Source of the DNA: an uncultured Candidatus Saccharibacteria bacterium | GTDB lineage: Bacteria; Patescibacteriota; Andersenbacteria; UBA10190 | Direction of reading: 5' to 3' | Assembly (NCBI GenBank): GCA_964371255.1 | Contig: CAYJKV010000002.1 | Location: 130,553 to 194,552 of the forward strand | Length of the DNA stretch: 64,000 nucleotides | In this document: piece by piece, positions 1-64,000 of the stretch | Numbering within the stretch: the first letter of the stretch is position 1 | Layout: each line of letters starts with the position of its first letter | Notes under the pieces: generated by a model | Databases searched by the model: none | Told to the model about the DNA's origin: nothing | What the model saw: the letters and a program-made list of their open reading frames with translations, nothing else | Program-made: the position numbers and the translations under genes

Positions 1-771
1 GACTTGCCGCCAGCTGTCTATCAGTAATCCCACCCCCTTATAATATTCTACCGTCCCCACGTACAGGACGTTTCCGGCATATCCGTCGTTGACAGTTTTT
101 GTTATATAGTCATCCGCGATCGGATTAAAAATTATCTGAGTCGGCTTTGTACTGGCACCCCTTTGTTGACGAATGATTGTCGATTGCGCCATTGAAATAA
201 ATACTTCACCGTCTAAGTCATCAAACATACGCTGCCGATATTTAATATTCCCCCGGTATTGCCACCACCGGCCCCAACGTCTTAATCCTTGGGCTTCCGT
301 GATACGATGGGATAATTTTGCGTCCTGTATGCTATCCTTCGGCAATTCACCGTTGCCGGTTATGAAATTAGTGGATCCGCTGCAGGAAGCATAGTCCCTA
401 AGCGTCGCTATAATAGGTCCGCTGCCTCTATTCATTTTTCGCCACTCCATCAAGGCTAACACCGACCGGAAGTCATTCGCGTGCAAGATGTCTGCCCGTT
501 CTAATTCTGCTCGATGTCTATTTAACACTTTAGCGATTTGTCGGCTTTTCCTTCGTTCCCAGAGTGGTTTCTCTCGCAGCCCGGCCCTGACCATAATAAC
601 CTTCAGCCCATCAACCTCACGACTCCCATCTGCACCCTCGGTCATAACCACCACCTCATGCCCCGCCTCTTGCAGACCTTTGGCCAATAAGTACGTGGAT
701 ATTTCAGCCCCCCCCTTTGCCTCCGGCGGGAAATAAGCGGTCACTAACACCACTTTTATTCTATTGGTCAT
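1..771 (-). CDS. Glycosyltransferase, GT-B/GT4-like. N-terminal part only; the 3' end lies beyond the window start.
   Basis: My own translation of the minus strand from ATG (rc of 769-771) gives MTNRIKVVLVTAYFPPEAKGGAEISTYLLAKGLQEAGHEVVVMT..., a typical GT4 N-terminal Rossmann domain. The start forms an ATGA overlap with the stop of the downstream GT4 gene. It is absent from the ORF track because there is no in-window stop. Confidence 0.55.
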   Translation of the reverse strand, partial: MTNRIKVVLVTAYFPPEAKGGAEISTYLLAKGLQEAGHEVVVMTEGADGSREVDGLKVIMVRAGLREKPLWERRKSRQIAKVLNRHRAELERADILHANDFRSVLALMEWRKMNRGSGPIIATLRDYASCSGSTNFITGNGELPKDSIQDAKLSHRITEAQGLRRWGRWWQYRGNIKYRQRMFDDLDGEVFISMAQSTIIRQQRGASTKPTQIIFNPIADDYITKTVNDGYAGNVLYVGTVEYYKGVGLLIDSWRQV

Positions 772-1925
772 AAGACTTTTTTATATACGTTAAGAACAGC
801 CTGCGCCGATTCTTCCCAGCTGAATTTTTTAACTTGTTTAAGTCCCCGAGCTATTACTTCATTTCTTAGCTGCTTATTATTTAGCATGTCTTTAACTCTC
901 TTGGCCATCCCAACAGTATCTCCCGCCTCAACCAAAATGGCTCCATCACCTGCAATCTCGGGTGTGGCCGAAGCGTCCACAGCCACAATGGGCAACCCAG
1001 CCGCCATCGCTTGCACTAATGGCAGCCCAAACCCCTCGTTGATGGAAGGAAACAACAAGACATCGCTCATATTGTAAATTTCATTCAACTCGTCGTTGCT
1101 AATGTCCGCCACAAACTTTACGTTATTTCTTAATCCCAGCTGGTCAATCTGCTTGAGCGCTTTCTCCCGCTCCGGTAAAATTCCCGCCCCGCCCACCTTC
1201 ATCAGCACCGCCTGCTCGCCCTGCTTGATTAGTGTATGTAATACCTCAATTGCTTCATTCAGCTTTTTACGCGGATGGTCAGAACCGACAAATAATAAAA
1301 CATTAGTCTCGTTATCGATACCCCACCTCTTCTTCAAAGCCTGGTAGCCAATAGTCTGATGATACTTAGGTATCGACTGCCATTCTTCCCCCACCCCGTT
1401 ATAAATTACGGTAATTTTTTCCTCCGGTATGTGATAATGGTCTTTTATCTGCTGCGCTGTATACATTGAGACGGCGATAATATGGGAGGCTACATTCAAT
1501 CCGCTAAGTAAGTATTGGTTCAGGTATCTAGCCAGTGGCTGCTGCGGCGAGGTGACCTCAATAATATCATGCACGGTAAGCACGGTTGGTTTAGCCGCTC
1601 GATTGGCCAGAAAACTTAAAGACTGGTTGGTGATATCCCATAGGTCATAATCTCTTCGGTCCGTTTTAGCGGTATATTTTTTCCATCGTCTGGCTAATCT
1701 CACCCAGTTAATCGATTTGCTTTTCCTCCATTTCCCTCTCGTGCTCACCCAGTCGACCGGCCGCCCCTCTTTGCTCAGCAGTCCTCGTGTCCCATCGAAA
1801 TTGAACTCGTATATCTTAATATCTGCCCTGTGCCTCAACTGCTGTTGGATCTTAAGCGCTCTCAGTCCAACTCCCGACCGATCCGTGCTGTTTGTGAGGT
1901 AGGCAATTCTCATATCATCAGCCAT
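768..1925 (-). CDS. Glycosyltransferase family 4 (GT-B)
   Basis: C-terminal EGFGLPLVQAMAAGLPIVAVDASATPEIAGDGAILVE motif (E-x7-E). 385 aa. Confidence 0.8.
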   Translation of the reverse strand: MADDMRIAYLTNSTDRSGVGLRALKIQQQLRHRADIKIYEFNFDGTRGLLSKEGRPVDWVSTRGKWRKSKSINWVRLARRWKKYTAKTDRRDYDLWDITNQSLSFLANRAAKPTVLTVHDIIEVTSPQQPLARYLNQYLLSGLNVASHIIAVSMYTAQQIKDHYHIPEEKITVIYNGVGEEWQSIPKYHQTIGYQALKKRWGIDNETNVLLFVGSDHPRKKLNEAIEVLHTLIKQGEQAVLMKVGGAGILPEREKALKQIDQLGLRNNVKFVADISNDELNEIYNMSDVLLFPSINEGFGLPLVQAMAAGLPIVAVDASATPEIAGDGAILVEAGDTVGMAKRVKDMLNNKQLRNEVIARGLKQVKKFSWEESAQAVLNVYKKVL

Positions 1926-3033
1926 TTACCATCTTATAGATCTCCATTGTTTTATTAGCGACCATCTCCCAACTATTCGTTGTCGCCTGCTTCTTTCCGC
2001 GCTCCTGCATTACCGCCTGCTTTGACTTATCCTGCAATACCATTAGCATCCTCTGACCGAAATTTTCCACAAAAGCTTCGTCGTTTAGTCTTTTGTATAT
2101 ATTATCAGTGCTAAAGTTAACAATCTCCCCTGCTTCACCAACCACTTCCGGCAAAGATCCGCCATTGCTCACCACCACCGGCACCCCGTACGCCATTGCT
2201 TCTTGCGGCGGGAAGCCCCAACCCTCATACACCGAAGGCCAGACAAACAAATCAGCTTGTCCATATAACTGCTTAAGTTCCTCCTCCGAGACAAATCCCC
2301 GCCACTCAACCCGATCCTCCAATCCTAACGATCGACTTAATGCCAGATATTCCTGCCCGCCGTGGTATGGCTTGCCTGCCACCACTAACCGATGCGGTAT
2401 TTGCGCGCTAATTTTCGCAAATGACTTTAGCAAACCGCCGATATTTTTTCTCGGTTCAATCGTTCCGACAAATAATATGTACGGCCGCATGCTTGGCGTC
2501 TTCATCCCGTCGTAATCTAGTAATTTATCTTCAACACTAAGCCTGGTCACGGTAACCTTTGCCGGTTCAACCTTCAATTTCTCGCATATATCCTTCTTAC
2601 TTGCTTCAGAAATTGTCATAATGTGGTCGCTGTTTAGAGCTGCCCTCTTTAACGCCATCGGCCAATACCATCGTCTGGTCCATTTTTGCCCCTGCGGTAG
2701 TAATAAAGGAATCACGTCATAGATTGTCACTACTGTTGGCCGCCGTTTTCTTCTGGGCACATCCGCTTTAGTGTAGTGCACCACGTCAATGTTTAACGAT
2801 TGCAGCTTTTTCTCTAGTTGGTAATTCAACCAATAACCCAGTCCAATATCACCATACCGTTTCACCATCACGGTCTGTCGAAGTGGCCTACCCAACCTGA
2901 TCGGTGCGTCCACCACTGTGTAGCAAGTTAGTTGGTCACTTGTTCCCGGTAAATTAGTCAGCAAGTTCTTAACGTATCTATTTACGCCGCCCCCTTGATT
3001 CGTTAAAGCCCTGGCTTCAATCGCTACCTTCAT
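1918..3033 (-). CDS. Glycosyltransferase family 4 (GT-B)
   Basis: [37 protein letters not shown] motif. 8-nt overlap with the downstream gene. Confidence 0.8.
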
Positions 3034-4229
3034 AGTGCCGGATTTTCATTATGTTTATTTTCCCCGAGGCAACTCCTCAAAACGTCTTCATATCGCTGTC
3101 CCACCTTTGGCCAATAGAAATCCTTAACACTGATTTTGTTTGCCTCACCCATCCTCTTCGCTAGAGTGTCATCGGCCAATATTCGGTTCATCGCCTGTGC
3201 TAACGCCCGGTGGCTTTTTGGTTCCACCAATAAGGCGTTCTGCTCCTGCACTAAGAAATCTGTCTGGCCGCCTTCCCAAGTACCAATAATTGGTAAACCT
3301 GCTTCCATCGCCTCCAAAAATACGATGCCGAACCCCTCGTGTTCGCTGGCCGAGATAAAGCAGTCCGCCTGTGCTAAAATGTTCATCTTCTCTTCTTCCC
3401 CCACATAACCCAAGAAATGCACACGATCAATTATGCGCAAATCATCAGCCTGTTTTTTTAGGCTTTCAAGTAAGGGTCCTTCACCAATAATAGCCAGGTG
3501 AGCCTCTGCGGTTTTCGCTAGCGCTGTTAGTAAACAGCTGTATCCTTTACGGGGTATTAAACGCCCCACCGATACCATTAACTTTACTCCGTCCGGTAAG
3601 CTTAGCTGTTGACGCGATTGCTGATTATTACATGAGCCTTCTTTGATGCCCAAGTTAATCACCACAATTGGTCTGGTTACCTTATGAATATCAACTGCTC
3701 TCCTTTTAGTGTCATTCGAAATAGCTGTACATACCACGGCTCGGTTGGAAATAAATTTTACTAATTTCCTCAGCCACCAGTGCCGATGCGGAGAAACACC
3801 CTTGGTGGGATCAAACAGATCGCCACCAATAAAGCTCAAAACCATTGGCACCTGCCTGCGTCTCGCTATCAACATAGCTGGAATTCCTGAGGGTATAACA
3901 AATTGTGCGTTAATGACATCAATCTCTGCCTCTTTTGCTATTTTTCTACCATGCCACCAGGCACTCGGTATATACGTCGCCATGGACAGCAGCGACGCAA
4001 CTGCCAGACTTTTTCGTCCCCAAACCGGTACGCGATGCACATGCACTCCCCGTACTATATGCGTGTTGCTGTCGGCGTTGGTGGAGCGCTCCAGGAATCG
4101 TCTGCTGGGCCGGCTGGTAATAACATGCACAGTGTGGTGCTTAGCTAACTCTTCTGCGATAAATTTCGTAGCAATTCCGCCGCCTCCTCCCAAAGGTGGA
4201 TACTCAAAATTGAAAATCAATATTTTCAT
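3030..4229 (-). CDS. Glycosyltransferase family 4 (GT-B)
   Basis: EHEGFGIVFLEAMEAGLPIIGTWEGGQTDFLV motif. N-terminal FEYPPLGGGGGIATKF glycine-rich motif. 4-nt overlaps on both sides. Confidence 0.8.
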   Translation of the reverse strand: MKILIFNFEYPPLGGGGGIATKFIAEELAKHHTVHVITSRPSRRFLERSTNADSNTHIVRGVHVHRVPVWGRKSLAVASLLSMATYIPSAWWHGRKIAKEAEIDVINAQFVIPSGIPAMLIARRRQVPMVLSFIGGDLFDPTKGVSPHRHWWLRKLVKFISNRAVVCTAISNDTKRRAVDIHKVTRPIVVINLGIKEGSCNNQQSRQQLSLPDGVKLMVSVGRLIPRKGYSCLLTALAKTAEAHLAIIGEGPLLESLKKQADDLRIIDRVHFLGYVGEEEKMNILAQADCFISASEHEGFGIVFLEAMEAGLPIIGTWEGGQTDFLVQEQNALLVEPKSHRALAQAMNRILADDTLAKRMGEANKISVKDFYWPKVGQRYEDVLRSCLGENKHNENPAL

Positions 4230-6376
4230 AGTTCATTAAATACTTGCATGACTGGCTGTTTTAGGATGACTGACTCCTCGGCGCTATTTCTTATGATTAA
4301 CCTGCTTTTACCCGGTAGCGCTACTGTTTCGATCGTTTGTGTTTGCCGCTCTTCATCCCATTTAATTTCTACCTGCGTCCCCTCAATCGTTAGCTGGTTT
4401 TTCACCGCCCTGTTCAGCTCCCAGCTTATCAGGATACGTTTTGGCCCCTGATTATTATTATAGATCGTTAGAGTCGCCTCCTCCTTGATGCCGGCAATAA
4501 TTTTTCCCGTCTCTGGCTCTCGCCCGACTTCTCCCCAAGCATCATCACGGGCAATAAACACACCGTCCCCAGCTGGTAATTGACTGCTGTCGTACAGCCA
4601 CACATCATCAATCTCTTCGCGCCGCAATTTGCACGTCTTTTCCATAAAATCAATTGTTGCCTCCAGTTGCCTGTCCGATAACGAGTCCGGATGCACAACC
4701 ACCTGTCCAATATCTAAAGCGTCAACTACGTCGCCCATGGTTTCCACCATATCTTGCTCCAAAAATTCAGTCCGGTGCTCCAGTAGATGGTTCGTTCTTA
4801 AATACAATATCTGCCTCAGCGCTGGCATCGACTGAATTTCCCGATACGCCTGCGCCCCTTGTGCCCTTTCTAAAGCAATATTATTAAGCACGGTTTTGCC
4901 ATGAACTAAGCTGCCGAACAAGGCTCGTGACGCTATTGTATAGTTGGTCGCCGCCGGTAGTTCGATAACAGCTGTTCCTGGTTGATCTTTAATAACTGCA
5001 TAAGCTCTGGGGGTTTGCGCTGCCATCATCGGCACCGGCAGGAAAAGGAACTCCAGAATGATCAGCCCGGCGATAGCCCCGGCACTGCCCAGGCGCTTCA
5101 CCTGCGTTGCTAATACCCAACCAAACAGGACCATCCAGGAAAAATTAACCATGACACCCGCTCGGGCTATCGTCCTAATGGCGCGCAATACCGGCCAGCT
5201 ATCGACCATAGCCCAAGGCAACGGCACGCCTGTCACATACCCTAATAAATGTAATTTTGGGCCTAAACTAATAATGAAAAATATTAATGCGCTGCCAAGC
5301 CAGAATTTTAATTGCCGCCTCGGTATTTTTTGCCAGAAGAACGTCACCATTAAAATTGGCACATATCCCATAAATAGTGTTGTCTCTTGTGCGTTGCCAG
5401 TAAAATATCGTCCCCATACTTGACTAGCCGCCGATCCCCAAAGCGAATGGAAAGCGGCTGGTACTACGTAAGCGAACGGATCGGCTGAATAACGGATGAC
5501 CTGCTCCGGACCCAAGTCTAGCTGACTGTCATCTATTCCGGCTAATTGTATAGTTGGCCCCAACGATAGTCCGACGGTTATTAATACCAAGACGAAGGCC
5601 AATCCCAGAGACCATGTTCCTCTCTCCATCGCCACTACTGCCTTTAAGTTTGCTCGGAAATAAACCACAAACCAGGCGCAAAATATTATTAACCATAATA
5701 AGTAATGATGCTCTGTCCAGGCTTGGATTGTTATTAACCCTGCCACTATTAGCCCCTTTCCGATAGTCGGCTTATTCACCAATGACCAGGCCGTCAGAAC
5801 TATGAAAGGCAGCCATTGCAATTGCATGGCGCCAAAATGACCGCTGCCATGAGCCACGTGATAAGGCAGTAGCATATAGGCCATACCGGCCAGAAATCCC
5901 GGTGCTTCTCTGACCAACCTTTTGGCACCCGGCGTAATATCCGCCATATCTACACCAACATTTTCGCCATAAGTATTAATCAACCAGCCCATCAACAGAT
6001 ACATACCGTAACCAGCTAGTACGTAGCTCGCCAAATAAATTACATTGTATCCGGCAACCACCCCAAAGAGAGCCGCCACCGGCAGCCATGGCCACACCGA
6101 CAAATTCACCAATTCCGCTTTACCTAATCCAATAAATTCCGCTCGGATCGCAGTCGCGCTTCTCTCCCTCAAAGCTTGATTTACTAGCGAGGCCTTTTCT
6201 TCTAATCGCCATAAGCTTTGCCACGGATCTCCGCCGGTTCCGACAACATGGCTATTAATATTGCCCACTACGGGCCAGGTTAGTATAAGCGCCAAAACTA
6301 AATATAACCCAATTACTCCGGCATGTTTTAGAATGGTTTTTATCATGCTTTTATCTAGGGTAGCACATTGAATCAA
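4226..6376 (-). CDS. Large polytopic membrane protein (716 aa) with a C-terminal extracytoplasmic domain. Putative lipid-linked-sugar (GT-C type) transferase; family undetermined.
   Basis: About 12 hydrophobic segments in the N-terminal 450 aa, followed by a roughly 250-aa soluble tail. Divergent from a DPM1-like GT2 gene. Confidence 0.5.
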   Translation of the reverse strand: MIQCATLDKSMIKTILKHAGVIGLYLVLALILTWPVVGNINSHVVGTGGDPWQSLWRLEEKASLVNQALRERSATAIRAEFIGLGKAELVNLSVWPWLPVAALFGVVAGYNVIYLASYVLAGYGMYLLMGWLINTYGENVGVDMADITPGAKRLVREAPGFLAGMAYMLLPYHVAHGSGHFGAMQLQWLPFIVLTAWSLVNKPTIGKGLIVAGLITIQAWTEHHYLLWLIIFCAWFVVYFRANLKAVVAMERGTWSLGLAFVLVLITVGLSLGPTIQLAGIDDSQLDLGPEQVIRYSADPFAYVVPAAFHSLWGSAASQVWGRYFTGNAQETTLFMGYVPILMVTFFWQKIPRRQLKFWLGSALIFFIISLGPKLHLLGYVTGVPLPWAMVDSWPVLRAIRTIARAGVMVNFSWMVLFGWVLATQVKRLGSAGAIAGLIILEFLFLPVPMMAAQTPRAYAVIKDQPGTAVIELPAATNYTIASRALFGSLVHGKTVLNNIALERAQGAQAYREIQSMPALRQILYLRTNHLLEHRTEFLEQDMVETMGDVVDALDIGQVVVHPDSLSDRQLEATIDFMEKTCKLRREEIDDVWLYDSSQLPAGDGVFIARDDAWGEVGREPETGKIIAGIKEEATLTIYNNNQGPKRILISWELNRAVKNQLTIEGTQVEIKWDEERQTQTIETVALPGKSRLIIRNSAEESVILKQPVMQVFNEL

Positions 6377-6463
6377 TAATCTACCCTCCCGTCAAATTAA
6401 ATTATGAGCAATATCCACACCCGTGGCAATTGCTCGTCAGTGTGGCTAATGTAGTCTAATTAG

Positions 6464-7165
6464 ATGGCGAAGTTAAATTCAAATTCTATCAACGTAGTTA
6501 TCGTGATACCGGCTTATAATGAAGCGAGTGTCATTGGTTCTGTGATTGACTCAATCCATCGCGCCGGTTATTCCTCCATCATTGTGGTTGATGACGGATC
6601 GACTGATATGACATCACCAAACGCTATTACCGCCGGAGCATTAGTTATTACCCATCGCATCAACCGCGGCAAAGGGGCGGCCACAAAGACTGGCCTGGAG
6701 GCGGCCGGTCTTTTATCGGCGGATATTGTGGTAACGATGGATGGGGACGGACAGCATCATGCACACGATATTGACGCCCTGATTGCTCCTCTTCGCCAAG
6801 GCGTTTGTAATGTCACCCTTGGCACAAGATCCAAAGACACTGCCGCCATGCCCATTACCAGAATTGTCTCTAACCATATCGCCAATTTCGTGACTTGGAC
6901 TTTCTATGGCCTTTATGTGCAGGACAGCCAATCTGGTTTTCGTGCGTATAATCGCCAGGCTCTGCGCCAGATTTCTACTTCCGCGGATACCTATGACTAC
7001 GAAAGCGAAGTGATTCGTGAAATTCACCGTCATCGTCTCATTTACAAGGAAGTGCCAATTGGCGTACATTACACGGACTATTCAATGTCTAAACCAACCC
7101 GCCAGGACTTTGCCAATGGCTTCAAAACACTGTACAAAATTATTTGGAAGGTAATTTCATTCTGA
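6464..7165 (+). CDS. Polyprenol-phosphate glycosyltransferase, GT2 (DPM1/GtrB/CsbB-like)
   Basis: VVIVIPAYNEASVIGSVIDSI...VVDDGSTDMTS and VTMDGDGQHH (DxD). 233 aa is typical of Dpm1-like enzymes. Confidence 0.8.
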   Translation: MAKLNSNSINVVIVIPAYNEASVIGSVIDSIHRAGYSSIIVVDDGSTDMTSPNAITAGALVITHRINRGKGAATKTGLEAAGLLSADIVVTMDGDGQHHAHDIDALIAPLRQGVCNVTLGTRSKDTAAMPITRIVSNHIANFVTWTFYGLYVQDSQSGFRAYNRQALRQISTSADTYDYESEVIREIHRHRLIYKEVPIGVHYTDYSMSKPTRQDFANGFKTLYKIIWKVISF

Positions 7166-7518
7166 TGCGTATCGGCGACCTTCAATTTTATCAAATCGCG
7201 GTCCTACTCATTTCACTGGTGATGATTTACTTTGGCCTGGAGAAATATTTCCAGCGTCAGGCCACCCAAACCTTCTTTAAGCTTTTAGTCCGCATCATCG
7301 TCTGGGGCGGCATGTCCCTCGTCGCTCTCTTTCCCCGGCTCACCGATCAAATCGCCTCATTTATTGGCATCGTTGAAAACGTCAATGCCGTTATCATGCT
7401 GGGGTTTTTACTTGTCTTTCTGCTTATCTTTAAAATTCTTTCTGTCGTTGAACGACTAGAGCAGCAAATTTCTACCCTCATCCGTCAAGACGCCCTCAAT
7501 AACTTTAAAAAGAAATGA
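7165..7518 (+). CDS. Small 3-TM membrane protein. DUF2304-like or GtrA-like partner of the GT2.
   Basis: Three hydrophobic helices plus a charged C-terminal coil. TGATG stop/start overlap with the GT2. The track's start at 7144 is a TTG; the ATG at 7165 is preferred. Confidence 0.5.
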   Translation: MRIGDLQFYQIAVLLISLVMIYFGLEKYFQRQATQTFFKLLVRIIVWGGMSLVALFPRLTDQIASFIGIVENVNAVIMLGFLLVFLLIFKILSVVERLEQQISTLIRQDALNNFKKK

Positions 7519-8750
7519 AATCGTCCGTTCCCATGCCACGGACCAACCAGACCCTTGCCGATTCTGCCCCCCGACTGACAATTCCTGTTACTAACCATTC
7601 CACTTTTCGCTTAGTCTCTTTTTGTCCCTATTATCCTCCCCACGTGGGTGGCTTGGAGAAATTCGCTGACGCTTTGCATCGTTTACTGGCAGACCACGGA
7701 CATCATGTCACAGTATTTACGGCCCACCTCCCCCCGCCATCTCATCCTAGTTTCGATTATGGCCATGTTTCCGTCCTTAAATACCCAGCCTTTGATATCA
7801 TTTTTGGGTATCCCGTGCCAAAATTTTGGGATCCGGACTTCTGGCGGCTCTACCTCCGCTTGTCAGACACCAAATACGACTTCGTCTTATCATCTACCCG
7901 TTTCTTCCTTTCTTCGTTACTAGCGCTATTTTTTGCCAAATTCCATCGCCTGCCCCTGATCCACATCGAACATGGCAGTGAGTATGTGCAATCCGATAGT
8001 ATGTTTGTGACCTGGCTTGCCCGCTTTTATGATGAAACCCTGGGCCGTCTAGTATTGCGGTCGTCTACCTGCAATATTTCTCCGTCTCGGTCAGCACAGG
8101 CCTTTATCGCCCGTTTTGATCACCGCCCTTCCCCACTTATTTATCGTGGCATATCCCGCCGCGATATTGATCGTATTCCCGCTGCTGCGCTTGACTATAT
8201 ACACGCCGGACAATTACCAATTGTTTTTGCGGGACGTTTGATTGACGCCAAAGGAGTAGCTGATTTGTTGCAAGCCTTAGTCTCTTTGCCCCGCTCAAGT
8301 TATTTCATGTCTCTTATTGGTTCTGGTCCTGCGCAGCCCGCATTGGTATCATTAGTTACCAAACTCCAATTATCATCTAATGTTAAATTCCTTGGCCCTC
8401 TTTCCCATCATGACACGATCGCCCACCTTAAGGCTGCCGCCATCTGCGTTAATCCCAGTTACAACGAAGGGTTACCAACCGTTCTCTTGGAAGCCGGACT
8501 CTCCGATTGCGCCATTATCGCTACCGCTGTCGGCGGCACCACTGAAATAATCCGCCATCAGTATTCCGGCTTACTTTTTCAGCCGGCAGACCAGGCGGCT
8601 CTCTCTACCCACTTGTTCATGTTAATCAACAATTCTGTCCTTCGGGCCAAGCTGGCAGCTAACGCCAAACAGTCCATTATCAAGCAATTTGATCTATTGC
8701 GCACCTACCGTCAGTATCTGTCAGTTTTTCATAATTGCCGCCAGCAATGA
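7515..8750 (+). CDS. Glycosyltransferase family 4 (GT-B)
   Basis: NPSYNEGLPTVLLEAGLSDCAIIATAVGGTTEIIRHQYSGLLFQP motif. Confidence 0.75.
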   Translation: MKSSVPMPRTNQTLADSAPRLTIPVTNHSTFRLVSFCPYYPPHVGGLEKFADALHRLLADHGHHVTVFTAHLPPPSHPSFDYGHVSVLKYPAFDIIFGYPVPKFWDPDFWRLYLRLSDTKYDFVLSSTRFFLSSLLALFFAKFHRLPLIHIEHGSEYVQSDSMFVTWLARFYDETLGRLVLRSSTCNISPSRSAQAFIARFDHRPSPLIYRGISRRDIDRIPAAALDYIHAGQLPIVFAGRLIDAKGVADLLQALVSLPRSSYFMSLIGSGPAQPALVSLVTKLQLSSNVKFLGPLSHHDTIAHLKAAAICVNPSYNEGLPTVLLEAGLSDCAIIATAVGGTTEIIRHQYSGLLFQPADQAALSTHLFMLINNSVLRAKLAANAKQSIIKQFDLLRTYRQYLSVFHNCRQQ

Positions 8751-10690
8751 CACTCCAAAAACTCAACATCATTATTCTTTTGCTTTGGACGGTGTCCGGT
8801 AGCCTGGCGCAGCTTTTCTCCTGGCCATGGCTCGATCTACTTTTTACTTTGCTAACTATGATTGTCATGTTCATCATGGCCGGCATCAGCCTTTATTATG
8901 TTCTTTTCTATAAACACCAACTCGTCGTGCACGACCCGCCCTTGTTAGCCAGTGTTGGCCTGATTGTTAGTATCTTCATCGTTCCCCTGCTGCTATTTCT
9001 GGCTGATATTTTTCTGCCCCTGCACCACACACGCCTTCTTGCCTTAGTTTATATTACCCTGCTCTTACTGCCCTTGGGACGAAGTCCGTTACCTTTCTTA
9101 CTGCCAGATTGCAATTGGCGCCAGCTTCGTATTCAACACCTCTTTCATCCAATTATTTTAGCCTGCGGCCTCATTCTGTTCGTGCAACTTTTCTTATTAA
9201 ATCAATATATATTTCTGCCTGGGCTTGATGCTTATACCTGGCTAATGACCTATGACACCAATCTCAGTCACCAGCTCTATGATCTCTCCGCCGGTATTAA
9301 CCGGACCTTGTTTTCAACCCTAGTCGCCATTATTAGTCGGTTAGCTCACGCGTCCTTGTTCCCCATTTTCAAATACTACTTGCCGCTTCTATCTTTATTG
9401 CCAATCATCCCTCTCTGGCTGGTAGCCCGCACTCTTCCTGGCCGCCTCTCGCAATTCTTATTCTTGTCTTCCTTGCTGGCCGCGCCGGCCATTATCCTTG
9501 ATTGGCACGCGACTCGCCACCAATTAATTCTGCTGCTTTTTCTTTATCTTGCCATTGGTCTGTTATTCACTGCCCGTCGCTATCAGCTGCTTTCACTGTT
9601 TTGGCTTACTTTCATCGCCTGCTTTATCGGCATTCTTTATCACCCCTTATTCCTGGTTTTGATTGTCTTTTGGCTGTCGTCAGCCTTGATGCTGCACCGC
9701 TCTTTCATTAATCAGCATCCGTTATTTTCCGTTTTTCTAGCCGCTATATTCTTTTTTGCCGCTCACTTGCTCAAGCTAACATCCTTAATTACGAACTTAA
9801 CTCTTCGCTTAAACGACGTCTTCACCAATCTATTGTTTGGTCGCTGGAATTTAGCCTACCCGTCCGCCTTTATTAGTGAAGGCGTGCCGATGGGTTGGCC
9901 AGGATTTTTGGGTGTGTCAAAATATTACGGTTATTACGCTGGTCCGTTGCCTCTATTTTTAATTATAACGACCATCCTCCTCTGCCTTTTCTCTCCATCA
10001 TTTCGCCATCGTTTTTCCGCAGCCATGCGCTCTCCCTTCTTGCTTCCCCTGACTTTGCTATCCACCCTTCTTATCTTGCTGGCTGAATTTTTACCCCGCT
10101 TTACCGGCATCGCCTACCTGCCGGACCGCGCCTGGTTATTGCTCAGTGTTACCACTCTCGTTTTTATACCCTTTATATTTAATCACCTGCCCTCCCGTCC
10201 ATTCTCTTTCGTTATCATCGCTGGTTATTCCCTTGCTGTTATCAGTTCTACGGCGGGCGCTCTGTATATCAATCACAGTATGTCCTATACGATGCCAGAC
10301 TATGAATTCGCAGCCGCTGCCTGGATAAAAGCCAACTTACCGGCCCAGTCGGTTGTTTTTACCAGCTCCTCCAAAAATATTTTACGTTATTATGCCGGCG
10401 TGAAGCTGCTTCCCATCAATCAGCAGCTTATGTCTGGCAATAATGCGGCGGATATTTTAGCCCACATCACCACCTATCGTGATAAATTTGATCCGAGCAA
10501 ATTATATATCTATTACGCTATCACTGATCCGCGCAATCCATTCATTGATCGTCCGTATGCCAGCAGCTTTACCCAAAAACGCGATCTGACGTCTTTCCCG
10601 GCGCTGGATACTAACCACGATCAATTTGCATTAATTTATTCAAAGCCTAACCTTGTATATCTCTGGCAAGTTAATATTCTTAACCCATGA
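8735..10690 (+). CDS. Polytopic membrane protein (651 aa); first of a tandem paralog pair. GT-C-like; family unknown.
   Basis: More than 12 TM segments. Conserved motifs shared with the next gene: LFGRWNLAYPSAFISEGVPMGWPGFLGV, YSMPDYEFAAAAW and a C-terminal FPALD...W.V tail. Confidence 0.55.
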   Translation: MPPAMTLQKLNIIILLLWTVSGSLAQLFSWPWLDLLFTLLTMIVMFIMAGISLYYVLFYKHQLVVHDPPLLASVGLIVSIFIVPLLLFLADIFLPLHHTRLLALVYITLLLLPLGRSPLPFLLPDCNWRQLRIQHLFHPIILACGLILFVQLFLLNQYIFLPGLDAYTWLMTYDTNLSHQLYDLSAGINRTLFSTLVAIISRLAHASLFPIFKYYLPLLSLLPIIPLWLVARTLPGRLSQFLFLSSLLAAPAIILDWHATRHQLILLLFLYLAIGLLFTARRYQLLSLFWLTFIACFIGILYHPLFLVLIVFWLSSALMLHRSFINQHPLFSVFLAAIFFFAAHLLKLTSLITNLTLRLNDVFTNLLFGRWNLAYPSAFISEGVPMGWPGFLGVSKYYGYYAGPLPLFLIITTILLCLFSPSFRHRFSAAMRSPFLLPLTLLSTLLILLAEFLPRFTGIAYLPDRAWLLLSVTTLVFIPFIFNHLPSRPFSFVIIAGYSLAVISSTAGALYINHSMSYTMPDYEFAAAAWIKANLPAQSVVFTSSSKNILRYYAGVKLLPINQQLMSGNNAADILAHITTYRDKFDPSKLYIYYAITDPRNPFIDRPYASSFTQKRDLTSFPALDTNHDQFALIYSKPNLVYLWQVNILNP

Positions 10691-12927
10691 ACCGGCGACA
10701 AATCATCTTATTTAGCGCTTTTTCGGCTCTGTTGGCCGTCTCCCTCCAGTTCTTATCGCATTATCCCCTTCCCTTCTACCTTAAGCCGTTTCATGTTCTT
10801 CTGACAGTTTTCCTCATTATTTTTGTTCCCGGTATCAACCTAACGTACCTCATCGAAAAATTAACACGCCGGCACTATGATCTGCCGGCCTTTGTATCAC
10901 TGGCGATTCTATCATCACTCACCATCCCGCCTTTTTTGTTAGTGACCTTTTATCAGTATACCGATTATATTGATAGTGCCCTGGTTTTATTCACCTATAC
11001 CCTATTTCTGCTTTTGCCTTATATGTATTGGGCCGTAATTTTTGTGCTACGGCGCTGGTTATCACCGCCCATCGAAAGTCTCTTGGTCTTTCCGCGCCTC
11101 CGGCTGTCTGCCCTATTGTTTCACCCATTCACCCTTGTCTTTCTGCTTTTGCTCGGTGCTTTAGTTTACAACTTAACCCGTTTTTCCTTTCTGCCTGTAC
11201 CGGATAGTTACTCTTGGCTCATTAACTTCTCCCAAAGCTTTTCGATCAACACCTTACCGCTGTCGTCTGACTTTACTCGTCGCTCATTTTCCGCCTTACT
11301 ATCCGCCTTTTTCTATCTGCTGCACTTGGATCCCTTTTTTACTTTTAAGTATTTCTTTCCGTTACTGACCCTATTGATCATGCCCCCCTTATGGTTAGCC
11401 GGCCGTTATCTGTCAACGCGTTTATGGCAGTTTGCTTTTCTTTTCACCGCCGTTTTTATCTCACCCACCATCATTCTAGAAGTTACTTATATCCGTCAGC
11501 AGGTCGTTTTCCTGATTTTTCTTTATTTTATAATCAGTTTAAGTATCTACGCCATTCAAGTAAAAGATAAAACGATCTACTATTTATTGTTTATTTTTAC
11601 CTTATTTGGCACCATTATCCATCCCGCTTTTCTCATCATTCTCTTAACTAGCATCATCGCCTGGTTTATCACGCATTTAAGGACTGTTCGCCGCTTTCAA
11701 TTCACCACCTTGCTTCTATTGATCTTACTTTTTCCGCTGGCAAAAAAAGCGGCGCTCATCAACATGTTTGTCAGGATCTATGAACAAGCCCGTGCCTCAT
11801 TCATTAACGCCCTGACCGGCCGCTGGAACTTGCAATTTCCATCTTTCTATATCAATAGCGATGGCTATGAGATGAGCTGGCCAGGCGTGGTTGGTGTACT
11901 GAAATATTATGCTTACTATGTTGGCCCAGCCGCGATGCTAATTCTCGGACTGTTCGTTTTTTGGTTATTCACCAATCAGAAATTCCGCCGTCGCCTTACC
12001 TCGCGGCTGCACAACACTGTCTTTGTTGCCATTATCCTGCCCTTTATTCTTTTCTTTTTTATTGCGGAAATTGCTCCACGTTTCGGCAATATTGCTTTTT
12101 TGCCTGAACGCGCTTGGCAATATTTGAGCATCTTGGCCATCTTTGTTTTATTCTTTCTGATTAAGGATGGGCCAGTTTCCCGCTGGTCCAACAAACGCTC
12201 ACAGCTTATCTTTGGCCTATTGATATTATCATCCATCACCGCCTTCAGCGGCGCCGCGTACATCAACTCTCTGAATAAATATTCGATGCCTGACTATGAT
12301 TTCCGGGCCGCCGATTGGATGGTGAAAAATCTTAGCGAATCCAGCATGATTTTTTCCAGTTCTTCCAAAAATATTATTCGTTATCACGCCAATATGAACT
12401 TTATCGGCTTGAATGAGAATATGTACGCGGAGCCTGACCCCCTTGTCATATTAAATCATCTATCAAGCCAGCTGCCGCTGACGGCCGATCTATCCTCAAA
12501 TCTGATCCGCGTCTCCGCTTATTTATCAGATATAAGAGATACAGCCGTCTCCGCCAAAGGCTCTGTAGACGAAACAATCACCAAGCGGCACGTCTCGACT
12601 GATACCTATCAAGCCATTGATGCGTATGTCGCTTCCCTGCAAACTGCTTTAGCCAAGATTACCGAACACAATGAATCCGCTCGAGATTTCCACCAGTCAA
12701 ACGCGATAATTTCTGAAAAAATACCGCCGTTGTATATCTTCTATTCCACCACCCACCCTAAAAACCTTATGGCTGACCGTCCTTATCAATCGTCTTTTAC
12801 TGCCGATCAAAACGTCACGGCATTTCCCGCGCTGGATCATACTCCAGACTATTTTAGCCGTGTGTACACCGACGATCATAATGTGATAATTTGGCAAGTA
12901 AAGGTTCAGAGTTTTCTTCCCTCATGA
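10687..12927 (+). CDS. Polytopic membrane protein (746 aa); second of the tandem paralog pair. GT-C-like; family unknown.
   Basis: LTGRWNLQFPSFYINSDGYEMSWPGVVGV, YSMPDYDFRAADW and a C-terminal FPALDHTPDYF...IIWQV tail. 4-nt overlap with the upstream paralog. Confidence 0.55.
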   Translation: MNRRQIILFSAFSALLAVSLQFLSHYPLPFYLKPFHVLLTVFLIIFVPGINLTYLIEKLTRRHYDLPAFVSLAILSSLTIPPFLLVTFYQYTDYIDSALVLFTYTLFLLLPYMYWAVIFVLRRWLSPPIESLLVFPRLRLSALLFHPFTLVFLLLLGALVYNLTRFSFLPVPDSYSWLINFSQSFSINTLPLSSDFTRRSFSALLSAFFYLLHLDPFFTFKYFFPLLTLLIMPPLWLAGRYLSTRLWQFAFLFTAVFISPTIILEVTYIRQQVVFLIFLYFIISLSIYAIQVKDKTIYYLLFIFTLFGTIIHPAFLIILLTSIIAWFITHLRTVRRFQFTTLLLLILLFPLAKKAALINMFVRIYEQARASFINALTGRWNLQFPSFYINSDGYEMSWPGVVGVLKYYAYYVGPAAMLILGLFVFWLFTNQKFRRRLTSRLHNTVFVAIILPFILFFFIAEIAPRFGNIAFLPERAWQYLSILAIFVLFFLIKDGPVSRWSNKRSQLIFGLLILSSITAFSGAAYINSLNKYSMPDYDFRAADWMVKNLSESSMIFSSSSKNIIRYHANMNFIGLNENMYAEPDPLVILNHLSSQLPLTADLSSNLIRVSAYLSDIRDTAVSAKGSVDETITKRHVSTDTYQAIDAYVASLQTALAKITEHNESARDFHQSNAIISEKIPPLYIFYSTTHPKNLMADRPYQSSFTADQNVTAFPALDHTPDYFSRVYTDDHNVIIWQVKVQSFLPS

Positions 12928-13859
12928 TCTATCTCGTTTCCCCCCGTAGCGGCGGCCCATTTAAACAGCTCCAACTGATTGCTGCTACCCTCAACGCCAA
13001 CGGCTATCCGGCCCAACATTGTTTCGGTCTAAAAGACTGGCTGCTTTTACACTTCAATAAACAAGACAAGATTATCTCTGTTGTGCCTTTCTTATTCGTC
13101 CGTAACCGCCACAATTTAATCCTTAATATCCGGGGAAATTATCGCAAAGAGAAGAGGCTGACTAACCCGCTCTCCTATTTGTACGATCGTAATCTCAAGC
13201 TCGCCGCCAAGACAGTTGTCCCCTCGCTATATCTGAAAAATGAATTGATGCTGCCCGAAGCCACGGTCATTCCCACCTCAACCGATATTCATCTCCAGCC
13301 AATTAATCCGCCCGCCCACCCAACCGATCGCACCGTCCGTTTAGCCACGATCACGAACTTTGACTTTCGTCCCAAAGCCCAGGGTATCAATAAACTCATT
13401 AACATTGTTAACCAGCTGGAAACGTCTGTTAAAATGTCAATTCATATCTATGGTGGTGGCCGCTGGCTAGATCACGCTAAGCAACAATTTGATTTGCACA
13501 ACTATAAAAAATACCCCGTCTTTTTCCATGGCTATTTTCAAAACGCCATCGACGTCTTGCCGGGCAATGACATTTTTATTTACTGGTCTACTTTCGATAA
13601 CATGCCTAATGTGTTAATTGAAGCGACCGCTTGTGGTTTGCCAATTGTTGTTAATCGCTATGCCGCTTACGAAGAAGTCGTGGGCTCCCACAATCTGCTG
13701 GCTGACTCGGAAAAACAATTTACGGACCATCTGCTTAGTTTGGTAGAAAACCCGCCATTACGTCAGAAATATGGCCACATCAATAACTCCCGCTCTGTTT
13801 TATTCGATATTTCAACCAATATTAAACAATGGATCGATGTCATCAATGCCCCATCGTAA
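12924..13859 (+). CDS. Glycosyltransferase, GT-B/GT4-like (short, about 311 aa)
   Basis: C-terminal VLIEATACGLPIVVNRYAAYEEVVGSHNLLADSE. ATGA overlap with the upstream gene at 12924-12927. The track's start at 12891 is probably not used. Confidence 0.6.
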   Translation: MIYLVSPRSGGPFKQLQLIAATLNANGYPAQHCFGLKDWLLLHFNKQDKIISVVPFLFVRNRHNLILNIRGNYRKEKRLTNPLSYLYDRNLKLAAKTVVPSLYLKNELMLPEATVIPTSTDIHLQPINPPAHPTDRTVRLATITNFDFRPKAQGINKLINIVNQLETSVKMSIHIYGGGRWLDHAKQQFDLHNYKKYPVFFHGYFQNAIDVLPGNDIFIYWSTFDNMPNVLIEATACGLPIVVNRYAAYEEVVGSHNLLADSEKQFTDHLLSLVENPPLRQKYGHINNSRSVLFDISTNIKQWIDVINAPS

Positions 13860-15804
13860 AATTCCGTTTGGACTCTCTTGCCCTGACCAGTCATGCCCCG
13901 CTTCGCCCTCACCTCATTTATCCCCTGTCTCAGCTGAGCCTCCCGCTGTTGATGTTTTGTTGTCTGTCTATAATGGCTTCAACACCATCGACGAAGCACT
14001 GAACAGTATCCACCAGCAAACTTGGCAGAATTTTTCTGTCGTCCTGGTCAATGATGGTTCCACCGACCGTACCGCGCAACGTTTACGGACCTGGCAAAAC
14101 ATTTTCGGTCACCACCGCTGCCAGATCATTACCAACCAACGCAATCTTGGCCTTACCCGGTCCTTGAACGTCGGTCTGCGATTTTGCACCGCGCCTTATG
14201 TGGCCCGACTCGATGCTGACGATATCTGGCATCCGGATAAATTGATTCAGCAGATGAAATTTTTGCGTCGTCATCCTGATTATGGTTTGGTTGGTTGCTG
14301 GTATATGAACACCAGCCATCTGTCTGCTCGCGTTTTTCGTCTGCCTGTCACCAACGCTGCTATCAAGCGCAATATCTGGCGTCTTAATCCTTTTGGCCAC
14401 AGCTGTGTCGTCGTGCACCGGCAACTATTAACCCAGATAGGTGGTTACAATCCTAACATTGTCTATAGCCAGGATCGTGACCTTTGGTTTCGTTTGTATC
14501 CGCTCACGTCTTTTTACAACGTCCCCGCTGTCCTTTGTCAGCGCCAAACTAACACCGGGCTGTCGCAAACCAGCTATCGTCGGCAAATGTGGTCAAGCCT
14601 AACCATTAGGTTTAAATATTTACGTCTCTATCGCGCGTCGTTAATTAATTACCTTTCGCTCCTCTTGCCTCTTCTAATATTTCTGCAGCCCAGGTGGGTC
14701 AAGAATCTCAAGCTGGCCGGGCATATTAATCGCTCACTTGGCATCTCGCCCCAGCTCCATCCTGTGCCGATCAAGTTTAATCTGGCGGTCATCAACGATC
14801 GCCCCCTCCTGCCTCATCGTGGTGAAACCATCGCTCGGCGTGCGATGGCTCAAGCCTTAGCTGCCCACCCGTCTCTAGAGCGTGTATCCGTCATTAATAC
14901 CACTCCGTTTTTCTCGGCCTTCATCAAACTTCCTCGTCATGTACCTGTCCTATATCTGCGCTGCGGCGCCCTGGCTGCGGCCCTCATCGCCCTGCGCAAC
15001 TTATCCTCATATCGAGTCATCATTCTTGAGGTACATAATTTTCTGCTGCCTCACTTATTGGCTCCGTCGTTTTGGCTGTATCGTTTTGCTGCCAGGCGCG
15101 TTGATTTATTTATTACGATTGATCCCCAATCAACCGCGTCGTGGCTTAAGCTCGGCGCGTCTAAGACGGATATCATTGAATTGCCCAGTGGCGTTCCTCC
15201 TTTGTTGCGTCTGGGCGCCAATGAAAAAAATCGTATCCGGACCAAGTATGGCCTGCCTCTCAATCACGCATTAGCTCTATATAGCGGCAATCTTTATCGG
15301 GATCGCAGCATTGAGTTAATCATGCAGGCTGCCTTCGCCCTGCGCGATCAGCCCATTCACTTTGCTTTAGCCGGCGGTGCCTCTCAGGATATCCTGTATT
15401 ACCGTCGTTACTTGTCGTCTCGTTGGCCATCTTTGTCTAATCTGTCGTTATTGGGCCTGCTCCCTTATAATCAAGTGTTGCCCCTTTTGTCCTCGGCCGA
15501 TCTCATTCTCGTGACGTATTCCAGGTCGTGCCCTACTATCAATACCATGAGTCCTCTTAAGTTATTCGAAGCTCAATCTTCCGGCACCCCTATTCTCGCC
15601 GCTGATTTGCCTCGTTTACGCGCCTTGTCAGGCTCTTATCCTACAACTTTTTATAATCCGGACGATTCATCTGACCTCACCCGCCAAATATCGAACATTC
15701 TCCGCTCGACTTCACCGCCCCTTACCTCCAGCTGGTCCACCCCTCGCTCGCCGCTGACCTGGTCCGAGCGGGCAGATCTGATCCTAAAACAAATCCTGCC
15801 ATGA
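13846..15804 (+). CDS. Bifunctional GT2 (N-terminal) plus GT4-like (C-terminal) glycosyltransferase fusion
   Basis: N-terminal VDVLLSVYNGFNTIDEALNSIHQQTWQNFSVVLVNDGSTDRT...RLDADD (GT2 DxD). C-terminal LAGGASQD...LFEAQSSGTPILAADLPRLRALSG (GT-B). Start uncertain: 13771 (track), 13837 or 13846. Confidence 0.65.
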   Translation: MPHRKIPFGLSCPDQSCPASPSPHLSPVSAEPPAVDVLLSVYNGFNTIDEALNSIHQQTWQNFSVVLVNDGSTDRTAQRLRTWQNIFGHHRCQIITNQRNLGLTRSLNVGLRFCTAPYVARLDADDIWHPDKLIQQMKFLRRHPDYGLVGCWYMNTSHLSARVFRLPVTNAAIKRNIWRLNPFGHSCVVVHRQLLTQIGGYNPNIVYSQDRDLWFRLYPLTSFYNVPAVLCQRQTNTGLSQTSYRRQMWSSLTIRFKYLRLYRASLINYLSLLLPLLIFLQPRWVKNLKLAGHINRSLGISPQLHPVPIKFNLAVINDRPLLPHRGETIARRAMAQALAAHPSLERVSVINTTPFFSAFIKLPRHVPVLYLRCGALAAALIALRNLSSYRVIILEVHNFLLPHLLAPSFWLYRFAARRVDLFITIDPQSTASWLKLGASKTDIIELPSGVPPLLRLGANEKNRIRTKYGLPLNHALALYSGNLYRDRSIELIMQAAFALRDQPIHFALAGGASQDILYYRRYLSSRWPSLSNLSLLGLLPYNQVLPLLSSADLILVTYSRSCPTINTMSPLKLFEAQSSGTPILAADLPRLRALSGSYPTTFYNPDDSSDLTRQISNILRSTSPPLTSSWSTPRSPLTWSERADLILKQILP

Positions 15805-16901
15805 AGAAAAAAATTTTTCATCTCATAACCGGTTTGGAAGTAGGCGGCGCTGAGAATATGCTGTTAAAAATTCTGCCTCGCACTGCCGATACCTGCGACC
15901 ACCACGTTTGCTCCATTATCGGCGTCGGGCCGATTGGTGACAAATTAGTGGCTGCCGGTATTCCTGTTTACTACTTAGATTTAAGTAATACACTTGATCT
16001 CTCGATCATTCCCAAACTAAAGAAAATAATTGTGGACCTTCAGCCGGATGTGCTCATTACCTACTTGCCCCATGCCGACTTGCTGGGCCGTATTATTGGT
16101 AAGTTAACGCATGTGCCAACCATCGTTTGTTCTGTGCGTGTACGCTTAACGCGTTCAAAGTATTTGCCATATTTCATTCTCGATGGATTAACTTCCGCGC
16201 TTGTTAACCAATATCATTTTAACTCTCGCACTATCGCCGATCTCCATCAGCGTTTTTTACGCGTGCCAAGCCACAAGATAACTATTATTCCTAACACGAT
16301 TGATGTCGATATTTATGACATAACCATTGATGTTGTATCCAAAAAAAAGGAATTAAGTCTCCCGACCGACAAAATTATCATTGGCTGCGTCGCGCGATTA
16401 CGCAAACAAAAAGGCCATAACGATTTAATTGCTGCCTTTGCCCGTGTTCATAGCCTGCGTCCTTCGACCATACTTGTCCTAGTCGGTGATGGTGAAGAAA
16501 AACCAGCCATCACACAAACGATTAAACAATATCAGCTTGAACCCCATGTCATCATGCTGGGCAACCGCCATGACGTCCCGGAAATTCTTAAGACCTTCGA
16601 TATCTTTGCCTTTACTACCCTTTATGAGGGCATGAGCAACAGCCTAATGGAAGCCATGTCTGCTCGTTTGCCAATTTTAACGACGGATATCCCCGAGAAC
16701 CGCGAATTGATCACCCACCAAAAAACCGGCTTGCTAGTTCCCGCCCATCACACATCATCGGTCGCCGATGCTCTGGTTCGACTGATTGATGATCAATCTT
16801 TACGTAAGCAACTGGCGGCCAAGGCCTTCCAGGAAATAACAGCTAAGTTCAGCATCAATGCCATCGTGCCTAGATATCGCGATTTTTATCTTCACCTATG
16901 A
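15801..16901 (+). CDS. Glycosyltransferase family 4 (GT-B)
   Basis: FTTLYEGMSNSLMEAMSARLPILTTDIPENRELITHQKTGLLVP. Contains an A8 tract at 16341-16348. Confidence 0.75.
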   Translation: MKKKIFHLITGLEVGGAENMLLKILPRTADTCDHHVCSIIGVGPIGDKLVAAGIPVYYLDLSNTLDLSIIPKLKKIIVDLQPDVLITYLPHADLLGRIIGKLTHVPTIVCSVRVRLTRSKYLPYFILDGLTSALVNQYHFNSRTIADLHQRFLRVPSHKITIIPNTIDVDIYDITIDVVSKKKELSLPTDKIIIGCVARLRKQKGHNDLIAAFARVHSLRPSTILVLVGDGEEKPAITQTIKQYQLEPHVIMLGNRHDVPEILKTFDIFAFTTLYEGMSNSLMEAMSARLPILTTDIPENRELITHQKTGLLVPAHHTSSVADALVRLIDDQSLRKQLAAKAFQEITAKFSINAIVPRYRDFYLHL

Positions 16902-18253
16902 CTGCCACAGTAATTCTGCCTCACCCAAAGATTAATGCCGCCTTACTGGCGATCTTAATAATATTTATTATTAGCCGACTTACTTTATTCTTTCTGGAAT
17001 ATAATGATTTCCTGTATCGTCTGCCCCGGCAGGACGACGCGCCATCCTATCTCGGTTTGGCATCAATTTATGCCGGCGATCAAACATATGAGTCTCTCGA
17101 CCTCAGCCCATTTACCCGCGTGCCGATATATCCTCTGCTCCTCGCCCTTTTAACGCCGCTGTCCACGCCATTCTCTTATGCGCTACTTTTTGTCTGCCAG
17201 CAAGCTCTGCAATTGGCGATTATTTTGATCGTTTATGCTTATCTCTACCGTTATTTTTCTCGCCGTTGGGCTTTCTCTGCCGCCTTGATCCTGCTTTTCT
17301 TCTACGATTTTACAATTTATGGTTTTCTTGTCCGACCGGAAGTCCTGTTTACATTTTTCCTTCTCCTGGCTTGCTTATTGTATCTGGCCGCTATTTCCTC
17401 CAACCGTCTCCTTTGGTTTACCTTGGCAGCCTTGTTGGTATCTTTATCTACTCTTACTCGTCCCGTCGCCGCTCTGTTTATTTTCCCCCTGCTCCTTCTG
17501 ACCATCTATCACGGTTACCGCGTCCATGACTCCTGGCGGCCAGTTTTGGCTCGTCTGTTATTCATGATCCTTGCTTATACTCTGCCCCTCCTACCCTGGT
17601 TCTATCACAATTATCAGCTATCAGGCCTGCTCATCCTGCAACAAGACACCGGAAACCTTATCCACACTACCGTACCGGGCGGTCATTGGGGTACGGTCGA
17701 CATTCACCAAATTGTGAATACCGATGTTATGAGCGAATGGGAAGCTGATCGTGTGCTGACCAAAGAAGCGCTGACCAGAATTAAAACCAATCCGACCATC
17801 TGGCTCAAGAATTCTTTCTCTAATTTTTTCTTCCGCCTCTGGTCTATGGGCTTTGCCGACACTTATCTTCGCTATCTCGACCACACAGCTATTAATCCAG
17901 GCGGATACCACACACCTGTCAGCCCCTCTATTTGGCAACGCTTAGCTTCTTCCTGGCAGCTCTTCAACCCGGCGTTTAATATCTCTCCCATCTACCACCT
18001 GTACTTTATATTGAATAATTTCCTCGGCCTAGCTGTCACTTTCTCACCCGTTCTATCACTGATTCTCTTTCCTTTTCTGCCTTACCCCAGCAAAATTGTT
18101 TTTATTTTTTTACTATATTTCTGGGTAATCACCGCCTGCTTTGCCTTTAGTGGTTCCCGTTATATGGTTCCGCTTCTGCCGCTTCTTTGGCTAACCTTAC
18201 CGGCTTGGCCCGCTGCCTTCAAAAGATTAGTTAATTCAGACAGCAAAAGATGA
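16898..18253 (+). CDS. GT-C-fold membrane glycosyltransferase, PMT_2/ArnT-like
   Basis: Eleven or more TM segments. First-loop motif RQDDAPSYLGLASIY...RVPIYPLLL resembles the Asp/Glu motif of PMT/ArnT enzymes. Paralogous to 23399..24832. Confidence 0.55.
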   Translation: MTATVILPHPKINAALLAILIIFIISRLTLFFLEYNDFLYRLPRQDDAPSYLGLASIYAGDQTYESLDLSPFTRVPIYPLLLALLTPLSTPFSYALLFVCQQALQLAIILIVYAYLYRYFSRRWAFSAALILLFFYDFTIYGFLVRPEVLFTFFLLLACLLYLAAISSNRLLWFTLAALLVSLSTLTRPVAALFIFPLLLLTIYHGYRVHDSWRPVLARLLFMILAYTLPLLPWFYHNYQLSGLLILQQDTGNLIHTTVPGGHWGTVDIHQIVNTDVMSEWEADRVLTKEALTRIKTNPTIWLKNSFSNFFFRLWSMGFADTYLRYLDHTAINPGGYHTPVSPSIWQRLASSWQLFNPAFNISPIYHLYFILNNFLGLAVTFSPVLSLILFPFLPYPSKIVFIFLLYFWVITACFAFSGSRYMVPLLPLLWLTLPAWPAAFKRLVNSDSKR

Positions 18254-19542
18254 AACTATTTCCCGCCCAATCCGTCTCCTCCTCTTTATACGCGACGGCC
18301 AATAGTATCTACGTTCAGCGACATCTATTCTCTGGTTACAAAGCCGGTACCAATAAGGCAGACGAATATAGTTGGTTTTATATCGTGGCGCTCTCCGGCC
18401 AGAAAGATGAACGCGTAAAATTATTGGCTAATATATCTGAATCGGACATACCTTCACTGACTAGAGATAATAGTTTATTGTTTTACTCCGCCGACCAGAT
18501 TAATTGGCATCGTATAAACGAACCGGTTTTAACCGATAGCGCCGGTTTGAAACAATACTGTTCCTTCACCTTGCCCATCTCCGGCCGCTGCTATATATCC
18601 AATACGATCTTTTTTGACTACCAATATCTTCGTGCTTACTTTGCAGCTTTTGCCGCTCGTCACACTGATCTTTGCCGGTTAACTAAAATCGGCTCTTCCT
18701 TAGCTGGCCTCCCGCTTGACGTCCTCACCCTCTCAGCTAGCGCGCAACCCCGCGGCCGTATTTTGGTTACGACCGGCTGCCATCCGGCCGAGCCCGACGT
18801 AATCGCCAGCCAATCTATTCTTGATTGGCTCGTATCTCCTCCTGGACAACTACTTTTACAACAGTACGATGTCGATGTCCTGCCCTTATCTAATCCCGAT
18901 GGTTATGCGCAAAAGAGCTGCCTCACCGCCAATGGTATTAATCTCTATTGGAACTTCCTTAAGGATGATCAGACTAATTGTCCGGAAGCTTACTTCTTAT
19001 GGCAATACATAAGAAACAACCCCCCCTTGCTTTACCTTGATTTTCATTCGTATGTCCACCAGTACCATCGCCACCCCATGCCGTACCTCAAGGACCCGAC
19101 TGCTTACCACGGCGCCTATCCTAAAAACATAGTCAGACAAATGGACCGTTTTCTGATCAAGCAATCCAATGGTTATTATCGTTTTGGTAAATTGGCCATG
19201 TGGCCACGCTCTCTTTCGTATTATATTACGCGAGAATTTAATACTATTGCCTACACTAAATATCATTTCAACCTTTACGAGGGGCTCCTAGCTAGCCAGA
19301 CCAGGGCAACCAATATTTTTGCTGGTTTGTCAGAAATTTTACTTCGACAATCCCTCTCCCAAGAGCAAATATTATTTCCACCCCATGGCTCAGCCCGTGC
19401 AGATTTGACTGACCGTGCGCCTTATCTGCTCTGGTATCAAGTCCGCCAGGTTGTGCGCCAGGTTCACATGTATCTAAAGTCTTATTACCGCTACTATCGT
19501 CATCGCAACAAGACTAATCTTTACCGAACCAGCCGTTCCTAG
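18250..19542 (+). CDS. M14 zinc-carboxypeptidase-like protein (possibly degenerate)
   Basis: CHPAEPD (H-x-x-E) followed by LSNPDGY and NGINLYWNF, which resembles the HxxE...NPDG...NRNW arrangement of the M14 family. Confidence 0.4.
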   Translation: MKLFPAQSVSSSLYATANSIYVQRHLFSGYKAGTNKADEYSWFYIVALSGQKDERVKLLANISESDIPSLTRDNSLLFYSADQINWHRINEPVLTDSAGLKQYCSFTLPISGRCYISNTIFFDYQYLRAYFAAFAARHTDLCRLTKIGSSLAGLPLDVLTLSASAQPRGRILVTTGCHPAEPDVIASQSILDWLVSPPGQLLLQQYDVDVLPLSNPDGYAQKSCLTANGINLYWNFLKDDQTNCPEAYFLWQYIRNNPPLLYLDFHSYVHQYHRHPMPYLKDPTAYHGAYPKNIVRQMDRFLIKQSNGYYRFGKLAMWPRSLSYYITREFNTIAYTKYHFNLYEGLLASQTRATNIFAGLSEILLRQSLSQEQILFPPHGSARADLTDRAPYLLWYQVRQVVRQVHMYLKSYYRYYRHRNKTNLYRTSRS

Positions 19543-19588
19543 TATTTTATCGCTTGCGCCCGTTTGTTCCGTAGCTCATTATTTTCAT

Positions 19589-20491
19589 ATGAACGTTTTC
19601 ATCACGGGCGGCACCGGCTTATTGGCTAATTACCTGCAAGGGCTGGCACCTGCGCATGCTCAAATTACCACTTGTTTCCTGCCCAGCGAGGAGCCGCTGA
19701 CTGCTCCATTACCTTTTCCCGGGTTGGCTTTTGACCTAACCGATTTCAACACCTTATCGTCCGTTTTTTCCCGCCTTGCGCCGGATCTTGTTATTCATAC
19801 GGCTGCTCAAGGCAGTGTTGATTGGTGTGAGGAAAATCAGTCCTCGGCCAAGTCTATTAACATTTCCGCGTCTCTCAAGCTGCTCGATCTTTGTCATTAT
19901 TATCATGCTCATTTTATCTTCATCTCATCCAATGCTGTTTATGGCGGGGTCAAGGCTTACTCCAGCGAAACAGACGAGCCACGACCGGTCAATTATTACG
20001 GCGCCTCCAAACTAGCCGTCGAGCAGACCCTGCGCTCACATCTCGTTACTTCCACTATTCTTCGTCCCAACCTTATGTATGGCTGGCCAAGACCAGGTGG
20101 TCGGGATAATCAGGTCACGCGTGTAATTAACTCTCTGCGCCAGAATTCCGCCATTAAAATTGTTTCTGATACTTGGTTTTCTCCCCTATCCGCACATTTT
20201 ATGGCTCGTGTCATCTGGCACTGCGCCCTGCAACGGATAACTGGTCTCTACAATATCGGCGGTGCAGAGCGCATGACTTTGTTAAAGTTGTCGCAATTAA
20301 CGGCGCGGGTTTTCCATCTCAACGAGTCCCTGATCATCCCCACCTCCATTCATGACATCCCGGCCGCTCCGCGTCCCATTGATACATCGTTTGCGACCGA
20401 TAAAATGTCAGCGCAGTTCGGCTTTCCTCCTGAGTCTGTTCTTACCGGATTACATCAGATGCAAAGATCGCCGGTGCCATTAACGGTATGA
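19589..20491 (+). CDS. NAD(P)-dependent sugar reductase, RmlD-like (dTDP-4-dehydrorhamnose reductase family)
   Basis: MNVFITGGTGLL; VIHTAAQGSVDWCEEN; YGASKLAVEQ (YxxxK). 300 aa. Confidence 0.55.
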   Translation: MNVFITGGTGLLANYLQGLAPAHAQITTCFLPSEEPLTAPLPFPGLAFDLTDFNTLSSVFSRLAPDLVIHTAAQGSVDWCEENQSSAKSINISASLKLLDLCHYYHAHFIFISSNAVYGGVKAYSSETDEPRPVNYYGASKLAVEQTLRSHLVTSTILRPNLMYGWPRPGGRDNQVTRVINSLRQNSAIKIVSDTWFSPLSAHFMARVIWHCALQRITGLYNIGGAERMTLLKLSQLTARVFHLNESLIIPTSIHDIPAAPRPIDTSFATDKMSAQFGFPPESVLTGLHQMQRSPVPLTV

Positions 20492-21627
20492 CCCGCGTCC
20501 ATATCCTCGACCTTCCCCCTTCTCATTATGCCTTGCCTGTCCCGTCAGATTGGTACCCTCTTTATATTAATAGACAATATTTTAAAGACGCCGGCATCAC
20601 TTTCCGTTTTTTCACGAAGCCTGAACCAGCCCTCAATGACTGTGATTATATCTTTTTATCATCTCGCTTTTTTGTGCTGCAAACAAAATCTGACGATCAG
20701 CGTCAAGCACAGTTTTCGTTTATAAATTCCCTACGCCATTCTACTACTCGAGTTTATTGGTTCGATTTCCGTGATAGTACCGGCAATACACAATTTGAAG
20801 TCTTACCATATGTTGATCTTTATTTGAAAAAGCAACTGCTGCGGGATTTTTCCCTCTACACCAGCCAGCTCTATGGTAACCGGGTCTACACGGACTATTT
20901 ACATCGCGTCCGCGGTGTTAATGATGACTATACGGAACCTTTTACGCCCCTTCTCCCTCAATTCCATACCAAACTAAAAATTTCCTGGAATCCTGGACTG
21001 CTCGATTTTCGTGGCGGCCTGCGCCGCCGGTTGATTATGCAGCTGCTGACTGATCGGCTCGAAGCCGCTACGCATCTTTCCCATCATATCACTTGGCAAG
21101 ACCCCACTTCTTATCGACCATATAATATGCTCGCACGTTTCAACACCGCTTATCAGCGTCAGACTGTGTCCTGGCAACGTCGTCAGGCTCTTTACATACT
21201 CGCACCACTGCTTGATTCAAAAATTGTTTCTCGCTCTAACCTGACTTTGGCTGAGGAGTTAACCTCCCGCCGCCGAGCCAAAATAGTGCTTAGCCTATTT
21301 GGCTGGGGTGAAATCTGTTCTCGTGATTTTCAAGCCTGGATTGCCGGTGCCGCCTTGCTCGCTCCTGACACCTCACACCTCTTAACCTATCCGGTGACTC
21401 ACATCCCCCACCAAACATACTGGCCAATCAAATGGGATTTATCCGACTTGCTTGATGCTTATCGTCGCTTGCTGGATGATCCCGACTTGCGTTTGCGTTT
21501 AGCCGCCAATGGCCAGGCACGCTACCGATCAGTCTGGTCTGTTGCCGGCCGTCAACGCTTCGTGCACCATATTACAAGTCTTCTGCATGCCAGTCCGACC
21601 GACCGCCCCTCATCAACGCTTTTCTGA
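20488..21627 (+). CDS. Hypothetical protein; possibly a divergent GT-B glycosyltransferase
   Basis: No strong motif. The C-terminal region (LFGWGEICSRDFQAWIAGAALLAPD) is reminiscent of a GT-B nucleotide-binding half. Confidence 0.3.
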   Translation: MTRVHILDLPPSHYALPVPSDWYPLYINRQYFKDAGITFRFFTKPEPALNDCDYIFLSSRFFVLQTKSDDQRQAQFSFINSLRHSTTRVYWFDFRDSTGNTQFEVLPYVDLYLKKQLLRDFSLYTSQLYGNRVYTDYLHRVRGVNDDYTEPFTPLLPQFHTKLKISWNPGLLDFRGGLRRRLIMQLLTDRLEAATHLSHHITWQDPTSYRPYNMLARFNTAYQRQTVSWQRRQALYILAPLLDSKIVSRSNLTLAEELTSRRRAKIVLSLFGWGEICSRDFQAWIAGAALLAPDTSHLLTYPVTHIPHQTYWPIKWDLSDLLDAYRRLLDDPDLRLRLAANGQARYRSVWSVAGRQRFVHHITSLLHASPTDRPSSTLF

Positions 21628-21707
21628 TCACACCTTACTCGCTAGTTAAACATTAATTAGGCAAACTCACTGTCCATGCTTTAAGATTATGGCATTGACT
21701 CTATTTT

Positions 21708-22484
21708 ATGGCCTCATTGATTTCTCGGGTGGGACAATTATTACCAGAAGGTAATTGGAAAAACAATCTTCGCTTGTTTGGTTTTAAGTACCTCTTCTCC
21801 ACCCTTGGTACAAAAAAAGTCAGCCTTGGTACTTATCACGACCAGGTCCCGGCGCGGATCGGTCGTCTTATCTTCACCCACGAAAGTCTCGGTACTCGCG
21901 AGAACGAAGGTTACTTACAACATTATCAACTGCACCCCGGCCACATTGTCATTAATGCCGGGTCTTATCACGGCTACTTTGCGATTTACGCCGCCAACAA
22001 AGTAGGTCCCTCAGGCCATATTGTCTGTTTTGAACCAGAACCTAATAATCGTCGCCTATTATTGCGTAATCTTGCCTTAAATAACTTATCCAATGTGACC
22101 GTTGTCCCCTGCGGCCTGTGGCATACCAACATGCGTTTACCGCTTATTTCCATGGGCTCGGGTAGCCACTTGCATTCGAACACTGCCTGGAATAAGCAGA
22201 CTATTCCAGTTTGCACCCTAGACGCAGCCCTGGCCAAACTGCGGCTGCCAGCTGTCAACTTGCTGACCATGGACATCGAGGGAGCAGAGATTGAAGCGTT
22301 GCAGGGCGCTCGCCAAACTATTACCGCCAATCCTGGCATTAATATCGCTATTGCTTCTTATCATCGTGTTGACGGTATACCAACTTCAGCGCGCGTTGAG
22401 TCGTTGCTCCGCCAGTACGGTCTAACTGCCCAAACTGCTTATCCCCCGCATCCGACAACTTATGGCTGGTACGATCACACCTAA
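21708..22484 (+). CDS. FkbM-family methyltransferase
   Basis: HIVINAGSYHGYFAIYAA...GHIVCFEPEPNNRRLLLRNL matches the FkbM D.GAN.G...AFEP.P pattern. Confidence 0.75.
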   Translation: MASLISRVGQLLPEGNWKNNLRLFGFKYLFSTLGTKKVSLGTYHDQVPARIGRLIFTHESLGTRENEGYLQHYQLHPGHIVINAGSYHGYFAIYAANKVGPSGHIVCFEPEPNNRRLLLRNLALNNLSNVTVVPCGLWHTNMRLPLISMGSGSHLHSNTAWNKQTIPVCTLDAALAKLRLPAVNLLTMDIEGAEIEALQGARQTITANPGINIAIASYHRVDGIPTSARVESLLRQYGLTAQTAYPPHPTTYGWYDHT

Positions 22485-23415
22485 CACTACTCAACAATTC
22501 TTTCGCGTCCTGCGTCACGAACCGCCCTGGTTCATTTTTATCCTCGTCAAAAACACCTTTCTTTGGTTTTATGCTAAATATTTTCACCGACAACGCTTCA
22601 TGCAAAGGAAAATTCATGATTATCAAATGCTTTTTGATCTGTCAGATCCCGGCATATCACGCTCCCTGATCCTGGTCGGTGATCGTGAACGTGAACATCG
22701 TTTCATTCTTCAGCAAGCTATCCAGCCCGGTCATCAAGTTTTGGACCTGGGTGCTAATATTGGTTACTACGTCCTGATGGCACACAAACTTATGCATCTG
22801 TCCGGACATGTTATAGCTATTGAGCCAGAACCAAACAACTACTCCTTACTGCAACGCAATATCGCCATCAATCAATTGTCGCATATCACCACCGTCATCA
22901 ATGCCGCGGTCAGTGACCTGGACGGTACCGCTCAGCTCTTTTTATCACGCCTTGGTAACGTTCATAGTTTAAAACAAAAGCAAACCAGCCACTACACGGG
23001 CCGCTCCATTGCCGTACCAACCATCTCCCTGTCTACTATCGCCTCGCGTTACCCGGACGTTAATCTCATTCGCATGGATATTGAAGGCTACGAACAAGAA
23101 ATATTGCGTTCGCTAATTAAAATTAATGCTCACCAGCAATGGTTACCCAAAGTCTTGTTTGAATTGCATCCCCCCAAATACGATCCATCCGCCTTTGACC
23201 AGCTGTTGCGTGACCTGTATGCCATTGGCTATTCCGCCTCTTATCTGGCCACCTCGGCTCCGGACTTACTGGCCAGTGAGGGTTTGCGGTCAATTGCCTG
23301 CCTGCCGACCGACGGCACCATTCGGTACATAACCACGCGCGTGCCTCTCGCATCATTACTTAAACTTTACCCGCGCAGCCGCGCCCTTCTGCTGGAGCAT
23401 GATCATCAGGGTTGA
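22462..23415 (+). CDS. FkbM-family methyltransferase
   Basis: VLDLGANIGYYVLMAHKLMHLSGHVIAIEPEPNNYSLLQRNI. Confidence 0.75.
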   Translation: MAGTITPNTTQQFFRVLRHEPPWFIFILVKNTFLWFYAKYFHRQRFMQRKIHDYQMLFDLSDPGISRSLILVGDREREHRFILQQAIQPGHQVLDLGANIGYYVLMAHKLMHLSGHVIAIEPEPNNYSLLQRNIAINQLSHITTVINAAVSDLDGTAQLFLSRLGNVHSLKQKQTSHYTGRSIAVPTISLSTIASRYPDVNLIRMDIEGYEQEILRSLIKINAHQQWLPKVLFELHPPKYDPSAFDQLLRDLYAIGYSASYLATSAPDLLASEGLRSIACLPTDGTIRYITTRVPLASLLKLYPRSRALLLEHDHQG

Positions 23416-24832
23416 ACCGTTCTTCGGGCGATTTTCCGCTGCTTTTCTTTACTTGCCCATTATGCCTTCATTTTCCACCAGACAAATATTCTGGCTATTA
23501 ATGATCATTTTTGGCATTTCACGCGCCTTGCTTTTTTCCCTAGAGTCAGATAAGTACTTGCAAAAATTTCCTTTTCAGGACGATGCCCCGGCTTATCTCA
23601 ACATTGCCCGTGTTTACCTTGGCACTGGATCATTCGAGCAGTATAACCTCACCCCATATACTAGGACCCCCCTTTATCCCTTGTTTCTGACCATGTTCTT
23701 AATTCACCCGACCACTGCCTTACCAGCGGTTCTTTTCAGCCAGCAGCTGATTAGCGCCTTAACCATTGCCCTGGTCTTCTGGTTTCTGATCAAACACCAC
23801 TCTCGCTCGGCCGCTATTGTGACTACGTTGCTGCTAATTTTTTTCTTTGACTTTTGTCTTTATGGTTTTTTAATTCGCAACGAAATCATATTTTCAGCCT
23901 GGCTACTCCTTGGCACGCTCTGTTATTTACAGCTTTGGTCGTCTGCTCATTTATACTGGCCCCTGCTGGCGGGTCTGAGCTTTGGCTTAAGCGTCTTGAC
24001 CAGACCAATCTCTTTTTTAATATTTCTGCCTCTTTTGTTACCGCTTGTCCTGTCCGTCGCTGCCGCTCATTTTACTTTCAAACGCGCCCTTATCATATCT
24101 GCCCTGTTTCTGCTTGCTTTTTTTATACCAGTGACTCCTTGGTTAACCTACAATTATTTCCTGACACAATCGTTTGTCCTTCAGCTTGAATCCAGCATAG
24201 TGCATGCTACTTTTCCTGGCGGCCACTACCAGGCATATAATGTGGCAGATTACATTGACACCGCCGGTAAATCACCCTTGGCCATCGACCAGTCATTGTT
24301 TTCTCTAGCCTTACACCGTATTAAAGCACAGCCAAAAATTTGGCTGGCCAACTCCTGGCAAAATTTTACCTGGCGGCTTTGGTCTCTCGGCTTTACCGAT
24401 ACTCATTTACGTTATTTCGGTTATTTGCCTGCGGATGGCGGTTATCACCATGGCATCACTCCCCTGTGGCAGCGCTGGCTGTCTTCCATCAATCTTTTTT
24501 CCAGATCAATTACAATTAATCCCCTTTATCATTTCTATTTTATTCTCAATAATCTGCTCGGTTTTTCCTTGCTTGCTTTATCTTTATTGTCCTTAATCAT
24601 TTTTCCCTTCTTTCCATTTCGCAGTCAAATTATTTATCTGGTCATTTTTTACTTTTGGCTTCTCTTGTCTTTCTTTCAATTTAGCGGATCCCGCCTCATC
24701 CTGCCGGTCATACCGTTATTCTTTATGATCCTGCCGGATTTTCCCGCTGCTTTGCTGCGTTTTATTCATCGCCCGCCACAGCCGCCACATAATCATGCCA
24801 GACTCCATGATAAGCCCGAGATGAAAATTTGA
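23399..24832 (+). CDS. GT-C-fold membrane glycosyltransferase, PMT_2/ArnT-like (paralog of 16898..18253)
   Basis: FQDDAPAYLNIARVY...RTPLYPLFL is the same motif block as the paralog. An alternative start at 23462 is possible. Confidence 0.55.
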   Translation: MIIRVEPFFGRFSAAFLYLPIMPSFSTRQIFWLLMIIFGISRALLFSLESDKYLQKFPFQDDAPAYLNIARVYLGTGSFEQYNLTPYTRTPLYPLFLTMFLIHPTTALPAVLFSQQLISALTIALVFWFLIKHHSRSAAIVTTLLLIFFFDFCLYGFLIRNEIIFSAWLLLGTLCYLQLWSSAHLYWPLLAGLSFGLSVLTRPISFLIFLPLLLPLVLSVAAAHFTFKRALIISALFLLAFFIPVTPWLTYNYFLTQSFVLQLESSIVHATFPGGHYQAYNVADYIDTAGKSPLAIDQSLFSLALHRIKAQPKIWLANSWQNFTWRLWSLGFTDTHLRYFGYLPADGGYHHGITPLWQRWLSSINLFSRSITINPLYHFYFILNNLLGFSLLALSLLSLIIFPFFPFRSQIIYLVIFYFWLLLSFFQFSGSRLILPVIPLFFMILPDFPAALLRFIHRPPQPPHNHARLHDKPEMKI

Positions 24833-25465
24833 TTGGCCGCGTTGCCTATTTAAAAAAGTTGTTGGCACCTCAGCTATTCTTCCTGCCAATCTAACTACTT
24901 GGTATAATTCCTGGCTTAACATTATATATCCATCCGCGTCCAATTCGCTTAAATTCAATTGCTCAATTAGTTTTCGTCTAAAAACACGGTACCCGTTCGT
25001 ATAGTCGCTCACCCCCGCCTTTAACACCAGCTTGGCCGACAAATTAGCCACCCGGCTGAAGACATGTCTGTACCAAGGCCAGCCAATAATCTTGCTCGTT
25101 TTTAGATAGCGTGAACCAATTACTAAATCAGCCTCGGTGGTTTTATTTAACAATTTTGGCAATTCCTTGGGGTCATGGGATCCGTCCGCGTCGGCCACGG
25201 CGATTAAATCGGCATCAGAATTCTCAATGACCCATTCGTAGCCTTTTTTCACTGCCCCACCCCTACCCCGCTTCCCGCATTTGATCAAAGCAACAGTCGA
25301 GTCATTCTGATAGTTTTTTCTTACCAACTCATCAGTTCCATCAGCTGAGCTGTCGGCAATGACAATCTCTATACCTTCCGCCGCCTTCTTAAAGGCTTCA
25401 ATTATATCTAATATATTTTTCTTTTCGTTTAAGGTCGGAATTATAATCGCAACGCTTTTTGTCAT
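24716..25465 (-). CDS. Polyprenol-phosphate glycosyltransferase, GT2 (DPM1/GtrB-like)
   Basis: VAIIIPTLNEKKNILDII...IVIADSSADGTDELV and AVADADGSHDP (DxD). 249 aa. Confidence 0.8.
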   Translation of the reverse strand: MTKSVAIIIPTLNEKKNILDIIEAFKKAAEGIEIVIADSSADGTDELVRKNYQNDSTVALIKCGKRGRGGAVKKGYEWVIENSDADLIAVADADGSHDPKELPKLLNKTTEADLVIGSRYLKTSKIIGWPWYRHVFSRVANLSAKLVLKAGVSDYTNGYRVFRRKLIEQLNLSELDADGYIMLSQELYQVVRLAGRIAEVPTTFLNRQRGQSNFHLGLIMESGMIMWRLWRAMNKTQQSSGKIRQDHKE

Positions 25466-25621
25466 ATCGAATTTTTATTACTACATCAGCGCCTCCTCCA
25501 CCTGTTCGGATTGTTGATGCAAGTTTTCTCGTTAAATCCCTGTACGCCTGATTACCTCAATTATTGCTATCGTTAATTACCGCCGCCACACATCCGTTCG
25601 TCACTCTCGCTGTCATATTTC

Positions 25622-26578
25622 TTACACTCTTTGCTTTACCCCGGCCACCTTCTGCACGTTAGCCACATACCACTCATGTGTCTCTTCCAACCCCCGTTGC
25701 AAAGTATATTCATGCTGATAACCCAGCTCCCTTAGTCTCGATACATCCAATCGGCGCAGGGGCATCCCATCAGGCTTAGTGCTGTCGAGAACAATATCTC
25801 CTGTATATCCCACCACCGTCTTGATTATCTTCACCAAATCCAAAATATTAATGTCTTCTCCTGTTCCGACATTAATAATTTCCGGACTGTCATACTTTTC
25901 CATCAGTAATAACAAAGCCCGCGCTAAATCATCCACAAACATAAATTCGCGCCTCGGTTTGCCTGAACCCCAAACTTTTACAAACGGCTGATTCGTGTCT
26001 CTCGCCACCACCAGCTTGTGTAATAACGCCGGCAAAACATGGGCGTAATTATTGTTAAAAGTATCACCGGGACCATATAAATTGGTCGGCATAGCTGAAA
26101 TAAAGTTATCCCCGTACTGGCGATGATAAGCTTGGCAAAGCTTGATCGCGGCAATTTTTGCAATGGCATATGCTTCGTTCGTTGGCTCCAGCTTGCCTGT
26201 CATAAAATACTCTTCTTTTATCGGCTGCTGGCTTTCTTTGGGATAAATGCAGGCGCTGCCTAAGTTCAATAACTTTTCTACTTTATATTCATGAGCGGCA
26301 TGGATAATATTCGTCGCGATTTGCAAATTTTGGTACAAGAAATCAACCGGGTGCGTATCATTATCCAGTATTCCGCCTACTCTGGCCGCAGCGATAATTA
26401 CAAATCGCGGCTTCTGCTGCGCAAACCACTCGTCCACCTCTGTTCTATCCGTTAAATCAAGTTTTTCCCTTGTTTGATACAGCAGATTAGTATATCCCTT
26501 CTGTCTCAGCAATCTAACAACCGCTGATCCCACTAGTCCGGTATGTCCCGCTATATATATTTTATCATCTGCTTTCAT
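25622..26578 (-). CDS. fcl: GDP-L-fucose synthase (GDP-4-keto-6-deoxy-D-mannose 3,5-epimerase/4-reductase)
   Basis: Near full-length collinearity with the Fcl/GMER family: IYIAGHTGLVGSA, LGSACIYPK, YAIAKIAAIKLCQAY, VGTGEDI. Confidence 0.8.
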   Translation of the reverse strand: MKADDKIYIAGHTGLVGSAVVRLLRQKGYTNLLYQTREKLDLTDRTEVDEWFAQQKPRFVIIAAARVGGILDNDTHPVDFLYQNLQIATNIIHAAHEYKVEKLLNLGSACIYPKESQQPIKEEYFMTGKLEPTNEAYAIAKIAAIKLCQAYHRQYGDNFISAMPTNLYGPGDTFNNNYAHVLPALLHKLVVARDTNQPFVKVWGSGKPRREFMFVDDLARALLLLMEKYDSPEIINVGTGEDINILDLVKIIKTVVGYTGDIVLDSTKPDGMPLRRLDVSRLRELGYQHEYTLQRGLEETHEWYVANVQKVAGVKQRV

Positions 26579-26651
26579 TTTATCGTACGCTCAGTATATT
26601 AATTCACTGTGTAATAAGCAACGTTCCTGTCCGCTCAATAACCTCATCATC

Positions 26652-27644
26652 TCAATTGCTCATCATTGCCGTCTTTACAATTCTTCGCCAAATATTCGGT
26701 TTATACCATTTTTGAATTAGTGCTTCCCAGCGCTGATAAAACTCCATGTTCCTCTTCACCCGACCTAGCACCACATTATAATCAGGTTCATTAACTTTGT
26801 TATCAACCAACTCATCCTTCTGTGCTAAAACCCTTATTCTGGGAAAAGTTAGTCTGGCAATGTCCTTTTCGTCTAAATCTTTTGCATCCAGCAGCCTATC
26901 CTCATAGCCCACTATGCGAAAACCGGATCTCAACAATAGATACTGGATAGACTCCCGGCTAAACATATACGGATGTGTTATTTCCACCATCTTGTCGATC
27001 GGCCTATTCAATAATGCACTCACCGCATCGTATAAGCTTATAAACAAATATCCATCGTTATCCAATAAAGTTCTTATTTTTTCAAGATTAGCTCTCGGAT
27101 CCAAGGTGTGGTTTAGAGCCTGCGCAAAAATTACCAGCCCAAATTTCTTTTCACTCTGAAAGTTTTCTATGATGCCGGTTGTCACCTTGGCTCCCACTCT
27201 ATTTCGCGCGTAGGCTGCCACCTTTATGACTGGCTCGATTCCCTCCACTACAGTCTGACCATTGAAATCAAGCCAACCCGCCATCGTCCCACCGTACAGA
27301 CACCCGACATCAAGCATCGATTCAATATTTTGCGCATCGGCATATCTTTGGATGAAAGGCAGCGTAACCTTCATCATGTGATCTCGTTGCCTTTTGAACA
27401 TTCTATTATCCGGTCCGTCATGACCGACCGCCGCCAAACGATAATCCGCCATATTAAGCTTCTCATAGACCCGCTTAACTGGCCTTGGATTTATATATAT
27501 CAGGCCGCATGTTCGACACATCACCGACCGTAACGGCAAGTTGTATCTCTCCTTCTTTGCTAACACCTCATAATCATCACTACCACACGCACTGCAGACA
27601 ACATCTTCCAGCTCTTGCACATACTTAGTTAAGTCAACAGACAT
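26652..27644 (-). CDS. Class-I SAM-dependent methyltransferase with an N-terminal zinc ribbon
   Basis: CSACGSDDY...CRTCG (C4 ribbon). MLDVGCLYGG...FGLVIFAQALNH methyltransferase core. Confidence 0.6.
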   Translation of the reverse strand: MSVDLTKYVQELEDVVCSACGSDDYEVLAKKERYNLPLRSVMCRTCGLIYINPRPVKRVYEKLNMADYRLAAVGHDGPDNRMFKRQRDHMMKVTLPFIQRYADAQNIESMLDVGCLYGGTMAGWLDFNGQTVVEGIEPVIKVAAYARNRVGAKVTTGIIENFQSEKKFGLVIFAQALNHTLDPRANLEKIRTLLDNDGYLFISLYDAVSALLNRPIDKMVEITHPYMFSRESIQYLLLRSGFRIVGYEDRLLDAKDLDEKDIARLTFPRIRVLAQKDELVDNKVNEPDYNVVLGRVKRNMEFYQRWEALIQKWYKPNIWRRIVKTAMMSN

Positions 27645-27740
27645 ATCAATAGTTTATTGAACTTGTATAAAACCAGCAATCACCTTTATGGTATTGTCTG
27701 CTTGCCTATCCACTCTAAACCACTAAAATTAGCATATCTC

Positions 27741-28832
27741 ATGACAGTCAAAAAACTTTTATTTATTCCTTCACAGCGTCTGCTCTGGCGGACTTCCACC
27801 GCCTTGAAATGCTGGTTACTTGGCCACGAACTGCCTCACCATGCCGAAATCCAGTATGCTGGAGACCTCTCGGCCGTACTGGGCCATGATAACGTTTTCG
27901 TCCTAGGCCGCTACTATCCGCATGTATTTTCAAGTACCGTGCCAGCACAATGTTCATATCCTTCCTGTCACGGCGCTCCCCGGCCTACCTTTATCAGCCA
28001 ACATCAGCTCAAGCGCACTGTCTCCCAAGTTGATGCTGTTCTTATATCATCATTGGCTGGTCAGGACACCATCAAGGGGATAATAGCGCTTGCCCGCTCC
28101 AGAGACATACCCATAGCCATTCTGGACATGCCCGATTACGACACGTTGTATGGAGCTAAAGACCTGTCAGAACGTCTCACGCTTGGTTACCAATTTGGAC
28201 GGGATTTTGATCTCTATTTCAAAAAAGATCTGCCCATCGGCCACCGGACAAAATATATACTCCCATTTTCACCCATACCTGTCCGCCCGCAGTCATACTC
28301 TTTCACTAATCTGCCCAAACGGCACTCAATATTCTATAGCGGGCGTAAAAGAGAAGACCAATCCTCACCCGAAAGAGCACAAATTGTTAACTTGGTTGCA
28401 AAGCAAATACCCAACGCTAATGTTGTTACCCACGACGCCCGGCATACATTTTCATCAACTCGCCAATATTGGGACAATCTAGCTTCAGCCTACATCGCAC
28501 TCTCTCCCTCCGGCCGCTGCTGGGATTCCTTTCGTCATTGCGAAGTCGGTCTGGCACCCGCCACTGCCATCATACTGCCTCAGCCATTTATTGAGACAGC
28601 CGGCCCCAGTCTTATCGACGGAAAGAACTGCCTGCTGTACGACGTCACCTTACAATCCGGCCGATATTACCTGGCCAATCCACCGGCAGTGATTTCTAAA
28701 TTAAAATATTATCTCCAGCACCTCGATCAGCTATCCAGTATCGCTCAGCAGTGGAACCACGATGTCTTATCAGGACATACCATCTTATCTCGCAGCCATT
28801 ATATTATTGATTCGATGCAAAGCATCTTTTAA
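27741..28832 (+). CDS. Hypothetical protein; possibly a glycosyltransferase-like fold
   Basis: ATG at 27741 is preferred over the track's start at 27657, which would sit 13 nt from the divergent gene. No recognisable motif. Confidence 0.3.
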   Translation: MTVKKLLFIPSQRLLWRTSTALKCWLLGHELPHHAEIQYAGDLSAVLGHDNVFVLGRYYPHVFSSTVPAQCSYPSCHGAPRPTFISQHQLKRTVSQVDAVLISSLAGQDTIKGIIALARSRDIPIAILDMPDYDTLYGAKDLSERLTLGYQFGRDFDLYFKKDLPIGHRTKYILPFSPIPVRPQSYSFTNLPKRHSIFYSGRKREDQSSPERAQIVNLVAKQIPNANVVTHDARHTFSSTRQYWDNLASAYIALSPSGRCWDSFRHCEVGLAPATAIILPQPFIETAGPSLIDGKNCLLYDVTLQSGRYYLANPPAVISKLKYYLQHLDQLSSIAQQWNHDVLSGHTILSRSHYIIDSMQSIF

Positions 28833-28866
28833 ATACTTCCCGTCGCGAAAGTAAAAATATTTGTCT

Positions 28867-30096
28867 TCATACGACTGCCATTCTTTTCCAGTCAATCTTC
28901 AGTGTCATTAACGCAATCATTGTCCATATCAGAGGCACTAACGCAAACACAATTGCAAATCCCATAATTTGCCAGACACTGCCTAAGATCACAATAAACA
29001 ACATCTTCAGCGCTGGACTCAACAGCTCGTTCACCATTACCGCTTTTCGCTTACTCTGCAGAAAAGAAAAGTTCACCAGCAGCTGTGAGAGCGGCAAAAA
29101 CAATAACCCTGTCGAAGCCACCATCGCCATCGGCAAGGCTGATCTGTATTGCTCGCCAAACAATGGAATTAGTAAAAACCACACCATACAAGCCGTCACC
29201 GCCGTAGCGATCACCCCGATCATTAATGCAGTTAATAAATCACGCCATCCCAAAAAGTCCCGATGGCTTAATTTTGGCAGAGCCATAGTGAAGATGCTTT
29301 TAAAACTCAGCATTACCGCGTTAGGCATAATTACCGCCACTGCGTATATTGCTAAAACCGACGGGGAGAAAACAATTCCAGCCAGTACTTTATCTACGTT
29401 CCCTGCAATCTGCTTGAAGAATCCGGCTTTCGACAAGAAATAGCTATACTCTTTCCAGTCTGAGCTCACCTCATCGTTTCGCAGCACCGCAAAACTTTTT
29501 ACAAATGTTATGCCGTTTACGAATATATTTGTGCCTATATAAACTAACAATAACACTGCTACATTATCTCCGACGATCAATAACACTATGATCGTCACTA
29601 ATGCGGTTAATACTGATCTGGCCATGCTCGATATCGCATAATCAGTGAACAGCTCTTTACCTTTGTACATGAACTGCCAGCTCTGTACTACCAAATACCA
29701 TGGCACCAACAGCGCAACTGCTAAAAAAGCCCAGGCTAATGGAAATTCATTTCTGTAATAATAATACCAGGCGAATAGCGCCATGACTGGCACACCCAGC
29801 AGACTCCAATAAAAACGGGTTTTTACCGCCCGCGGATAAACACCGTCCCTATTCCTGGCTGCATCTCTCAAGATGACCGTATCAAAACCTCTGATAGAAA
29901 TTACTGCTACCATCGCCAAGACCGATAAAGCCAGTTGGAACTCGCCCAATGTCTCTTTAGCTGACAGGCGGGCAATCATTAGAGTTACCGCCACACCGGA
30001 GACTTGTTGTATCCCATCGCTCAATAAAAGCACGGGACCTCGTTTAATTACTTGTAATATGTCTAGACCAATTCGGGTGCTAATATTTTTGACCAT
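28867..30096 (-). CDS. Wzx-type oligosaccharide flippase (MOP/polysaccharide-biosynthesis family)
   Basis: 409 aa with about 12 TM segments. N-terminal GLDILQVIKRG...SDGIQQVSGVAVTLMIARL is typical of the Polysacc_synt family. Confidence 0.6.
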   Translation of the reverse strand: MVKNISTRIGLDILQVIKRGPVLLLSDGIQQVSGVAVTLMIARLSAKETLGEFQLALSVLAMVAVISIRGFDTVILRDAARNRDGVYPRAVKTRFYWSLLGVPVMALFAWYYYYRNEFPLAWAFLAVALLVPWYLVVQSWQFMYKGKELFTDYAISSMARSVLTALVTIIVLLIVGDNVAVLLLVYIGTNIFVNGITFVKSFAVLRNDEVSSDWKEYSYFLSKAGFFKQIAGNVDKVLAGIVFSPSVLAIYAVAVIMPNAVMLSFKSIFTMALPKLSHRDFLGWRDLLTALMIGVIATAVTACMVWFLLIPLFGEQYRSALPMAMVASTGLLFLPLSQLLVNFSFLQSKRKAVMVNELLSPALKMLFIVILGSVWQIMGFAIVFALVPLIWTMIALMTLKIDWKRMAVV

Positions 30097-30166
30097 TACA
30101 TCAATACTATCACGCTACTTAATTATTGAGGCAGCCTACCCGTCGTTACCCTGGGTCTTGATGCGT

Positions 30167-31285
30167 CTAGCGCTTCTTCCTGTTTTTATTATTTGGCTTA
30201 ATTTCTTCTACTCCTAATTTCTCCAGTGCATCAAGCCATAACCCTATTCCTTTACCCACCTGACTAACGTCCCAATCATGTTTGGCTCGCCCCATCGGCC
30301 ATGACGGAAAATTCATTGCCTGCCTTAGCTCATGGCCAACTTGCGCCAAGGCTTCCATTAAGCCATTGGCTTTTAAGTCCATCGTCCACAATACATCAAC
30401 TAACTTATCAACCGTTGCCATGCCATGAATTTCTAACAGGAAATCATGGAAATTATCATGCGGATTTCTTTTTTGTCTTACCACCGGCGCTCCATACGAG
30501 ACCCCAAAATTAAAATGGTCAGCTATGCGTTTAGTGATGAGGGAAGAAAATATATCGTCATACCTGCCCACATATGGACATAAAAATGCTGTCAACCCAA
30601 AACCATTTAGATACGATGTATTTTGCGTATCACAAGGGCAGATAACATTTTCTGCCAAAATAATCGATCGCTCCCTGCGTACCAAATAAGTTCCTCGCAG
30701 CCCGATCAATCTGTCTATCGCATCAACATCCGGATTCTCTTCCCATAAACCCTGATTAATCGCGATATCCTTCGTCCCTTTCGTCATCTTTACCCTTGCG
30801 GCATCATTATCGTCGCGATGGAATGGTGAAAATCCCCTGAAGAAGACTTTCTCGCGATAAAATTTCTTTATTGCATTATACCAAACTGGCTCGCTCGCTT
30901 TCAGCACTTCTCCCTTAGCCGCCCTGATGCTGTGGTGGCCGATGAAATCCTCTTGCTTCAGCAAGTTATCATCATCAATTGTAATTATCACGTCATCCTT
31001 CGTATATTGTTTTGTCAGACAGTACAAATAACCCAAGTTTCTCCGACCAATCGAATTAAACGGAATATATTCGTATATCGGCAAATGGCTGAACATTTTT
31101 TTCTGATCGTTGATATTCAGGTAAACCGTGTGCGGCAAACCTGCGCAATATTGTTTTGTCCCACTAGGTGATTTCTTGTCTCCGACTACGACAACTTCAA
31201 ATTCCCGCCCATATTTCTCAAAGTCTTTGATATATCTTTTCAGAGCCTTCGGAATATTGATCGTCGTTGTCACTAAATAATTCAT
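30167..31285 (-). CDS. RGP/GT75-like protein (reversibly glycosylated polypeptide / UDP-arabinopyranose mutase family homolog)
   Basis: VTTTINIPKALKRY...EVVVVGDKKSP, ITIDDDNLL (DDD) and INQGLWEENPDVDAIDRL parallel the RGP family blocks IVIPTIR...IIVQDGDPSK, DDDC and GLWLNIPDYDA. Confidence 0.4.
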   Translation of the reverse strand: MNYLVTTTINIPKALKRYIKDFEKYGREFEVVVVGDKKSPSGTKQYCAGLPHTVYLNINDQKKMFSHLPIYEYIPFNSIGRRNLGYLYCLTKQYTKDDVIITIDDDNLLKQEDFIGHHSIRAAKGEVLKASEPVWYNAIKKFYREKVFFRGFSPFHRDDNDAARVKMTKGTKDIAINQGLWEENPDVDAIDRLIGLRGTYLVRRERSIILAENVICPCDTQNTSYLNGFGLTAFLCPYVGRYDDIFSSLITKRIADHFNFGVSYGAPVVRQKRNPHDNFHDFLLEIHGMATVDKLVDVLWTMDLKANGLMEALAQVGHELRQAMNFPSWPMGRAKHDWDVSQVGKGIGLWLDALEKLGVEEIKPNNKNRKKR

Positions 31286-31394
31286 AATCTAATAAATTAA
31301 TTCTGATACGCTATTAAATATTCAATTTGCATCGCCTGTTATTATGCATACTTCTATCTTCACTAAGCAAGTTGTCTTAGCCCCAATACTGAAA

Positions 31395-32339
31395 TTACTT
31401 CCCCCTTGCTAACTCTTCTATTAGTTTTTCTGTTATAAACTCCTCAACCCTTCTCATTTCATCATAGGTCGCACCGCCGATATGGGGCGTGATTATTACG
31501 TTACCATGGTTTCTTGCGTATCTGATGATTTGATTATTTTGAATTTGCCCGCTTATCTCATCAGTGATCACGTCCAGCCCCGCTCCACCAATTCTTTTGC
31601 GTCGCAGCGCCACGATTAAATCCCGCTCCCGCACCACCGCTCCCCGGCTCGTATTTATGAGAATCTGCCCGCTCTTTGCCCGATTAAAATAGTCTTGCCC
31701 GATTAAGCCAGTAGTTTCTGTATTTAACGGCACGTGCACAGACACGATATCAGCTGCCTTTGCTAAGGTAGCCAGTGATCTTACTTTTGTATACCTGCCA
31801 TAATGCTTATGCGGATCATGATATATAACCTTTGCTCCCAGGGCCGTTACCAATCGGGCTGTTATTGTACCTAACCGTCCCATTCCGATAATCCCCACAG
31901 TCCTGCCTTTCATTGATCGACCAACCCATCGCTCCCTCTCCCACTTGCCAACTAAAACTTCTTGGCTTGCCGGTATAATGTTGCGTATTAGGTTTAGCAT
32001 TAGGCCCACGGCTAGCTCAGCGGTCGGGGTTATTGTCTTAAGAAAATTATTCTCGCCTTGTAGGGATATCACTTTAATACCGCGTAACTTTGCCGTTTTT
32101 ACATCTATATGATCAATTCCCGTCGTAGGCGTGGCGATAAATTTTGTACGTTTCGTTGCGTTAATAATTCTCTTATCAACCTTGATTCCTAATCTCACGA
32201 TAATTCCATCATACTGGTTGATGCTCTTTTGTAACTTTTGATGATCACACCGGCCCTTCACCACTTGCCAACCGGCTCGTTTCATCCGTTTAATGGCCTT
32301 GGCGCTGAAATCTTTGCTTTCTGTTATCAGCACCTTCAT
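31395..32339 (-). CDS. D-isomer-specific 2-hydroxyacid dehydrogenase (NAD-binding)
   Basis: GRTVGIIGMGRLGTITARL Rossmann motif. 314 aa. 4-nt overlap with neuA. Confidence 0.7.
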   Translation of the reverse strand: MKVLITESKDFSAKAIKRMKRAGWQVVKGRCDHQKLQKSINQYDGIIVRLGIKVDKRIINATKRTKFIATPTTGIDHIDVKTAKLRGIKVISLQGENNFLKTITPTAELAVGLMLNLIRNIIPASQEVLVGKWERERWVGRSMKGRTVGIIGMGRLGTITARLVTALGAKVIYHDPHKHYGRYTKVRSLATLAKAADIVSVHVPLNTETTGLIGQDYFNRAKSGQILINTSRGAVVRERDLIVALRRKRIGGAGLDVITDEISGQIQNNQIIRYARNHGNVIITPHIGGATYDEMRRVEEFITEKLIEELARGK

Positions 32340-33082
32340 TGTTTTGTCGCCATTTTATAATCTGAATTTTTTAAATAATATTCCGCCAATCTTAAATCCT
32401 CCAAGGTGTCAATATTGACTGATCTGTTTACCGGCATTAAATAGGGACGACAATCCTCGGACACAAACTTCTCTTGCTCGAGCAGATAGGACGTTTTCAC
32501 TAAGTAAATTGCTCCGTTTCTCCATACTGCTTCCGGAAACCGCTGTCTTGGCATCCCCGCTGGCGTTGGTATTACTTGAGTAACCCGTGTTTTATTTTTC
32601 AAGTAATACATGTACCAGGGATGATAAGCCACCATTCGTGTGAAACTGCAAACGCTATTGACTCGGTATTTTTCCATGATGGCTAAAGCCGCGTCTATGT
32701 CCTCAGCCCTTCTCAGCGGAGCGGTTGGCTGTAACAGCAACACGTATCTATATTTTTTATCGGTTCTTTTTAATATGTCTTTTATCACCTCAATGATATT
32801 TGTTCTGTCTTGAGCAAGTTCATGCGGTCTCAAGTACGGCACGTGACCGCCATAAGCCTCGGCTACTTTCCGTATTTTTTTGTCATCAGTTGAGACAACA
32901 TAATCAAATCTGTGTTTTGTTTTTTGGATAGCTTCCAGGGTATATGCAATCAGTGGTTTACCATGCAGCTCTACTATATTTTTATATTTTATACCCTTTG
33001 ATCCGCCGCGTGCCGGCACTATGCCTAATACTGGTCCCAAAGTGTCTCGTGATTTTCTGGTCGCCATATCCTTGGTTGTCAC
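32336..33082 (-). CDS. neuA: CMP-nonulosonic acid synthetase (acylneuraminate cytidylyltransferase family)
   Basis: LGIVPARGGSKGIKYKNIVELHGKPLIAYTL; CTP_transf_3 fold. 248 aa. Confidence 0.75.
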   Translation of the reverse strand: MTTKDMATRKSRDTLGPVLGIVPARGGSKGIKYKNIVELHGKPLIAYTLEAIQKTKHRFDYVVSTDDKKIRKVAEAYGGHVPYLRPHELAQDRTNIIEVIKDILKRTDKKYRYVLLLQPTAPLRRAEDIDAALAIMEKYRVNSVCSFTRMVAYHPWYMYYLKNKTRVTQVIPTPAGMPRQRFPEAVWRNGAIYLVKTSYLLEQEKFVSEDCRPYLMPVNRSVNIDTLEDLRLAEYYLKNSDYKMATKQ

Positions 33083-33091
33083 ATTGTTGCC

Positions 33092-34225
33092 TTAACTCTG
33101 CTTATAAAATACTTCTTGCAGGCTAACCCTGCGTTGATCATCTGTCGTTAAAGGCTCCCCCGCCTTTATATCACGAACCGCTTTTTTCCCTACCACCAAC
33201 GGATAATTTTCTGATCCTATTCCTTTAATTAACGCTTGCGGCCGCATGGCCCAGAGATCGCTCGCTTTTATCACTTCGCCTTTTTTAATATCGCGGCTCG
33301 CCACCAAGCTTTTTCTAAATAATCCTCTAAATCCTGAGTGACTGTCCGCTAGCTCTTCTGACACTTGGCCAATTATTGCTGGATTATCTGCCACCATATT
33401 AACGCCTTGCCGTACTGTTCTCGTCATTGCTGTAAACTCATTAGGCGTCATTGATACTTTATGGTCAGCGCCCCACCAGCGACGATTTAACGAGAAATGC
33501 TTTTCAATTATGGTTGCGCCTTGTTTAACCGCCTGAATTACTCCCTGGTACCCCAATGAATGATCGGAGAATCCAATCGGAATTTGATATCTGGCCTTAT
33601 ACCACCCAATCGTGGCAACATTTAAATCTTCCACTGGACAAGGATATTTCGACACGCAATGCAATAAAGCCAGGTGCTTATTTTTTGTCTTTATATATTT
33701 TATTGCGGCCTCCACTTCCGCCCGGCTGCTCATCCCTGTCGAGATAATGATTGGCTGGCGCAAAGTCCGCAAATAATCCAATAAAACAAAGTCCAAAATA
33801 TCACCGGACCCTACTTTCCATAACGGCACGCCAATCTTATTTAACATCTTAGCCGCTCCTCGGCTCATTGGCGTTGAAAAAAATAATATTCGTTGCTCCG
33901 TACAATACTTCTTAATGGCTTTCCACCACTCCTCGTTGCCCAGCAAACTATTCCGCTTGACCCACGCGTATCTATCTGCCCCTTTGAAATGGGGTGATAC
34001 AACTTTAATCTGCCACTGTTCATCGCCCACCTGATGCGTCTGGAATTTTACCGCGTCCGCCCCTGCTGCTCTGGCCTGACTGATCAATTGTTTGGCATTG
34101 TACAAGTAATGTCCGCGGGACTGCTCCTTTTTTGTCCGGATGAAATTTTTACCGATTTCAGCAATAAAAAAAACATTTTTAGACCCAATCTTGCTCCAAA
34201 TATTTACATTTTTATTGCTCTTCAT
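33092..34225 (-). CDS. neuB: Nonulosonic acid synthase (N-acetylneuraminate synthase family)
   Basis: NeuB TIM-barrel motifs (IGFSDHSLG, AVKQGATIIEKHFSL) plus a C-terminal SAF/antifreeze-like domain (ASRDIKKGEVIKASDLWAMRP). Confidence 0.8.
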   Translation of the reverse strand: MKSNKNVNIWSKIGSKNVFFIAEIGKNFIRTKKEQSRGHYLYNAKQLISQARAAGADAVKFQTHQVGDEQWQIKVVSPHFKGADRYAWVKRNSLLGNEEWWKAIKKYCTEQRILFFSTPMSRGAAKMLNKIGVPLWKVGSGDILDFVLLDYLRTLRQPIIISTGMSSRAEVEAAIKYIKTKNKHLALLHCVSKYPCPVEDLNVATIGWYKARYQIPIGFSDHSLGYQGVIQAVKQGATIIEKHFSLNRRWWGADHKVSMTPNEFTAMTRTVRQGVNMVADNPAIIGQVSEELADSHSGFRGLFRKSLVASRDIKKGEVIKASDLWAMRPQALIKGIGSENYPLVVGKKAVRDIKAGEPLTTDDQRRVSLQEVFYKQS

Positions 34226-34242
34226 AAATCAGGACGGGTCTC

Positions 34243-35400
34243 TCAATACGTAATCATTTTTTGCTGTTTTATCTCTACTTTCTTTAGGATCGCCATGATT
34301 TTTTTGGCAGTTTCTCCGTTGCCGTATAAAAATGATCTCTCATACTTACCGTGCCTCACCTGTTTTCTTATCGCTTGTACAATTTTCCTTTCATCAAATA
34401 ACACGTTCATCACATTTTTTCCCATTAAACGGCCATGTTGTCTGGTACCGACATTAACGGCCGGCACACCCAACCAGCCGCTTTCTTTTATGCCGACTGA
34501 CGAATTGCCGATCACTGCCTGAGCTTGGTTTAGAACATTCGCGAAATGCTCCGGTTTCAAATATCGAATAAATCTGATTTGATAGGCATCATCATGTTCA
34601 ATCTGCCATTCCCTGATCCGTTTGGCGATCGCGTCAGACCCCGCACCTAAATTCGGCCAAATCCATACGGCTTGCATTTTTAAACTATGTATCGCCGTCA
34701 ACAAACATTCGGCCTGTTGCCTCGCCAGATTAGCCTCCGTCGTGACTGGATTCAGCATCACCACTGCGTAAGGCTGTCCCAGATCTAATTTTGCCCCCGT
34801 CCCGTGCTTGTTAATCGTGGCATCAGGCACATGCTTCAGAAACTTAATTTGTCGGAGAAAATCCACATCTAGGCTGCCCACATTCCATATTCGATCCTTT
34901 CTCTCTCCCAGTCTAATTAATCTGGTTTTTGCCTGTTCATTGGTGACAAAATGCCCATGGGCTAGTTTTGTAATAGCGTGCCGGACACTCTCGTCAATTG
35001 ATCCACTGACATCCCCGCCTTCTAAATGAATTAAAGTTTTATTCAAATAAGCCGCCGCCGCGGCTATGGGCAGCACTTCAAACCGATCACCCCTTACAAT
35101 CACTACGTCTGATTCTAAGTTCTCCATCCCAGTCGCAAACTCCAGCATGCCCAGGGCGGCTGTTTTAGCCATTCCGAGGTGCTCGCCTCCTTCAATCGCT
35201 GTTGGTATTTTAAGATCAGGTTCAAACCCATGCGCCCTCAACTCGGCCACGACATTGCCATAACGATATGTCAACGCGCCGCCCCCCACAATTATCTGCA
35301 GCCTAAACCTCGACGATCGTTTGATCTCTTTTAATAAAGTCACAAGTCTACTAAGATGAGCCTTGTCAGTGATCACTACACAGATGTTTCTTTTATGCAT
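34243..35400 (-). CDS. neuC: UDP-N-acetylglucosamine 2-epimerase (hydrolysing), NeuC/LegG family
   Basis: VIVRGDRFEVLPIAAAAAYLNKTLIHLEGGDVSGSIDESVRHAITKLAHGHF. The ATG at 35400 is preferred over the TTG at 35403. Confidence 0.75.
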   Translation of the reverse strand: MHKRNICVVITDKAHLSRLVTLLKEIKRSSRFRLQIIVGGGALTYRYGNVVAELRAHGFEPDLKIPTAIEGGEHLGMAKTAALGMLEFATGMENLESDVVIVRGDRFEVLPIAAAAAYLNKTLIHLEGGDVSGSIDESVRHAITKLAHGHFVTNEQAKTRLIRLGERKDRIWNVGSLDVDFLRQIKFLKHVPDATINKHGTGAKLDLGQPYAVVMLNPVTTEANLARQQAECLLTAIHSLKMQAVWIWPNLGAGSDAIAKRIREWQIEHDDAYQIRFIRYLKPEHFANVLNQAQAVIGNSSVGIKESGWLGVPAVNVGTRQHGRLMGKNVMNVLFDERKIVQAIRKQVRHGKYERSFLYGNGETAKKIMAILKKVEIKQQKMITY

Positions 35401-35409
35401 CAATTTAAT

Positions 35410-36948
35410 ATGGCGACAAATTCCAAACCAATCAACCTAATCTTCTGCGCCCAAGGATCCGCCCTTAAGATCTTTGATAATTTGCTGCCGCCGCTTCGTC
35501 GGTCGCTATCCCTAGGCCACGTTGGTCTTTATGTGGCCGATCAAGTTTTCTATGACCATTATTTGTCCCGCGCTAATAATTTCTCTGCCCATCCTATTCA
35601 GTGGCTCAAGGAATGGGAACTAAATCAAAGCGCCCGCCGCACACCGCTCAACCTGGAGCAGTTAACTGCCTGGGAAAAACTTTACGGCCAGCCAAATTTC
35701 TGGCCCGCGCTCATCGCCGATCGCCGCCTCTTCATGGGCCCATTAATCAAATACAAACAAGATTATCGCCCGCGCCTGTCTTACACCGCGATGCTGCGTC
35801 GGTTGCAAGTTTCCATTGAGCAGATCGAACGACATATCGGCCGTGTCAAACCCGATGCCATCATCGGTTTTAATATGGTCACCCTCGACGAATTTATATT
35901 CTACTTAATTGCCAGGCAAAAACGTATACCGTATTGGCAAATTAAAAATGCCAAGGTTAATAATCTTATTACACTTTTCCCGGACCCGCTGCGGCTGTCC
36001 GACTTTTTCTCTCAACTTGCTGCCACTGCCCCATCTCCTGCTGTCTTGAACCAGGCACGCGATTACCTGCGACGCGCCCAAGCTAAGAACAGCACTTATG
36101 AAGGACATATTATCCTTAAACCACCCACTCTCTCTTCCCTCATCACTCCAGCTCTATTGTATAAACTAACCAAATCAAGCGCTTTTTCTCTGCTCAAAAC
36201 CTTTCGCTATCCGGCTGACAACCAATCGGCTGGCCTGTCCGCTGTCTGGCAATTCAACGTGGTCAAACCGATCAACGCGCTCAATCATCATCGATATTTA
36301 TCCCATCGTTATTTACCGCCCAGTCAGCTGTCCAGTACCCCCTACGTATTTTTTCCTCTTCATACCGAGCCAGAAATAGCCTTATCTATCTACGGCCGCT
36401 ATCACCAAAATCAGATAGAAGTTATCAGAAATGTCGCGCAAAGCCTGCCGGTCACTTGGTCGGTAGTGGTTAAGGACCACCCGCGCTCCCTGGGGTTCCG
36501 TAAACTGCAATACTACAAAAAACTGCTGCAAATACCCAATGTTAAACTGGTTAATCCATACCTACCATCATGGGATATTATTGAGTACGCCCAGGCCGTC
36601 GTCACTATCTCCAGCTGGGTTGGCTTTGAAGCTGTTGTTTCTAAAAAACCAGTCGTGACGATGGGTGAATGCACTTATAATTGCCTGCCTGACTGCATGG
36701 TGACAAAAAATACGTCTTATCAGCAATTGTCGTCCGACATTGATCATGCCATCCGCCATTACAGCTATGACGAAAAAGCTTTATTAGATCATATCGCCCA
36801 AGTCATTAGTCAATCTTTTCCTATTAATATGTATAGTGACGTGCTCGCCAAGCCTAACCGCCATTCCTCGCCCGCTGCCACTTCTTCGTCTCAACTATGG
36901 TCTGACTTTGCTAACTACCTCATAACCGCCGCGCACCTTCACGAATGA
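35410..36948 (+). CDS. Capsule_synth-family (KpsS/KpsC-like, GT107-type) glycosyltransferase
   Basis: FFPLHTEPEIALSIYGRYHQNQIEVIRNVAQSLPVTWSVVVKDHP...SSWVGFEAVVSKKPVVTMG fits the KpsS/KpsC family core. Start is at 35395 or 35410, divergent from neuC. Confidence 0.55.
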   Translation: MATNSKPINLIFCAQGSALKIFDNLLPPLRRSLSLGHVGLYVADQVFYDHYLSRANNFSAHPIQWLKEWELNQSARRTPLNLEQLTAWEKLYGQPNFWPALIADRRLFMGPLIKYKQDYRPRLSYTAMLRRLQVSIEQIERHIGRVKPDAIIGFNMVTLDEFIFYLIARQKRIPYWQIKNAKVNNLITLFPDPLRLSDFFSQLAATAPSPAVLNQARDYLRRAQAKNSTYEGHIILKPPTLSSLITPALLYKLTKSSAFSLLKTFRYPADNQSAGLSAVWQFNVVKPINALNHHRYLSHRYLPPSQLSSTPYVFFPLHTEPEIALSIYGRYHQNQIEVIRNVAQSLPVTWSVVVKDHPRSLGFRKLQYYKKLLQIPNVKLVNPYLPSWDIIEYAQAVVTISSWVGFEAVVSKKPVVTMGECTYNCLPDCMVTKNTSYQQLSSDIDHAIRHYSYDEKALLDHIAQVISQSFPINMYSDVLAKPNRHSSPAATSSSQLWSDFANYLITAAHLHE

Positions 36949-37955
36949 TCATTTTCCTCCCTCAAAAGATTAAATCCACCGGGGGATCCTCCACTTTTGC
37001 GCTTAAATTGCAGCGCGGACTGCGCCTTCAAGGGCATCAGGTCGTGTTCCAATTTATCTCACATTTTGATTTTCTTTTAGTCAACGCTGTCTGTCCCTTG
37101 CGCTACTTACTGTGGGCTAAACTAACCCATCGTTCGATCATCCAGCGCCTTGACGGTGTTTACTACCCTATGTCCGTGGCCCATTATCGATATTGGTTTT
37201 ATAATTTGCCGCTGCAGATCATTCTTCACTTCTTTGCTGACGCCGTCATATACCAAAGCCAATATTCGAAGGATTGTTGTGATAAATTTTTAGGCGCAAA
37301 CCGTTATATTCCTCATTACCTGATCTATAACGGAGTGGACACCGCTCTTTTTTCACCGCATGGTCAATCTAAGTCATTACGCGACTTCCCTGGCCAGCCC
37401 TTACTGATTACCGCTTCTCGTTTTCGTCGCGCTGATCAAATTCTTCCCCTATTGGCAGCTTTTACTCTCTATAAAAAACAATGGCAGCCAGCCGCCAAGC
37501 TGATCGTTATTGGCGACATCTCTCGTCATTTGACGAAATTACTCCGGCGTGACCGAATGGATCCTGCCATCCACATGTTGGGCCCCATCGCCAATGACGA
37601 ATTGCCCAATTTTCTGCGTGCCTCTGATATTTTCTTGTTTACTCACCTCAACCCTCCTTGCCCTAACAATATTATCGAAGCTATGGCCTGCGGTTTGCCG
37701 ATCTGTGGGGTCTCTGATGGTGCCATGGTAGAATTGACCTCACCGGGCTTAAACAGCGAGCTTATTGCCGCGCCCGATACCGGTTTTTATCATCCCCGCC
37801 AGCTTGATCTTCAAGCCTTCTCTGCTAATCTTAATAAAATCATGACCCATCAGAAAAGCTATGCCTCTCATAGCCGGCGGCTCGCCTCGCTCCGGTTTTC
37901 CTTGCCGGATATGATTGCCAACTATCTCACCATCTTCAATAATTTAACCGGCTGA
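36945..37955 (+). CDS. Glycosyltransferase, GT-B/GT4-like
   Basis: ITASRFRRADQILPLL...FLFTHLNPPCPNNIIEAMACGLPICGVSDGAMVEL. Confidence 0.6.
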   Translation: MIIFLPQKIKSTGGSSTFALKLQRGLRLQGHQVVFQFISHFDFLLVNAVCPLRYLLWAKLTHRSIIQRLDGVYYPMSVAHYRYWFYNLPLQIILHFFADAVIYQSQYSKDCCDKFLGANRYIPHYLIYNGVDTALFSPHGQSKSLRDFPGQPLLITASRFRRADQILPLLAAFTLYKKQWQPAAKLIVIGDISRHLTKLLRRDRMDPAIHMLGPIANDELPNFLRASDIFLFTHLNPPCPNNIIEAMACGLPICGVSDGAMVELTSPGLNSELIAAPDTGFYHPRQLDLQAFSANLNKIMTHQKSYASHSRRLASLRFSLPDMIANYLTIFNNLTG

Positions 37956-37971
37956 TCTTTTCTCCTCTTTC

Positions 37972-38712
37972 ATGTCTAATATCTTTTCCAATAATTTTCT
38001 GGTCAACCGCCCTATCGAGTTGGCGATGCAAGCATATGCCAGCCTATTTTCACCCGACCAGCAAGTCCTAGATCTTGGTTGCGGTTTCATGCCATATAAA
38101 AAGTATTTCTCGTGCCGCTATGTCGGTGCCGATCCTTTAACTACTGTCCGGCCCGATGTCATCTGCAGTGCCTGGCGGGTACCTTATCCGGATCAATCGT
38201 TTGATGGCCTGATCCTTAACCAATCCCTCGAGCACATACGTTACCCAGCCGCTACAGTCAAGGAAGTGTATCGTTTACTCAAACCGGGTGGCCGGCTGAT
38301 CGTTACTACTCCCCAAACAATGAAAAACCATAGCGTGGCCATTGCTGCGGCCGACGCACCTTTGCATAACTTTGATCATGACTCGCTGCCCTATTGGCAA
38401 AACGATTTTTGGCGCTTCACAAAATACGGTCTCATCGCCCTCTTCCATCAGTTTACCATCCTTGAGGTTCGAGAAACTTCCGGTTATATTGGCTCAATTT
38501 TTCAGCTTTTTAACTATTTTGTCGCATCGGCTACGAAGCGGCACCGTCTGCTCGCGCCGGTCTACTTCGTCAATAATCTGGCTGGCCTGACTTGTGATCT
38601 GCTTGCCCGTTCCTTGATCTCTCTAGACCTGCCGGTCACCCGTAAATTCAATCACTATATTTATTCTTCACTCACCATTAATTTAATAATGCTGGCTCAA
38701 AAACCACGATAA
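37972..38712 (+). CDS. Class-I SAM-dependent methyltransferase
   Basis: VLDLGCGFMPY...LILNQSLEHI...LKPGGRLIVTTP. Confidence 0.65.
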   Translation: MSNIFSNNFLVNRPIELAMQAYASLFSPDQQVLDLGCGFMPYKKYFSCRYVGADPLTTVRPDVICSAWRVPYPDQSFDGLILNQSLEHIRYPAATVKEVYRLLKPGGRLIVTTPQTMKNHSVAIAAADAPLHNFDHDSLPYWQNDFWRFTKYGLIALFHQFTILEVRETSGYIGSIFQLFNYFVASATKRHRLLAPVYFVNNLAGLTCDLLARSLISLDLPVTRKFNHYIYSSLTINLIMLAQKPR

Positions 38713-38716
38713 TTAT

Positions 38717-39481
38717 ATGTCCTCATTACCACGCTCTGTTGCGTTCACATTACTTGATTCATTACGACGCTCTTTCCTTCGCCCATTTATCCTTCGGATT
38801 TTTTGCCGTTTACACAATTCTTCCTATCACTGGTTCTCTTTTTTTGCCGCCGGTATCGGCCCACACCCCAAACATGCCATTACTAATTATCATCAGTTTT
38901 TTATTAACAACATTACAGCCACCGATTGCGTGATTGATTTAGGTTGCGGCCATGGTGAGCTTGCCTATGATCTGGCCCGTCACGGCCGGCTGGTCACCGG
39001 CATCGACTCTAATATTTCCTCTATTGCAGAGGCTCAGCAGCATTACCAGCGTCCCAATCTCAGCTTCATTGTTGGCGATATCGCCGCCCTTCGAGCAATG
39101 GAACATTACGACGTCGCGATACTTTCTAATGTCTTAGAGCATATCGAACATCGGGTGGAGTTATTAGAGGCCATTCAACATTTTGCTGATAAAATCCTTA
39201 TTCGCGTTCCCCTGCTTACCCGCGATTGGATTACTGCCTATAAACAGCAACATGGTCTCGAGTATCGTCTGGATGACACACATTTTATTGAGTATTCCGC
39301 CGATTCGTTCCGTTCAGAGACAACAGCCGCCGGACTAAATATTTCTGCTTGGCACGCTGCCTTTGGCGAACTTTATGCCGTCTGCCAACCGCTTACGCCA
39401 TCTCGATCGGTTAATCGCGTATCTAACCAGCCCCCTCCGCCGGTGCCGCTCGCCATCAATCACCAACCGTTGCCAGGCTAA
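38717..39481 (+). CDS. Class-I SAM-dependent methyltransferase
   Basis: VIDLGCGHGELAYDLARHGRLVTGIDSN...VAILSNVLEHIEH. Confidence 0.65.
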   Translation: MSSLPRSVAFTLLDSLRRSFLRPFILRIFCRLHNSSYHWFSFFAAGIGPHPKHAITNYHQFFINNITATDCVIDLGCGHGELAYDLARHGRLVTGIDSNISSIAEAQQHYQRPNLSFIVGDIAALRAMEHYDVAILSNVLEHIEHRVELLEAIQHFADKILIRVPLLTRDWITAYKQQHGLEYRLDDTHFIEYSADSFRSETTAAGLNISAWHAAFGELYAVCQPLTPSRSVNRVSNQPPPPVPLAINHQPLPG

Positions 39482-39490
39482 TCCATCCCG

Positions 39491-40474
39491 ATGCGTCTAA
39501 ACGCAAAAATCTTCGTTGCGGGACATACCGGGCTGGTCGGCTCAGCCCTCATTCGCGCGCTGGATAAACAGGGCTATCGCAATCTCATCCTGAAAACGAA
39601 GGCCCAGCTCGATTTAACCGATTCATTATCTACCACCTCATTTCTTTTGCAGGAAAAACCTGATTTTGTCTTCGTCTGTGCGGCCCGTGTCGGTGGCATT
39701 ATGGAAAACAAAACTTATCCGGCCCAATTCATTTATGATAATTTACGCATTGCCACTAACATCATCCACGGCTCCTATCAAGCCAAAGTCGCAAAGCTGC
39801 TCTATCTGGGAAGCTCTTGCATTTACCCTCGCCAAAGTCCGCAGCCGATGCATGAACAATATTTTATGACTGGACCGCTGGAGCCAACCAATGAATCCTA
39901 TGCCATTTCAAAAATTGCCGGCATTAAAATGTGCCAAGCCTATAATCAGCAGTACGGCACTAATTTTATCTGCGTGATGCCGACCAATATTTATGGTCCG
40001 CATGATAATTTTAATCTGGCCAGCTCGCATGTTTTGCCCGCTTTACTACGTAAATTCATTGAAGCCACTATTAATAATTACCCCACTGTCACCGTTTGGG
40101 GCACTGGACAGGCGCGCCGCGAATTCATTTTTGTTGATGACATAGCTGAAGCGCTCATCTTTATGATGAAAAATTATAATAGCAACGAAATCATTAATAT
40201 TGGCACCGGCGAAGATATTAGCATTGCCAATTTAGCGCACTTGATTAAGTCTATTGTCGGTTACTCCGGTCAAATTATTTTTGACTCCTCCAAGCCCAAC
40301 GGGATGCCCAGAAAACGCCTAGACGTCTCGCGTCTCCACCAACTCGGCTTCACTCATCGAGTTAGTTTATCGGACGGTATTAAAATAACTCATGACTGGT
40401 ACTTAACCCAATTACCGTCCGGCCTGCCCGCCATCTCCCAAAGACGAACCCATGTCCGATCAGCCTCAGCTTAA
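39491..40474 (+). CDS. GDP-L-fucose synthase family (Fcl/GMER) paralog; a ColC-type GDP-colitose synthase is possible
   Basis: Near full-length collinearity with Fcl: KIFVAGHTGLVGSA, YLGSSCIYPR, YAISKIAGIKMCQAY, MPTNIYGPHDNF, IGTGEDIS. Confidence 0.75.
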   Translation: MRLNAKIFVAGHTGLVGSALIRALDKQGYRNLILKTKAQLDLTDSLSTTSFLLQEKPDFVFVCAARVGGIMENKTYPAQFIYDNLRIATNIIHGSYQAKVAKLLYLGSSCIYPRQSPQPMHEQYFMTGPLEPTNESYAISKIAGIKMCQAYNQQYGTNFICVMPTNIYGPHDNFNLASSHVLPALLRKFIEATINNYPTVTVWGTGQARREFIFVDDIAEALIFMMKNYNSNEIINIGTGEDISIANLAHLIKSIVGYSGQIIFDSSKPNGMPRKRLDVSRLHQLGFTHRVSLSDGIKITHDWYLTQLPSGLPAISQRRTHVRSASA

Positions 40475-41495
40475 AATAGTCATTAACACTCACTACGAGT
40501 CGGCCGGTACCAGGGTCTGCGTGGATGATTTATCGCCCCGCTTAACCCAAGCCGGACATCTCGTTGTTCATAATGACTGGGACCATTATCAGCGTTACCA
40601 ACTGGCAATCTTTATGTCCCCGGACGCGGCTATCCAACAGGCGAAGCAACAAAATCAAACCATTAAAACTTGTATTATGAACCCGATGACGGACTACCCG
40701 TCTCTTCAACGCAATGCCCGATCCACTGACGCACTCATTGTCGGCTCACTGGAACAGCGCGATGCCCAACTCAAATATAATTCTAACGTCTTTATTTATT
40801 ACATGTTTCCTGACATCCAGCCCATGTTCAAAAAACATGCTGCCTCCCAACCCACCATCATCGGTTATCACGGCAATAAAGAACATCTATTTAATTTTTC
40901 TCCTCACATTAATGCGGCGCTTGATCGCCTCGCTGCCGAATATCCGGTTGAATTGTGGTTAATGTATAACATCACTAAACTCGGCCTCGTCACCACCCGT
41001 CTCCCTCGCTTGATCAAAACTCGCCACATTCAATGGTCTCCGGCCAATTACAGCCAGATACTTTCCCGGTGCGATATCGGTCTGGTAAATAATATAATTC
41101 CTACTCCCCGCGATTTCCTTCATGTTGTTAATCAGCCCCTGACCCGTTACTTTAACCTCAATTTGCGTCCCTATCGGGCTCACGATACGCAAGTCAGATT
41201 TAAATATTCGACCAACCCTGGGCGCGTCTATGTTTTTAGTCAGCTTGGTATCCCCGTCATCTCCGACTTTGCTCCCTCAATGAGCCAGGTCATTCGGGAT
41301 GATTATAGCGGTTTAATCGTCAATTCTTCTACCGGCTGGTATTGGGCTATGAAAAAATTATTACTTGATCCGCCCCTGCGCCAGTTTTATAGCGACAATC
41401 TGCGTCACACAATTGACACTACCTATGCCATCGACGGGAACTTCCGTAAACTCAATTCTTTCTTAATTAATCTTTGCCTGCCCTCGCCGTCCTAG
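40452..41495 (+). CDS. Hypothetical protein; divergent GT-B-like C-terminal half
   Basis: VYVFSQLGIPVISDFAPSMSQVIRDDYSGLIVNSSTGWYWAMKKLLLDPPLRQ resembles a GT-B C-terminal donor-binding region. 23-nt overlap with the upstream gene. Confidence 0.35.
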   Translation: MSDQPQLKIVINTHYESAGTRVCVDDLSPRLTQAGHLVVHNDWDHYQRYQLAIFMSPDAAIQQAKQQNQTIKTCIMNPMTDYPSLQRNARSTDALIVGSLEQRDAQLKYNSNVFIYYMFPDIQPMFKKHAASQPTIIGYHGNKEHLFNFSPHINAALDRLAAEYPVELWLMYNITKLGLVTTRLPRLIKTRHIQWSPANYSQILSRCDIGLVNNIIPTPRDFLHVVNQPLTRYFNLNLRPYRAHDTQVRFKYSTNPGRVYVFSQLGIPVISDFAPSMSQVIRDDYSGLIVNSSTGWYWAMKKLLLDPPLRQFYSDNLRHTIDTTYAIDGNFRKLNSFLINLCLPSPS

Positions 41496-41561
41496 TCTTT
41501 ATCACAGATGCATCTTGCCGTTTCCCTTGGGACATCCTCAACAGTTGTGTAAAATATATCG

Positions 41562-42764
41562 ATGATTAAGCTCGTCCCTGGACTTTTCCACAACGAACAA
41601 CAAACCAAACAAGATTTGTGTGATTTTATCATGTCCACGAACCAGCTGAGCATCGGGCAGCAATGCCAAAATTTTGAGCAGGAGTTTGCCCAGTGGCAGG
41701 GGCGTGAGCACTGCGTCCTCTTCAGTAGCGGCAGTTCTGCTAACCTGGCCCTGATCCAATCATTGCTTAACCTTCAATTATTGCTGCCTGATCAATCCGT
41801 CGCCTTTTCTGCACTGACCTGGGCAACTAATGTCATGCCGCTTATGCAACTGGGGTTAAAGCCAGTCCCCGTCGATGTCGAGCTCTCCACGCTCAATGTC
41901 TCCAGCCAAACCTTTTGTGCCGCCCTCGACGACAACCCATCTATTAAAATGTTGTTCCTTACTAACCTGCTCGGATTTTGCGGTGATCTTGAACAAATTC
42001 AGCGCGTCTGCGCTGAACGAAACATTCTCCTTATTGAAGACAACTGTGAATCGTTAGGTACGGAATATCTCGGTCGGAAACTTGGTAATTGGAGCTTAGC
42101 CAGCACTTTTTCCTTTTTTGTGGGCCATCATATGTCGACTATTGAGGGTGGCGCCGTTTGCACTGATGACCCAGCTCTTAATCGCATGCTCCGCTTGGTC
42201 CGTGCCCACGGCTGGGATCGCAATCTATCCGACGCCGACAAGACAGCCATTCGTCAGGAATTTAATGTTAATGACACTTTCTTTGCTAATTTTACTTTTT
42301 ACACTCTGGGGTACAACCTTCGCCCCACGGAAATCACCGGTTTTCTAGGTTCTAATCAGCTTCGTTATCTCCCAGAGACCATCCGGCTCCGCCATCACCA
42401 CTGGCAAATGTTTAACGCCGATCTTTCACGTAACCCGGATTTTATTCACCAATCCACTGACCACCTCGATTTAATCTCTAATTACGCTGTACCCATTATC
42501 TGCCGCACCCCCGATATTGCCGAGCGTTATATCAGCAGCTTTAAGGCCGCCAATGTGGAAATACGTCCAATTCTCGGCGGCTCGATCCCCGAACAGCCAT
42601 TTTACCGCCAGGCCTATGGTCGATCCAAAAGCTATAAGAATGCCAGCATCATTGATCATCAAGGTTTCTATTTTGGCAACAACCCTGGCCTGACCAGCGA
42701 TCAAATGCATTTATTGCGCCATCTGTGCCTTGGCCAAACAGTAGCCGTCGAGCAGCGAGCTTAA
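41562..42764 (+). CDS. DegT/DnrJ/EryC1-fold PMP-dependent sugar 3-dehydratase (ColD/E1-like) rather than an aminotransferase
   Basis: DegT-family blocks (SGSSANLALIQ, IEDNCESLG). The Schiff-base lysine position reads FSFFVGHHMSTIEGG, with His in place of Lys as in ColD and E1. Confidence 0.6.
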   Translation: MIKLVPGLFHNEQQTKQDLCDFIMSTNQLSIGQQCQNFEQEFAQWQGREHCVLFSSGSSANLALIQSLLNLQLLLPDQSVAFSALTWATNVMPLMQLGLKPVPVDVELSTLNVSSQTFCAALDDNPSIKMLFLTNLLGFCGDLEQIQRVCAERNILLIEDNCESLGTEYLGRKLGNWSLASTFSFFVGHHMSTIEGGAVCTDDPALNRMLRLVRAHGWDRNLSDADKTAIRQEFNVNDTFFANFTFYTLGYNLRPTEITGFLGSNQLRYLPETIRLRHHHWQMFNADLSRNPDFIHQSTDHLDLISNYAVPIICRTPDIAERYISSFKAANVEIRPILGGSIPEQPFYRQAYGRSKSYKNASIIDHQGFYFGNNPGLTSDQMHLLRHLCLGQTVAVEQRA

Positions 42765-42804
42765 TTATATTAATTGATTTTTAACCTTTACGAATCACAT
42801 TCTT

Positions 42805-43548
42805 ATGTCAAGCACCTTGTCTTCCTTTGCCCGCACTATTCATAGCCAGCATGGCGAAGAAGGCATTATCAGTGAAATTATTAAGCGTTTACAGTTGTCG
42901 CCTGATTGGTATGTAGATATCGGTGCGTGGGATGGCATACATCTCAGCAATGCTTACTTTCTCTTGGACCGTGGTTGGCAAGGCATCGGCCTGGAGGGGG
43001 ATCCAGACAAATACGAAGATCTAAAAACCACTTGCCTGAAGCACCAGGGCAAGCTTCATCCTCTCCTGGCTCAGGTCCAATCTGCGGGGCCTTATGAATT
43101 AACAAACATACTCAGCAAGACCTCTCTCCCTTTTGATTTTGGCATTTTGAATATCGATATTGATTCCCATGATTGGTGGATCTGGCATAATTTAGCCGAC
43201 TATTATCGTCCCAAGCTTGTCATCATTGAAATTAACAGCACCATTCCGGTTGGTATAACTTATGTCCAGCCTGCCGATGCGTCCGTCCCCGTCAGTGGAG
43301 CAAGTTTTACCTCTGCTCTCCAACTCGGTCAGGGCAAAGGTTATCAGTTAGTCGCCCACACCGGCAATCTAATCTTTGTTAGAAATGATCTTGTCCCAAA
43401 ACTTCATTTATCTCCAACGGAGCTTGCTAATCCTGATGCCATGTTTAACAACGAGTGGTTAATCAGAAAATACGTTAACAAACAGAATCTCTTCCAGGCT
43501 TCAAAAATCTTCATCCGCGACCGTTTCCGGAAATATATTATCAGTTAA
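42805..43548 (+). CDS. FkbM-like methyltransferase (weak)
   Basis: YVDIGAWDGIHLSNAYFLLDRGWQGIGLEGDPDKYEDL loosely follows D.GAN.G...G.EP.P. Confidence 0.35.
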   Translation: MSSTLSSFARTIHSQHGEEGIISEIIKRLQLSPDWYVDIGAWDGIHLSNAYFLLDRGWQGIGLEGDPDKYEDLKTTCLKHQGKLHPLLAQVQSAGPYELTNILSKTSLPFDFGILNIDIDSHDWWIWHNLADYYRPKLVIIEINSTIPVGITYVQPADASVPVSGASFTSALQLGQGKGYQLVAHTGNLIFVRNDLVPKLHLSPTELANPDAMFNNEWLIRKYVNKQNLFQASKIFIRDRFRKYIIS

Positions 43549-43661
43549 TTTGTTCTATCGTTTGCTCTCCACTAATTAACATAACACTTTGACCTGGCCT
43601 TAAACGTGTCCGTATTTTTCATAAATTCTCGCACCTTTCGTGTAAATAATCTATCACCCTC

Positions 43662-44834
43662 ATGCCAATTCAGCTTTCTCTTGCCACTATTTACAACCAC
43701 TTGTTATTAGCCGCTGCAAAAAAAACTGTCATCTGCAACATTCATCGGTCTGGTCATTTTCGCCGGGGTCATGCCTTGCTTTATTATAAAACAGATTCTC
43801 TTACTCCCGGTTATTGGCAACAGTATCAGCATACCAATAATTGGGAAATTACCGAGGAAGTAAGGATACTTAACAAACTAGGCTTCTGGGTAGACGCCAT
43901 TGACCGCGGCGCCGCAACCAACTGGCTGCCGGCAGACAAATATCAACTTTTTATCGGTATTGGCATTGACGGATCCGGCCACCACTACCTGAGATTAGCC
44001 CAGCACGTTCCCTCAGCTCTAAAAGTTCTGTATGCCGCCAGCTCTAATCCTGACCAGCGCAACGCCTTCATTAATCAGCGCTATGCTGAATTTCAGCGTC
44101 GTACCGGATGTACTCTGCCCCTCTTTCGTACCGTCGAAGAGGTCGATACCACACAGACCGCACAAATCACTGATCAAATTATCTGCGTAGGCAATCACGT
44201 AACCAACGCTACTTTTAGCAGTTACCATCGACCCATCCATAAAATCTATCTATCCACATCTCCTAAACTATATTTGGACAAAGCGGCCTATACTCACAAG
44301 CAGGCGACTAATTTTTTATTTTTTGCTGGTGCCGGCAACATTCTCAAAGGTCTCGATCTCCTGTTAGAAACCTTTGCTCAGCTGCCAAACCTTAATCTCT
44401 ATGTCTGCACGACCATAGAAAAAGACTTTCTGCATCATTACCAAAAACTCATTGACCATTCTCCCAACATCCATATCGAAAATTTCATTCGCATCAATAG
44501 TCCTCGGTTCAATCATTTAACGAGTGTCTGCGCTTACGTAATTTTACCCTCCTCCACGGAAGGATGTGCTACCTCTGTTACTTCCTGTATGCGCCGCGGC
44601 CTGATACCGGTGGTCACCCGTCAAAGCGGCATAGATGTCGAGCCATATGGTTTTTATATTGATGACATCTCTATTCCTGGCCTCTCTGCTTTGGTTTCTC
44701 GTCTTTCCGTCACGCCTGTTTCTAGTCTGCGCGATCACGTCATCTCCGCCTTTCAAGCCTCTTTCCAGTACACCCAACAATCATTTTCCCACAGCTTTAC
44801 CCAAGCGCTTGTAAATATTCTTCAAACAGCCTGA
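43662..44834 (+). CDS. Glycosyltransferase, GT-B/GT4-like (divergent)
   Basis: FLFFAGAGNILKGLDLL and YVILPSSTEGCATSVTSCMRRGLIPVVTRQSGIDVEP. Confidence 0.5.
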   Translation: MPIQLSLATIYNHLLLAAAKKTVICNIHRSGHFRRGHALLYYKTDSLTPGYWQQYQHTNNWEITEEVRILNKLGFWVDAIDRGAATNWLPADKYQLFIGIGIDGSGHHYLRLAQHVPSALKVLYAASSNPDQRNAFINQRYAEFQRRTGCTLPLFRTVEEVDTTQTAQITDQIICVGNHVTNATFSSYHRPIHKIYLSTSPKLYLDKAAYTHKQATNFLFFAGAGNILKGLDLLLETFAQLPNLNLYVCTTIEKDFLHHYQKLIDHSPNIHIENFIRINSPRFNHLTSVCAYVILPSSTEGCATSVTSCMRRGLIPVVTRQSGIDVEPYGFYIDDISIPGLSALVSRLSVTPVSSLRDHVISAFQASFQYTQQSFSHSFTQALVNILQTA

Positions 44835-44901
44835 TTGTCTCCCTGCCCTTTCCGGCCCGTGTCCCGTTGTCGCCTGCCTGGCAATTGCGTACTATATTAT
44901 C

Positions 44902-45882
44902 ATGTCTCATTTCTTGGTTACCGGCGGTGCCGGCTTTATCGGCACGAATATAGTCTTTTATTTATTATCCAAAGGCCATCAGGTCACCATTTTAGACAAC
45001 TTATCAACCGGTCATATTGAGAATTTGTCTTCAGTCATGCACCGACTGACCTTTGTTCAGGGTGATATTTGCGACCTGGCTACGCTCCACCAAGTGATGC
45101 GCGGCGTTGATTATGTGCTGCATCAGGCCGCCTGGCGGGCCGTGGAAAAATCGATCGATCATCCGATTGAAGCTCATCACAATAATGTCACCGGCACTCT
45201 TAATGTCTTAATGGCTGCACGTGATGCCCATGTTAAACGGGTCGTCTTGGCCTCTTCCTCAGCCATCTACGGTCAAAACAAAGCAAGAATTAATCAGGAG
45301 GATGATCTGCCAAAACCAGCCTCCCCCTATGCCGTTGCCAAATTAGCTGGCGAGCAATACGCGTCCGTGTTTTATCATGAATTTAAGCTCCCCACAATTT
45401 CCTTGCGGTACTTCAACGCTTATGGGCCGTTCTCACCGGCAGAATCTGCATATTCCAACGTTATCCCAATTTTCGTCCAGTGTTTAACTAACGGCCTTCG
45501 CCCGACTGTTCATTGGCACGGCCAGCAAAGTAAGGATTTCGTCTATGTAGAAGATATTGCCCGCGCTAATTATTTAGCAGCCACCAAGCCAAACCTGCCC
45601 TTCGGTACCGCCTATAATATCGGCTCTGGTCAAACTACGTCCATTAACGATCTGCTATCAGCCTTGCAAACGCTCCTCCACACTAACCTTAAACCACTTC
45701 GCCAGCCAAAACGTCCTGGTGATGTTTTAGCCACATATGCCAACACTCTCAAAGCCAGTTTGGACCTTTCTTTTACCACTCATGTTTCCTTGCAGCAGGG
45801 TCTGCAGCAATTCCTCAACTGGTATTTTTCCACCGCTACAGCCAAATCGTCCCCCCTCATCCGGCAGGCTGCATCCCATTGA
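44902..45882 (+). CDS. NDP-sugar 4-epimerase (GalE/WbpP-like extended SDR)
   Basis: FLVTGGAGFIGTNIV...LDNLSTGHIENL; YAVAKLAGEQ (YxxxK); ASSSAIYG. Confidence 0.65.
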   Translation: MSHFLVTGGAGFIGTNIVFYLLSKGHQVTILDNLSTGHIENLSSVMHRLTFVQGDICDLATLHQVMRGVDYVLHQAAWRAVEKSIDHPIEAHHNNVTGTLNVLMAARDAHVKRVVLASSSAIYGQNKARINQEDDLPKPASPYAVAKLAGEQYASVFYHEFKLPTISLRYFNAYGPFSPAESAYSNVIPIFVQCLTNGLRPTVHWHGQQSKDFVYVEDIARANYLAATKPNLPFGTAYNIGSGQTTSINDLLSALQTLLHTNLKPLRQPKRPGDVLATYANTLKASLDLSFTTHVSLQQGLQQFLNWYFSTATAKSSPLIRQAASH

Positions 45883-45898
45883 GGCTCCGCTCAGCTTG

Positions 45899-46735
45899 TT
45901 ACTGCTTGGTTTCCTTTAATCGACCAATGAAATACACCGCTTCGTGATCATCCCATGATGTTCTGCCGACTCTGCCTTTTTTCTTAACGACATTTCGGTA
46001 CAATGAATTCCAGTTTTTCTCCAAGAATTCATCTATCACAGATCTATCTACCTTCAGAGGATGACCAGCGTCGTATCGGTCTTTTAGGTTCTCCGATAAA
46101 TCAGCTCCATGGTAGTACTTATCTGCCATTACCAAAACCGCTCCCGGGGCAGCCATACTTAAAATCTTTTGCCAAACCACCTCCACGTTCTGGCAATGTT
46201 CCAACACATTGATTAACAATATGAGATCAAACTTCACTTTTGTATCAAAGTCCTCAATGGCGCTGTCGATGATCTGCACTTTTTTGTGCCAAGGCCAATA
46301 AACTGGCGTCTGCATAACTTGTTCTCTCACCCACATCCGCCCGTCCTTATACCGGCAAAAACGATGTTTTAAATATTGTTTGATCAACGGATCCAGCAAC
46401 CATATATTATCTATTTTGGCCGCCTGCGCCACGTACCTGATGTTCGTAAAAGGGCCGCATCCTAATTCAATGCCTTTTTCAAATGTCAGGCCGCGCAAAG
46501 CCTGGTAATTATTAAACGCTATTTTATGCCAGGTGTTGTTATCTTCTCGTGTCCATCGACCATCCACCAGCCAGGTTTTTTGTTCAAACTCCTGCGCTTT
46601 CAACCATCTCTCCTTGTCAACTCTCAAAACGCCCCTTTTTTCTTGCAGCCATCTTAGATCATTATTTTGCGCCAGTCTTTTCCTGGCTTCCTCTCCTTGC
46701 CATACTTTACGATCACTCTCGACATACAAACTCAT
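45899..46735 (-). CDS. Class-I SAM-dependent methyltransferase
   Basis: GIELGCGPFTN...DLILLINVLEHC...GAVLVMAD. Confidence 0.55.
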   Translation of the reverse strand: MSLYVESDRKVWQGEEARKRLAQNNDLRWLQEKRGVLRVDKERWLKAQEFEQKTWLVDGRWTREDNNTWHKIAFNNYQALRGLTFEKGIELGCGPFTNIRYVAQAAKIDNIWLLDPLIKQYLKHRFCRYKDGRMWVREQVMQTPVYWPWHKKVQIIDSAIEDFDTKVKFDLILLINVLEHCQNVEVVWQKILSMAAPGAVLVMADKYYHGADLSENLKDRYDAGHPLKVDRSVIDEFLEKNWNSLYRNVVKKKGRVGRTSWDDHEAVYFIGRLKETKQ

Positions 46736-48000
46736 AAAATTTTCTTGTTACCAAATAAATGTTTTTTTATTAACCAATAAACTGCTCCGGAATACAAAGC
46801 CCCTAATAATATATAATATATTATAGATCCAGCCACTGCGCCGCTAATGCCCCACCTGGGGATTAGCACAACATACGCTATCACATTTGCCCCTCCGGCT
46901 ATCATACCAATTGACGTGAATAGAATTTCTCGTCTCTCTTTTATTAGAATGTACCCCCAAATCGACGCCAGCCAATGAAAAGGGATCACCAATAAATACC
47001 ATTGGGCGTATCCGCTTGATTCCCGGTATTCCATACCAAAGAGATTGACAATCAACAGGGGCGTCAGCACCCACAATGCTGCCAGACTGCTCAGCATCAC
47101 GCCGGCGATTTTAAAACCTTGTGCTTTGTACCAGCGGACAATCTCGCTCGTGCCAGTTTTGTATATTTTGGGTATATATGCAGACATCATCCCGCCTAAT
47201 ACCAGTTTTACTCCCTCGCCTATTTTAGTCGCGATTGCATAAATAGCTAACGCCTCTAATCCCAACCAGCCGACTAATACCAGACGATCAACCCGCGAGT
47301 ACAATACATTAAATAATTCGGAAATAAATAATTTATAACCTGACTTCATCCACCCCTCTTCTATTAAATTGTTAACTATCAGCCGGCGCACTTTTTTAAA
47401 AAATATTATATTGAACCCGGCCTGCCCCACAATCATGACGGCAAACGGGACCACGATACTGCTTCTATTCAACCACACCGCTCCACCAACTGCGGCTAAT
47501 ATCACTATTGATGAAATGGCGTAGTAGCGTGACCGTTCGGCAAATCTTTCCTTTGCCTGCAGCACGACATCCCAGCGCCTCAAAACTGTATACCAGGGAA
47601 ATATTGGCGCCGTTATTAATAACCCAAGCCCAATGTGTGCATTACTGTATACTAAACACCACCAGCCCATAGCGGCTAACACCGCGGCTCCCATGATGCT
47701 CCAACGCCAACTAAGCCTTAACACCTCACGCAGCGTCCCATCGTACCCAGTTGATAAGGATCTCAGCAGCGAACTATTAAAGCCGGTAATGGCCAGCACA
47801 GCTGCCAGGTTGTAAATCGAGAACAGCAATTCATACTCACCTACGAGTTTTAGGCTCGTTAATCTTGTTAACAAAACGATGATGCCCAAATCCGCTATCA
47901 TCCTCCATACCTTCTCCAGGTTCAACCAAAAACTGCTCTTTATCAGATAGCTTGAGTCCACGCCAAACCACCCTTGCATTCGTTGGCTAATATTCCCCAT
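46732..48000 (-). CDS. Wzx/MOP-family polysaccharide-biosynthesis flippase (second copy)
   Basis: 422 aa with about 12 TM segments. 4-nt overlap with the methyltransferase gene. Confidence 0.55.
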   Translation of the reverse strand: MGNISQRMQGWFGVDSSYLIKSSFWLNLEKVWRMIADLGIIVLLTRLTSLKLVGEYELLFSIYNLAAVLAITGFNSSLLRSLSTGYDGTLREVLRLSWRWSIMGAAVLAAMGWWCLVYSNAHIGLGLLITAPIFPWYTVLRRWDVVLQAKERFAERSRYYAISSIVILAAVGGAVWLNRSSIVVPFAVMIVGQAGFNIIFFKKVRRLIVNNLIEEGWMKSGYKLFISELFNVLYSRVDRLVLVGWLGLEALAIYAIATKIGEGVKLVLGGMMSAYIPKIYKTGTSEIVRWYKAQGFKIAGVMLSSLAALWVLTPLLIVNLFGMEYRESSGYAQWYLLVIPFHWLASIWGYILIKERREILFTSIGMIAGGANVIAYVVLIPRWGISGAVAGSIIYYILLGALYSGAVYWLIKKHLFGNKKIL

Positions 48001-48110
48001 ATCTTTTTCTCATCTCCTCAATTATATACTACGCCCTCGCCATCAAACCTCTCGGCCAATTTTTTACCACATTTTGCACAGCCTCACGCACCCTGACGCT
48101 CAGCGGCTAA

Positions 48111-49514
48111 CTAATTCTCAACTTCTAAAGTCGGGAACCTTGCCTTTAAAAAAGCTATGATCTTTTTATTACCATTCGGCTGCTCCGTCATTTGCTGCAA
48201 TTGTTTTGTTACCTGGTCTTGACTATTTTTTCTCGTTTGTCCATTCTGCAATCTCCAGATATTTGGCAAACTTGTCTTCCTGACCGACTTTTTTTCTGCT
48301 TGCTCAAACAGCTCTTCGAACATTTTTTCCCCTGGTCGGCACCCTACCACCTTGATGCGAATGTCCTTATCGGGCATCAGGTTATGGCCTCGTACGACAC
48401 ATTGGGCGACTTCATACACCGATATCAGATCCCCCATGTTCAAGACATATATCGCACCCTGGGCCATCCTGGTCGCACTCATGATAACCAGTTGCGCCGC
48501 CTCCCGTATCGACATAAAATATCGTTTCATTCTCTTGTCCGTAATAGTCACTTCCCGCCGTTGCGTCACTTGTCTGTCAAACATCGGCAGCACCGACCCT
48601 TGCGAATTGATCACGTTTCCAAAACGGACAATACTAAATATTGTTTTTTTTGTGCTTAACCCCTGCACGCACTGTTCCGCGATCTTTTTTGTCGCACCCA
48701 TCACGCTGGTCGGATTTACTGCTTTATCTGTCGACACTAATACGAACCTTTCCACCCCATATTTCACGGCCGCCTCGGCAACGTTGAGAGTCCCCAGCAC
48801 GTTGGTCTTGACCGCTTCCCCCGCACAGTCTTCCATTAAATGAACGTGTTTGTAAGCCGCCGCGTGAAAAACTATATTCGGCCTGGCCGCTTTAACTACT
48901 TCATCAGTCCTCACCCGATCCACTACACTCCCAATCATGATCATGAATCTGGCTTTGCTGACTTTGCCTTCCTTCAATTCCTGAGTCAACGCATAAACTA
49001 ATCCTTCCGAGTTATCCAGCACTACTACCTTCCTAACCTTCAGCTCAAGCAGCTGCCTCACAATTTCGGACCCAATAGACCCTGCTCCGCCCGTCACCAG
49101 TACCACCTTGTTTTTGTAATATTTTTCCAGTTTATTTATATTCCTCCGAACAGGCGCACGTCCCAGCCAGTCCTCGCCGGTCAAATCACGCACAAACTCG
49201 TACTGCACATCATTGTGCCTGATCACTCTTTGTTCCCTGGGTACAATTCGAATTGGTACCCGATTTTTGATGTTATTGAGCAGTATCCGCCTGATCAGCG
49301 ACCCATCGGCTGAGGGAATTGCAATCACTACCTCGTCCACCCTGTATCGGTCCAAGACTTCTTCTAAATCGTCAATCTTACCCAATATTTTTGTTCCATT
49401 CCTTTTCATGTCGTCAATGAATCCCGCCACTGCCCTGTCCGGATAATGGTGCTCAATATCCTGCTCTAATAATCTTCCGGCTATTCCGGCCCCAACTATT
49501 ACGATTTTCTTCAT
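48111..49514 (-). CDS. CapD/PglF/WbpM-like NDP-sugar 4,6-dehydratase/epimerase (Polysacc_synt_2), soluble form
   Basis: KVVLVTGGAGSIGSEIVRQL...VVLDNSE. N-terminal Rossmann-like domain MKKIVIVGAGIAG. No TM domain. 467 aa. Confidence 0.7.
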   Translation of the reverse strand: MKKIVIVGAGIAGRLLEQDIEHHYPDRAVAGFIDDMKRNGTKILGKIDDLEEVLDRYRVDEVVIAIPSADGSLIRRILLNNIKNRVPIRIVPREQRVIRHNDVQYEFVRDLTGEDWLGRAPVRRNINKLEKYYKNKVVLVTGGAGSIGSEIVRQLLELKVRKVVVLDNSEGLVYALTQELKEGKVSKARFMIMIGSVVDRVRTDEVVKAARPNIVFHAAAYKHVHLMEDCAGEAVKTNVLGTLNVAEAAVKYGVERFVLVSTDKAVNPTSVMGATKKIAEQCVQGLSTKKTIFSIVRFGNVINSQGSVLPMFDRQVTQRREVTITDKRMKRYFMSIREAAQLVIMSATRMAQGAIYVLNMGDLISVYEVAQCVVRGHNLMPDKDIRIKVVGCRPGEKMFEELFEQAEKKSVRKTSLPNIWRLQNGQTRKNSQDQVTKQLQQMTEQPNGNKKIIAFLKARFPTLEVEN

Positions 49515-49582
49515 CGCCTAATATTAATCATCCGTTCAGAGTGCCCGAAATTTCAAAAAAAAGCTATGATTAACACAACCCT

Positions 49583-51016
49583 ATGTCTCAGCCCAATTGG
49601 TTTACTATCATCTTCCTGCTTGCCGCCTTTTTAGTATTGCTCATCTTGTCTCTCCAGTATCCGCTCAGTACTTCCTTCCCCATCGGCGGTGATGCGGCTT
49701 ATTATGCCCGTCGCGCTCAGATATTTCTGGAATTTTTCCATGCGCCTGGGCCATCCATCCTGGCACTCAAATCCTCCTGGTATCCTTTGTCACTTCTGAT
49801 CTTTTCTTCGTCCGCCATTATCCCGCTGGATTGGCCCATTCGCTTCACCTGGTTCATGGTCATCGCGCACGTTTCAGTCGGCGTTTCATTAGCTTTGCTC
49901 TTGCGTCGTTTATCTGGCTGGTCCGCGGCCGCCTTTGCTATGTTCATCTGGGGTATCACGACCACCGGTGTAAACAGTAACTTTGAAGATGGTACCCTGG
50001 CTCAATTAATTAGTTTCGCCTTTTTAGCTTTGTTTCTGGAACGTTTTGTGGCCGGCGCCAAATGGTCCGCTCTGTTATGGCTGCTGGCCACCTGCTTAGC
50101 TCATCCGATTACCGGCTTATCCATTCTGGTCACCTTGCTCATTGCCTTACCCGCTTTCTTGTCCAGCTGGCTATCTTTGTCTGCGTCTGACAAAAAATTG
50201 CTGCTGGTGATTTGTGGCGCCAGCCTGGCGCTGCTGAGTTTAACCCTCTTTACCGGCCGACAAATTTTTTCTCATTCAAGTTTTATTACCGGTGTCGCTG
50301 ACGTCCCTTTTATCAATATCCTTGTCTCTAGTTTTGCTCCTTTTGTCGCTCTCGCCCCTCTTGGTTTGCTTTTACTTTTACGGTCCGATCACTCCCCGAC
50401 TACTAAATATATATTCGCTTTTCTATTCAGCCTCTCCATTCTCATGGGCGGTAATGATCTTTTGGGTATTGCCGTCTGGACGCGGCGATTACTGCCTCTC
50501 TTTATCTTTGTTGTCACTATTTTATCTGCCCTGTCATTACCTTATCTCTTGCGGTTCCTTTGCCCAGGCCGTTTCACCCGTGCTGGTTTTGTCAGCCTGA
50601 TTATGGTGTATTTTGCATCAATGACGTGGCAAAACAATCATCACATATTCCGTCATTACGAAAATCCGTCAAATTACGCCCGTATTCATCCCGAAGAACT
50701 TGAAGCTATGCGATGGTTCCGTGATAATCTACCCGCCAGCAGTTATATCACCACCTCCAATAAAAACCGCCACACCGAATGGCTGCCGGTCATTACCCCG
50801 TTTCAGTGGTTGCCAGTATCACCGGATGATGATTCTTTGTCACACCCCGTGCGGGATAAGTTTGATTCTCTGACTTATTACAAATATAAGTATGTTGCCT
50901 TTTTGACCAGGCGCGAAAACGTCCCGGAGTATATCCGTCAATCTCCGGATCAATACCCGCTTGTCTTCGCCAATAAATCCGTTGTCTTATATAAAGTATC
51001 GTCAATTTATGATTAA
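49583..51016 (+). CDS. Polytopic membrane protein (477 aa), GT-C/PMT_2-like
   Basis: Eleven or more TM segments. First-loop PIGGDAAYYARRAQ resembles the motif of the other PMT_2-like paralogs. Confidence 0.45.
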   Translation: MSQPNWFTIIFLLAAFLVLLILSLQYPLSTSFPIGGDAAYYARRAQIFLEFFHAPGPSILALKSSWYPLSLLIFSSSAIIPLDWPIRFTWFMVIAHVSVGVSLALLLRRLSGWSAAAFAMFIWGITTTGVNSNFEDGTLAQLISFAFLALFLERFVAGAKWSALLWLLATCLAHPITGLSILVTLLIALPAFLSSWLSLSASDKKLLLVICGASLALLSLTLFTGRQIFSHSSFITGVADVPFINILVSSFAPFVALAPLGLLLLLRSDHSPTTKYIFAFLFSLSILMGGNDLLGIAVWTRRLLPLFIFVVTILSALSLPYLLRFLCPGRFTRAGFVSLIMVYFASMTWQNNHHIFRHYENPSNYARIHPEELEAMRWFRDNLPASSYITTSNKNRHTEWLPVITPFQWLPVSPDDDSLSHPVRDKFDSLTYYKYKYVAFLTRRENVPEYIRQSPDQYPLVFANKSVVLYKVSSIYD

Positions 51017-51392
51017 CTACTTGCCGCGCCTGGGGGCTTATTTGACCCTGCTCCTTTTCAGCGGCTTACTGCTGCCTATCCCCAAAGCCCTGCTTGCGGG
51101 TTTACTGCTGGTGAGTCTGGGCTTATTCTTGATCCAGCTTGCCTTTCGCCGCCCCGCGATTGTTGTAATATTCCTTGTCTTTTTTGCCATTCCCGTTTTG
51201 GCTTTTCAGATTCCGCCCCTTGTCTCTTCGCGTTTTAGCCCACTCACACAACTTGCTTTAACAATTCTGCTCTGGGGCTGTCTTCTTTCACTGCTTGTTT
51301 CTATTGCGACTTGGCTTGCCAATCGTAGTCAATTTCATTTAGGTCGATCCGGTCCATCTCCGTCGGATCATGTTCCAGGCTCGCTAGATTAG
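51009..51392 (+). CDS. Small hydrophobic ORF (about 127 aa); coding status uncertain
   Basis: ATGATTAA start/stop overlap with the upstream gene. Four predicted TM helices. The 3' end overlaps the convergent cupin gene by about 90 nt. Confidence 0.25.
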   Translation: MINYLPRLGAYLTLLLFSGLLLPIPKALLAGLLLVSLGLFLIQLAFRRPAIVVIFLVFFAIPVLAFQIPPLVSSRFSPLTQLALTILLWGCLLSLLVSIATWLANRSQFHLGRSGPSPSDHVPGSLD

Positions 51393-51744
51393 CCACCACC
51401 GACAATTTGTGACTGATGCCTATCATACCGTTAGTCACACCCTTTGGGATGTGCAACAAGCAGTAGTTATCTTCACCAAGCCAATATTCCTCGACTTGAC
51501 CTTTAGTTGCGGACTGGTCCCGTTCATCGACCAAGACGACTTTTACCGCTCCCACGATACAGGCATAGTTCAATGCCATTTGGCGGTGTCTGTGCCAGGC
51601 TTTAATGACACCCTGGTAAACTGACGTAAAATATATTTCGCCGAATTGATCAAAAGCCGGATCGGATTTTTTTAGCATATGCCAAACTACGCCGCGATCG
51701 TCCGGGATTTTCTTTAACAAGCGGCAGTTCACTCCCTCAATCAT
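51301..51744 (-). CDS. WxcM/FdtA-like cupin (NDP-4-keto-6-deoxyhexose 3,4-ketoisomerase family)
   Basis: 147 aa. DDRGVVWHMLKK...FGEIYFTSVYQGVIKAWHRHRQM...VVLVDER matches the FdtA/WxcM cupin core. Confidence 0.55.
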   Translation of the reverse strand: MIEGVNCRLLKKIPDDRGVVWHMLKKSDPAFDQFGEIYFTSVYQGVIKAWHRHRQMALNYACIVGAVKVVLVDERDQSATKGQVEEYWLGEDNYCLLHIPKGVTNGMIGISHKLSVVANLASLEHDPTEMDRIDLNEIDYDWQAKSQ

Positions 51745-52814
51745 ACTGTCTCCTGTATACTCTCCTTAATCCGTAACTCCTCCGACAATAAACCCGCCTG
51801 TCTCATCGCCTGATATCTTTTCAGCGTATAATACCCATTAAACATCATATCCTCTTCCTGCCATTCAACTTTATCAAACGCACCCAGCAAACCGCGCACA
51901 CCGTCAGAAATTAATTCGCGCGCTTTCCAGCCCAGCCTCTCAATCTTATCGAAACTTACCCGGTAGGTCCGTTCATCTTTTGTTTTTTCCGGGTTAATAA
52001 ATACCTGACTGCCCACAATCTCCTTCTTAACCAGCCTCGCGATGTCTTTGACCTGATGATTATTAGCCGCTGTCCCGATATTAAACGCCTCCCCGCTGAC
52101 CTGTTCGCCGGCTGCCTCCAGCAGAAATATAAACGCTCGGGCACAGTCATTCACCGCCAGGCTCGGACGCCAGGGAGTGCCATCGCTCAATACCTTAATC
52201 CGTCCATAAGTATATCCGTTGGCCGTTAAATCGTTAACCACCAGATCCAGCCTTAGCCGCGGCGAATAACCAAAGACGGTTGCGTTGCGCAAGATTACTG
52301 GCGTAAATTCACTGCCGCTCATTTTCCTCAGCTCATCTTCCATCATCACCTTTGACTTGGCATAGGCTGTCTTCGGGTCTAAAGTATCATTCTCGTTCAT
52401 CAATCGCTGCCCGCTCACCCCGTATGTGCTGCACGAAGATGAAAATAAAAAACGATTAACGCCGGCCCTTTTAGCAAGTTCGGCCAACCTGACACCCGCT
52501 CGATAATTTATCTCGTACGTCAGCTGTTCATCGAGCTCACCTAACGGATCATTCGATAGTCCTGCTAAGTGGATCACTGCGTCGCAACCCACTATGTCAT
52601 CCATCTCAATGTCCCGAATGTCCTTTTTCTTTTGCACCGTCGCCGGTACCCGTGGCATCATTTGCACATCCTCAAATATGCCGGCATCAATCCCCAGCAC
52701 TCTGTACCCAGCCTCAACCAATTGTTGCGTTAATACCGAACCAATATAACCCTGGTTACCTGTCACTGCTATCTTTTTCTTCCCTCTTCGCTCCATGTTT
52801 TCTTTTTCAACCAT
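51741..52814 (-). CDS. NAD-dependent epimerase/dehydratase-family SDR; activity uncertain
   Basis: KKIAVTGNQGYIGSVL; YAKSKVMMED (YxxxK). The TDE 4,6-dehydratase signature is not evident (SSCSTYG). 4-nt overlap with the cupin gene. Confidence 0.6.
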   Translation of the reverse strand: MVEKENMERRGKKKIAVTGNQGYIGSVLTQQLVEAGYRVLGIDAGIFEDVQMMPRVPATVQKKKDIRDIEMDDIVGCDAVIHLAGLSNDPLGELDEQLTYEINYRAGVRLAELAKRAGVNRFLFSSSCSTYGVSGQRLMNENDTLDPKTAYAKSKVMMEDELRKMSGSEFTPVILRNATVFGYSPRLRLDLVVNDLTANGYTYGRIKVLSDGTPWRPSLAVNDCARAFIFLLEAAGEQVSGEAFNIGTAANNHQVKDIARLVKKEIVGSQVFINPEKTKDERTYRVSFDKIERLGWKARELISDGVRGLLGAFDKVEWQEEDMMFNGYYTLKRYQAMRQAGLLSEELRIKESIQETV

Positions 52815-53554
52815 AGATTATTTAAGTATTGCACATCTTTAACCGTATTCATTGCGTGCCAGAATCCATCGTGTCGATACTGACCGAGCTTCTTCTTATT
52901 GGCCATCCTCGCTAATCCGTCTTCCAGCGCCTCGCCCTTCCGTAAATATCGCAGTGCTTCTTTCTCAAACACCATGAAGCCGCCATTAATATATTCCTTT
53001 ACCTTGGGCTTTTCCGCAAACTTTTTTATTACATCGCGTTTATCCGCCCATATCTCACCAAAATGTGATGAGGGGTGCGCCACTGTAATGGTTGCGATTA
53101 TGCCTAATCTGTCCTTCTGCCTCTTATGAAAGCGGATTAGTTTAGCTATGTTCACATCACTCACGTCATCGCCGTAGGAAACCATGAACTGTCTATCACT
53201 GACATACTGCGCGGCTACCAAGACTCTCTCCGCCGTATCCGTCGTCTCGCCTGTTTCAATCATGGCTACCCGATAATCAAGCGGCAATCTATCTGTTAAT
53301 GGGGTTATGGCTCCCGAAGCTAAGTCTACTTCCACGTCATTGATCGTCTTGGTTATGTTGATAAAATAATCACGGATCATGTCACCACGGTAGCCTAAAC
53401 ACAACATGAACTCTTTTTGCCCATAACCGGCATATAAATTCATGATATGGATTAATATCGGCCACTCACCCACTTTTACCATGGCCTTAGGTTTGAATTC
53501 AGTCTCTTCATTCATTCTCCATCCGCGGCCACCGCATAAGATAATGGTTTTCAT
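52769..53554 (-). CDS. rfbF: Glucose-1-phosphate cytidylyltransferase
   Basis: MKTIILCGGRGWRMNEETEFKPKAMVKVGEWPILIHIMNLYAGYGQKEFMLCLGYRGDMIRDYF closely tracks RfbF/DdhA. 261 aa. Confidence 0.75.
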   Translation of the reverse strand: MKTIILCGGRGWRMNEETEFKPKAMVKVGEWPILIHIMNLYAGYGQKEFMLCLGYRGDMIRDYFINITKTINDVEVDLASGAITPLTDRLPLDYRVAMIETGETTDTAERVLVAAQYVSDRQFMVSYGDDVSDVNIAKLIRFHKRQKDRLGIIATITVAHPSSHFGEIWADKRDVIKKFAEKPKVKEYINGGFMVFEKEALRYLRKGEALEDGLARMANKKKLGQYRHDGFWHAMNTVKDVQYLNNLWLKKKTWSEEGRKR

Positions 53555-53854
53555 CTCCCTACCTTAAACGAGAGCCCCTCCACTCCGCAAGTGCGCATCT
53601 ACTGATTAACCGTATTTTCTATACTCATGTTTATTGATTATGCTTTCTTCGTTTTATCTTGCATTGATTTTGCTATGTCACAGATCGACTGGAATAGTTT
53701 GGTATATTATTTCTTAATTCTGTTTCCTGTGCGGCTGCAACCTTATCCTGACTCAGCATTCCGATCCGTCCAAACCTTGACCAACTAATCTTTCGCGCTT
53801 TAGTTTTTCTTTTCCTCCTTGTATCTTTATCTCTCTTTCTAGTATTTTTAAGTT

Positions 53855-54838
53855 ATGAGTAAGATTCTTGTTACCGGTGGTGCTGGTTTTATCGGTGCCC
53901 ATTTAGCCAACCATCTGCTGCTCCGTGGAGATCAGGTAGTGATCATTGACGATTTCAACGATCGCTATGATCCCCGCTTAAAACACCTGCGCTACGAGCA
54001 TTTTTTCTCCGGTAAATTACAGCCGACCCTTATTACCGGCGATATCCGCAACAATGACTTGGTCACCGCTATGTTTGCCCGACAAAAATTTGACCATGTG
54101 GTCCATTTAGCCGCTTGGGCAGCCGTCCAAACCAGCATTGATAATCCCTATATCTATACCTCTGTTAATGTCGACGGCACGGTCAATATTCTTGAGGCTG
54201 CCCGCCGTCATTCTGTTCAGAACATTGTTTTCGCCTCCAGTTCCTCTGTCTATGGCGGAAGAACCAAAGTACCATTCCGGGAAACCGACGATGTTTCTCG
54301 ACCTATCTCGCCCTACGCCGCCACCAAGGCGGCCGGTGAAATATTGTGTGCCACCTGGTACAATCTTTACGGCATTCCAATTTCCGCCTTACGCTTTTTT
54401 ACGGTTTATGGCCCCTGGGGACGTCCGGAAATGGCGATTTTCAAGTTCTCTGAAGCAATTCTAAGTAATCAACCCTTATTGATGAGAGGCCGTCAAACCG
54501 AACGTGATTTTACTTATATTGATGACTGTGTCAGCGGTGTGGTTGGTGCGCTCGATCACCCGCATGAATTTTCTATATTCAATCTGGGCGAATCAGATGC
54601 CGTGCCGCTGCCCCGTTTAATTGCCGCCTTAGAAACAGCCTTAGGCAAGACCGCCACTGTTCAGGAAGTACCTTTGCCTCCCGGCGATGTCCCTCGTACT
54701 CTAGCTGATATTGCCAAAGCCCAGCAGCTGCTAAATTATCAGCCGGTAACTAAAATTGAACCCGGCGTTATGAAATTTGCCGCTTGGTACAAAGATTGGT
54801 ATCTGCCCAATTTCCTACCTGATCTGTCCGGCTCCTGA
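53855..54838 (+). CDS. UDP-glucuronate 4-epimerase-like (extended SDR)
   Basis: KILVTGGAGFIGAHL...GDQVVIIDDFNDRYDPRLKHLRYE is the hallmark of the UDP-GlcA 4-epimerase family. YAATKAAGE. Confidence 0.6.
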   Translation: MSKILVTGGAGFIGAHLANHLLLRGDQVVIIDDFNDRYDPRLKHLRYEHFFSGKLQPTLITGDIRNNDLVTAMFARQKFDHVVHLAAWAAVQTSIDNPYIYTSVNVDGTVNILEAARRHSVQNIVFASSSSVYGGRTKVPFRETDDVSRPISPYAATKAAGEILCATWYNLYGIPISALRFFTVYGPWGRPEMAIFKFSEAILSNQPLLMRGRQTERDFTYIDDCVSGVVGALDHPHEFSIFNLGESDAVPLPRLIAALETALGKTATVQEVPLPPGDVPRTLADIAKAQQLLNYQPVTKIEPGVMKFAAWYKDWYLPNFLPDLSGS

Positions 54839-55528
54839 TTCATGATCGCTAAACGTCGGCCATAATGCATGGGGGGCCGCAGCCAGCAGCCACAGAACCA
54901 TTAGATATGCCACACTATATTGTATTATCTTGCCCCATTGGCCCTGCCCCTCCTGCCAATAACGCTCCCATTTGTCTCGTTGACCAATGACGCGCAGGCT
55001 AATATCGCCTTCTTTGCTATTGCTGGCAATCCAAAAATTACCGTCCGCATAGCGGCCATTGTCTTTTTCTATAAACAGCCTGGGCGCTGTATCCTGCTGC
55101 TGACTACTAATCATTAGTCCATCCCACGTTAAGCTATACTGGCCGGCCAGCCATGTATCGTCCGGCAACAATAGCTCAATTTCGTGAATCCCGCTTCGGT
55201 TACTGTCGGTTATTTTATTTAATTGCCATTGATTAATGAGCTGACCATCATTTCGCAGAGTTATATCAACCGAGGCCGCTGTCGGTGGCAAATAGATGGG
55301 TAATATAATTTTTTTTATCAATGTCCTTTCATTAATCATCAAAGTCTGTGTGGCATTGAATTGAGCGTAAATTTTCAATGCCTGATCTATGTCTCTGACA
55401 GCTAAAATGTCAATGACGGGATACTCCTCATTTTTATTAGCCTCCTGCCACGCTCCGCCCAATACCAAACCGACGATCAAGCTAGACAGAAAATATTTAA
55501 TTATAGTTGTTATTGTTTTGCTCTTCAT
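54815..55528 (-). CDS. Hypothetical membrane-anchored extracytoplasmic protein
   Basis: N-terminal signal anchor and a C-terminal hydrophobic segment. 24-nt convergent overlap with the epimerase gene. Confidence 0.4.
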   Translation of the reverse strand: MKSKTITTIIKYFLSSLIVGLVLGGAWQEANKNEEYPVIDILAVRDIDQALKIYAQFNATQTLMINERTLIKKIILPIYLPPTAASVDITLRNDGQLINQWQLNKITDSNRSGIHEIELLLPDDTWLAGQYSLTWDGLMISSQQQDTAPRLFIEKDNGRYADGNFWIASNSKEGDISLRVIGQRDKWERYWQEGQGQWGKIIQYSVAYLMVLWLLAAAPHALWPTFSDHESGAGQIR

Positions 55529-55567
55529 CGCCGCATTATCTAACGGTACAATTACCTTAATTCTTTT

Positions 55568-58024
55568 ATGATACCACGCTTCAATTTTGCTTATCTAACT
55601 GCCCTCTTTCTGGTCGTCGGTTCAGGCACTGCTGCTCTGCTACTAATGTTAGCACCCACTTTACCCGCATGGGGGATTCGTCATACCCCACATGACGAGC
55701 CCAGGTTCTTGACCTTAACTAGTCAGCAAACAATCGACCAGACTTTTCTTTTTGAATATCAGCGGCTGGATACTGTCGTGCTTTGGCTTGATCCCGACTC
55801 GCTGGCAAATCCTCAGGGCCTCCTGGCTTTGACCGTCAAAACTAACACCGACAGTACGACCAGCTATCTCCCGGTCGCCAACATACCACCTGATGGTATA
55901 GCTGTTTTTTCTTTTCAACCGCCTGTGTCTGCACCAGTCAATCAATCAGCCACCATGCGTCTAACCTTGGCTGATACTGATCGATCTCTCCGCCTGAAAT
56001 ATCAGATTGATGCCTCCATCTACCCCGACGGCGACTTACATGCCACCTCTCATCCGAATCGGGTTGGCGATATCGCCTGGCAAAGCCGCTACCAGCGTCC
56101 TGCCCTCGTCTCGCCGCTTATTCATTGGTTATATGTTATCTTTCTGCCCTTAGCCGGAATTCTAGCAGCTAGTCTGCTGATATATATTTATCATTTGCCC
56201 ACAACCATTCCCTCGCTAACCTTCAGTCCATCCCCCGGCACAAAGACTGCTCTTTTACACCGCCTTCCTCGCCCGCTGCCGCGTTTCATTTTAGTATTGT
56301 TGCCTGCCTTGCTGACTGTTTTTGTCTTTCTTTTTTATTCTTCATCTCTCATCCTCCCCGGTACCTGGATTGGCACCGCCGACTTCAGTAAAGAGTTAAG
56401 CTATGTTACCTCTTCGGCCTTGGCCCTTCGCGCCGGTGCCTGGCCGGTCTGGACACATTTTACCTGCGGCGGTATGAGTTTATTGGGTAATCCGGAAGCC
56501 ACCACACTCAGTATCAGCACTCTCCTCGCCGCTCTAACCTCTCGTCCTGAGTTATCTTTATGGTTAACTCTGTCCATCGAAGCCACTTTAGCTTGTCTGG
56601 GTACATACCTATTAGCTAAAGCCTTACGTCTTTCTACACCAGCTAGCCTCTTAGCAGCTGCCATCGCTTCATTATCGGCTGTTTTTCCCTATAAAATCGT
56701 CGAGGGCATAGTCATGATCGGCGGTCCGCTGGCTTTCACTCCCTGGGCATTTCTGGGCTTATATCGAACCCTAAAATCAGCCTCCTCGTACTGGCTGGTC
56801 CTTTGTAGTCTAAGCTTAATAGCTATCTTTTGGCGCGGTGATGTCCATATTATTTTACTGGTTATTCTGATCATTACCCTCTGGTGCCTCGCCAGTTCAA
56901 TATTACAGCGTCGCCCATGGCCCCTCCTCGTTCTGCTCGCAATTCTGCTCATATTTTTCTTAGGTGCCAGTCTTAAAGTTCTGCCCTACCTGGAACAAAT
57001 TAATTTAATCAACAGCCAGGTTGATCCTCATAGCGCCCAGCTTACACAGCAAAAGCTATGGTCTGACATTTTTCTTTCCGTTCAGGCACGCACCAATAAA
57101 ATCCCGGTATTGCATGGGTTGCCCGAGCACTTTGGTTATTTTGGTGCTTACGTCGGATTATTGCCAATGCTCCTGGTGTTATTAAGTCTATTTTCTTCTA
57201 ATCCGTTTCGTTATTTTGGCTGGTTCTTTCTGCTTGTATCCTTATTGCTTGCTGATGGTTATTTGTATGAACATTGGCTTCGTTTCCTTGGTCCGCTTTC
57301 TTCCCTTTTGCGTATGCCTAGCCGCTTTCTGACCGTTTCAGTCCTTTTTGTTGCGTTACTAGCCGGCCTGGGCTGGGATGTTCTCCGGGCAAAGCTCCGT
57401 CGTTTTCAAATCCCACCACACCCATATTCTCCGCTTATCCTGGCACTATTAGTCGGCATATTAGCTTGGCCTCTTTATGACTTAACTCGAGCCAGTTATT
57501 CTATCTTACAGCGCGATCTATCAAACCGCAGCTCTACCATCCTGCCTCCGCCCGTCGTTCCCACCCTGACCGCACATTTGAATAGCTCCCCGGCTGATCA
57601 TAAACACCCTTCTATCCTCTTACAATCAGGCTACTTATTGCCTCATATTTGTGGCGATCAAAACAATCCGCCCGAATTTTTGTCGCGCATATCAGACACG
57701 GCTTCGCTGGCTGATTATCCCGCCACCCTGGAACCAAATCAAATCACCCTCTATAATCTCCCCGCTCTATCATCTATCTATATCAAAACTCGCTTTGTTT
57801 CCTCATGGCAGCCATCGGCTGGCATAGTTCTGGCCGCTCCCGATGAATCCCTCCAGTTAATTACCCCCCCTCAACCAATCTCTTCAATTCGATTACAATA
57901 TCATTCAGCGACTATCCGTTCCCAACAAGTTTTGCTGCTTACATTTATCACAATTATTCTAGTTATGTTCGTTCGCCCGGTTTACAAAATTGCTCTAACC
58001 GCCTTACACTGGCGCCATGCTTAA
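55568..58024 (+). CDS. YfhO-like polytopic membrane protein (818 aa) with an N-terminal extracytoplasmic domain
   Basis: About 230-aa N-terminal domain, then RAGAWPVWTHFTCGGMSLLGNPEATTLSISTLL, which matches the YfhO consensus. Confidence 0.5.
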   Translation: MIPRFNFAYLTALFLVVGSGTAALLLMLAPTLPAWGIRHTPHDEPRFLTLTSQQTIDQTFLFEYQRLDTVVLWLDPDSLANPQGLLALTVKTNTDSTTSYLPVANIPPDGIAVFSFQPPVSAPVNQSATMRLTLADTDRSLRLKYQIDASIYPDGDLHATSHPNRVGDIAWQSRYQRPALVSPLIHWLYVIFLPLAGILAASLLIYIYHLPTTIPSLTFSPSPGTKTALLHRLPRPLPRFILVLLPALLTVFVFLFYSSSLILPGTWIGTADFSKELSYVTSSALALRAGAWPVWTHFTCGGMSLLGNPEATTLSISTLLAALTSRPELSLWLTLSIEATLACLGTYLLAKALRLSTPASLLAAAIASLSAVFPYKIVEGIVMIGGPLAFTPWAFLGLYRTLKSASSYWLVLCSLSLIAIFWRGDVHIILLVILIITLWCLASSILQRRPWPLLVLLAILLIFFLGASLKVLPYLEQINLINSQVDPHSAQLTQQKLWSDIFLSVQARTNKIPVLHGLPEHFGYFGAYVGLLPMLLVLLSLFSSNPFRYFGWFFLLVSLLLADGYLYEHWLRFLGPLSSLLRMPSRFLTVSVLFVALLAGLGWDVLRAKLRRFQIPPHPYSPLILALLVGILAWPLYDLTRASYSILQRDLSNRSSTILPPPVVPTLTAHLNSSPADHKHPSILLQSGYLLPHICGDQNNPPEFLSRISDTASLADYPATLEPNQITLYNLPALSSIYIKTRFVSSWQPSAGIVLAAPDESLQLITPPQPISSIRLQYHSATIRSQQVLLLTFITIILVMFVRPVYKIALTALHWRHA

Positions 58025-60797
58025 AAAAATTGCTTGGCCGGACCAAATTGCTATTGCAGCGCTAGCCGTCGCCTGGGTGGCTTTCTTTAGTCGAACCCTT
58101 TTTAATCAGCTGGTGTATTTTCTGGATGATTTGAAGATTATTTATTACCCCTTGGAATCGGTCTATGCCACCATGCAGCAAGCTAACCAGCTTCCCCTTT
58201 GGAGCCGCTTTTTTGGATTTGGACAGCCTTTGCTGGCTTGGGGCCAATTAGGTTTTTTTAATCCGCTTCATTTAACATTACGCTCTTTCTCTCTCCACCC
58301 CATCACTCTGCTGCAGGTTTCCATCTTGATGTATTTCGCGCTCGGTTCACTTGGTATGTTCATCTTTCTTCGCCGACTCAAAATATCTGCCGTCGCTGCC
58401 TTAGCCGGTGCCTTCGTCTTTACTTACGGCGGTTTCCACGTCGGTCATCTTAATCATGTCAATTTTTATACCGCGACCATGCTGTTGCCTTGGTTGCTAT
58501 CTTCACTCGACTGGTTCTCTACCCGACGGCACTTGCCATCATTCCTACTCACTGCCCTTTTATCTGCCACTATTGCGCTCAGTGGTCAGCCTCAGATCGT
58601 CCTCTACACGTTTGTCTTGGCAGCGATTTGGTTTGCCATCTTATTAATACGATCAGCGCATCGCTTCAAACTTTTCTGTCTGACGTCGCTGCTGGGTCTT
58701 TTGTCATTAACCCTCGCTGCTCCTGCCATTCTGCCCTTAGCAGAATTCCTGCCTGTCACCGAGCGTGCTTACGGACTTGGCCGAGCTGAAATTCTTGAAT
58801 TTAGTTACCCCCCCAGCCATGCCATCACTCTGCTGTTCCCCTATTTCTTTGGCGACCATCACTATTACTGGGGAGCCAAAAACTTCCAAGAATTAGCTGC
58901 CTACACCGGGATCCTGCCTCTCCTGCTGATTGGCCTGTCTTTGTTTTCTCGTCGGCGCACTTTGCAGCTGTTTGGGCTGACCGTTACTATTCTGGGCCTG
59001 CTGTTCGCTCTCGGTCAATATTCGCCCTTATTTTTGTGGCTGGTGGACCATGGCCTGATTAAATCCCTTTCTATACCCGGCCGTTTTACTTTCTTTTTCA
59101 TTGTGGGAGTCTCTATCCTGTCCGCCTTGGGTTTAGATACCGTCCGTCACTTAGCCTTCCGGCAAAAATCGCTCGCTTTTCTGCTTTGTCTCGCTCTTGT
59201 TTGGCTCCTCTTCACGCCCGTTATCAATCTGCTTTACCACAACCAAAGCCTCTATCAACACTGGCTGTCATTCTTGAGTTATACCCACTCTGAACCGTAT
59301 TTAATCGCTCTCGGTATATTATTGTTCTTAGGACTGTGCTTGCTCCCCAACCGTTATTTACGTTTCCATTACGCCTGGCTTGTCTCGAGCTGTATTGCGG
59401 TTACTCTCATTATCTACGGATGGAATTATAATCCACTCACGCCATCGACGACTGCTTATCAATCCTCACCATTTTTTGACGAGCTTCAGTCCTACTTCCA
59501 ATCCCACAATACACCCCCTCGAATTTATCACGTCGAACACCCTTCAATTGCTGCTCGGCGGCGCACCGAGCCTATCACCCCCCTCTTTACGGTCATTCAG
59601 CCAATTACGACTTCCGGCACCTCCCTGTCTTGTTTTACCATGCCTTATCAATTAAGTTCTGACCGTTCGTCCGGCTCCGTGGTCGACATCTCACTGACCG
59701 CCTCACCCACTGGCGACCCGCTGTCTTCAATTACGATCGACCCGGCTTCACTCAATGGCACTCTCTTCAATATATGTTTTAACCCTGTCCCCACAAAGGT
59801 TGGAGACCGGCTCTGGTTACGCTTTAGCAGTCAAGCTGACAGCGGGTTTCGTTTGATTTACCAGCCGGCCAGTTTCGCTGATCAGGCCGCTTATCTATTG
59901 CGCGTCACAAACCCCACCGCCGCTGAACTGCAAAGATCTATCAAGCCAATAACTATCGTGGTTTATGCCCCTGACGATCTATCCTCTGATTTATCAGCCA
60001 GGCGGCTTGATCGTCACATCAATGCGACTGCGTTTGCCAGTTCCGCTAATTGGATTGGTGCCTTGTCTGTTAAGACATATCGAAGTTTTGTCGCTTCCCT
60101 GCTGGATGATGACATTGATCCCATACATAACGATAGCGTGTCAGTCATCAATGACCGCCGAGCGATCATTAACTTAGCGGGCATTACTCACCTGGTGGAA
60201 ACAGCCGTTATTAATACTGACTATAGCTATATCACTGCTGCTGGCTTCAAGTTGGTCTCCTCCGATTCCATTCAAAACAACGTCCTTCGTCTTCATCAAA
60301 ATCAACTTGTTCTCCCCAAAGCCTGGTTAGTCAAACAGGCCGTGTTTTCTCCGGTTGACGACGAGACCGTCAGCGCTATTCGACAGCGTAATGACTCCGT
60401 TCGGGAATTAGTCTATATTAACGGACCAACTCCTCCGGACGTCTTATCCTCAATGGATCCAACTGCCTTAGTCAGTCAGGTCTCCGTCACGCGTTATGAC
60501 GATACGATTATTGATTTGCAGGTTGAAACCAACCAGTCCGCCTGGCTCGTCTTTAACGATACATCGACCCCGGCCTGGCATACCTATATCGATGACCAGC
60601 CCGCGCCTTACTACACGGCTTTTTCATTATTCAAAGCGGCCCAAGTGCCGGCTGGCCAGCATACCGTGTCTTTCCGCTATGAATCACGCCTGACCAACCT
60701 ATCCATCCATCTCGCTGCAGTTGGCCTGCTCATAGTTATCATTCTATTCGCATTTCAGGCTACCGGCGGGTTTAACCGTCCCGGTGCTGCTGTCTAA
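58017..60797 (+). CDS. YfhO-family membrane protein (926 aa) with a long C-terminal extracytoplasmic domain
   Basis: N-terminal LFNQLVYFLDDLKIIYYPLESVY...QLPLWSRFFGFGQPLLAWGQLGFFNPLHL is a canonical YfhO N-terminus. Confidence 0.65.
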   Translation: MLKKIAWPDQIAIAALAVAWVAFFSRTLFNQLVYFLDDLKIIYYPLESVYATMQQANQLPLWSRFFGFGQPLLAWGQLGFFNPLHLTLRSFSLHPITLLQVSILMYFALGSLGMFIFLRRLKISAVAALAGAFVFTYGGFHVGHLNHVNFYTATMLLPWLLSSLDWFSTRRHLPSFLLTALLSATIALSGQPQIVLYTFVLAAIWFAILLIRSAHRFKLFCLTSLLGLLSLTLAAPAILPLAEFLPVTERAYGLGRAEILEFSYPPSHAITLLFPYFFGDHHYYWGAKNFQELAAYTGILPLLLIGLSLFSRRRTLQLFGLTVTILGLLFALGQYSPLFLWLVDHGLIKSLSIPGRFTFFFIVGVSILSALGLDTVRHLAFRQKSLAFLLCLALVWLLFTPVINLLYHNQSLYQHWLSFLSYTHSEPYLIALGILLFLGLCLLPNRYLRFHYAWLVSSCIAVTLIIYGWNYNPLTPSTTAYQSSPFFDELQSYFQSHNTPPRIYHVEHPSIAARRRTEPITPLFTVIQPITTSGTSLSCFTMPYQLSSDRSSGSVVDISLTASPTGDPLSSITIDPASLNGTLFNICFNPVPTKVGDRLWLRFSSQADSGFRLIYQPASFADQAAYLLRVTNPTAAELQRSIKPITIVVYAPDDLSSDLSARRLDRHINATAFASSANWIGALSVKTYRSFVASLLDDDIDPIHNDSVSVINDRRAIINLAGITHLVETAVINTDYSYITAAGFKLVSSDSIQNNVLRLHQNQLVLPKAWLVKQAVFSPVDDETVSAIRQRNDSVRELVYINGPTPPDVLSSMDPTALVSQVSVTRYDDTIIDLQVETNQSAWLVFNDTSTPAWHTYIDDQPAPYYTAFSLFKAAQVPAGQHTVSFRYESRLTNLSIHLAAVGLLIVIILFAFQATGGFNRPGAAV

Positions 60798-60834
60798 TTT
60801 GCGATAAAAGACGATTAGTCACCGGTCTAACCAT

Positions 60835-62790
60835 TTAACGCTCGGGATTTTTCAAAGCGGCCATCTGGTCTTTTTTTAATTTCACTAAATTACTTCTGGC
60901 CGCAGCTAGCTGAGGGTCAAGCGCTAAAGCTTGCTGGAGCGCTGTTTCCGCGTTCTGCCAATCGCCTGCCATCGCATACAGGGCCCCCAGTCGATTGAAC
61001 CACGTCGCATGCCAATTTTCTATTTCTACCGCTTCCGCTAGCGCGGCTATCGCCTCCTCATTTCGTTTATCAGCTAGCAGGGCATCAGCCAGGCTCGCCC
61101 AACAACTGGCGCAATTCGGCTTAAGCGTAATGCTCTGCCGGTAAGCATCTGCCGCTTTCTTATAATCCTGCCGCAGCAAGTATACGTTCCCTAAATTTGT
61201 GTAACCGCTGATCAGATCAGGCTTCAACTCAATCGCTCTTTGCAGCACGGTTGCTGCTTCAGAAGTACGTCTGGTTTTTCCTAGTAAAGCACCTAAATTT
61301 ATCATTACTTCGAAGTTGTCAGGGTGATAAGTTAAAGCTTGTCGGTAGACTTTCTCCGCTTCGCCTGGCCGTTGTTCTTCCTCGTATGCCAAACCTAGAT
61401 TATTTAATGGTCGGGCTTTTTGTGGCGATTTATTGACAGCTTCAGACCACAATGATAAGGCGCTGCCCCACGCCTCGTTTCTCCAATAAGTCATCCCCCC
61501 CAGAACTGCTACTAATAACGCGATTGCTAAGGCCGGTCTTGCTAACGCCTTGATGGACTGTCTTTTGTTTTTGGCATAATGGGCCAGCCACCAAGCTAAA
61601 CCGTCCGCCAATATTATTACCACTCCAATCATGGGCAAATATAGTCGATGTTCAAAAATATTGTCTTTAATCGGTATAAAACTTGACTCCACTGATAAGG
61701 TTAAAAAGAACCATATAATGCCGAACGTGCCAACGTAACGTTTCCGTCTAAACAACCACAAACCCACACCAACCAAACCAATAATAGGCAGTAGATAAAT
61801 AAACGATGAGGGCTCCCCAGCCTCTTGCCAAGGTATGTCATGATCAATATTCAAGCCCGCCGGCCAAACAATCAACTGCAAATATTTAGTCACCACCCGC
61901 CACTCTGTAACAAAGTATGTCCAGCGTGAAATTTCCTGATTTTCTGCCGCCACATTATTAATCCGGCTCAACGTAACTTTATCAAAAATATTTTGATTAT
62001 AAGTCTCAGGCGATACCTCAGCATCATGAATTATTAAGCCTCTTACCTCTAATAAATATGCTGGAATTATCAGAACTGTTAACACCCATGGTAAAATTTT
62101 CCACCACCGCTTCATCACCTTGCGCCAGGTATATGAAAAAAATAAATACTCAATCGTCACAATCGTCATTGGTAGCGTAATTGCAATTTCTTTAGAATGC
62201 ATCGCCAACACGCTGCTCATCATCGATAATCCCGCCCACCCCCAGACTGCTCGTTTACTGGTGCTCTCCCGATAAAGCCAATAAGTCACCACTGCCCCGA
62301 CATAAAACAAGGTCGTCAGTAAAACCATTCTTTGCACAATATAGTTAACGCTTTGGGTTTGGATGGGATGAACTAGAAAGAATAATCCCGCCGTGATTGC
62401 CGCCAACCAATGATTATCGATACTCATCCAGCGATTGTGCCATTGCTGTTGGCTATAAGCTCGACGCGCGACCAGATAAACCAGACTGATCACTAACCCA
62501 GTCGTCACTAGATGAAGCGTAATATTGACAGTATGATAACCTTCTACTGCTAATTGCCCCCAGACGTAATTAATATCCAGAGTAAAATAGGGGATCGCTC
62601 TCGTGCCCAAAAAGGCCGGGACCGACCACTTAACCCGGTGACGATCGTCATTTTGCACAATCGAGTGTATGTCATCCAAGACAAACGGCGCATGCCAGGT
62701 GTTACTGTACAAAATAAAACCGATCAAGATAATCAAAACGGCTAGGCTGGTCTTTTCCCGTATCCGCAGACGATCAACAAAAGAATACAT
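60835..62790 (-). CDS. TMTC-like protein: N-terminal polytopic PMT-like membrane domain plus C-terminal tetratricopeptide repeats
   Basis: About 400-aa membrane domain (FVLDDIHSIVQNDD...IFEHRLYLPMIG) followed by at least 6 TPR units (NLGLAYEEEQRPGEAEKVYRQAL...). Confidence 0.65.
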   Translation of the reverse strand: MYSFVDRLRIREKTSLAVLIILIGFILYSNTWHAPFVLDDIHSIVQNDDRHRVKWSVPAFLGTRAIPYFTLDINYVWGQLAVEGYHTVNITLHLVTTGLVISLVYLVARRAYSQQQWHNRWMSIDNHWLAAITAGLFFLVHPIQTQSVNYIVQRMVLLTTLFYVGAVVTYWLYRESTSKRAVWGWAGLSMMSSVLAMHSKEIAITLPMTIVTIEYLFFSYTWRKVMKRWWKILPWVLTVLIIPAYLLEVRGLIIHDAEVSPETYNQNIFDKVTLSRINNVAAENQEISRWTYFVTEWRVVTKYLQLIVWPAGLNIDHDIPWQEAGEPSSFIYLLPIIGLVGVGLWLFRRKRYVGTFGIIWFFLTLSVESSFIPIKDNIFEHRLYLPMIGVVIILADGLAWWLAHYAKNKRQSIKALARPALAIALLVAVLGGMTYWRNEAWGSALSLWSEAVNKSPQKARPLNNLGLAYEEEQRPGEAEKVYRQALTYHPDNFEVMINLGALLGKTRRTSEAATVLQRAIELKPDLISGYTNLGNVYLLRQDYKKAADAYRQSITLKPNCASCWASLADALLADKRNEEAIAALAEAVEIENWHATWFNRLGALYAMAGDWQNAETALQQALALDPQLAAARSNLVKLKKDQMAALKNPER

Positions 62791-62791
62791 A

Positions 62792-64000
62792 TTAAGGCCG
62801 TTCTAATTGAGTCATATATTTCCTCGCTTCTTCATGGTTCGGATTAATAGCCAGTATCGCCTGCCATATTTCCTCCGCTTTTTTATTATTACCTAACTTA
62901 ATAAACACTTTAGCCAGATTACTCATGACTGCCGTGTCGCCTTTCTCCAGCTGTAAATAAAAGATATAGGCCCTGGCCGCTGACTCATACTCACCCTGGT
63001 TAGCTAAAACATTGCCTAAATTACCATAGGCAGGCGCCAGTCGTGGATTTAGTTGTAACGCCTTCTCTAGCTCCGTTCTTGCCTCCGTCATACGATTTAC
63101 TGCTCCAAGCGCAGCGCCCAATTTGCTATGCCACAACGCTTCTCCGGGTACCATGTTGATAGCCTGCCGATACGCCTCAATAGCTTCTTCATACTTTTCT
63201 TGTTTCACTAACACATCCCCTAAATTTCTCCATACCCCGGCGTCTTTAGTATTAAGGGAAATTGATGTTCGGTAGGCTTCCTCCGCCGCCGCCAACTTAC
63301 CTTGCATCATCAAAACATTACCCAAATTATTATAGGCAGCATCATGATTCGGGTTGATAGCCAGCGCTTCTTGTACCTCCCCGATTGCCTCTTCGTACCT
63401 CCCCAGGACACCGTAAATTGAGCCTAAATTGTTATGAGCGGAAACACTCTTCGGATCAATCTCTAGTTCCCGTTTATATAACGCTTCCGCTTCTCCAAAC
63501 ATCCGACGATCTAAAAAGGCTTTGCCTAAATTGTTGTGTGGCCTGGCTTTATTAGGAGCTTTTTCCTTGGCGTCTGTCCACAATGTCACCTCGTCTTTCC
63601 ACACCTTGTTGCGTTCATAGCTCGCTACTGCTAAGCCAACAACCCCAACCAAACACAGACAAACTAGCCAGGTCTCCGTGATCCTGCTTCTTTTTACTTT
63701 CTTGTTCACCACCACCAATACCATCTGTCCTACATCGCCCACCAGCAATGCCGCCCCTATCATCGGCAAATACAATCTATGCTCAAATATTACGTCAATG
63801 ATCGGAAAGAAGCTGGATTCTGGTAATAAGGCGATATAAAAGAAAATAATACCCAAAGCCGGTATTTTTCGACCCTTAGACAACAATAAAATCGCTACGC
63901 CAATCAACATTCCGTGCAATATTAAAGACCAGACAGTAGCCCGATCATTCAATGTTAATGTTAGCGGGTAATCATGATCAATGTTTTGGCCGGTCGGCCA
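62792..64000 (-). CDS. TMTC-like (PMT-like membrane domain plus TPR) paralog; 5' end beyond the window
   Basis: IIDVIFEHRLYLPMIGAALLV plus at least 7 C-terminal TPRs. My translation upstream of 63952 continues in frame (WPTGQNIDHDYPLTL, matching WPAGLNIDHDIPW of the paralog). The gene is therefore truncated by the window edge. Confidence 0.6.
   Translation of the reverse strand, partial: WPTGQNIDHDYPLTLTLNDRATVWSLILHGMLIGVAILLLSKGRKIPALGIIFFYIALLPESSFFPIIDVIFEHRLYLPMIGAALLVGDVGQMVLVVVNKKVKRSRITETWLVCLCLVGVVGLAVASYERNKVWKDEVTLWTDAKEKAPNKARPHNNLGKAFLDRRMFGEAEALYKRELEIDPKSVSAHNNLGSIYGVLGRYEEAIGEVQEALAINPNHDAAYNNLGNVLMMQGKLAAAEEAYRTSISLNTKDAGVWRNLGDVLVKQEKYEEAIEAYRQAINMVPGEALWHSKLGAALGAVNRMTEARTELEKALQLNPRLAPAYGNLGNVLANQGEYESAARAYIFYLQLEKGDTAVMSNLAKVFIKLGNNKKAEEIWQAILAINPNHEEARKYMTQLERP

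Follow-up and report, generated by a model that had tools for sequence, protein, structure and literature searches.

The gene at positions 41562-42764 (+ strand) of the window, by which we mean the whole analysed stretch of 64,000 nucleotides, encodes a 400-residue protein that, as judged by sequence, is a distant relative of ColD, a vitamin-B6 enzyme removing the 3-hydroxyl group of an activated sugar. The gene forms part of an extensive island (more than 80 kb) for cell-surface sugars in the genome of an uncultured, Andersenbacteria-like member of the Patescibacteria. The protein is very probably a ColD-type sugar 3-dehydratase that is PMP-dependent, carries no iron-sulfur cluster and needs no reductase partner, and its product is probably a 3,6-dideoxy sugar such as colitose. 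The pathway as a whole, with the dehydratase acting on GDP-4-keto-6-deoxy-D-mannose and an Fcl-type enzyme finishing GDP-L-colitose or a near relative, we hold to be slightly better than an even bet, while GDP and colitose specifically are named tentatively, at a little under even chances. The assignment is a sound functional annotation and not a new principle, the enzyme kind being already known.

The Schiff-base histidine

The protein matches Pfam DegT_DnrJ_EryC1 (PF01041; 202.9 bits, residues 13-382) and aligns over its full length with the ColD structures, and is thus assigned by sequence to the DegT-family, fold-type I aminotransferase fold. The segment SFFVGHHMSTIEG, encoded at 42111-42149, includes His189 and His190 (codons at 42126-42131, + strand), and His189 (42126-42128) takes the place of the Schiff-base lysine. 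The preliminary description had proposed this exchange, and a histidine off the Schiff-base position or a nearby lysine would have spoken against it. In the phmmer comparison against PDB, His189 stands exactly opposite His188 of ColD, which we located via the deposited mutants (3b8x reads S-N-H for H188N and 2r0t reads S-K-H for H188K), and His220 of E1 falls in the same alignment column; between residues 170 and 210 the sole lysine is K173, and the Schiff-base site and its surroundings have none. When 106 DegT-cluster proteins drawn from related loci were aligned with MAFFT, 88 had His in this column, and the 18 ordinary aminotransferases all had Lys. His189 is found without exception in the 79 clade members, so its presence is not a matter of chance. 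The alignment thus supports membership of the His-for-Lys, PMP-dependent class of sugar 3-dehydratases, and the earlier coordinates and sequence claims all hold.

A ColD-type rather than an E1-type active site

The top PDB match is ColD 2gms (E=9e-57), the four ColD entries ranking first, whereas E1 scores much more weakly (E=2e-38) and aminotransferases reach 1e-23 or weaker. Ten ColD residues (G56, S57, W88, D159, E162, S183, H188, R219, N248 and R331) have identical counterparts in the window protein, and all ten positions are invariant in 79/79 clade members. Five of them, W88, E162, R219, N248 and R331, are those we take to be the ColD-specific active-site residues listed in the ColD structure papers; the equivalents of W88, E162 and R219 are W87, E163 and R220, whereas E1 carries F, D and C there. 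With ColD (WbdK; GDP-4-keto-6-deoxy-D-mannose 3-dehydratase of E. coli O55 and Y. pseudotuberculosis) the protein therefore has in common the DegT fold, the Schiff-base His, the PMP-site residues G, S, W, D, E, S and N, the two Arg of the HGWxRN and RP motifs, the lack of Fe-S cysteines, a length of about 390-400 aa and an Fcl-family gene nearby.

E1 (DdhC/AscC/RfbH; CDP-6-deoxy-L-threo-D-glycero-4-hexulose 3-dehydrase) resembles the protein in the His-for-Lys exchange and in PMP-dependent C3 deoxygenation, and a check for its [2Fe-2S] cysteine motif had been recommended. Of the C-X57-C-X1-C-X7-C site only the first cysteine (C162) is kept, and ColD has that cysteine too; Cys251, Cys253 and Cys261 of E1 are replaced by R220, L222 and I230, so that three of the four cluster ligands are gone, which favours ColD over E1. 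All four are retained in six E1-like proteins of the same alignment. The highest-scoring NCBIfam family is RfbH, at 190.6 bits against a cutoff of 423. In a neighbour-joining tree the clade of the window protein is sister to E. coli ColD, with E1 outside and the E1-like proteins forming a separate clade. The three missing cysteines and the conserved W88, E162 and R219 positions mark the protein as ColD-type and not E1-type. The protein is also about 40 residues shorter than E1, and no E3-type ferredoxin or FNR domain was found in window ORFs of at least 150 aa, in agreement with the earlier remark that an E3-type reductase gene is absent from the window.

Distance from characterised enzymes

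Identity to E. coli O55 ColD is 30.6% (191 bits), compared with 62-67% among the characterised ColD-type enzymes (PMC10440746), so transfer of the substrate by homology is weak. The protein is sister to ColD in the tree and not nested among characterised members, and it belongs to a large uncharacterised Patescibacteria clade. ColD S187 is replaced by Gly in the window protein, and "VGHH" is the signature of the clade. The nearest known systems are ColD and, grouped with it, the GDP-heptose C3-dehydratases of C. jejuni HS:5/HS:11. In E. coli O55 colC overlaps colD; unlike the ColD systems, the cluster studied here has no gmd or manC, its partner is Fcl-like and not ColC-like, and its host belongs to the Patescibacteria.

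The Fcl-type neighbour and the surrounding genes

The candidate last enzyme of the pathway is an Fcl-type epimerase/reductase of the GDP-L-fucose synthase family, encoded at 39491-40474 (+ strand). The protein is full-length, narrowly misses the NCBIfam GDP-L-fucose synthase cutoff (NF047922; 461 bits, cutoff 500) and is matched by E. coli GMER at E=3e-107. A further Fcl-type paralog at 25622-26578 (- strand) is likewise a near miss (443 bits, cutoff 500) and is 56.6% identical to the product of ORF 39491, 50.8% to E. coli Fcl and 37.8% to ColC; the existence of two such genes is thereby confirmed. The suggestion that ORF 39491 encodes ColC (WbdJ, GDP-L-colitose synthase) finds only partial support. 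The two proteins belong to the same SDR family, and the gene lies in the same putative operon as the ColD-type gene; the catalytic Ser, Cys, Tyr, Lys and His are all kept, but because these five residues are the same in Fcl and ColC, no motif separates the two. However, identity is 52.7% to E. coli Fcl against 33.4% to E. coli O55 ColC, and in some relatives the gene is dispensable while the dehydratase is kept. With Fcl proteins of unrelated, distant phyla it shares 60-64% identity and is of the mainstream GDP-fucose-synthase type, which argues for a GDP-sugar substrate.

Both the ORF 39491 ortholog and the dehydratase gene occur together in five of eight syntenic loci. L178 and L176 show the same gene order (Fcl, 347-aa ORF, dehydratase), as does L094 except that a glycosyltransferase takes the middle position; the pair of Fcl gene and 347-aa ORF is also kept in L093. 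In L007, the closest named genome, the Fcl-type ortholog is a pseudogene (residues 34-221 deleted, stop codons), in L095 it is absent, and L177 keeps it and has no dehydratase. This pattern shows linkage without obligate partnership. Of 80 GTDB loci across the clade, 42 have an Fcl-family gene no more than 10 kb away from the dehydratase, in many cases directly downstream.

The gene between the two (40452-41495, + strand) encodes a conserved 347-aa protein of unknown family with no Pfam or NCBIfam match at 1e-3; a faint match to the C-terminal part of Glycos_transf_1 (E=0.08) makes a GT-B glycosyltransferase possible. It has orthologs in all syntenic loci checked (L007, L093, L095, L176, L178 and the dehydratase-less L177). 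Upstream, in the same putative operon, Pfam matches identify a KpsS-like Capsule_synth protein, a GT1 and two class-I methyltransferases (35356-39481, + strand), whose order is kept in L007, L095, L177 and L178. Downstream follows a variable 247-aa ORF (42805-43548, + strand), possibly a methyltransferase on the basis of a G-x-G-like motif only, with no Pfam match even at E=5; it is present in L177 (68%) and missing from L007 and L178. The conserved downstream neighbour is a GT1-like glycosyltransferase (43662-44834, + strand; Pfam Glycos_transf_1, 27.8 bits), with orthologs after the dehydratase in L007, L008, L093, L176 and L178. Next to it lies a WbgU/WbpP-like SDR of the UDP-HexNAc 4-epimerase type (44902-45882, + strand; PDB WbgU E=3e-58, WbpP E=2e-56), which has an epimerase-type SSS..YxxxK motif and lacks the dehydratase Asp/Glu pair. 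Nonulosonic-acid genes are also situated near the dehydratase gene.

Proposed pathway and alternative substrates

The GDP route requires Gmd. As the preliminary description had stated for gmd in the window, tblastn detected no gmd or manC in the window or about 9 kb past each edge (82 kb in total), and gmd, manC and manB are all missing from the window, these flanks and the eight syntenic loci. We propose that a Gmd encoded elsewhere in the genome supplies GDP-4-keto-6-deoxy-D-mannose, the most likely substrate. By analogy with ColD, PMP would form a ketimine with the C4 keto group of the NDP-4-keto-6-deoxyhexose, His189 would take the C4' proton with expulsion of the 3-hydroxyl group, hydrolysis of the enamine would give the NDP-4-keto-3,6-dideoxyhexose and ammonia, and L-glutamate would turn PLP back to PMP. 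An Fcl-type epimerase/reductase, either that of ORF 39491 in the same operon or the paralog at 25622, would then produce GDP-L-colitose or a close 3,6-dideoxy-L-hexose, and the nearby glycosyltransferases and methyltransferases may put the sugar onto a surface glycan. GDP-sugars are the substrates of every ColD-type enzyme characterised so far, and in vitro the C4-reductases of the Fcl family accept substrates of the 3-deoxy-4-keto type (PMC10440746, PMC10680097).

The cytidylyltransferase gene rfbF had been put forward as offering a CDP route. An RfbF-like nucleotidyltransferase gene is indeed present (52769-53554, - strand; TIGR02623, 224 bits, under the cutoff of 300), but no CDP-glucose 4,6-dehydratase was found in the window or about 9 kb around it. 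On this route, which we regard as unlikely, the RfbF-like enzyme would make CDP-glucose, the substrate of the dehydratase would be CDP-4-keto-6-deoxy-D-glucose, and an E3-independent ColD-style reaction would lead to a CDP-3,6-dideoxyhexose such as an ascarylose-like L-sugar formed by an Fcl-family 5-epimerase/4-reductase. It is favoured by the conservation of the RfbF-like gene of the island in L007 and L093 and by a block recurring in at least 12 GTDB genomes, in which genes for an SDR, a ColD-like and an Fcl-like protein, another SDR and glycosyltransferases are followed by RfbF-like (266-282 bits) and CDP-glucose-4,6-dehydratase-like genes (184-203 bits, S-T-D-K motif); in a non-systematic look no E3-like gene was noticed in these blocks. 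An Fcl-family gene accompanies the RfbF-like gene in 14 of the 14 clade loci that have the latter, compared with three of the ten loci (among 80) that have a true Gmd, so that clade-wide the Fcl-family partners occur with RfbF-like and CDP-glucose-dehydratase-like genes more often than with Gmd. However, the dehydratase-like SDR of the block has no ortholog in the window or its syntenic relatives, the RfbF-like and dehydratase-like scores are all under the NCBIfam cutoffs, and ORF 39491 resembles mainstream GDP-fucose synthases. Furthermore, the RfbF-like gene is paired here with a Cj1427-like SDR (51741-52814, - strand) and an RmlC-like cupin (51301-51744, - strand; PDB 3ejk, E=1e-24), and the nucleotidyltransferase-SDR pair is widespread without any ColD-like gene.

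It is improbable that the dehydratase acts instead on UDP-4-keto-6-deoxy-HexNAc to give a 2-acetamido-2,3,6-trideoxyhexose. The source of this substrate would be the PglF/CapD-like sugar 4,6-dehydratase (48111-49514, - strand; Pfam Polysacc_synt_2, 326.7 bits), which is the sole 4,6-dehydratase candidate in the window and in the whole 82 kb, is conserved in L007, L093, L176 and L177, and lies 5-8 kb from the dehydratase gene in the first three. DegT enzymes are the usual neighbours of such dehydratases, and the window yielded no aminotransferase of the Lys type. Nevertheless, L177 keeps the PglF-like gene (68%) without a ColD-like gene, which indicates another role for PglF, and only four of the 80 clade loci have a PglF-like gene; moreover, a 2-acetamido sugar is not a known substrate of any 3-dehydratase (review PMC8987622).

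The probability is slighter still for an NDP-4-keto sugar retaining its 6-hydroxyl group, which the SDR at 51741 would generate as a Cj1427-like C4-dehydrogenase, and from which the cupin epimerase and the Fcl-type reductase would give a 3-deoxy and not a 3,6-dideoxy sugar. The SDR has PDB 6vo6, which we take to be Cj1427, as its best match (E=1e-35) and lacks the dehydratase acid/base pair. In L007, L093 and L131 the nucleotidyltransferase, SDR and cupin genes occur as a trio in synteny with the ColD-like gene; on the other hand, among 39 metagenome loci of at least 8 kb with homologs of this SDR, only 3-4 carry a ColD-like gene (at least 60% identity), and as these are all close CPR relatives, the linkage looks like shared island ancestry. 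There is a precedent in vitro, where Cj1427, a ColD-type dehydratase and C4-reductases yield GDP-3-deoxy-heptoses (PMC10680097).

We find it hardly credible that the gene encodes a 4-aminotransferase or a relic without activity, for although there are secondary NCBIfam matches to PseC (137 bits) and LegC (110 bits), nonulosonic-acid genes close by and an ability of SpnQ to transaminate without a reductase (review PMC8987622), the Schiff-base position and its surroundings lack Lys, 23 metagenome contigs carry an intact copy of the gene, and the invariance of His189, His190, W87, E163 and R220 in 79 clade members points to purifying selection on a ColD-type site.

Implications

The characterised 3-dehydratases cover only three substrate classes (PMC8987622), and the clade may bring further nucleotide sugars within reach of reductase-free chemistry in the manner of ColD. 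That the Patescibacteria clade as a whole consists of Fe-S-free, E3-independent ColD-style 3-dehydratases acting on non-GDP sugars seems to us rather doubtful. The main candidate substrate would be CDP-4-keto-6-deoxyglucose from the recurring pair of RfbF-like and CDP-glucose-dehydratase-like genes; if true, CDP-3,6-dideoxyhexoses could be reached by a second route that needs no reductase. In the lineage of the window, which has no matching 4,6-dehydratase, a UDP-HexNAc-derived or 6-hydroxy 4-keto sugar could be the substrate, and the product could then be a deoxysugar new to nature's described set.

As surface sugars, 3,6-dideoxyhexoses are rare and strongly antigenic, and to our knowledge they are found almost only in Gram-negative pathogens. 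The Patescibacteria are episymbiotic bacteria with reduced genomes, and we know of essentially no studies of their surface glycans; a conserved ColD-type family in such organisms is for these reasons of some interest. The location of the gene in a glycan island exceeding 80 kb suggests a heavy investment by these organisms in unusual deoxysugars, which might help them to attach to a host or to evade phages.

The dehydratase gene and its surroundings

The segment 39491-42764 consists of three close-packed ORFs in the same direction, encoding an Fcl-like protein of 327 aa (39491-40474), a 347-aa protein with no family match (40452-41495), whose start overlaps the preceding stop by 23 nt, and a DegT-fold protein of 400 aa (41562-42764; Pfam PF01041, 202.9 bits). 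They are part of a co-directional gene run spanning 35356-45882, preceded by genes for a KpsS-like Capsule_synth protein, a GT1 and two methyltransferases and followed by those for a 247-aa unknown, a GT1-like protein and a WbgU/WbpP-type epimerase. The entire 64-kb window is a glycan island with glycosyltransferases, methyltransferases, PMT_2/YfhO-type membrane proteins and a NeuC/NeuB/NeuA-like module, and it extends at least 9 kb beyond the left window edge (L089). The island exceeds 80 kb, in a CPR genome of probably ~1 Mb, and contains besides these membrane proteins at least 15 glycosyltransferases, at least 7 methyltransferases, polysaccharide deacetylases and an M14 peptidase-like ORF. 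On the minus strand of 31395-36948, genes for a NeuC-like 2-epimerase, a NeuB-like synthase, a CMP-transferase-like protein and a D-2-hydroxyacid dehydrogenase are divergent from the KpsS-like Capsule_synth gene; the related loci L007, L095, L177 and L178 retain the same nonulosonic-acid module. Across 1-64000, GC skew was strongly negative in every 2-kb bin (-0.14 to -0.29) and T exceeded A in nearly all of them; this strand asymmetry, which is independent of gene strand, is unusual in its strength and uniformity.

The same sequence is carried by 23 ENA metagenome contigs, and among named genomes the nearest is Candidatus Andersenbacteria RIFCSPHIGHO2_02_FULL_46_16 (L007), with an 82% identical dehydratase and gene order shared over 31395-52814, which places the organism in the Patescibacteria (CPR). 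ENA assemblies of the same population revealed strain-level variation within the island (L005:14338-17358, L006:16550-17461): the PglF-like gene is called at 316 or 303 aa versus 467 aa, and one methyltransferase is shortened to 85 aa in L005.

Assignment to the ColD type

The preliminary description read the DegT-fold protein as carrying a His in place of the PLP-binding Lys of aminotransferases. Using phmmer, we found its best PDB matches to be four ColD entries (E=9e-57), in which the deposited mutants H188N (S-N-H) and H188K (S-K-H) identify the first of two adjacent His residues as His188. Nucleotides 42111-42149 encode the peptide SFFVGHHMSTIEG, in which His189 (codon 42126-42128) corresponds to ColD His188; E1 His220 aligns to the same residue. 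In an alignment of 106 DegT-cluster proteins from 80 related GTDB loci, 88 proteins have His in this column and all 18 ordinary aminotransferases have Lys, and within residues 170-210 of the window protein the sole Lys is K173. The substitution was thereby confirmed at the Schiff-base position, with no nearby Lys in its place.

The description had left the choice between ColD and E1 type undecided. The E1 cluster cysteines C193, C251, C253 and C261 correspond to C162, R220, L222 and I230 of the window protein, the counterpart of C162 being present also in ColD, and in the same alignment all four cysteines are retained by six E1-like proteins of CPR loci. The E1 reading was rejected on this Fe-S check. 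The ColD cofactor and phosphate site is formed by G56, S57, W88, D159, E162, S183, N248, R219 and R331. The window protein and 79 of 79 members of its clade of ColD-like dehydratases have the same residue at each of these positions; E1 instead carries F, D and C where ColD has W88, E162 and R219. In a neighbor-joining tree E. coli ColD is the sister of the clade and the E1-like proteins fall outside it, and the NCBIfam RfbH score of 190 bits is well under the cutoff of 423. Thus the ColD half of the earlier assignment stood, while the E1 half fell with three of four Fe-S cysteines replaced and W88, E162 and R219 kept, and the protein is very probably a ColD-type 3-dehydratase, judging from its sequence. 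Because the E1/SpnQ and ColD mechanistic types are defined by the His substitution together with whether the four-Cys cluster is present (PMC8987622), we infer ColD chemistry: PMP would form a ketimine with the sugar, the His would mediate elimination of the 3-OH, hydrolysis would follow with loss of ammonia, and glutamate would regenerate PMP.

As a reference, the ColD sequence of the PDB alignment was back-translated to locate colD, with matches in 86 genomes of E. coli, and the cluster of E. coli O55:H7 CB9615 was used, in which colC (307 aa) overlaps colD and gmd, manC and fcl are also present. The window protein shares 30.6% identity with E. coli ColD, whereas characterised ColD-type enzymes, including C. 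jejuni GDP-heptose C3-dehydratases, share 62-67% mutual identity (PMC10440746), which makes it a remote ColD member. The family is very large (more than 7,700 database matches at E<1e-20), most members being ~390 aa long, ~55% identical and mainly from Patescibacteria; our literature search found no paper tying Patescibacteria to colitose biosynthesis or dideoxyhexoses. An E1-like protein with all four Fe-S cysteines occurs within 10 kb of a ColD-like dehydratase in six loci (L015, L052, L060, L066, L071, L075).

The Fcl paralogs

The Fcl-like gene at 39491 had been put forward as a ColC. A full-length Fcl-family gene is indeed linked to the dehydratase, but its product is nearer to Fcl of E. 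coli than to ColC (52.7% versus 33.4% identity), and it is lost in some relatives. The paralog at 25622-26578 (minus strand) is 50.8% identical to Fcl, 37.8% to ColC and 56.6% to ORF 39491, which in turn shares 60-64% with Fcl of archaea, Firmicutes and others. These comparisons place ORF 39491 among mainstream GDP-fucose-synthase-type enzymes. Fcl, ColC and all family members near dehydratases have the catalytic Ser, Cys, Tyr, Lys and His in common, so Fcl and ColC are inseparable by motif.

In 42 of 80 loci the dehydratase has an Fcl-family gene no more than 10 kb away, in many cases as its immediate downstream neighbour. Among loci syntenic with the window, which has both genes, orthologs of ORF 39491 and ColD-like dehydratases occur together in L178 (77% and 82% identity), L176 (64% and 61%) and L093 (63% and 62%), and L094 combines an Fcl-family protein of 41% with a dehydratase of 66%. 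The dehydratase is present in L095 (65%) where the Fcl ortholog is absent, and in L007 (82%) where the ortholog is a pseudogene: the remnant at L007:8518-8877 has residues 1-33 joined in frame to 222-310 and two stop codons, its catalytic core deleted and the flanking genes intact. Conversely, L177:10530-12485 (ENA ERZ23498652 scaffold_1298) has the Fcl ortholog (70%), the 347-aa ORF (64%) and the 247-aa ORF (68%), is otherwise syntenic, and has no ColD-like gene between the two ORFs; the dehydratase thus acts like a cassette that a locus may have or lack. From this pattern, Fcl and dehydratase appear associated, not obligately coupled. The data fit a relaxed-specificity Fcl-type reductase, or the second paralog, finishing the sugar, and C. 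jejuni Fcl-family C4-reductases accept 3-deoxy-4-keto substrates (PMC10680097).

The nucleotide sugar

Our leading, if tentative, model is a GDP-colitose-like pathway completed by an Fcl-type enzyme, in that every characterised ColD-type enzyme uses GDP-sugars and the partner of the dehydratase is a mainstream Fcl. In line with the earlier description, in which gmd was missing from the window, tblastn found no gmd, manC, manB or CDP-glucose dehydratase in the window or in either 9-kb flank. Against GDP, gmd, manC and manB are absent from these 82 kb and from every syntenic locus, and among 80 clade loci a true Gmd (TIGR01472, 496 bits) occurs in 10, only three of which have an Fcl-family gene. 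In Saccharibacteria (L017, L031, L043, L046, L078, L079) the ColD-like gene has a different context, where true Gmd adjoins a distinct SDR and a Wzm/Wzt-type ABC transporter and no Fcl-family gene is present.

A CDP route, for which the RfbF-like gene at 52769-53554 (minus strand) had been proposed, is judged unlikely. In the window itself the gene is present (224 bits), but its neighbours are an SDR and a cupin and not a CDP-glucose-4,6-dehydratase-like gene. What favours this route is a block recurring in at least 12 genomes, composed of SDR, ColD-like, divergent Fcl-like, SDR, glycosyltransferases, RfbF-like (266-282 bits; cutoff 300) and CDP-glucose-4,6-dehydratase-like genes (184-203 bits; cutoff 278), and an Fcl-family gene accompanies the RfbF-like gene in 14 of 14 loci. 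The block, found in Patescibacteria L016, L018, L021, L024, L037, L038, L049, L054, L063, L086 and others, has an Fcl-like protein ~33% identical to Fcl and no E3 was seen in it; it hints at an E3-independent CDP-3,6-dideoxyhexose route.

Supply through UDP-HexNAc is improbable: the PglF/CapD-like gene (48111-49514, minus strand) is the sole 4,6-dehydratase candidate in the window, but L177 retains it without the dehydratase. Still less probable is a 6-hydroxy 4-keto substrate made by the SDR beside the RfbF-like gene (51741-52814), whose best PDB match is 6vo6 (E=1e-35), presumably Cj1427. Among 80 metagenome loci with homologs of this SDR, many contain the NTase-SDR pair, but the only ones with a ColD-like gene come from close CPR relatives. 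This supplier was accordingly downgraded; the link of NTase, SDR and cupin to the dehydratase is probably inherited synteny. The pair (51301-53554, minus strand, in the window; L096-L175) turns up again in numerous unrelated metagenome contigs, in some of them together with the cupin. The C. jejuni HS5.18/HS5.17 CDP-glucitol pair was rejected as its model, the transferase there being PF01128 and not PF00483 (PMC10918830).

A 3-deoxy nonulosonic acid made via the adjacent NeuC/NeuB/NeuA genes was excluded on chemistry, since hexose C3 becomes nonulosonic C6, whose oxygen closes the pyranose ring. Neither SDR 44902, by homology a WbgU/WbpP-type 4-epimerase and thus rejected as the missing 4-ketoreductase, nor SDR 53855, which has the UDP-GlcA-epimerase-type SSSS motif, is a dehydratase. 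That the DegT-fold protein is an aminotransferase or a relic is hardly credible.

The protein is a distant relative within the ColD family, its host is unusual and its mechanism is not new; the most interesting lead is the clade-wide link to CDP-glucose-type genes.
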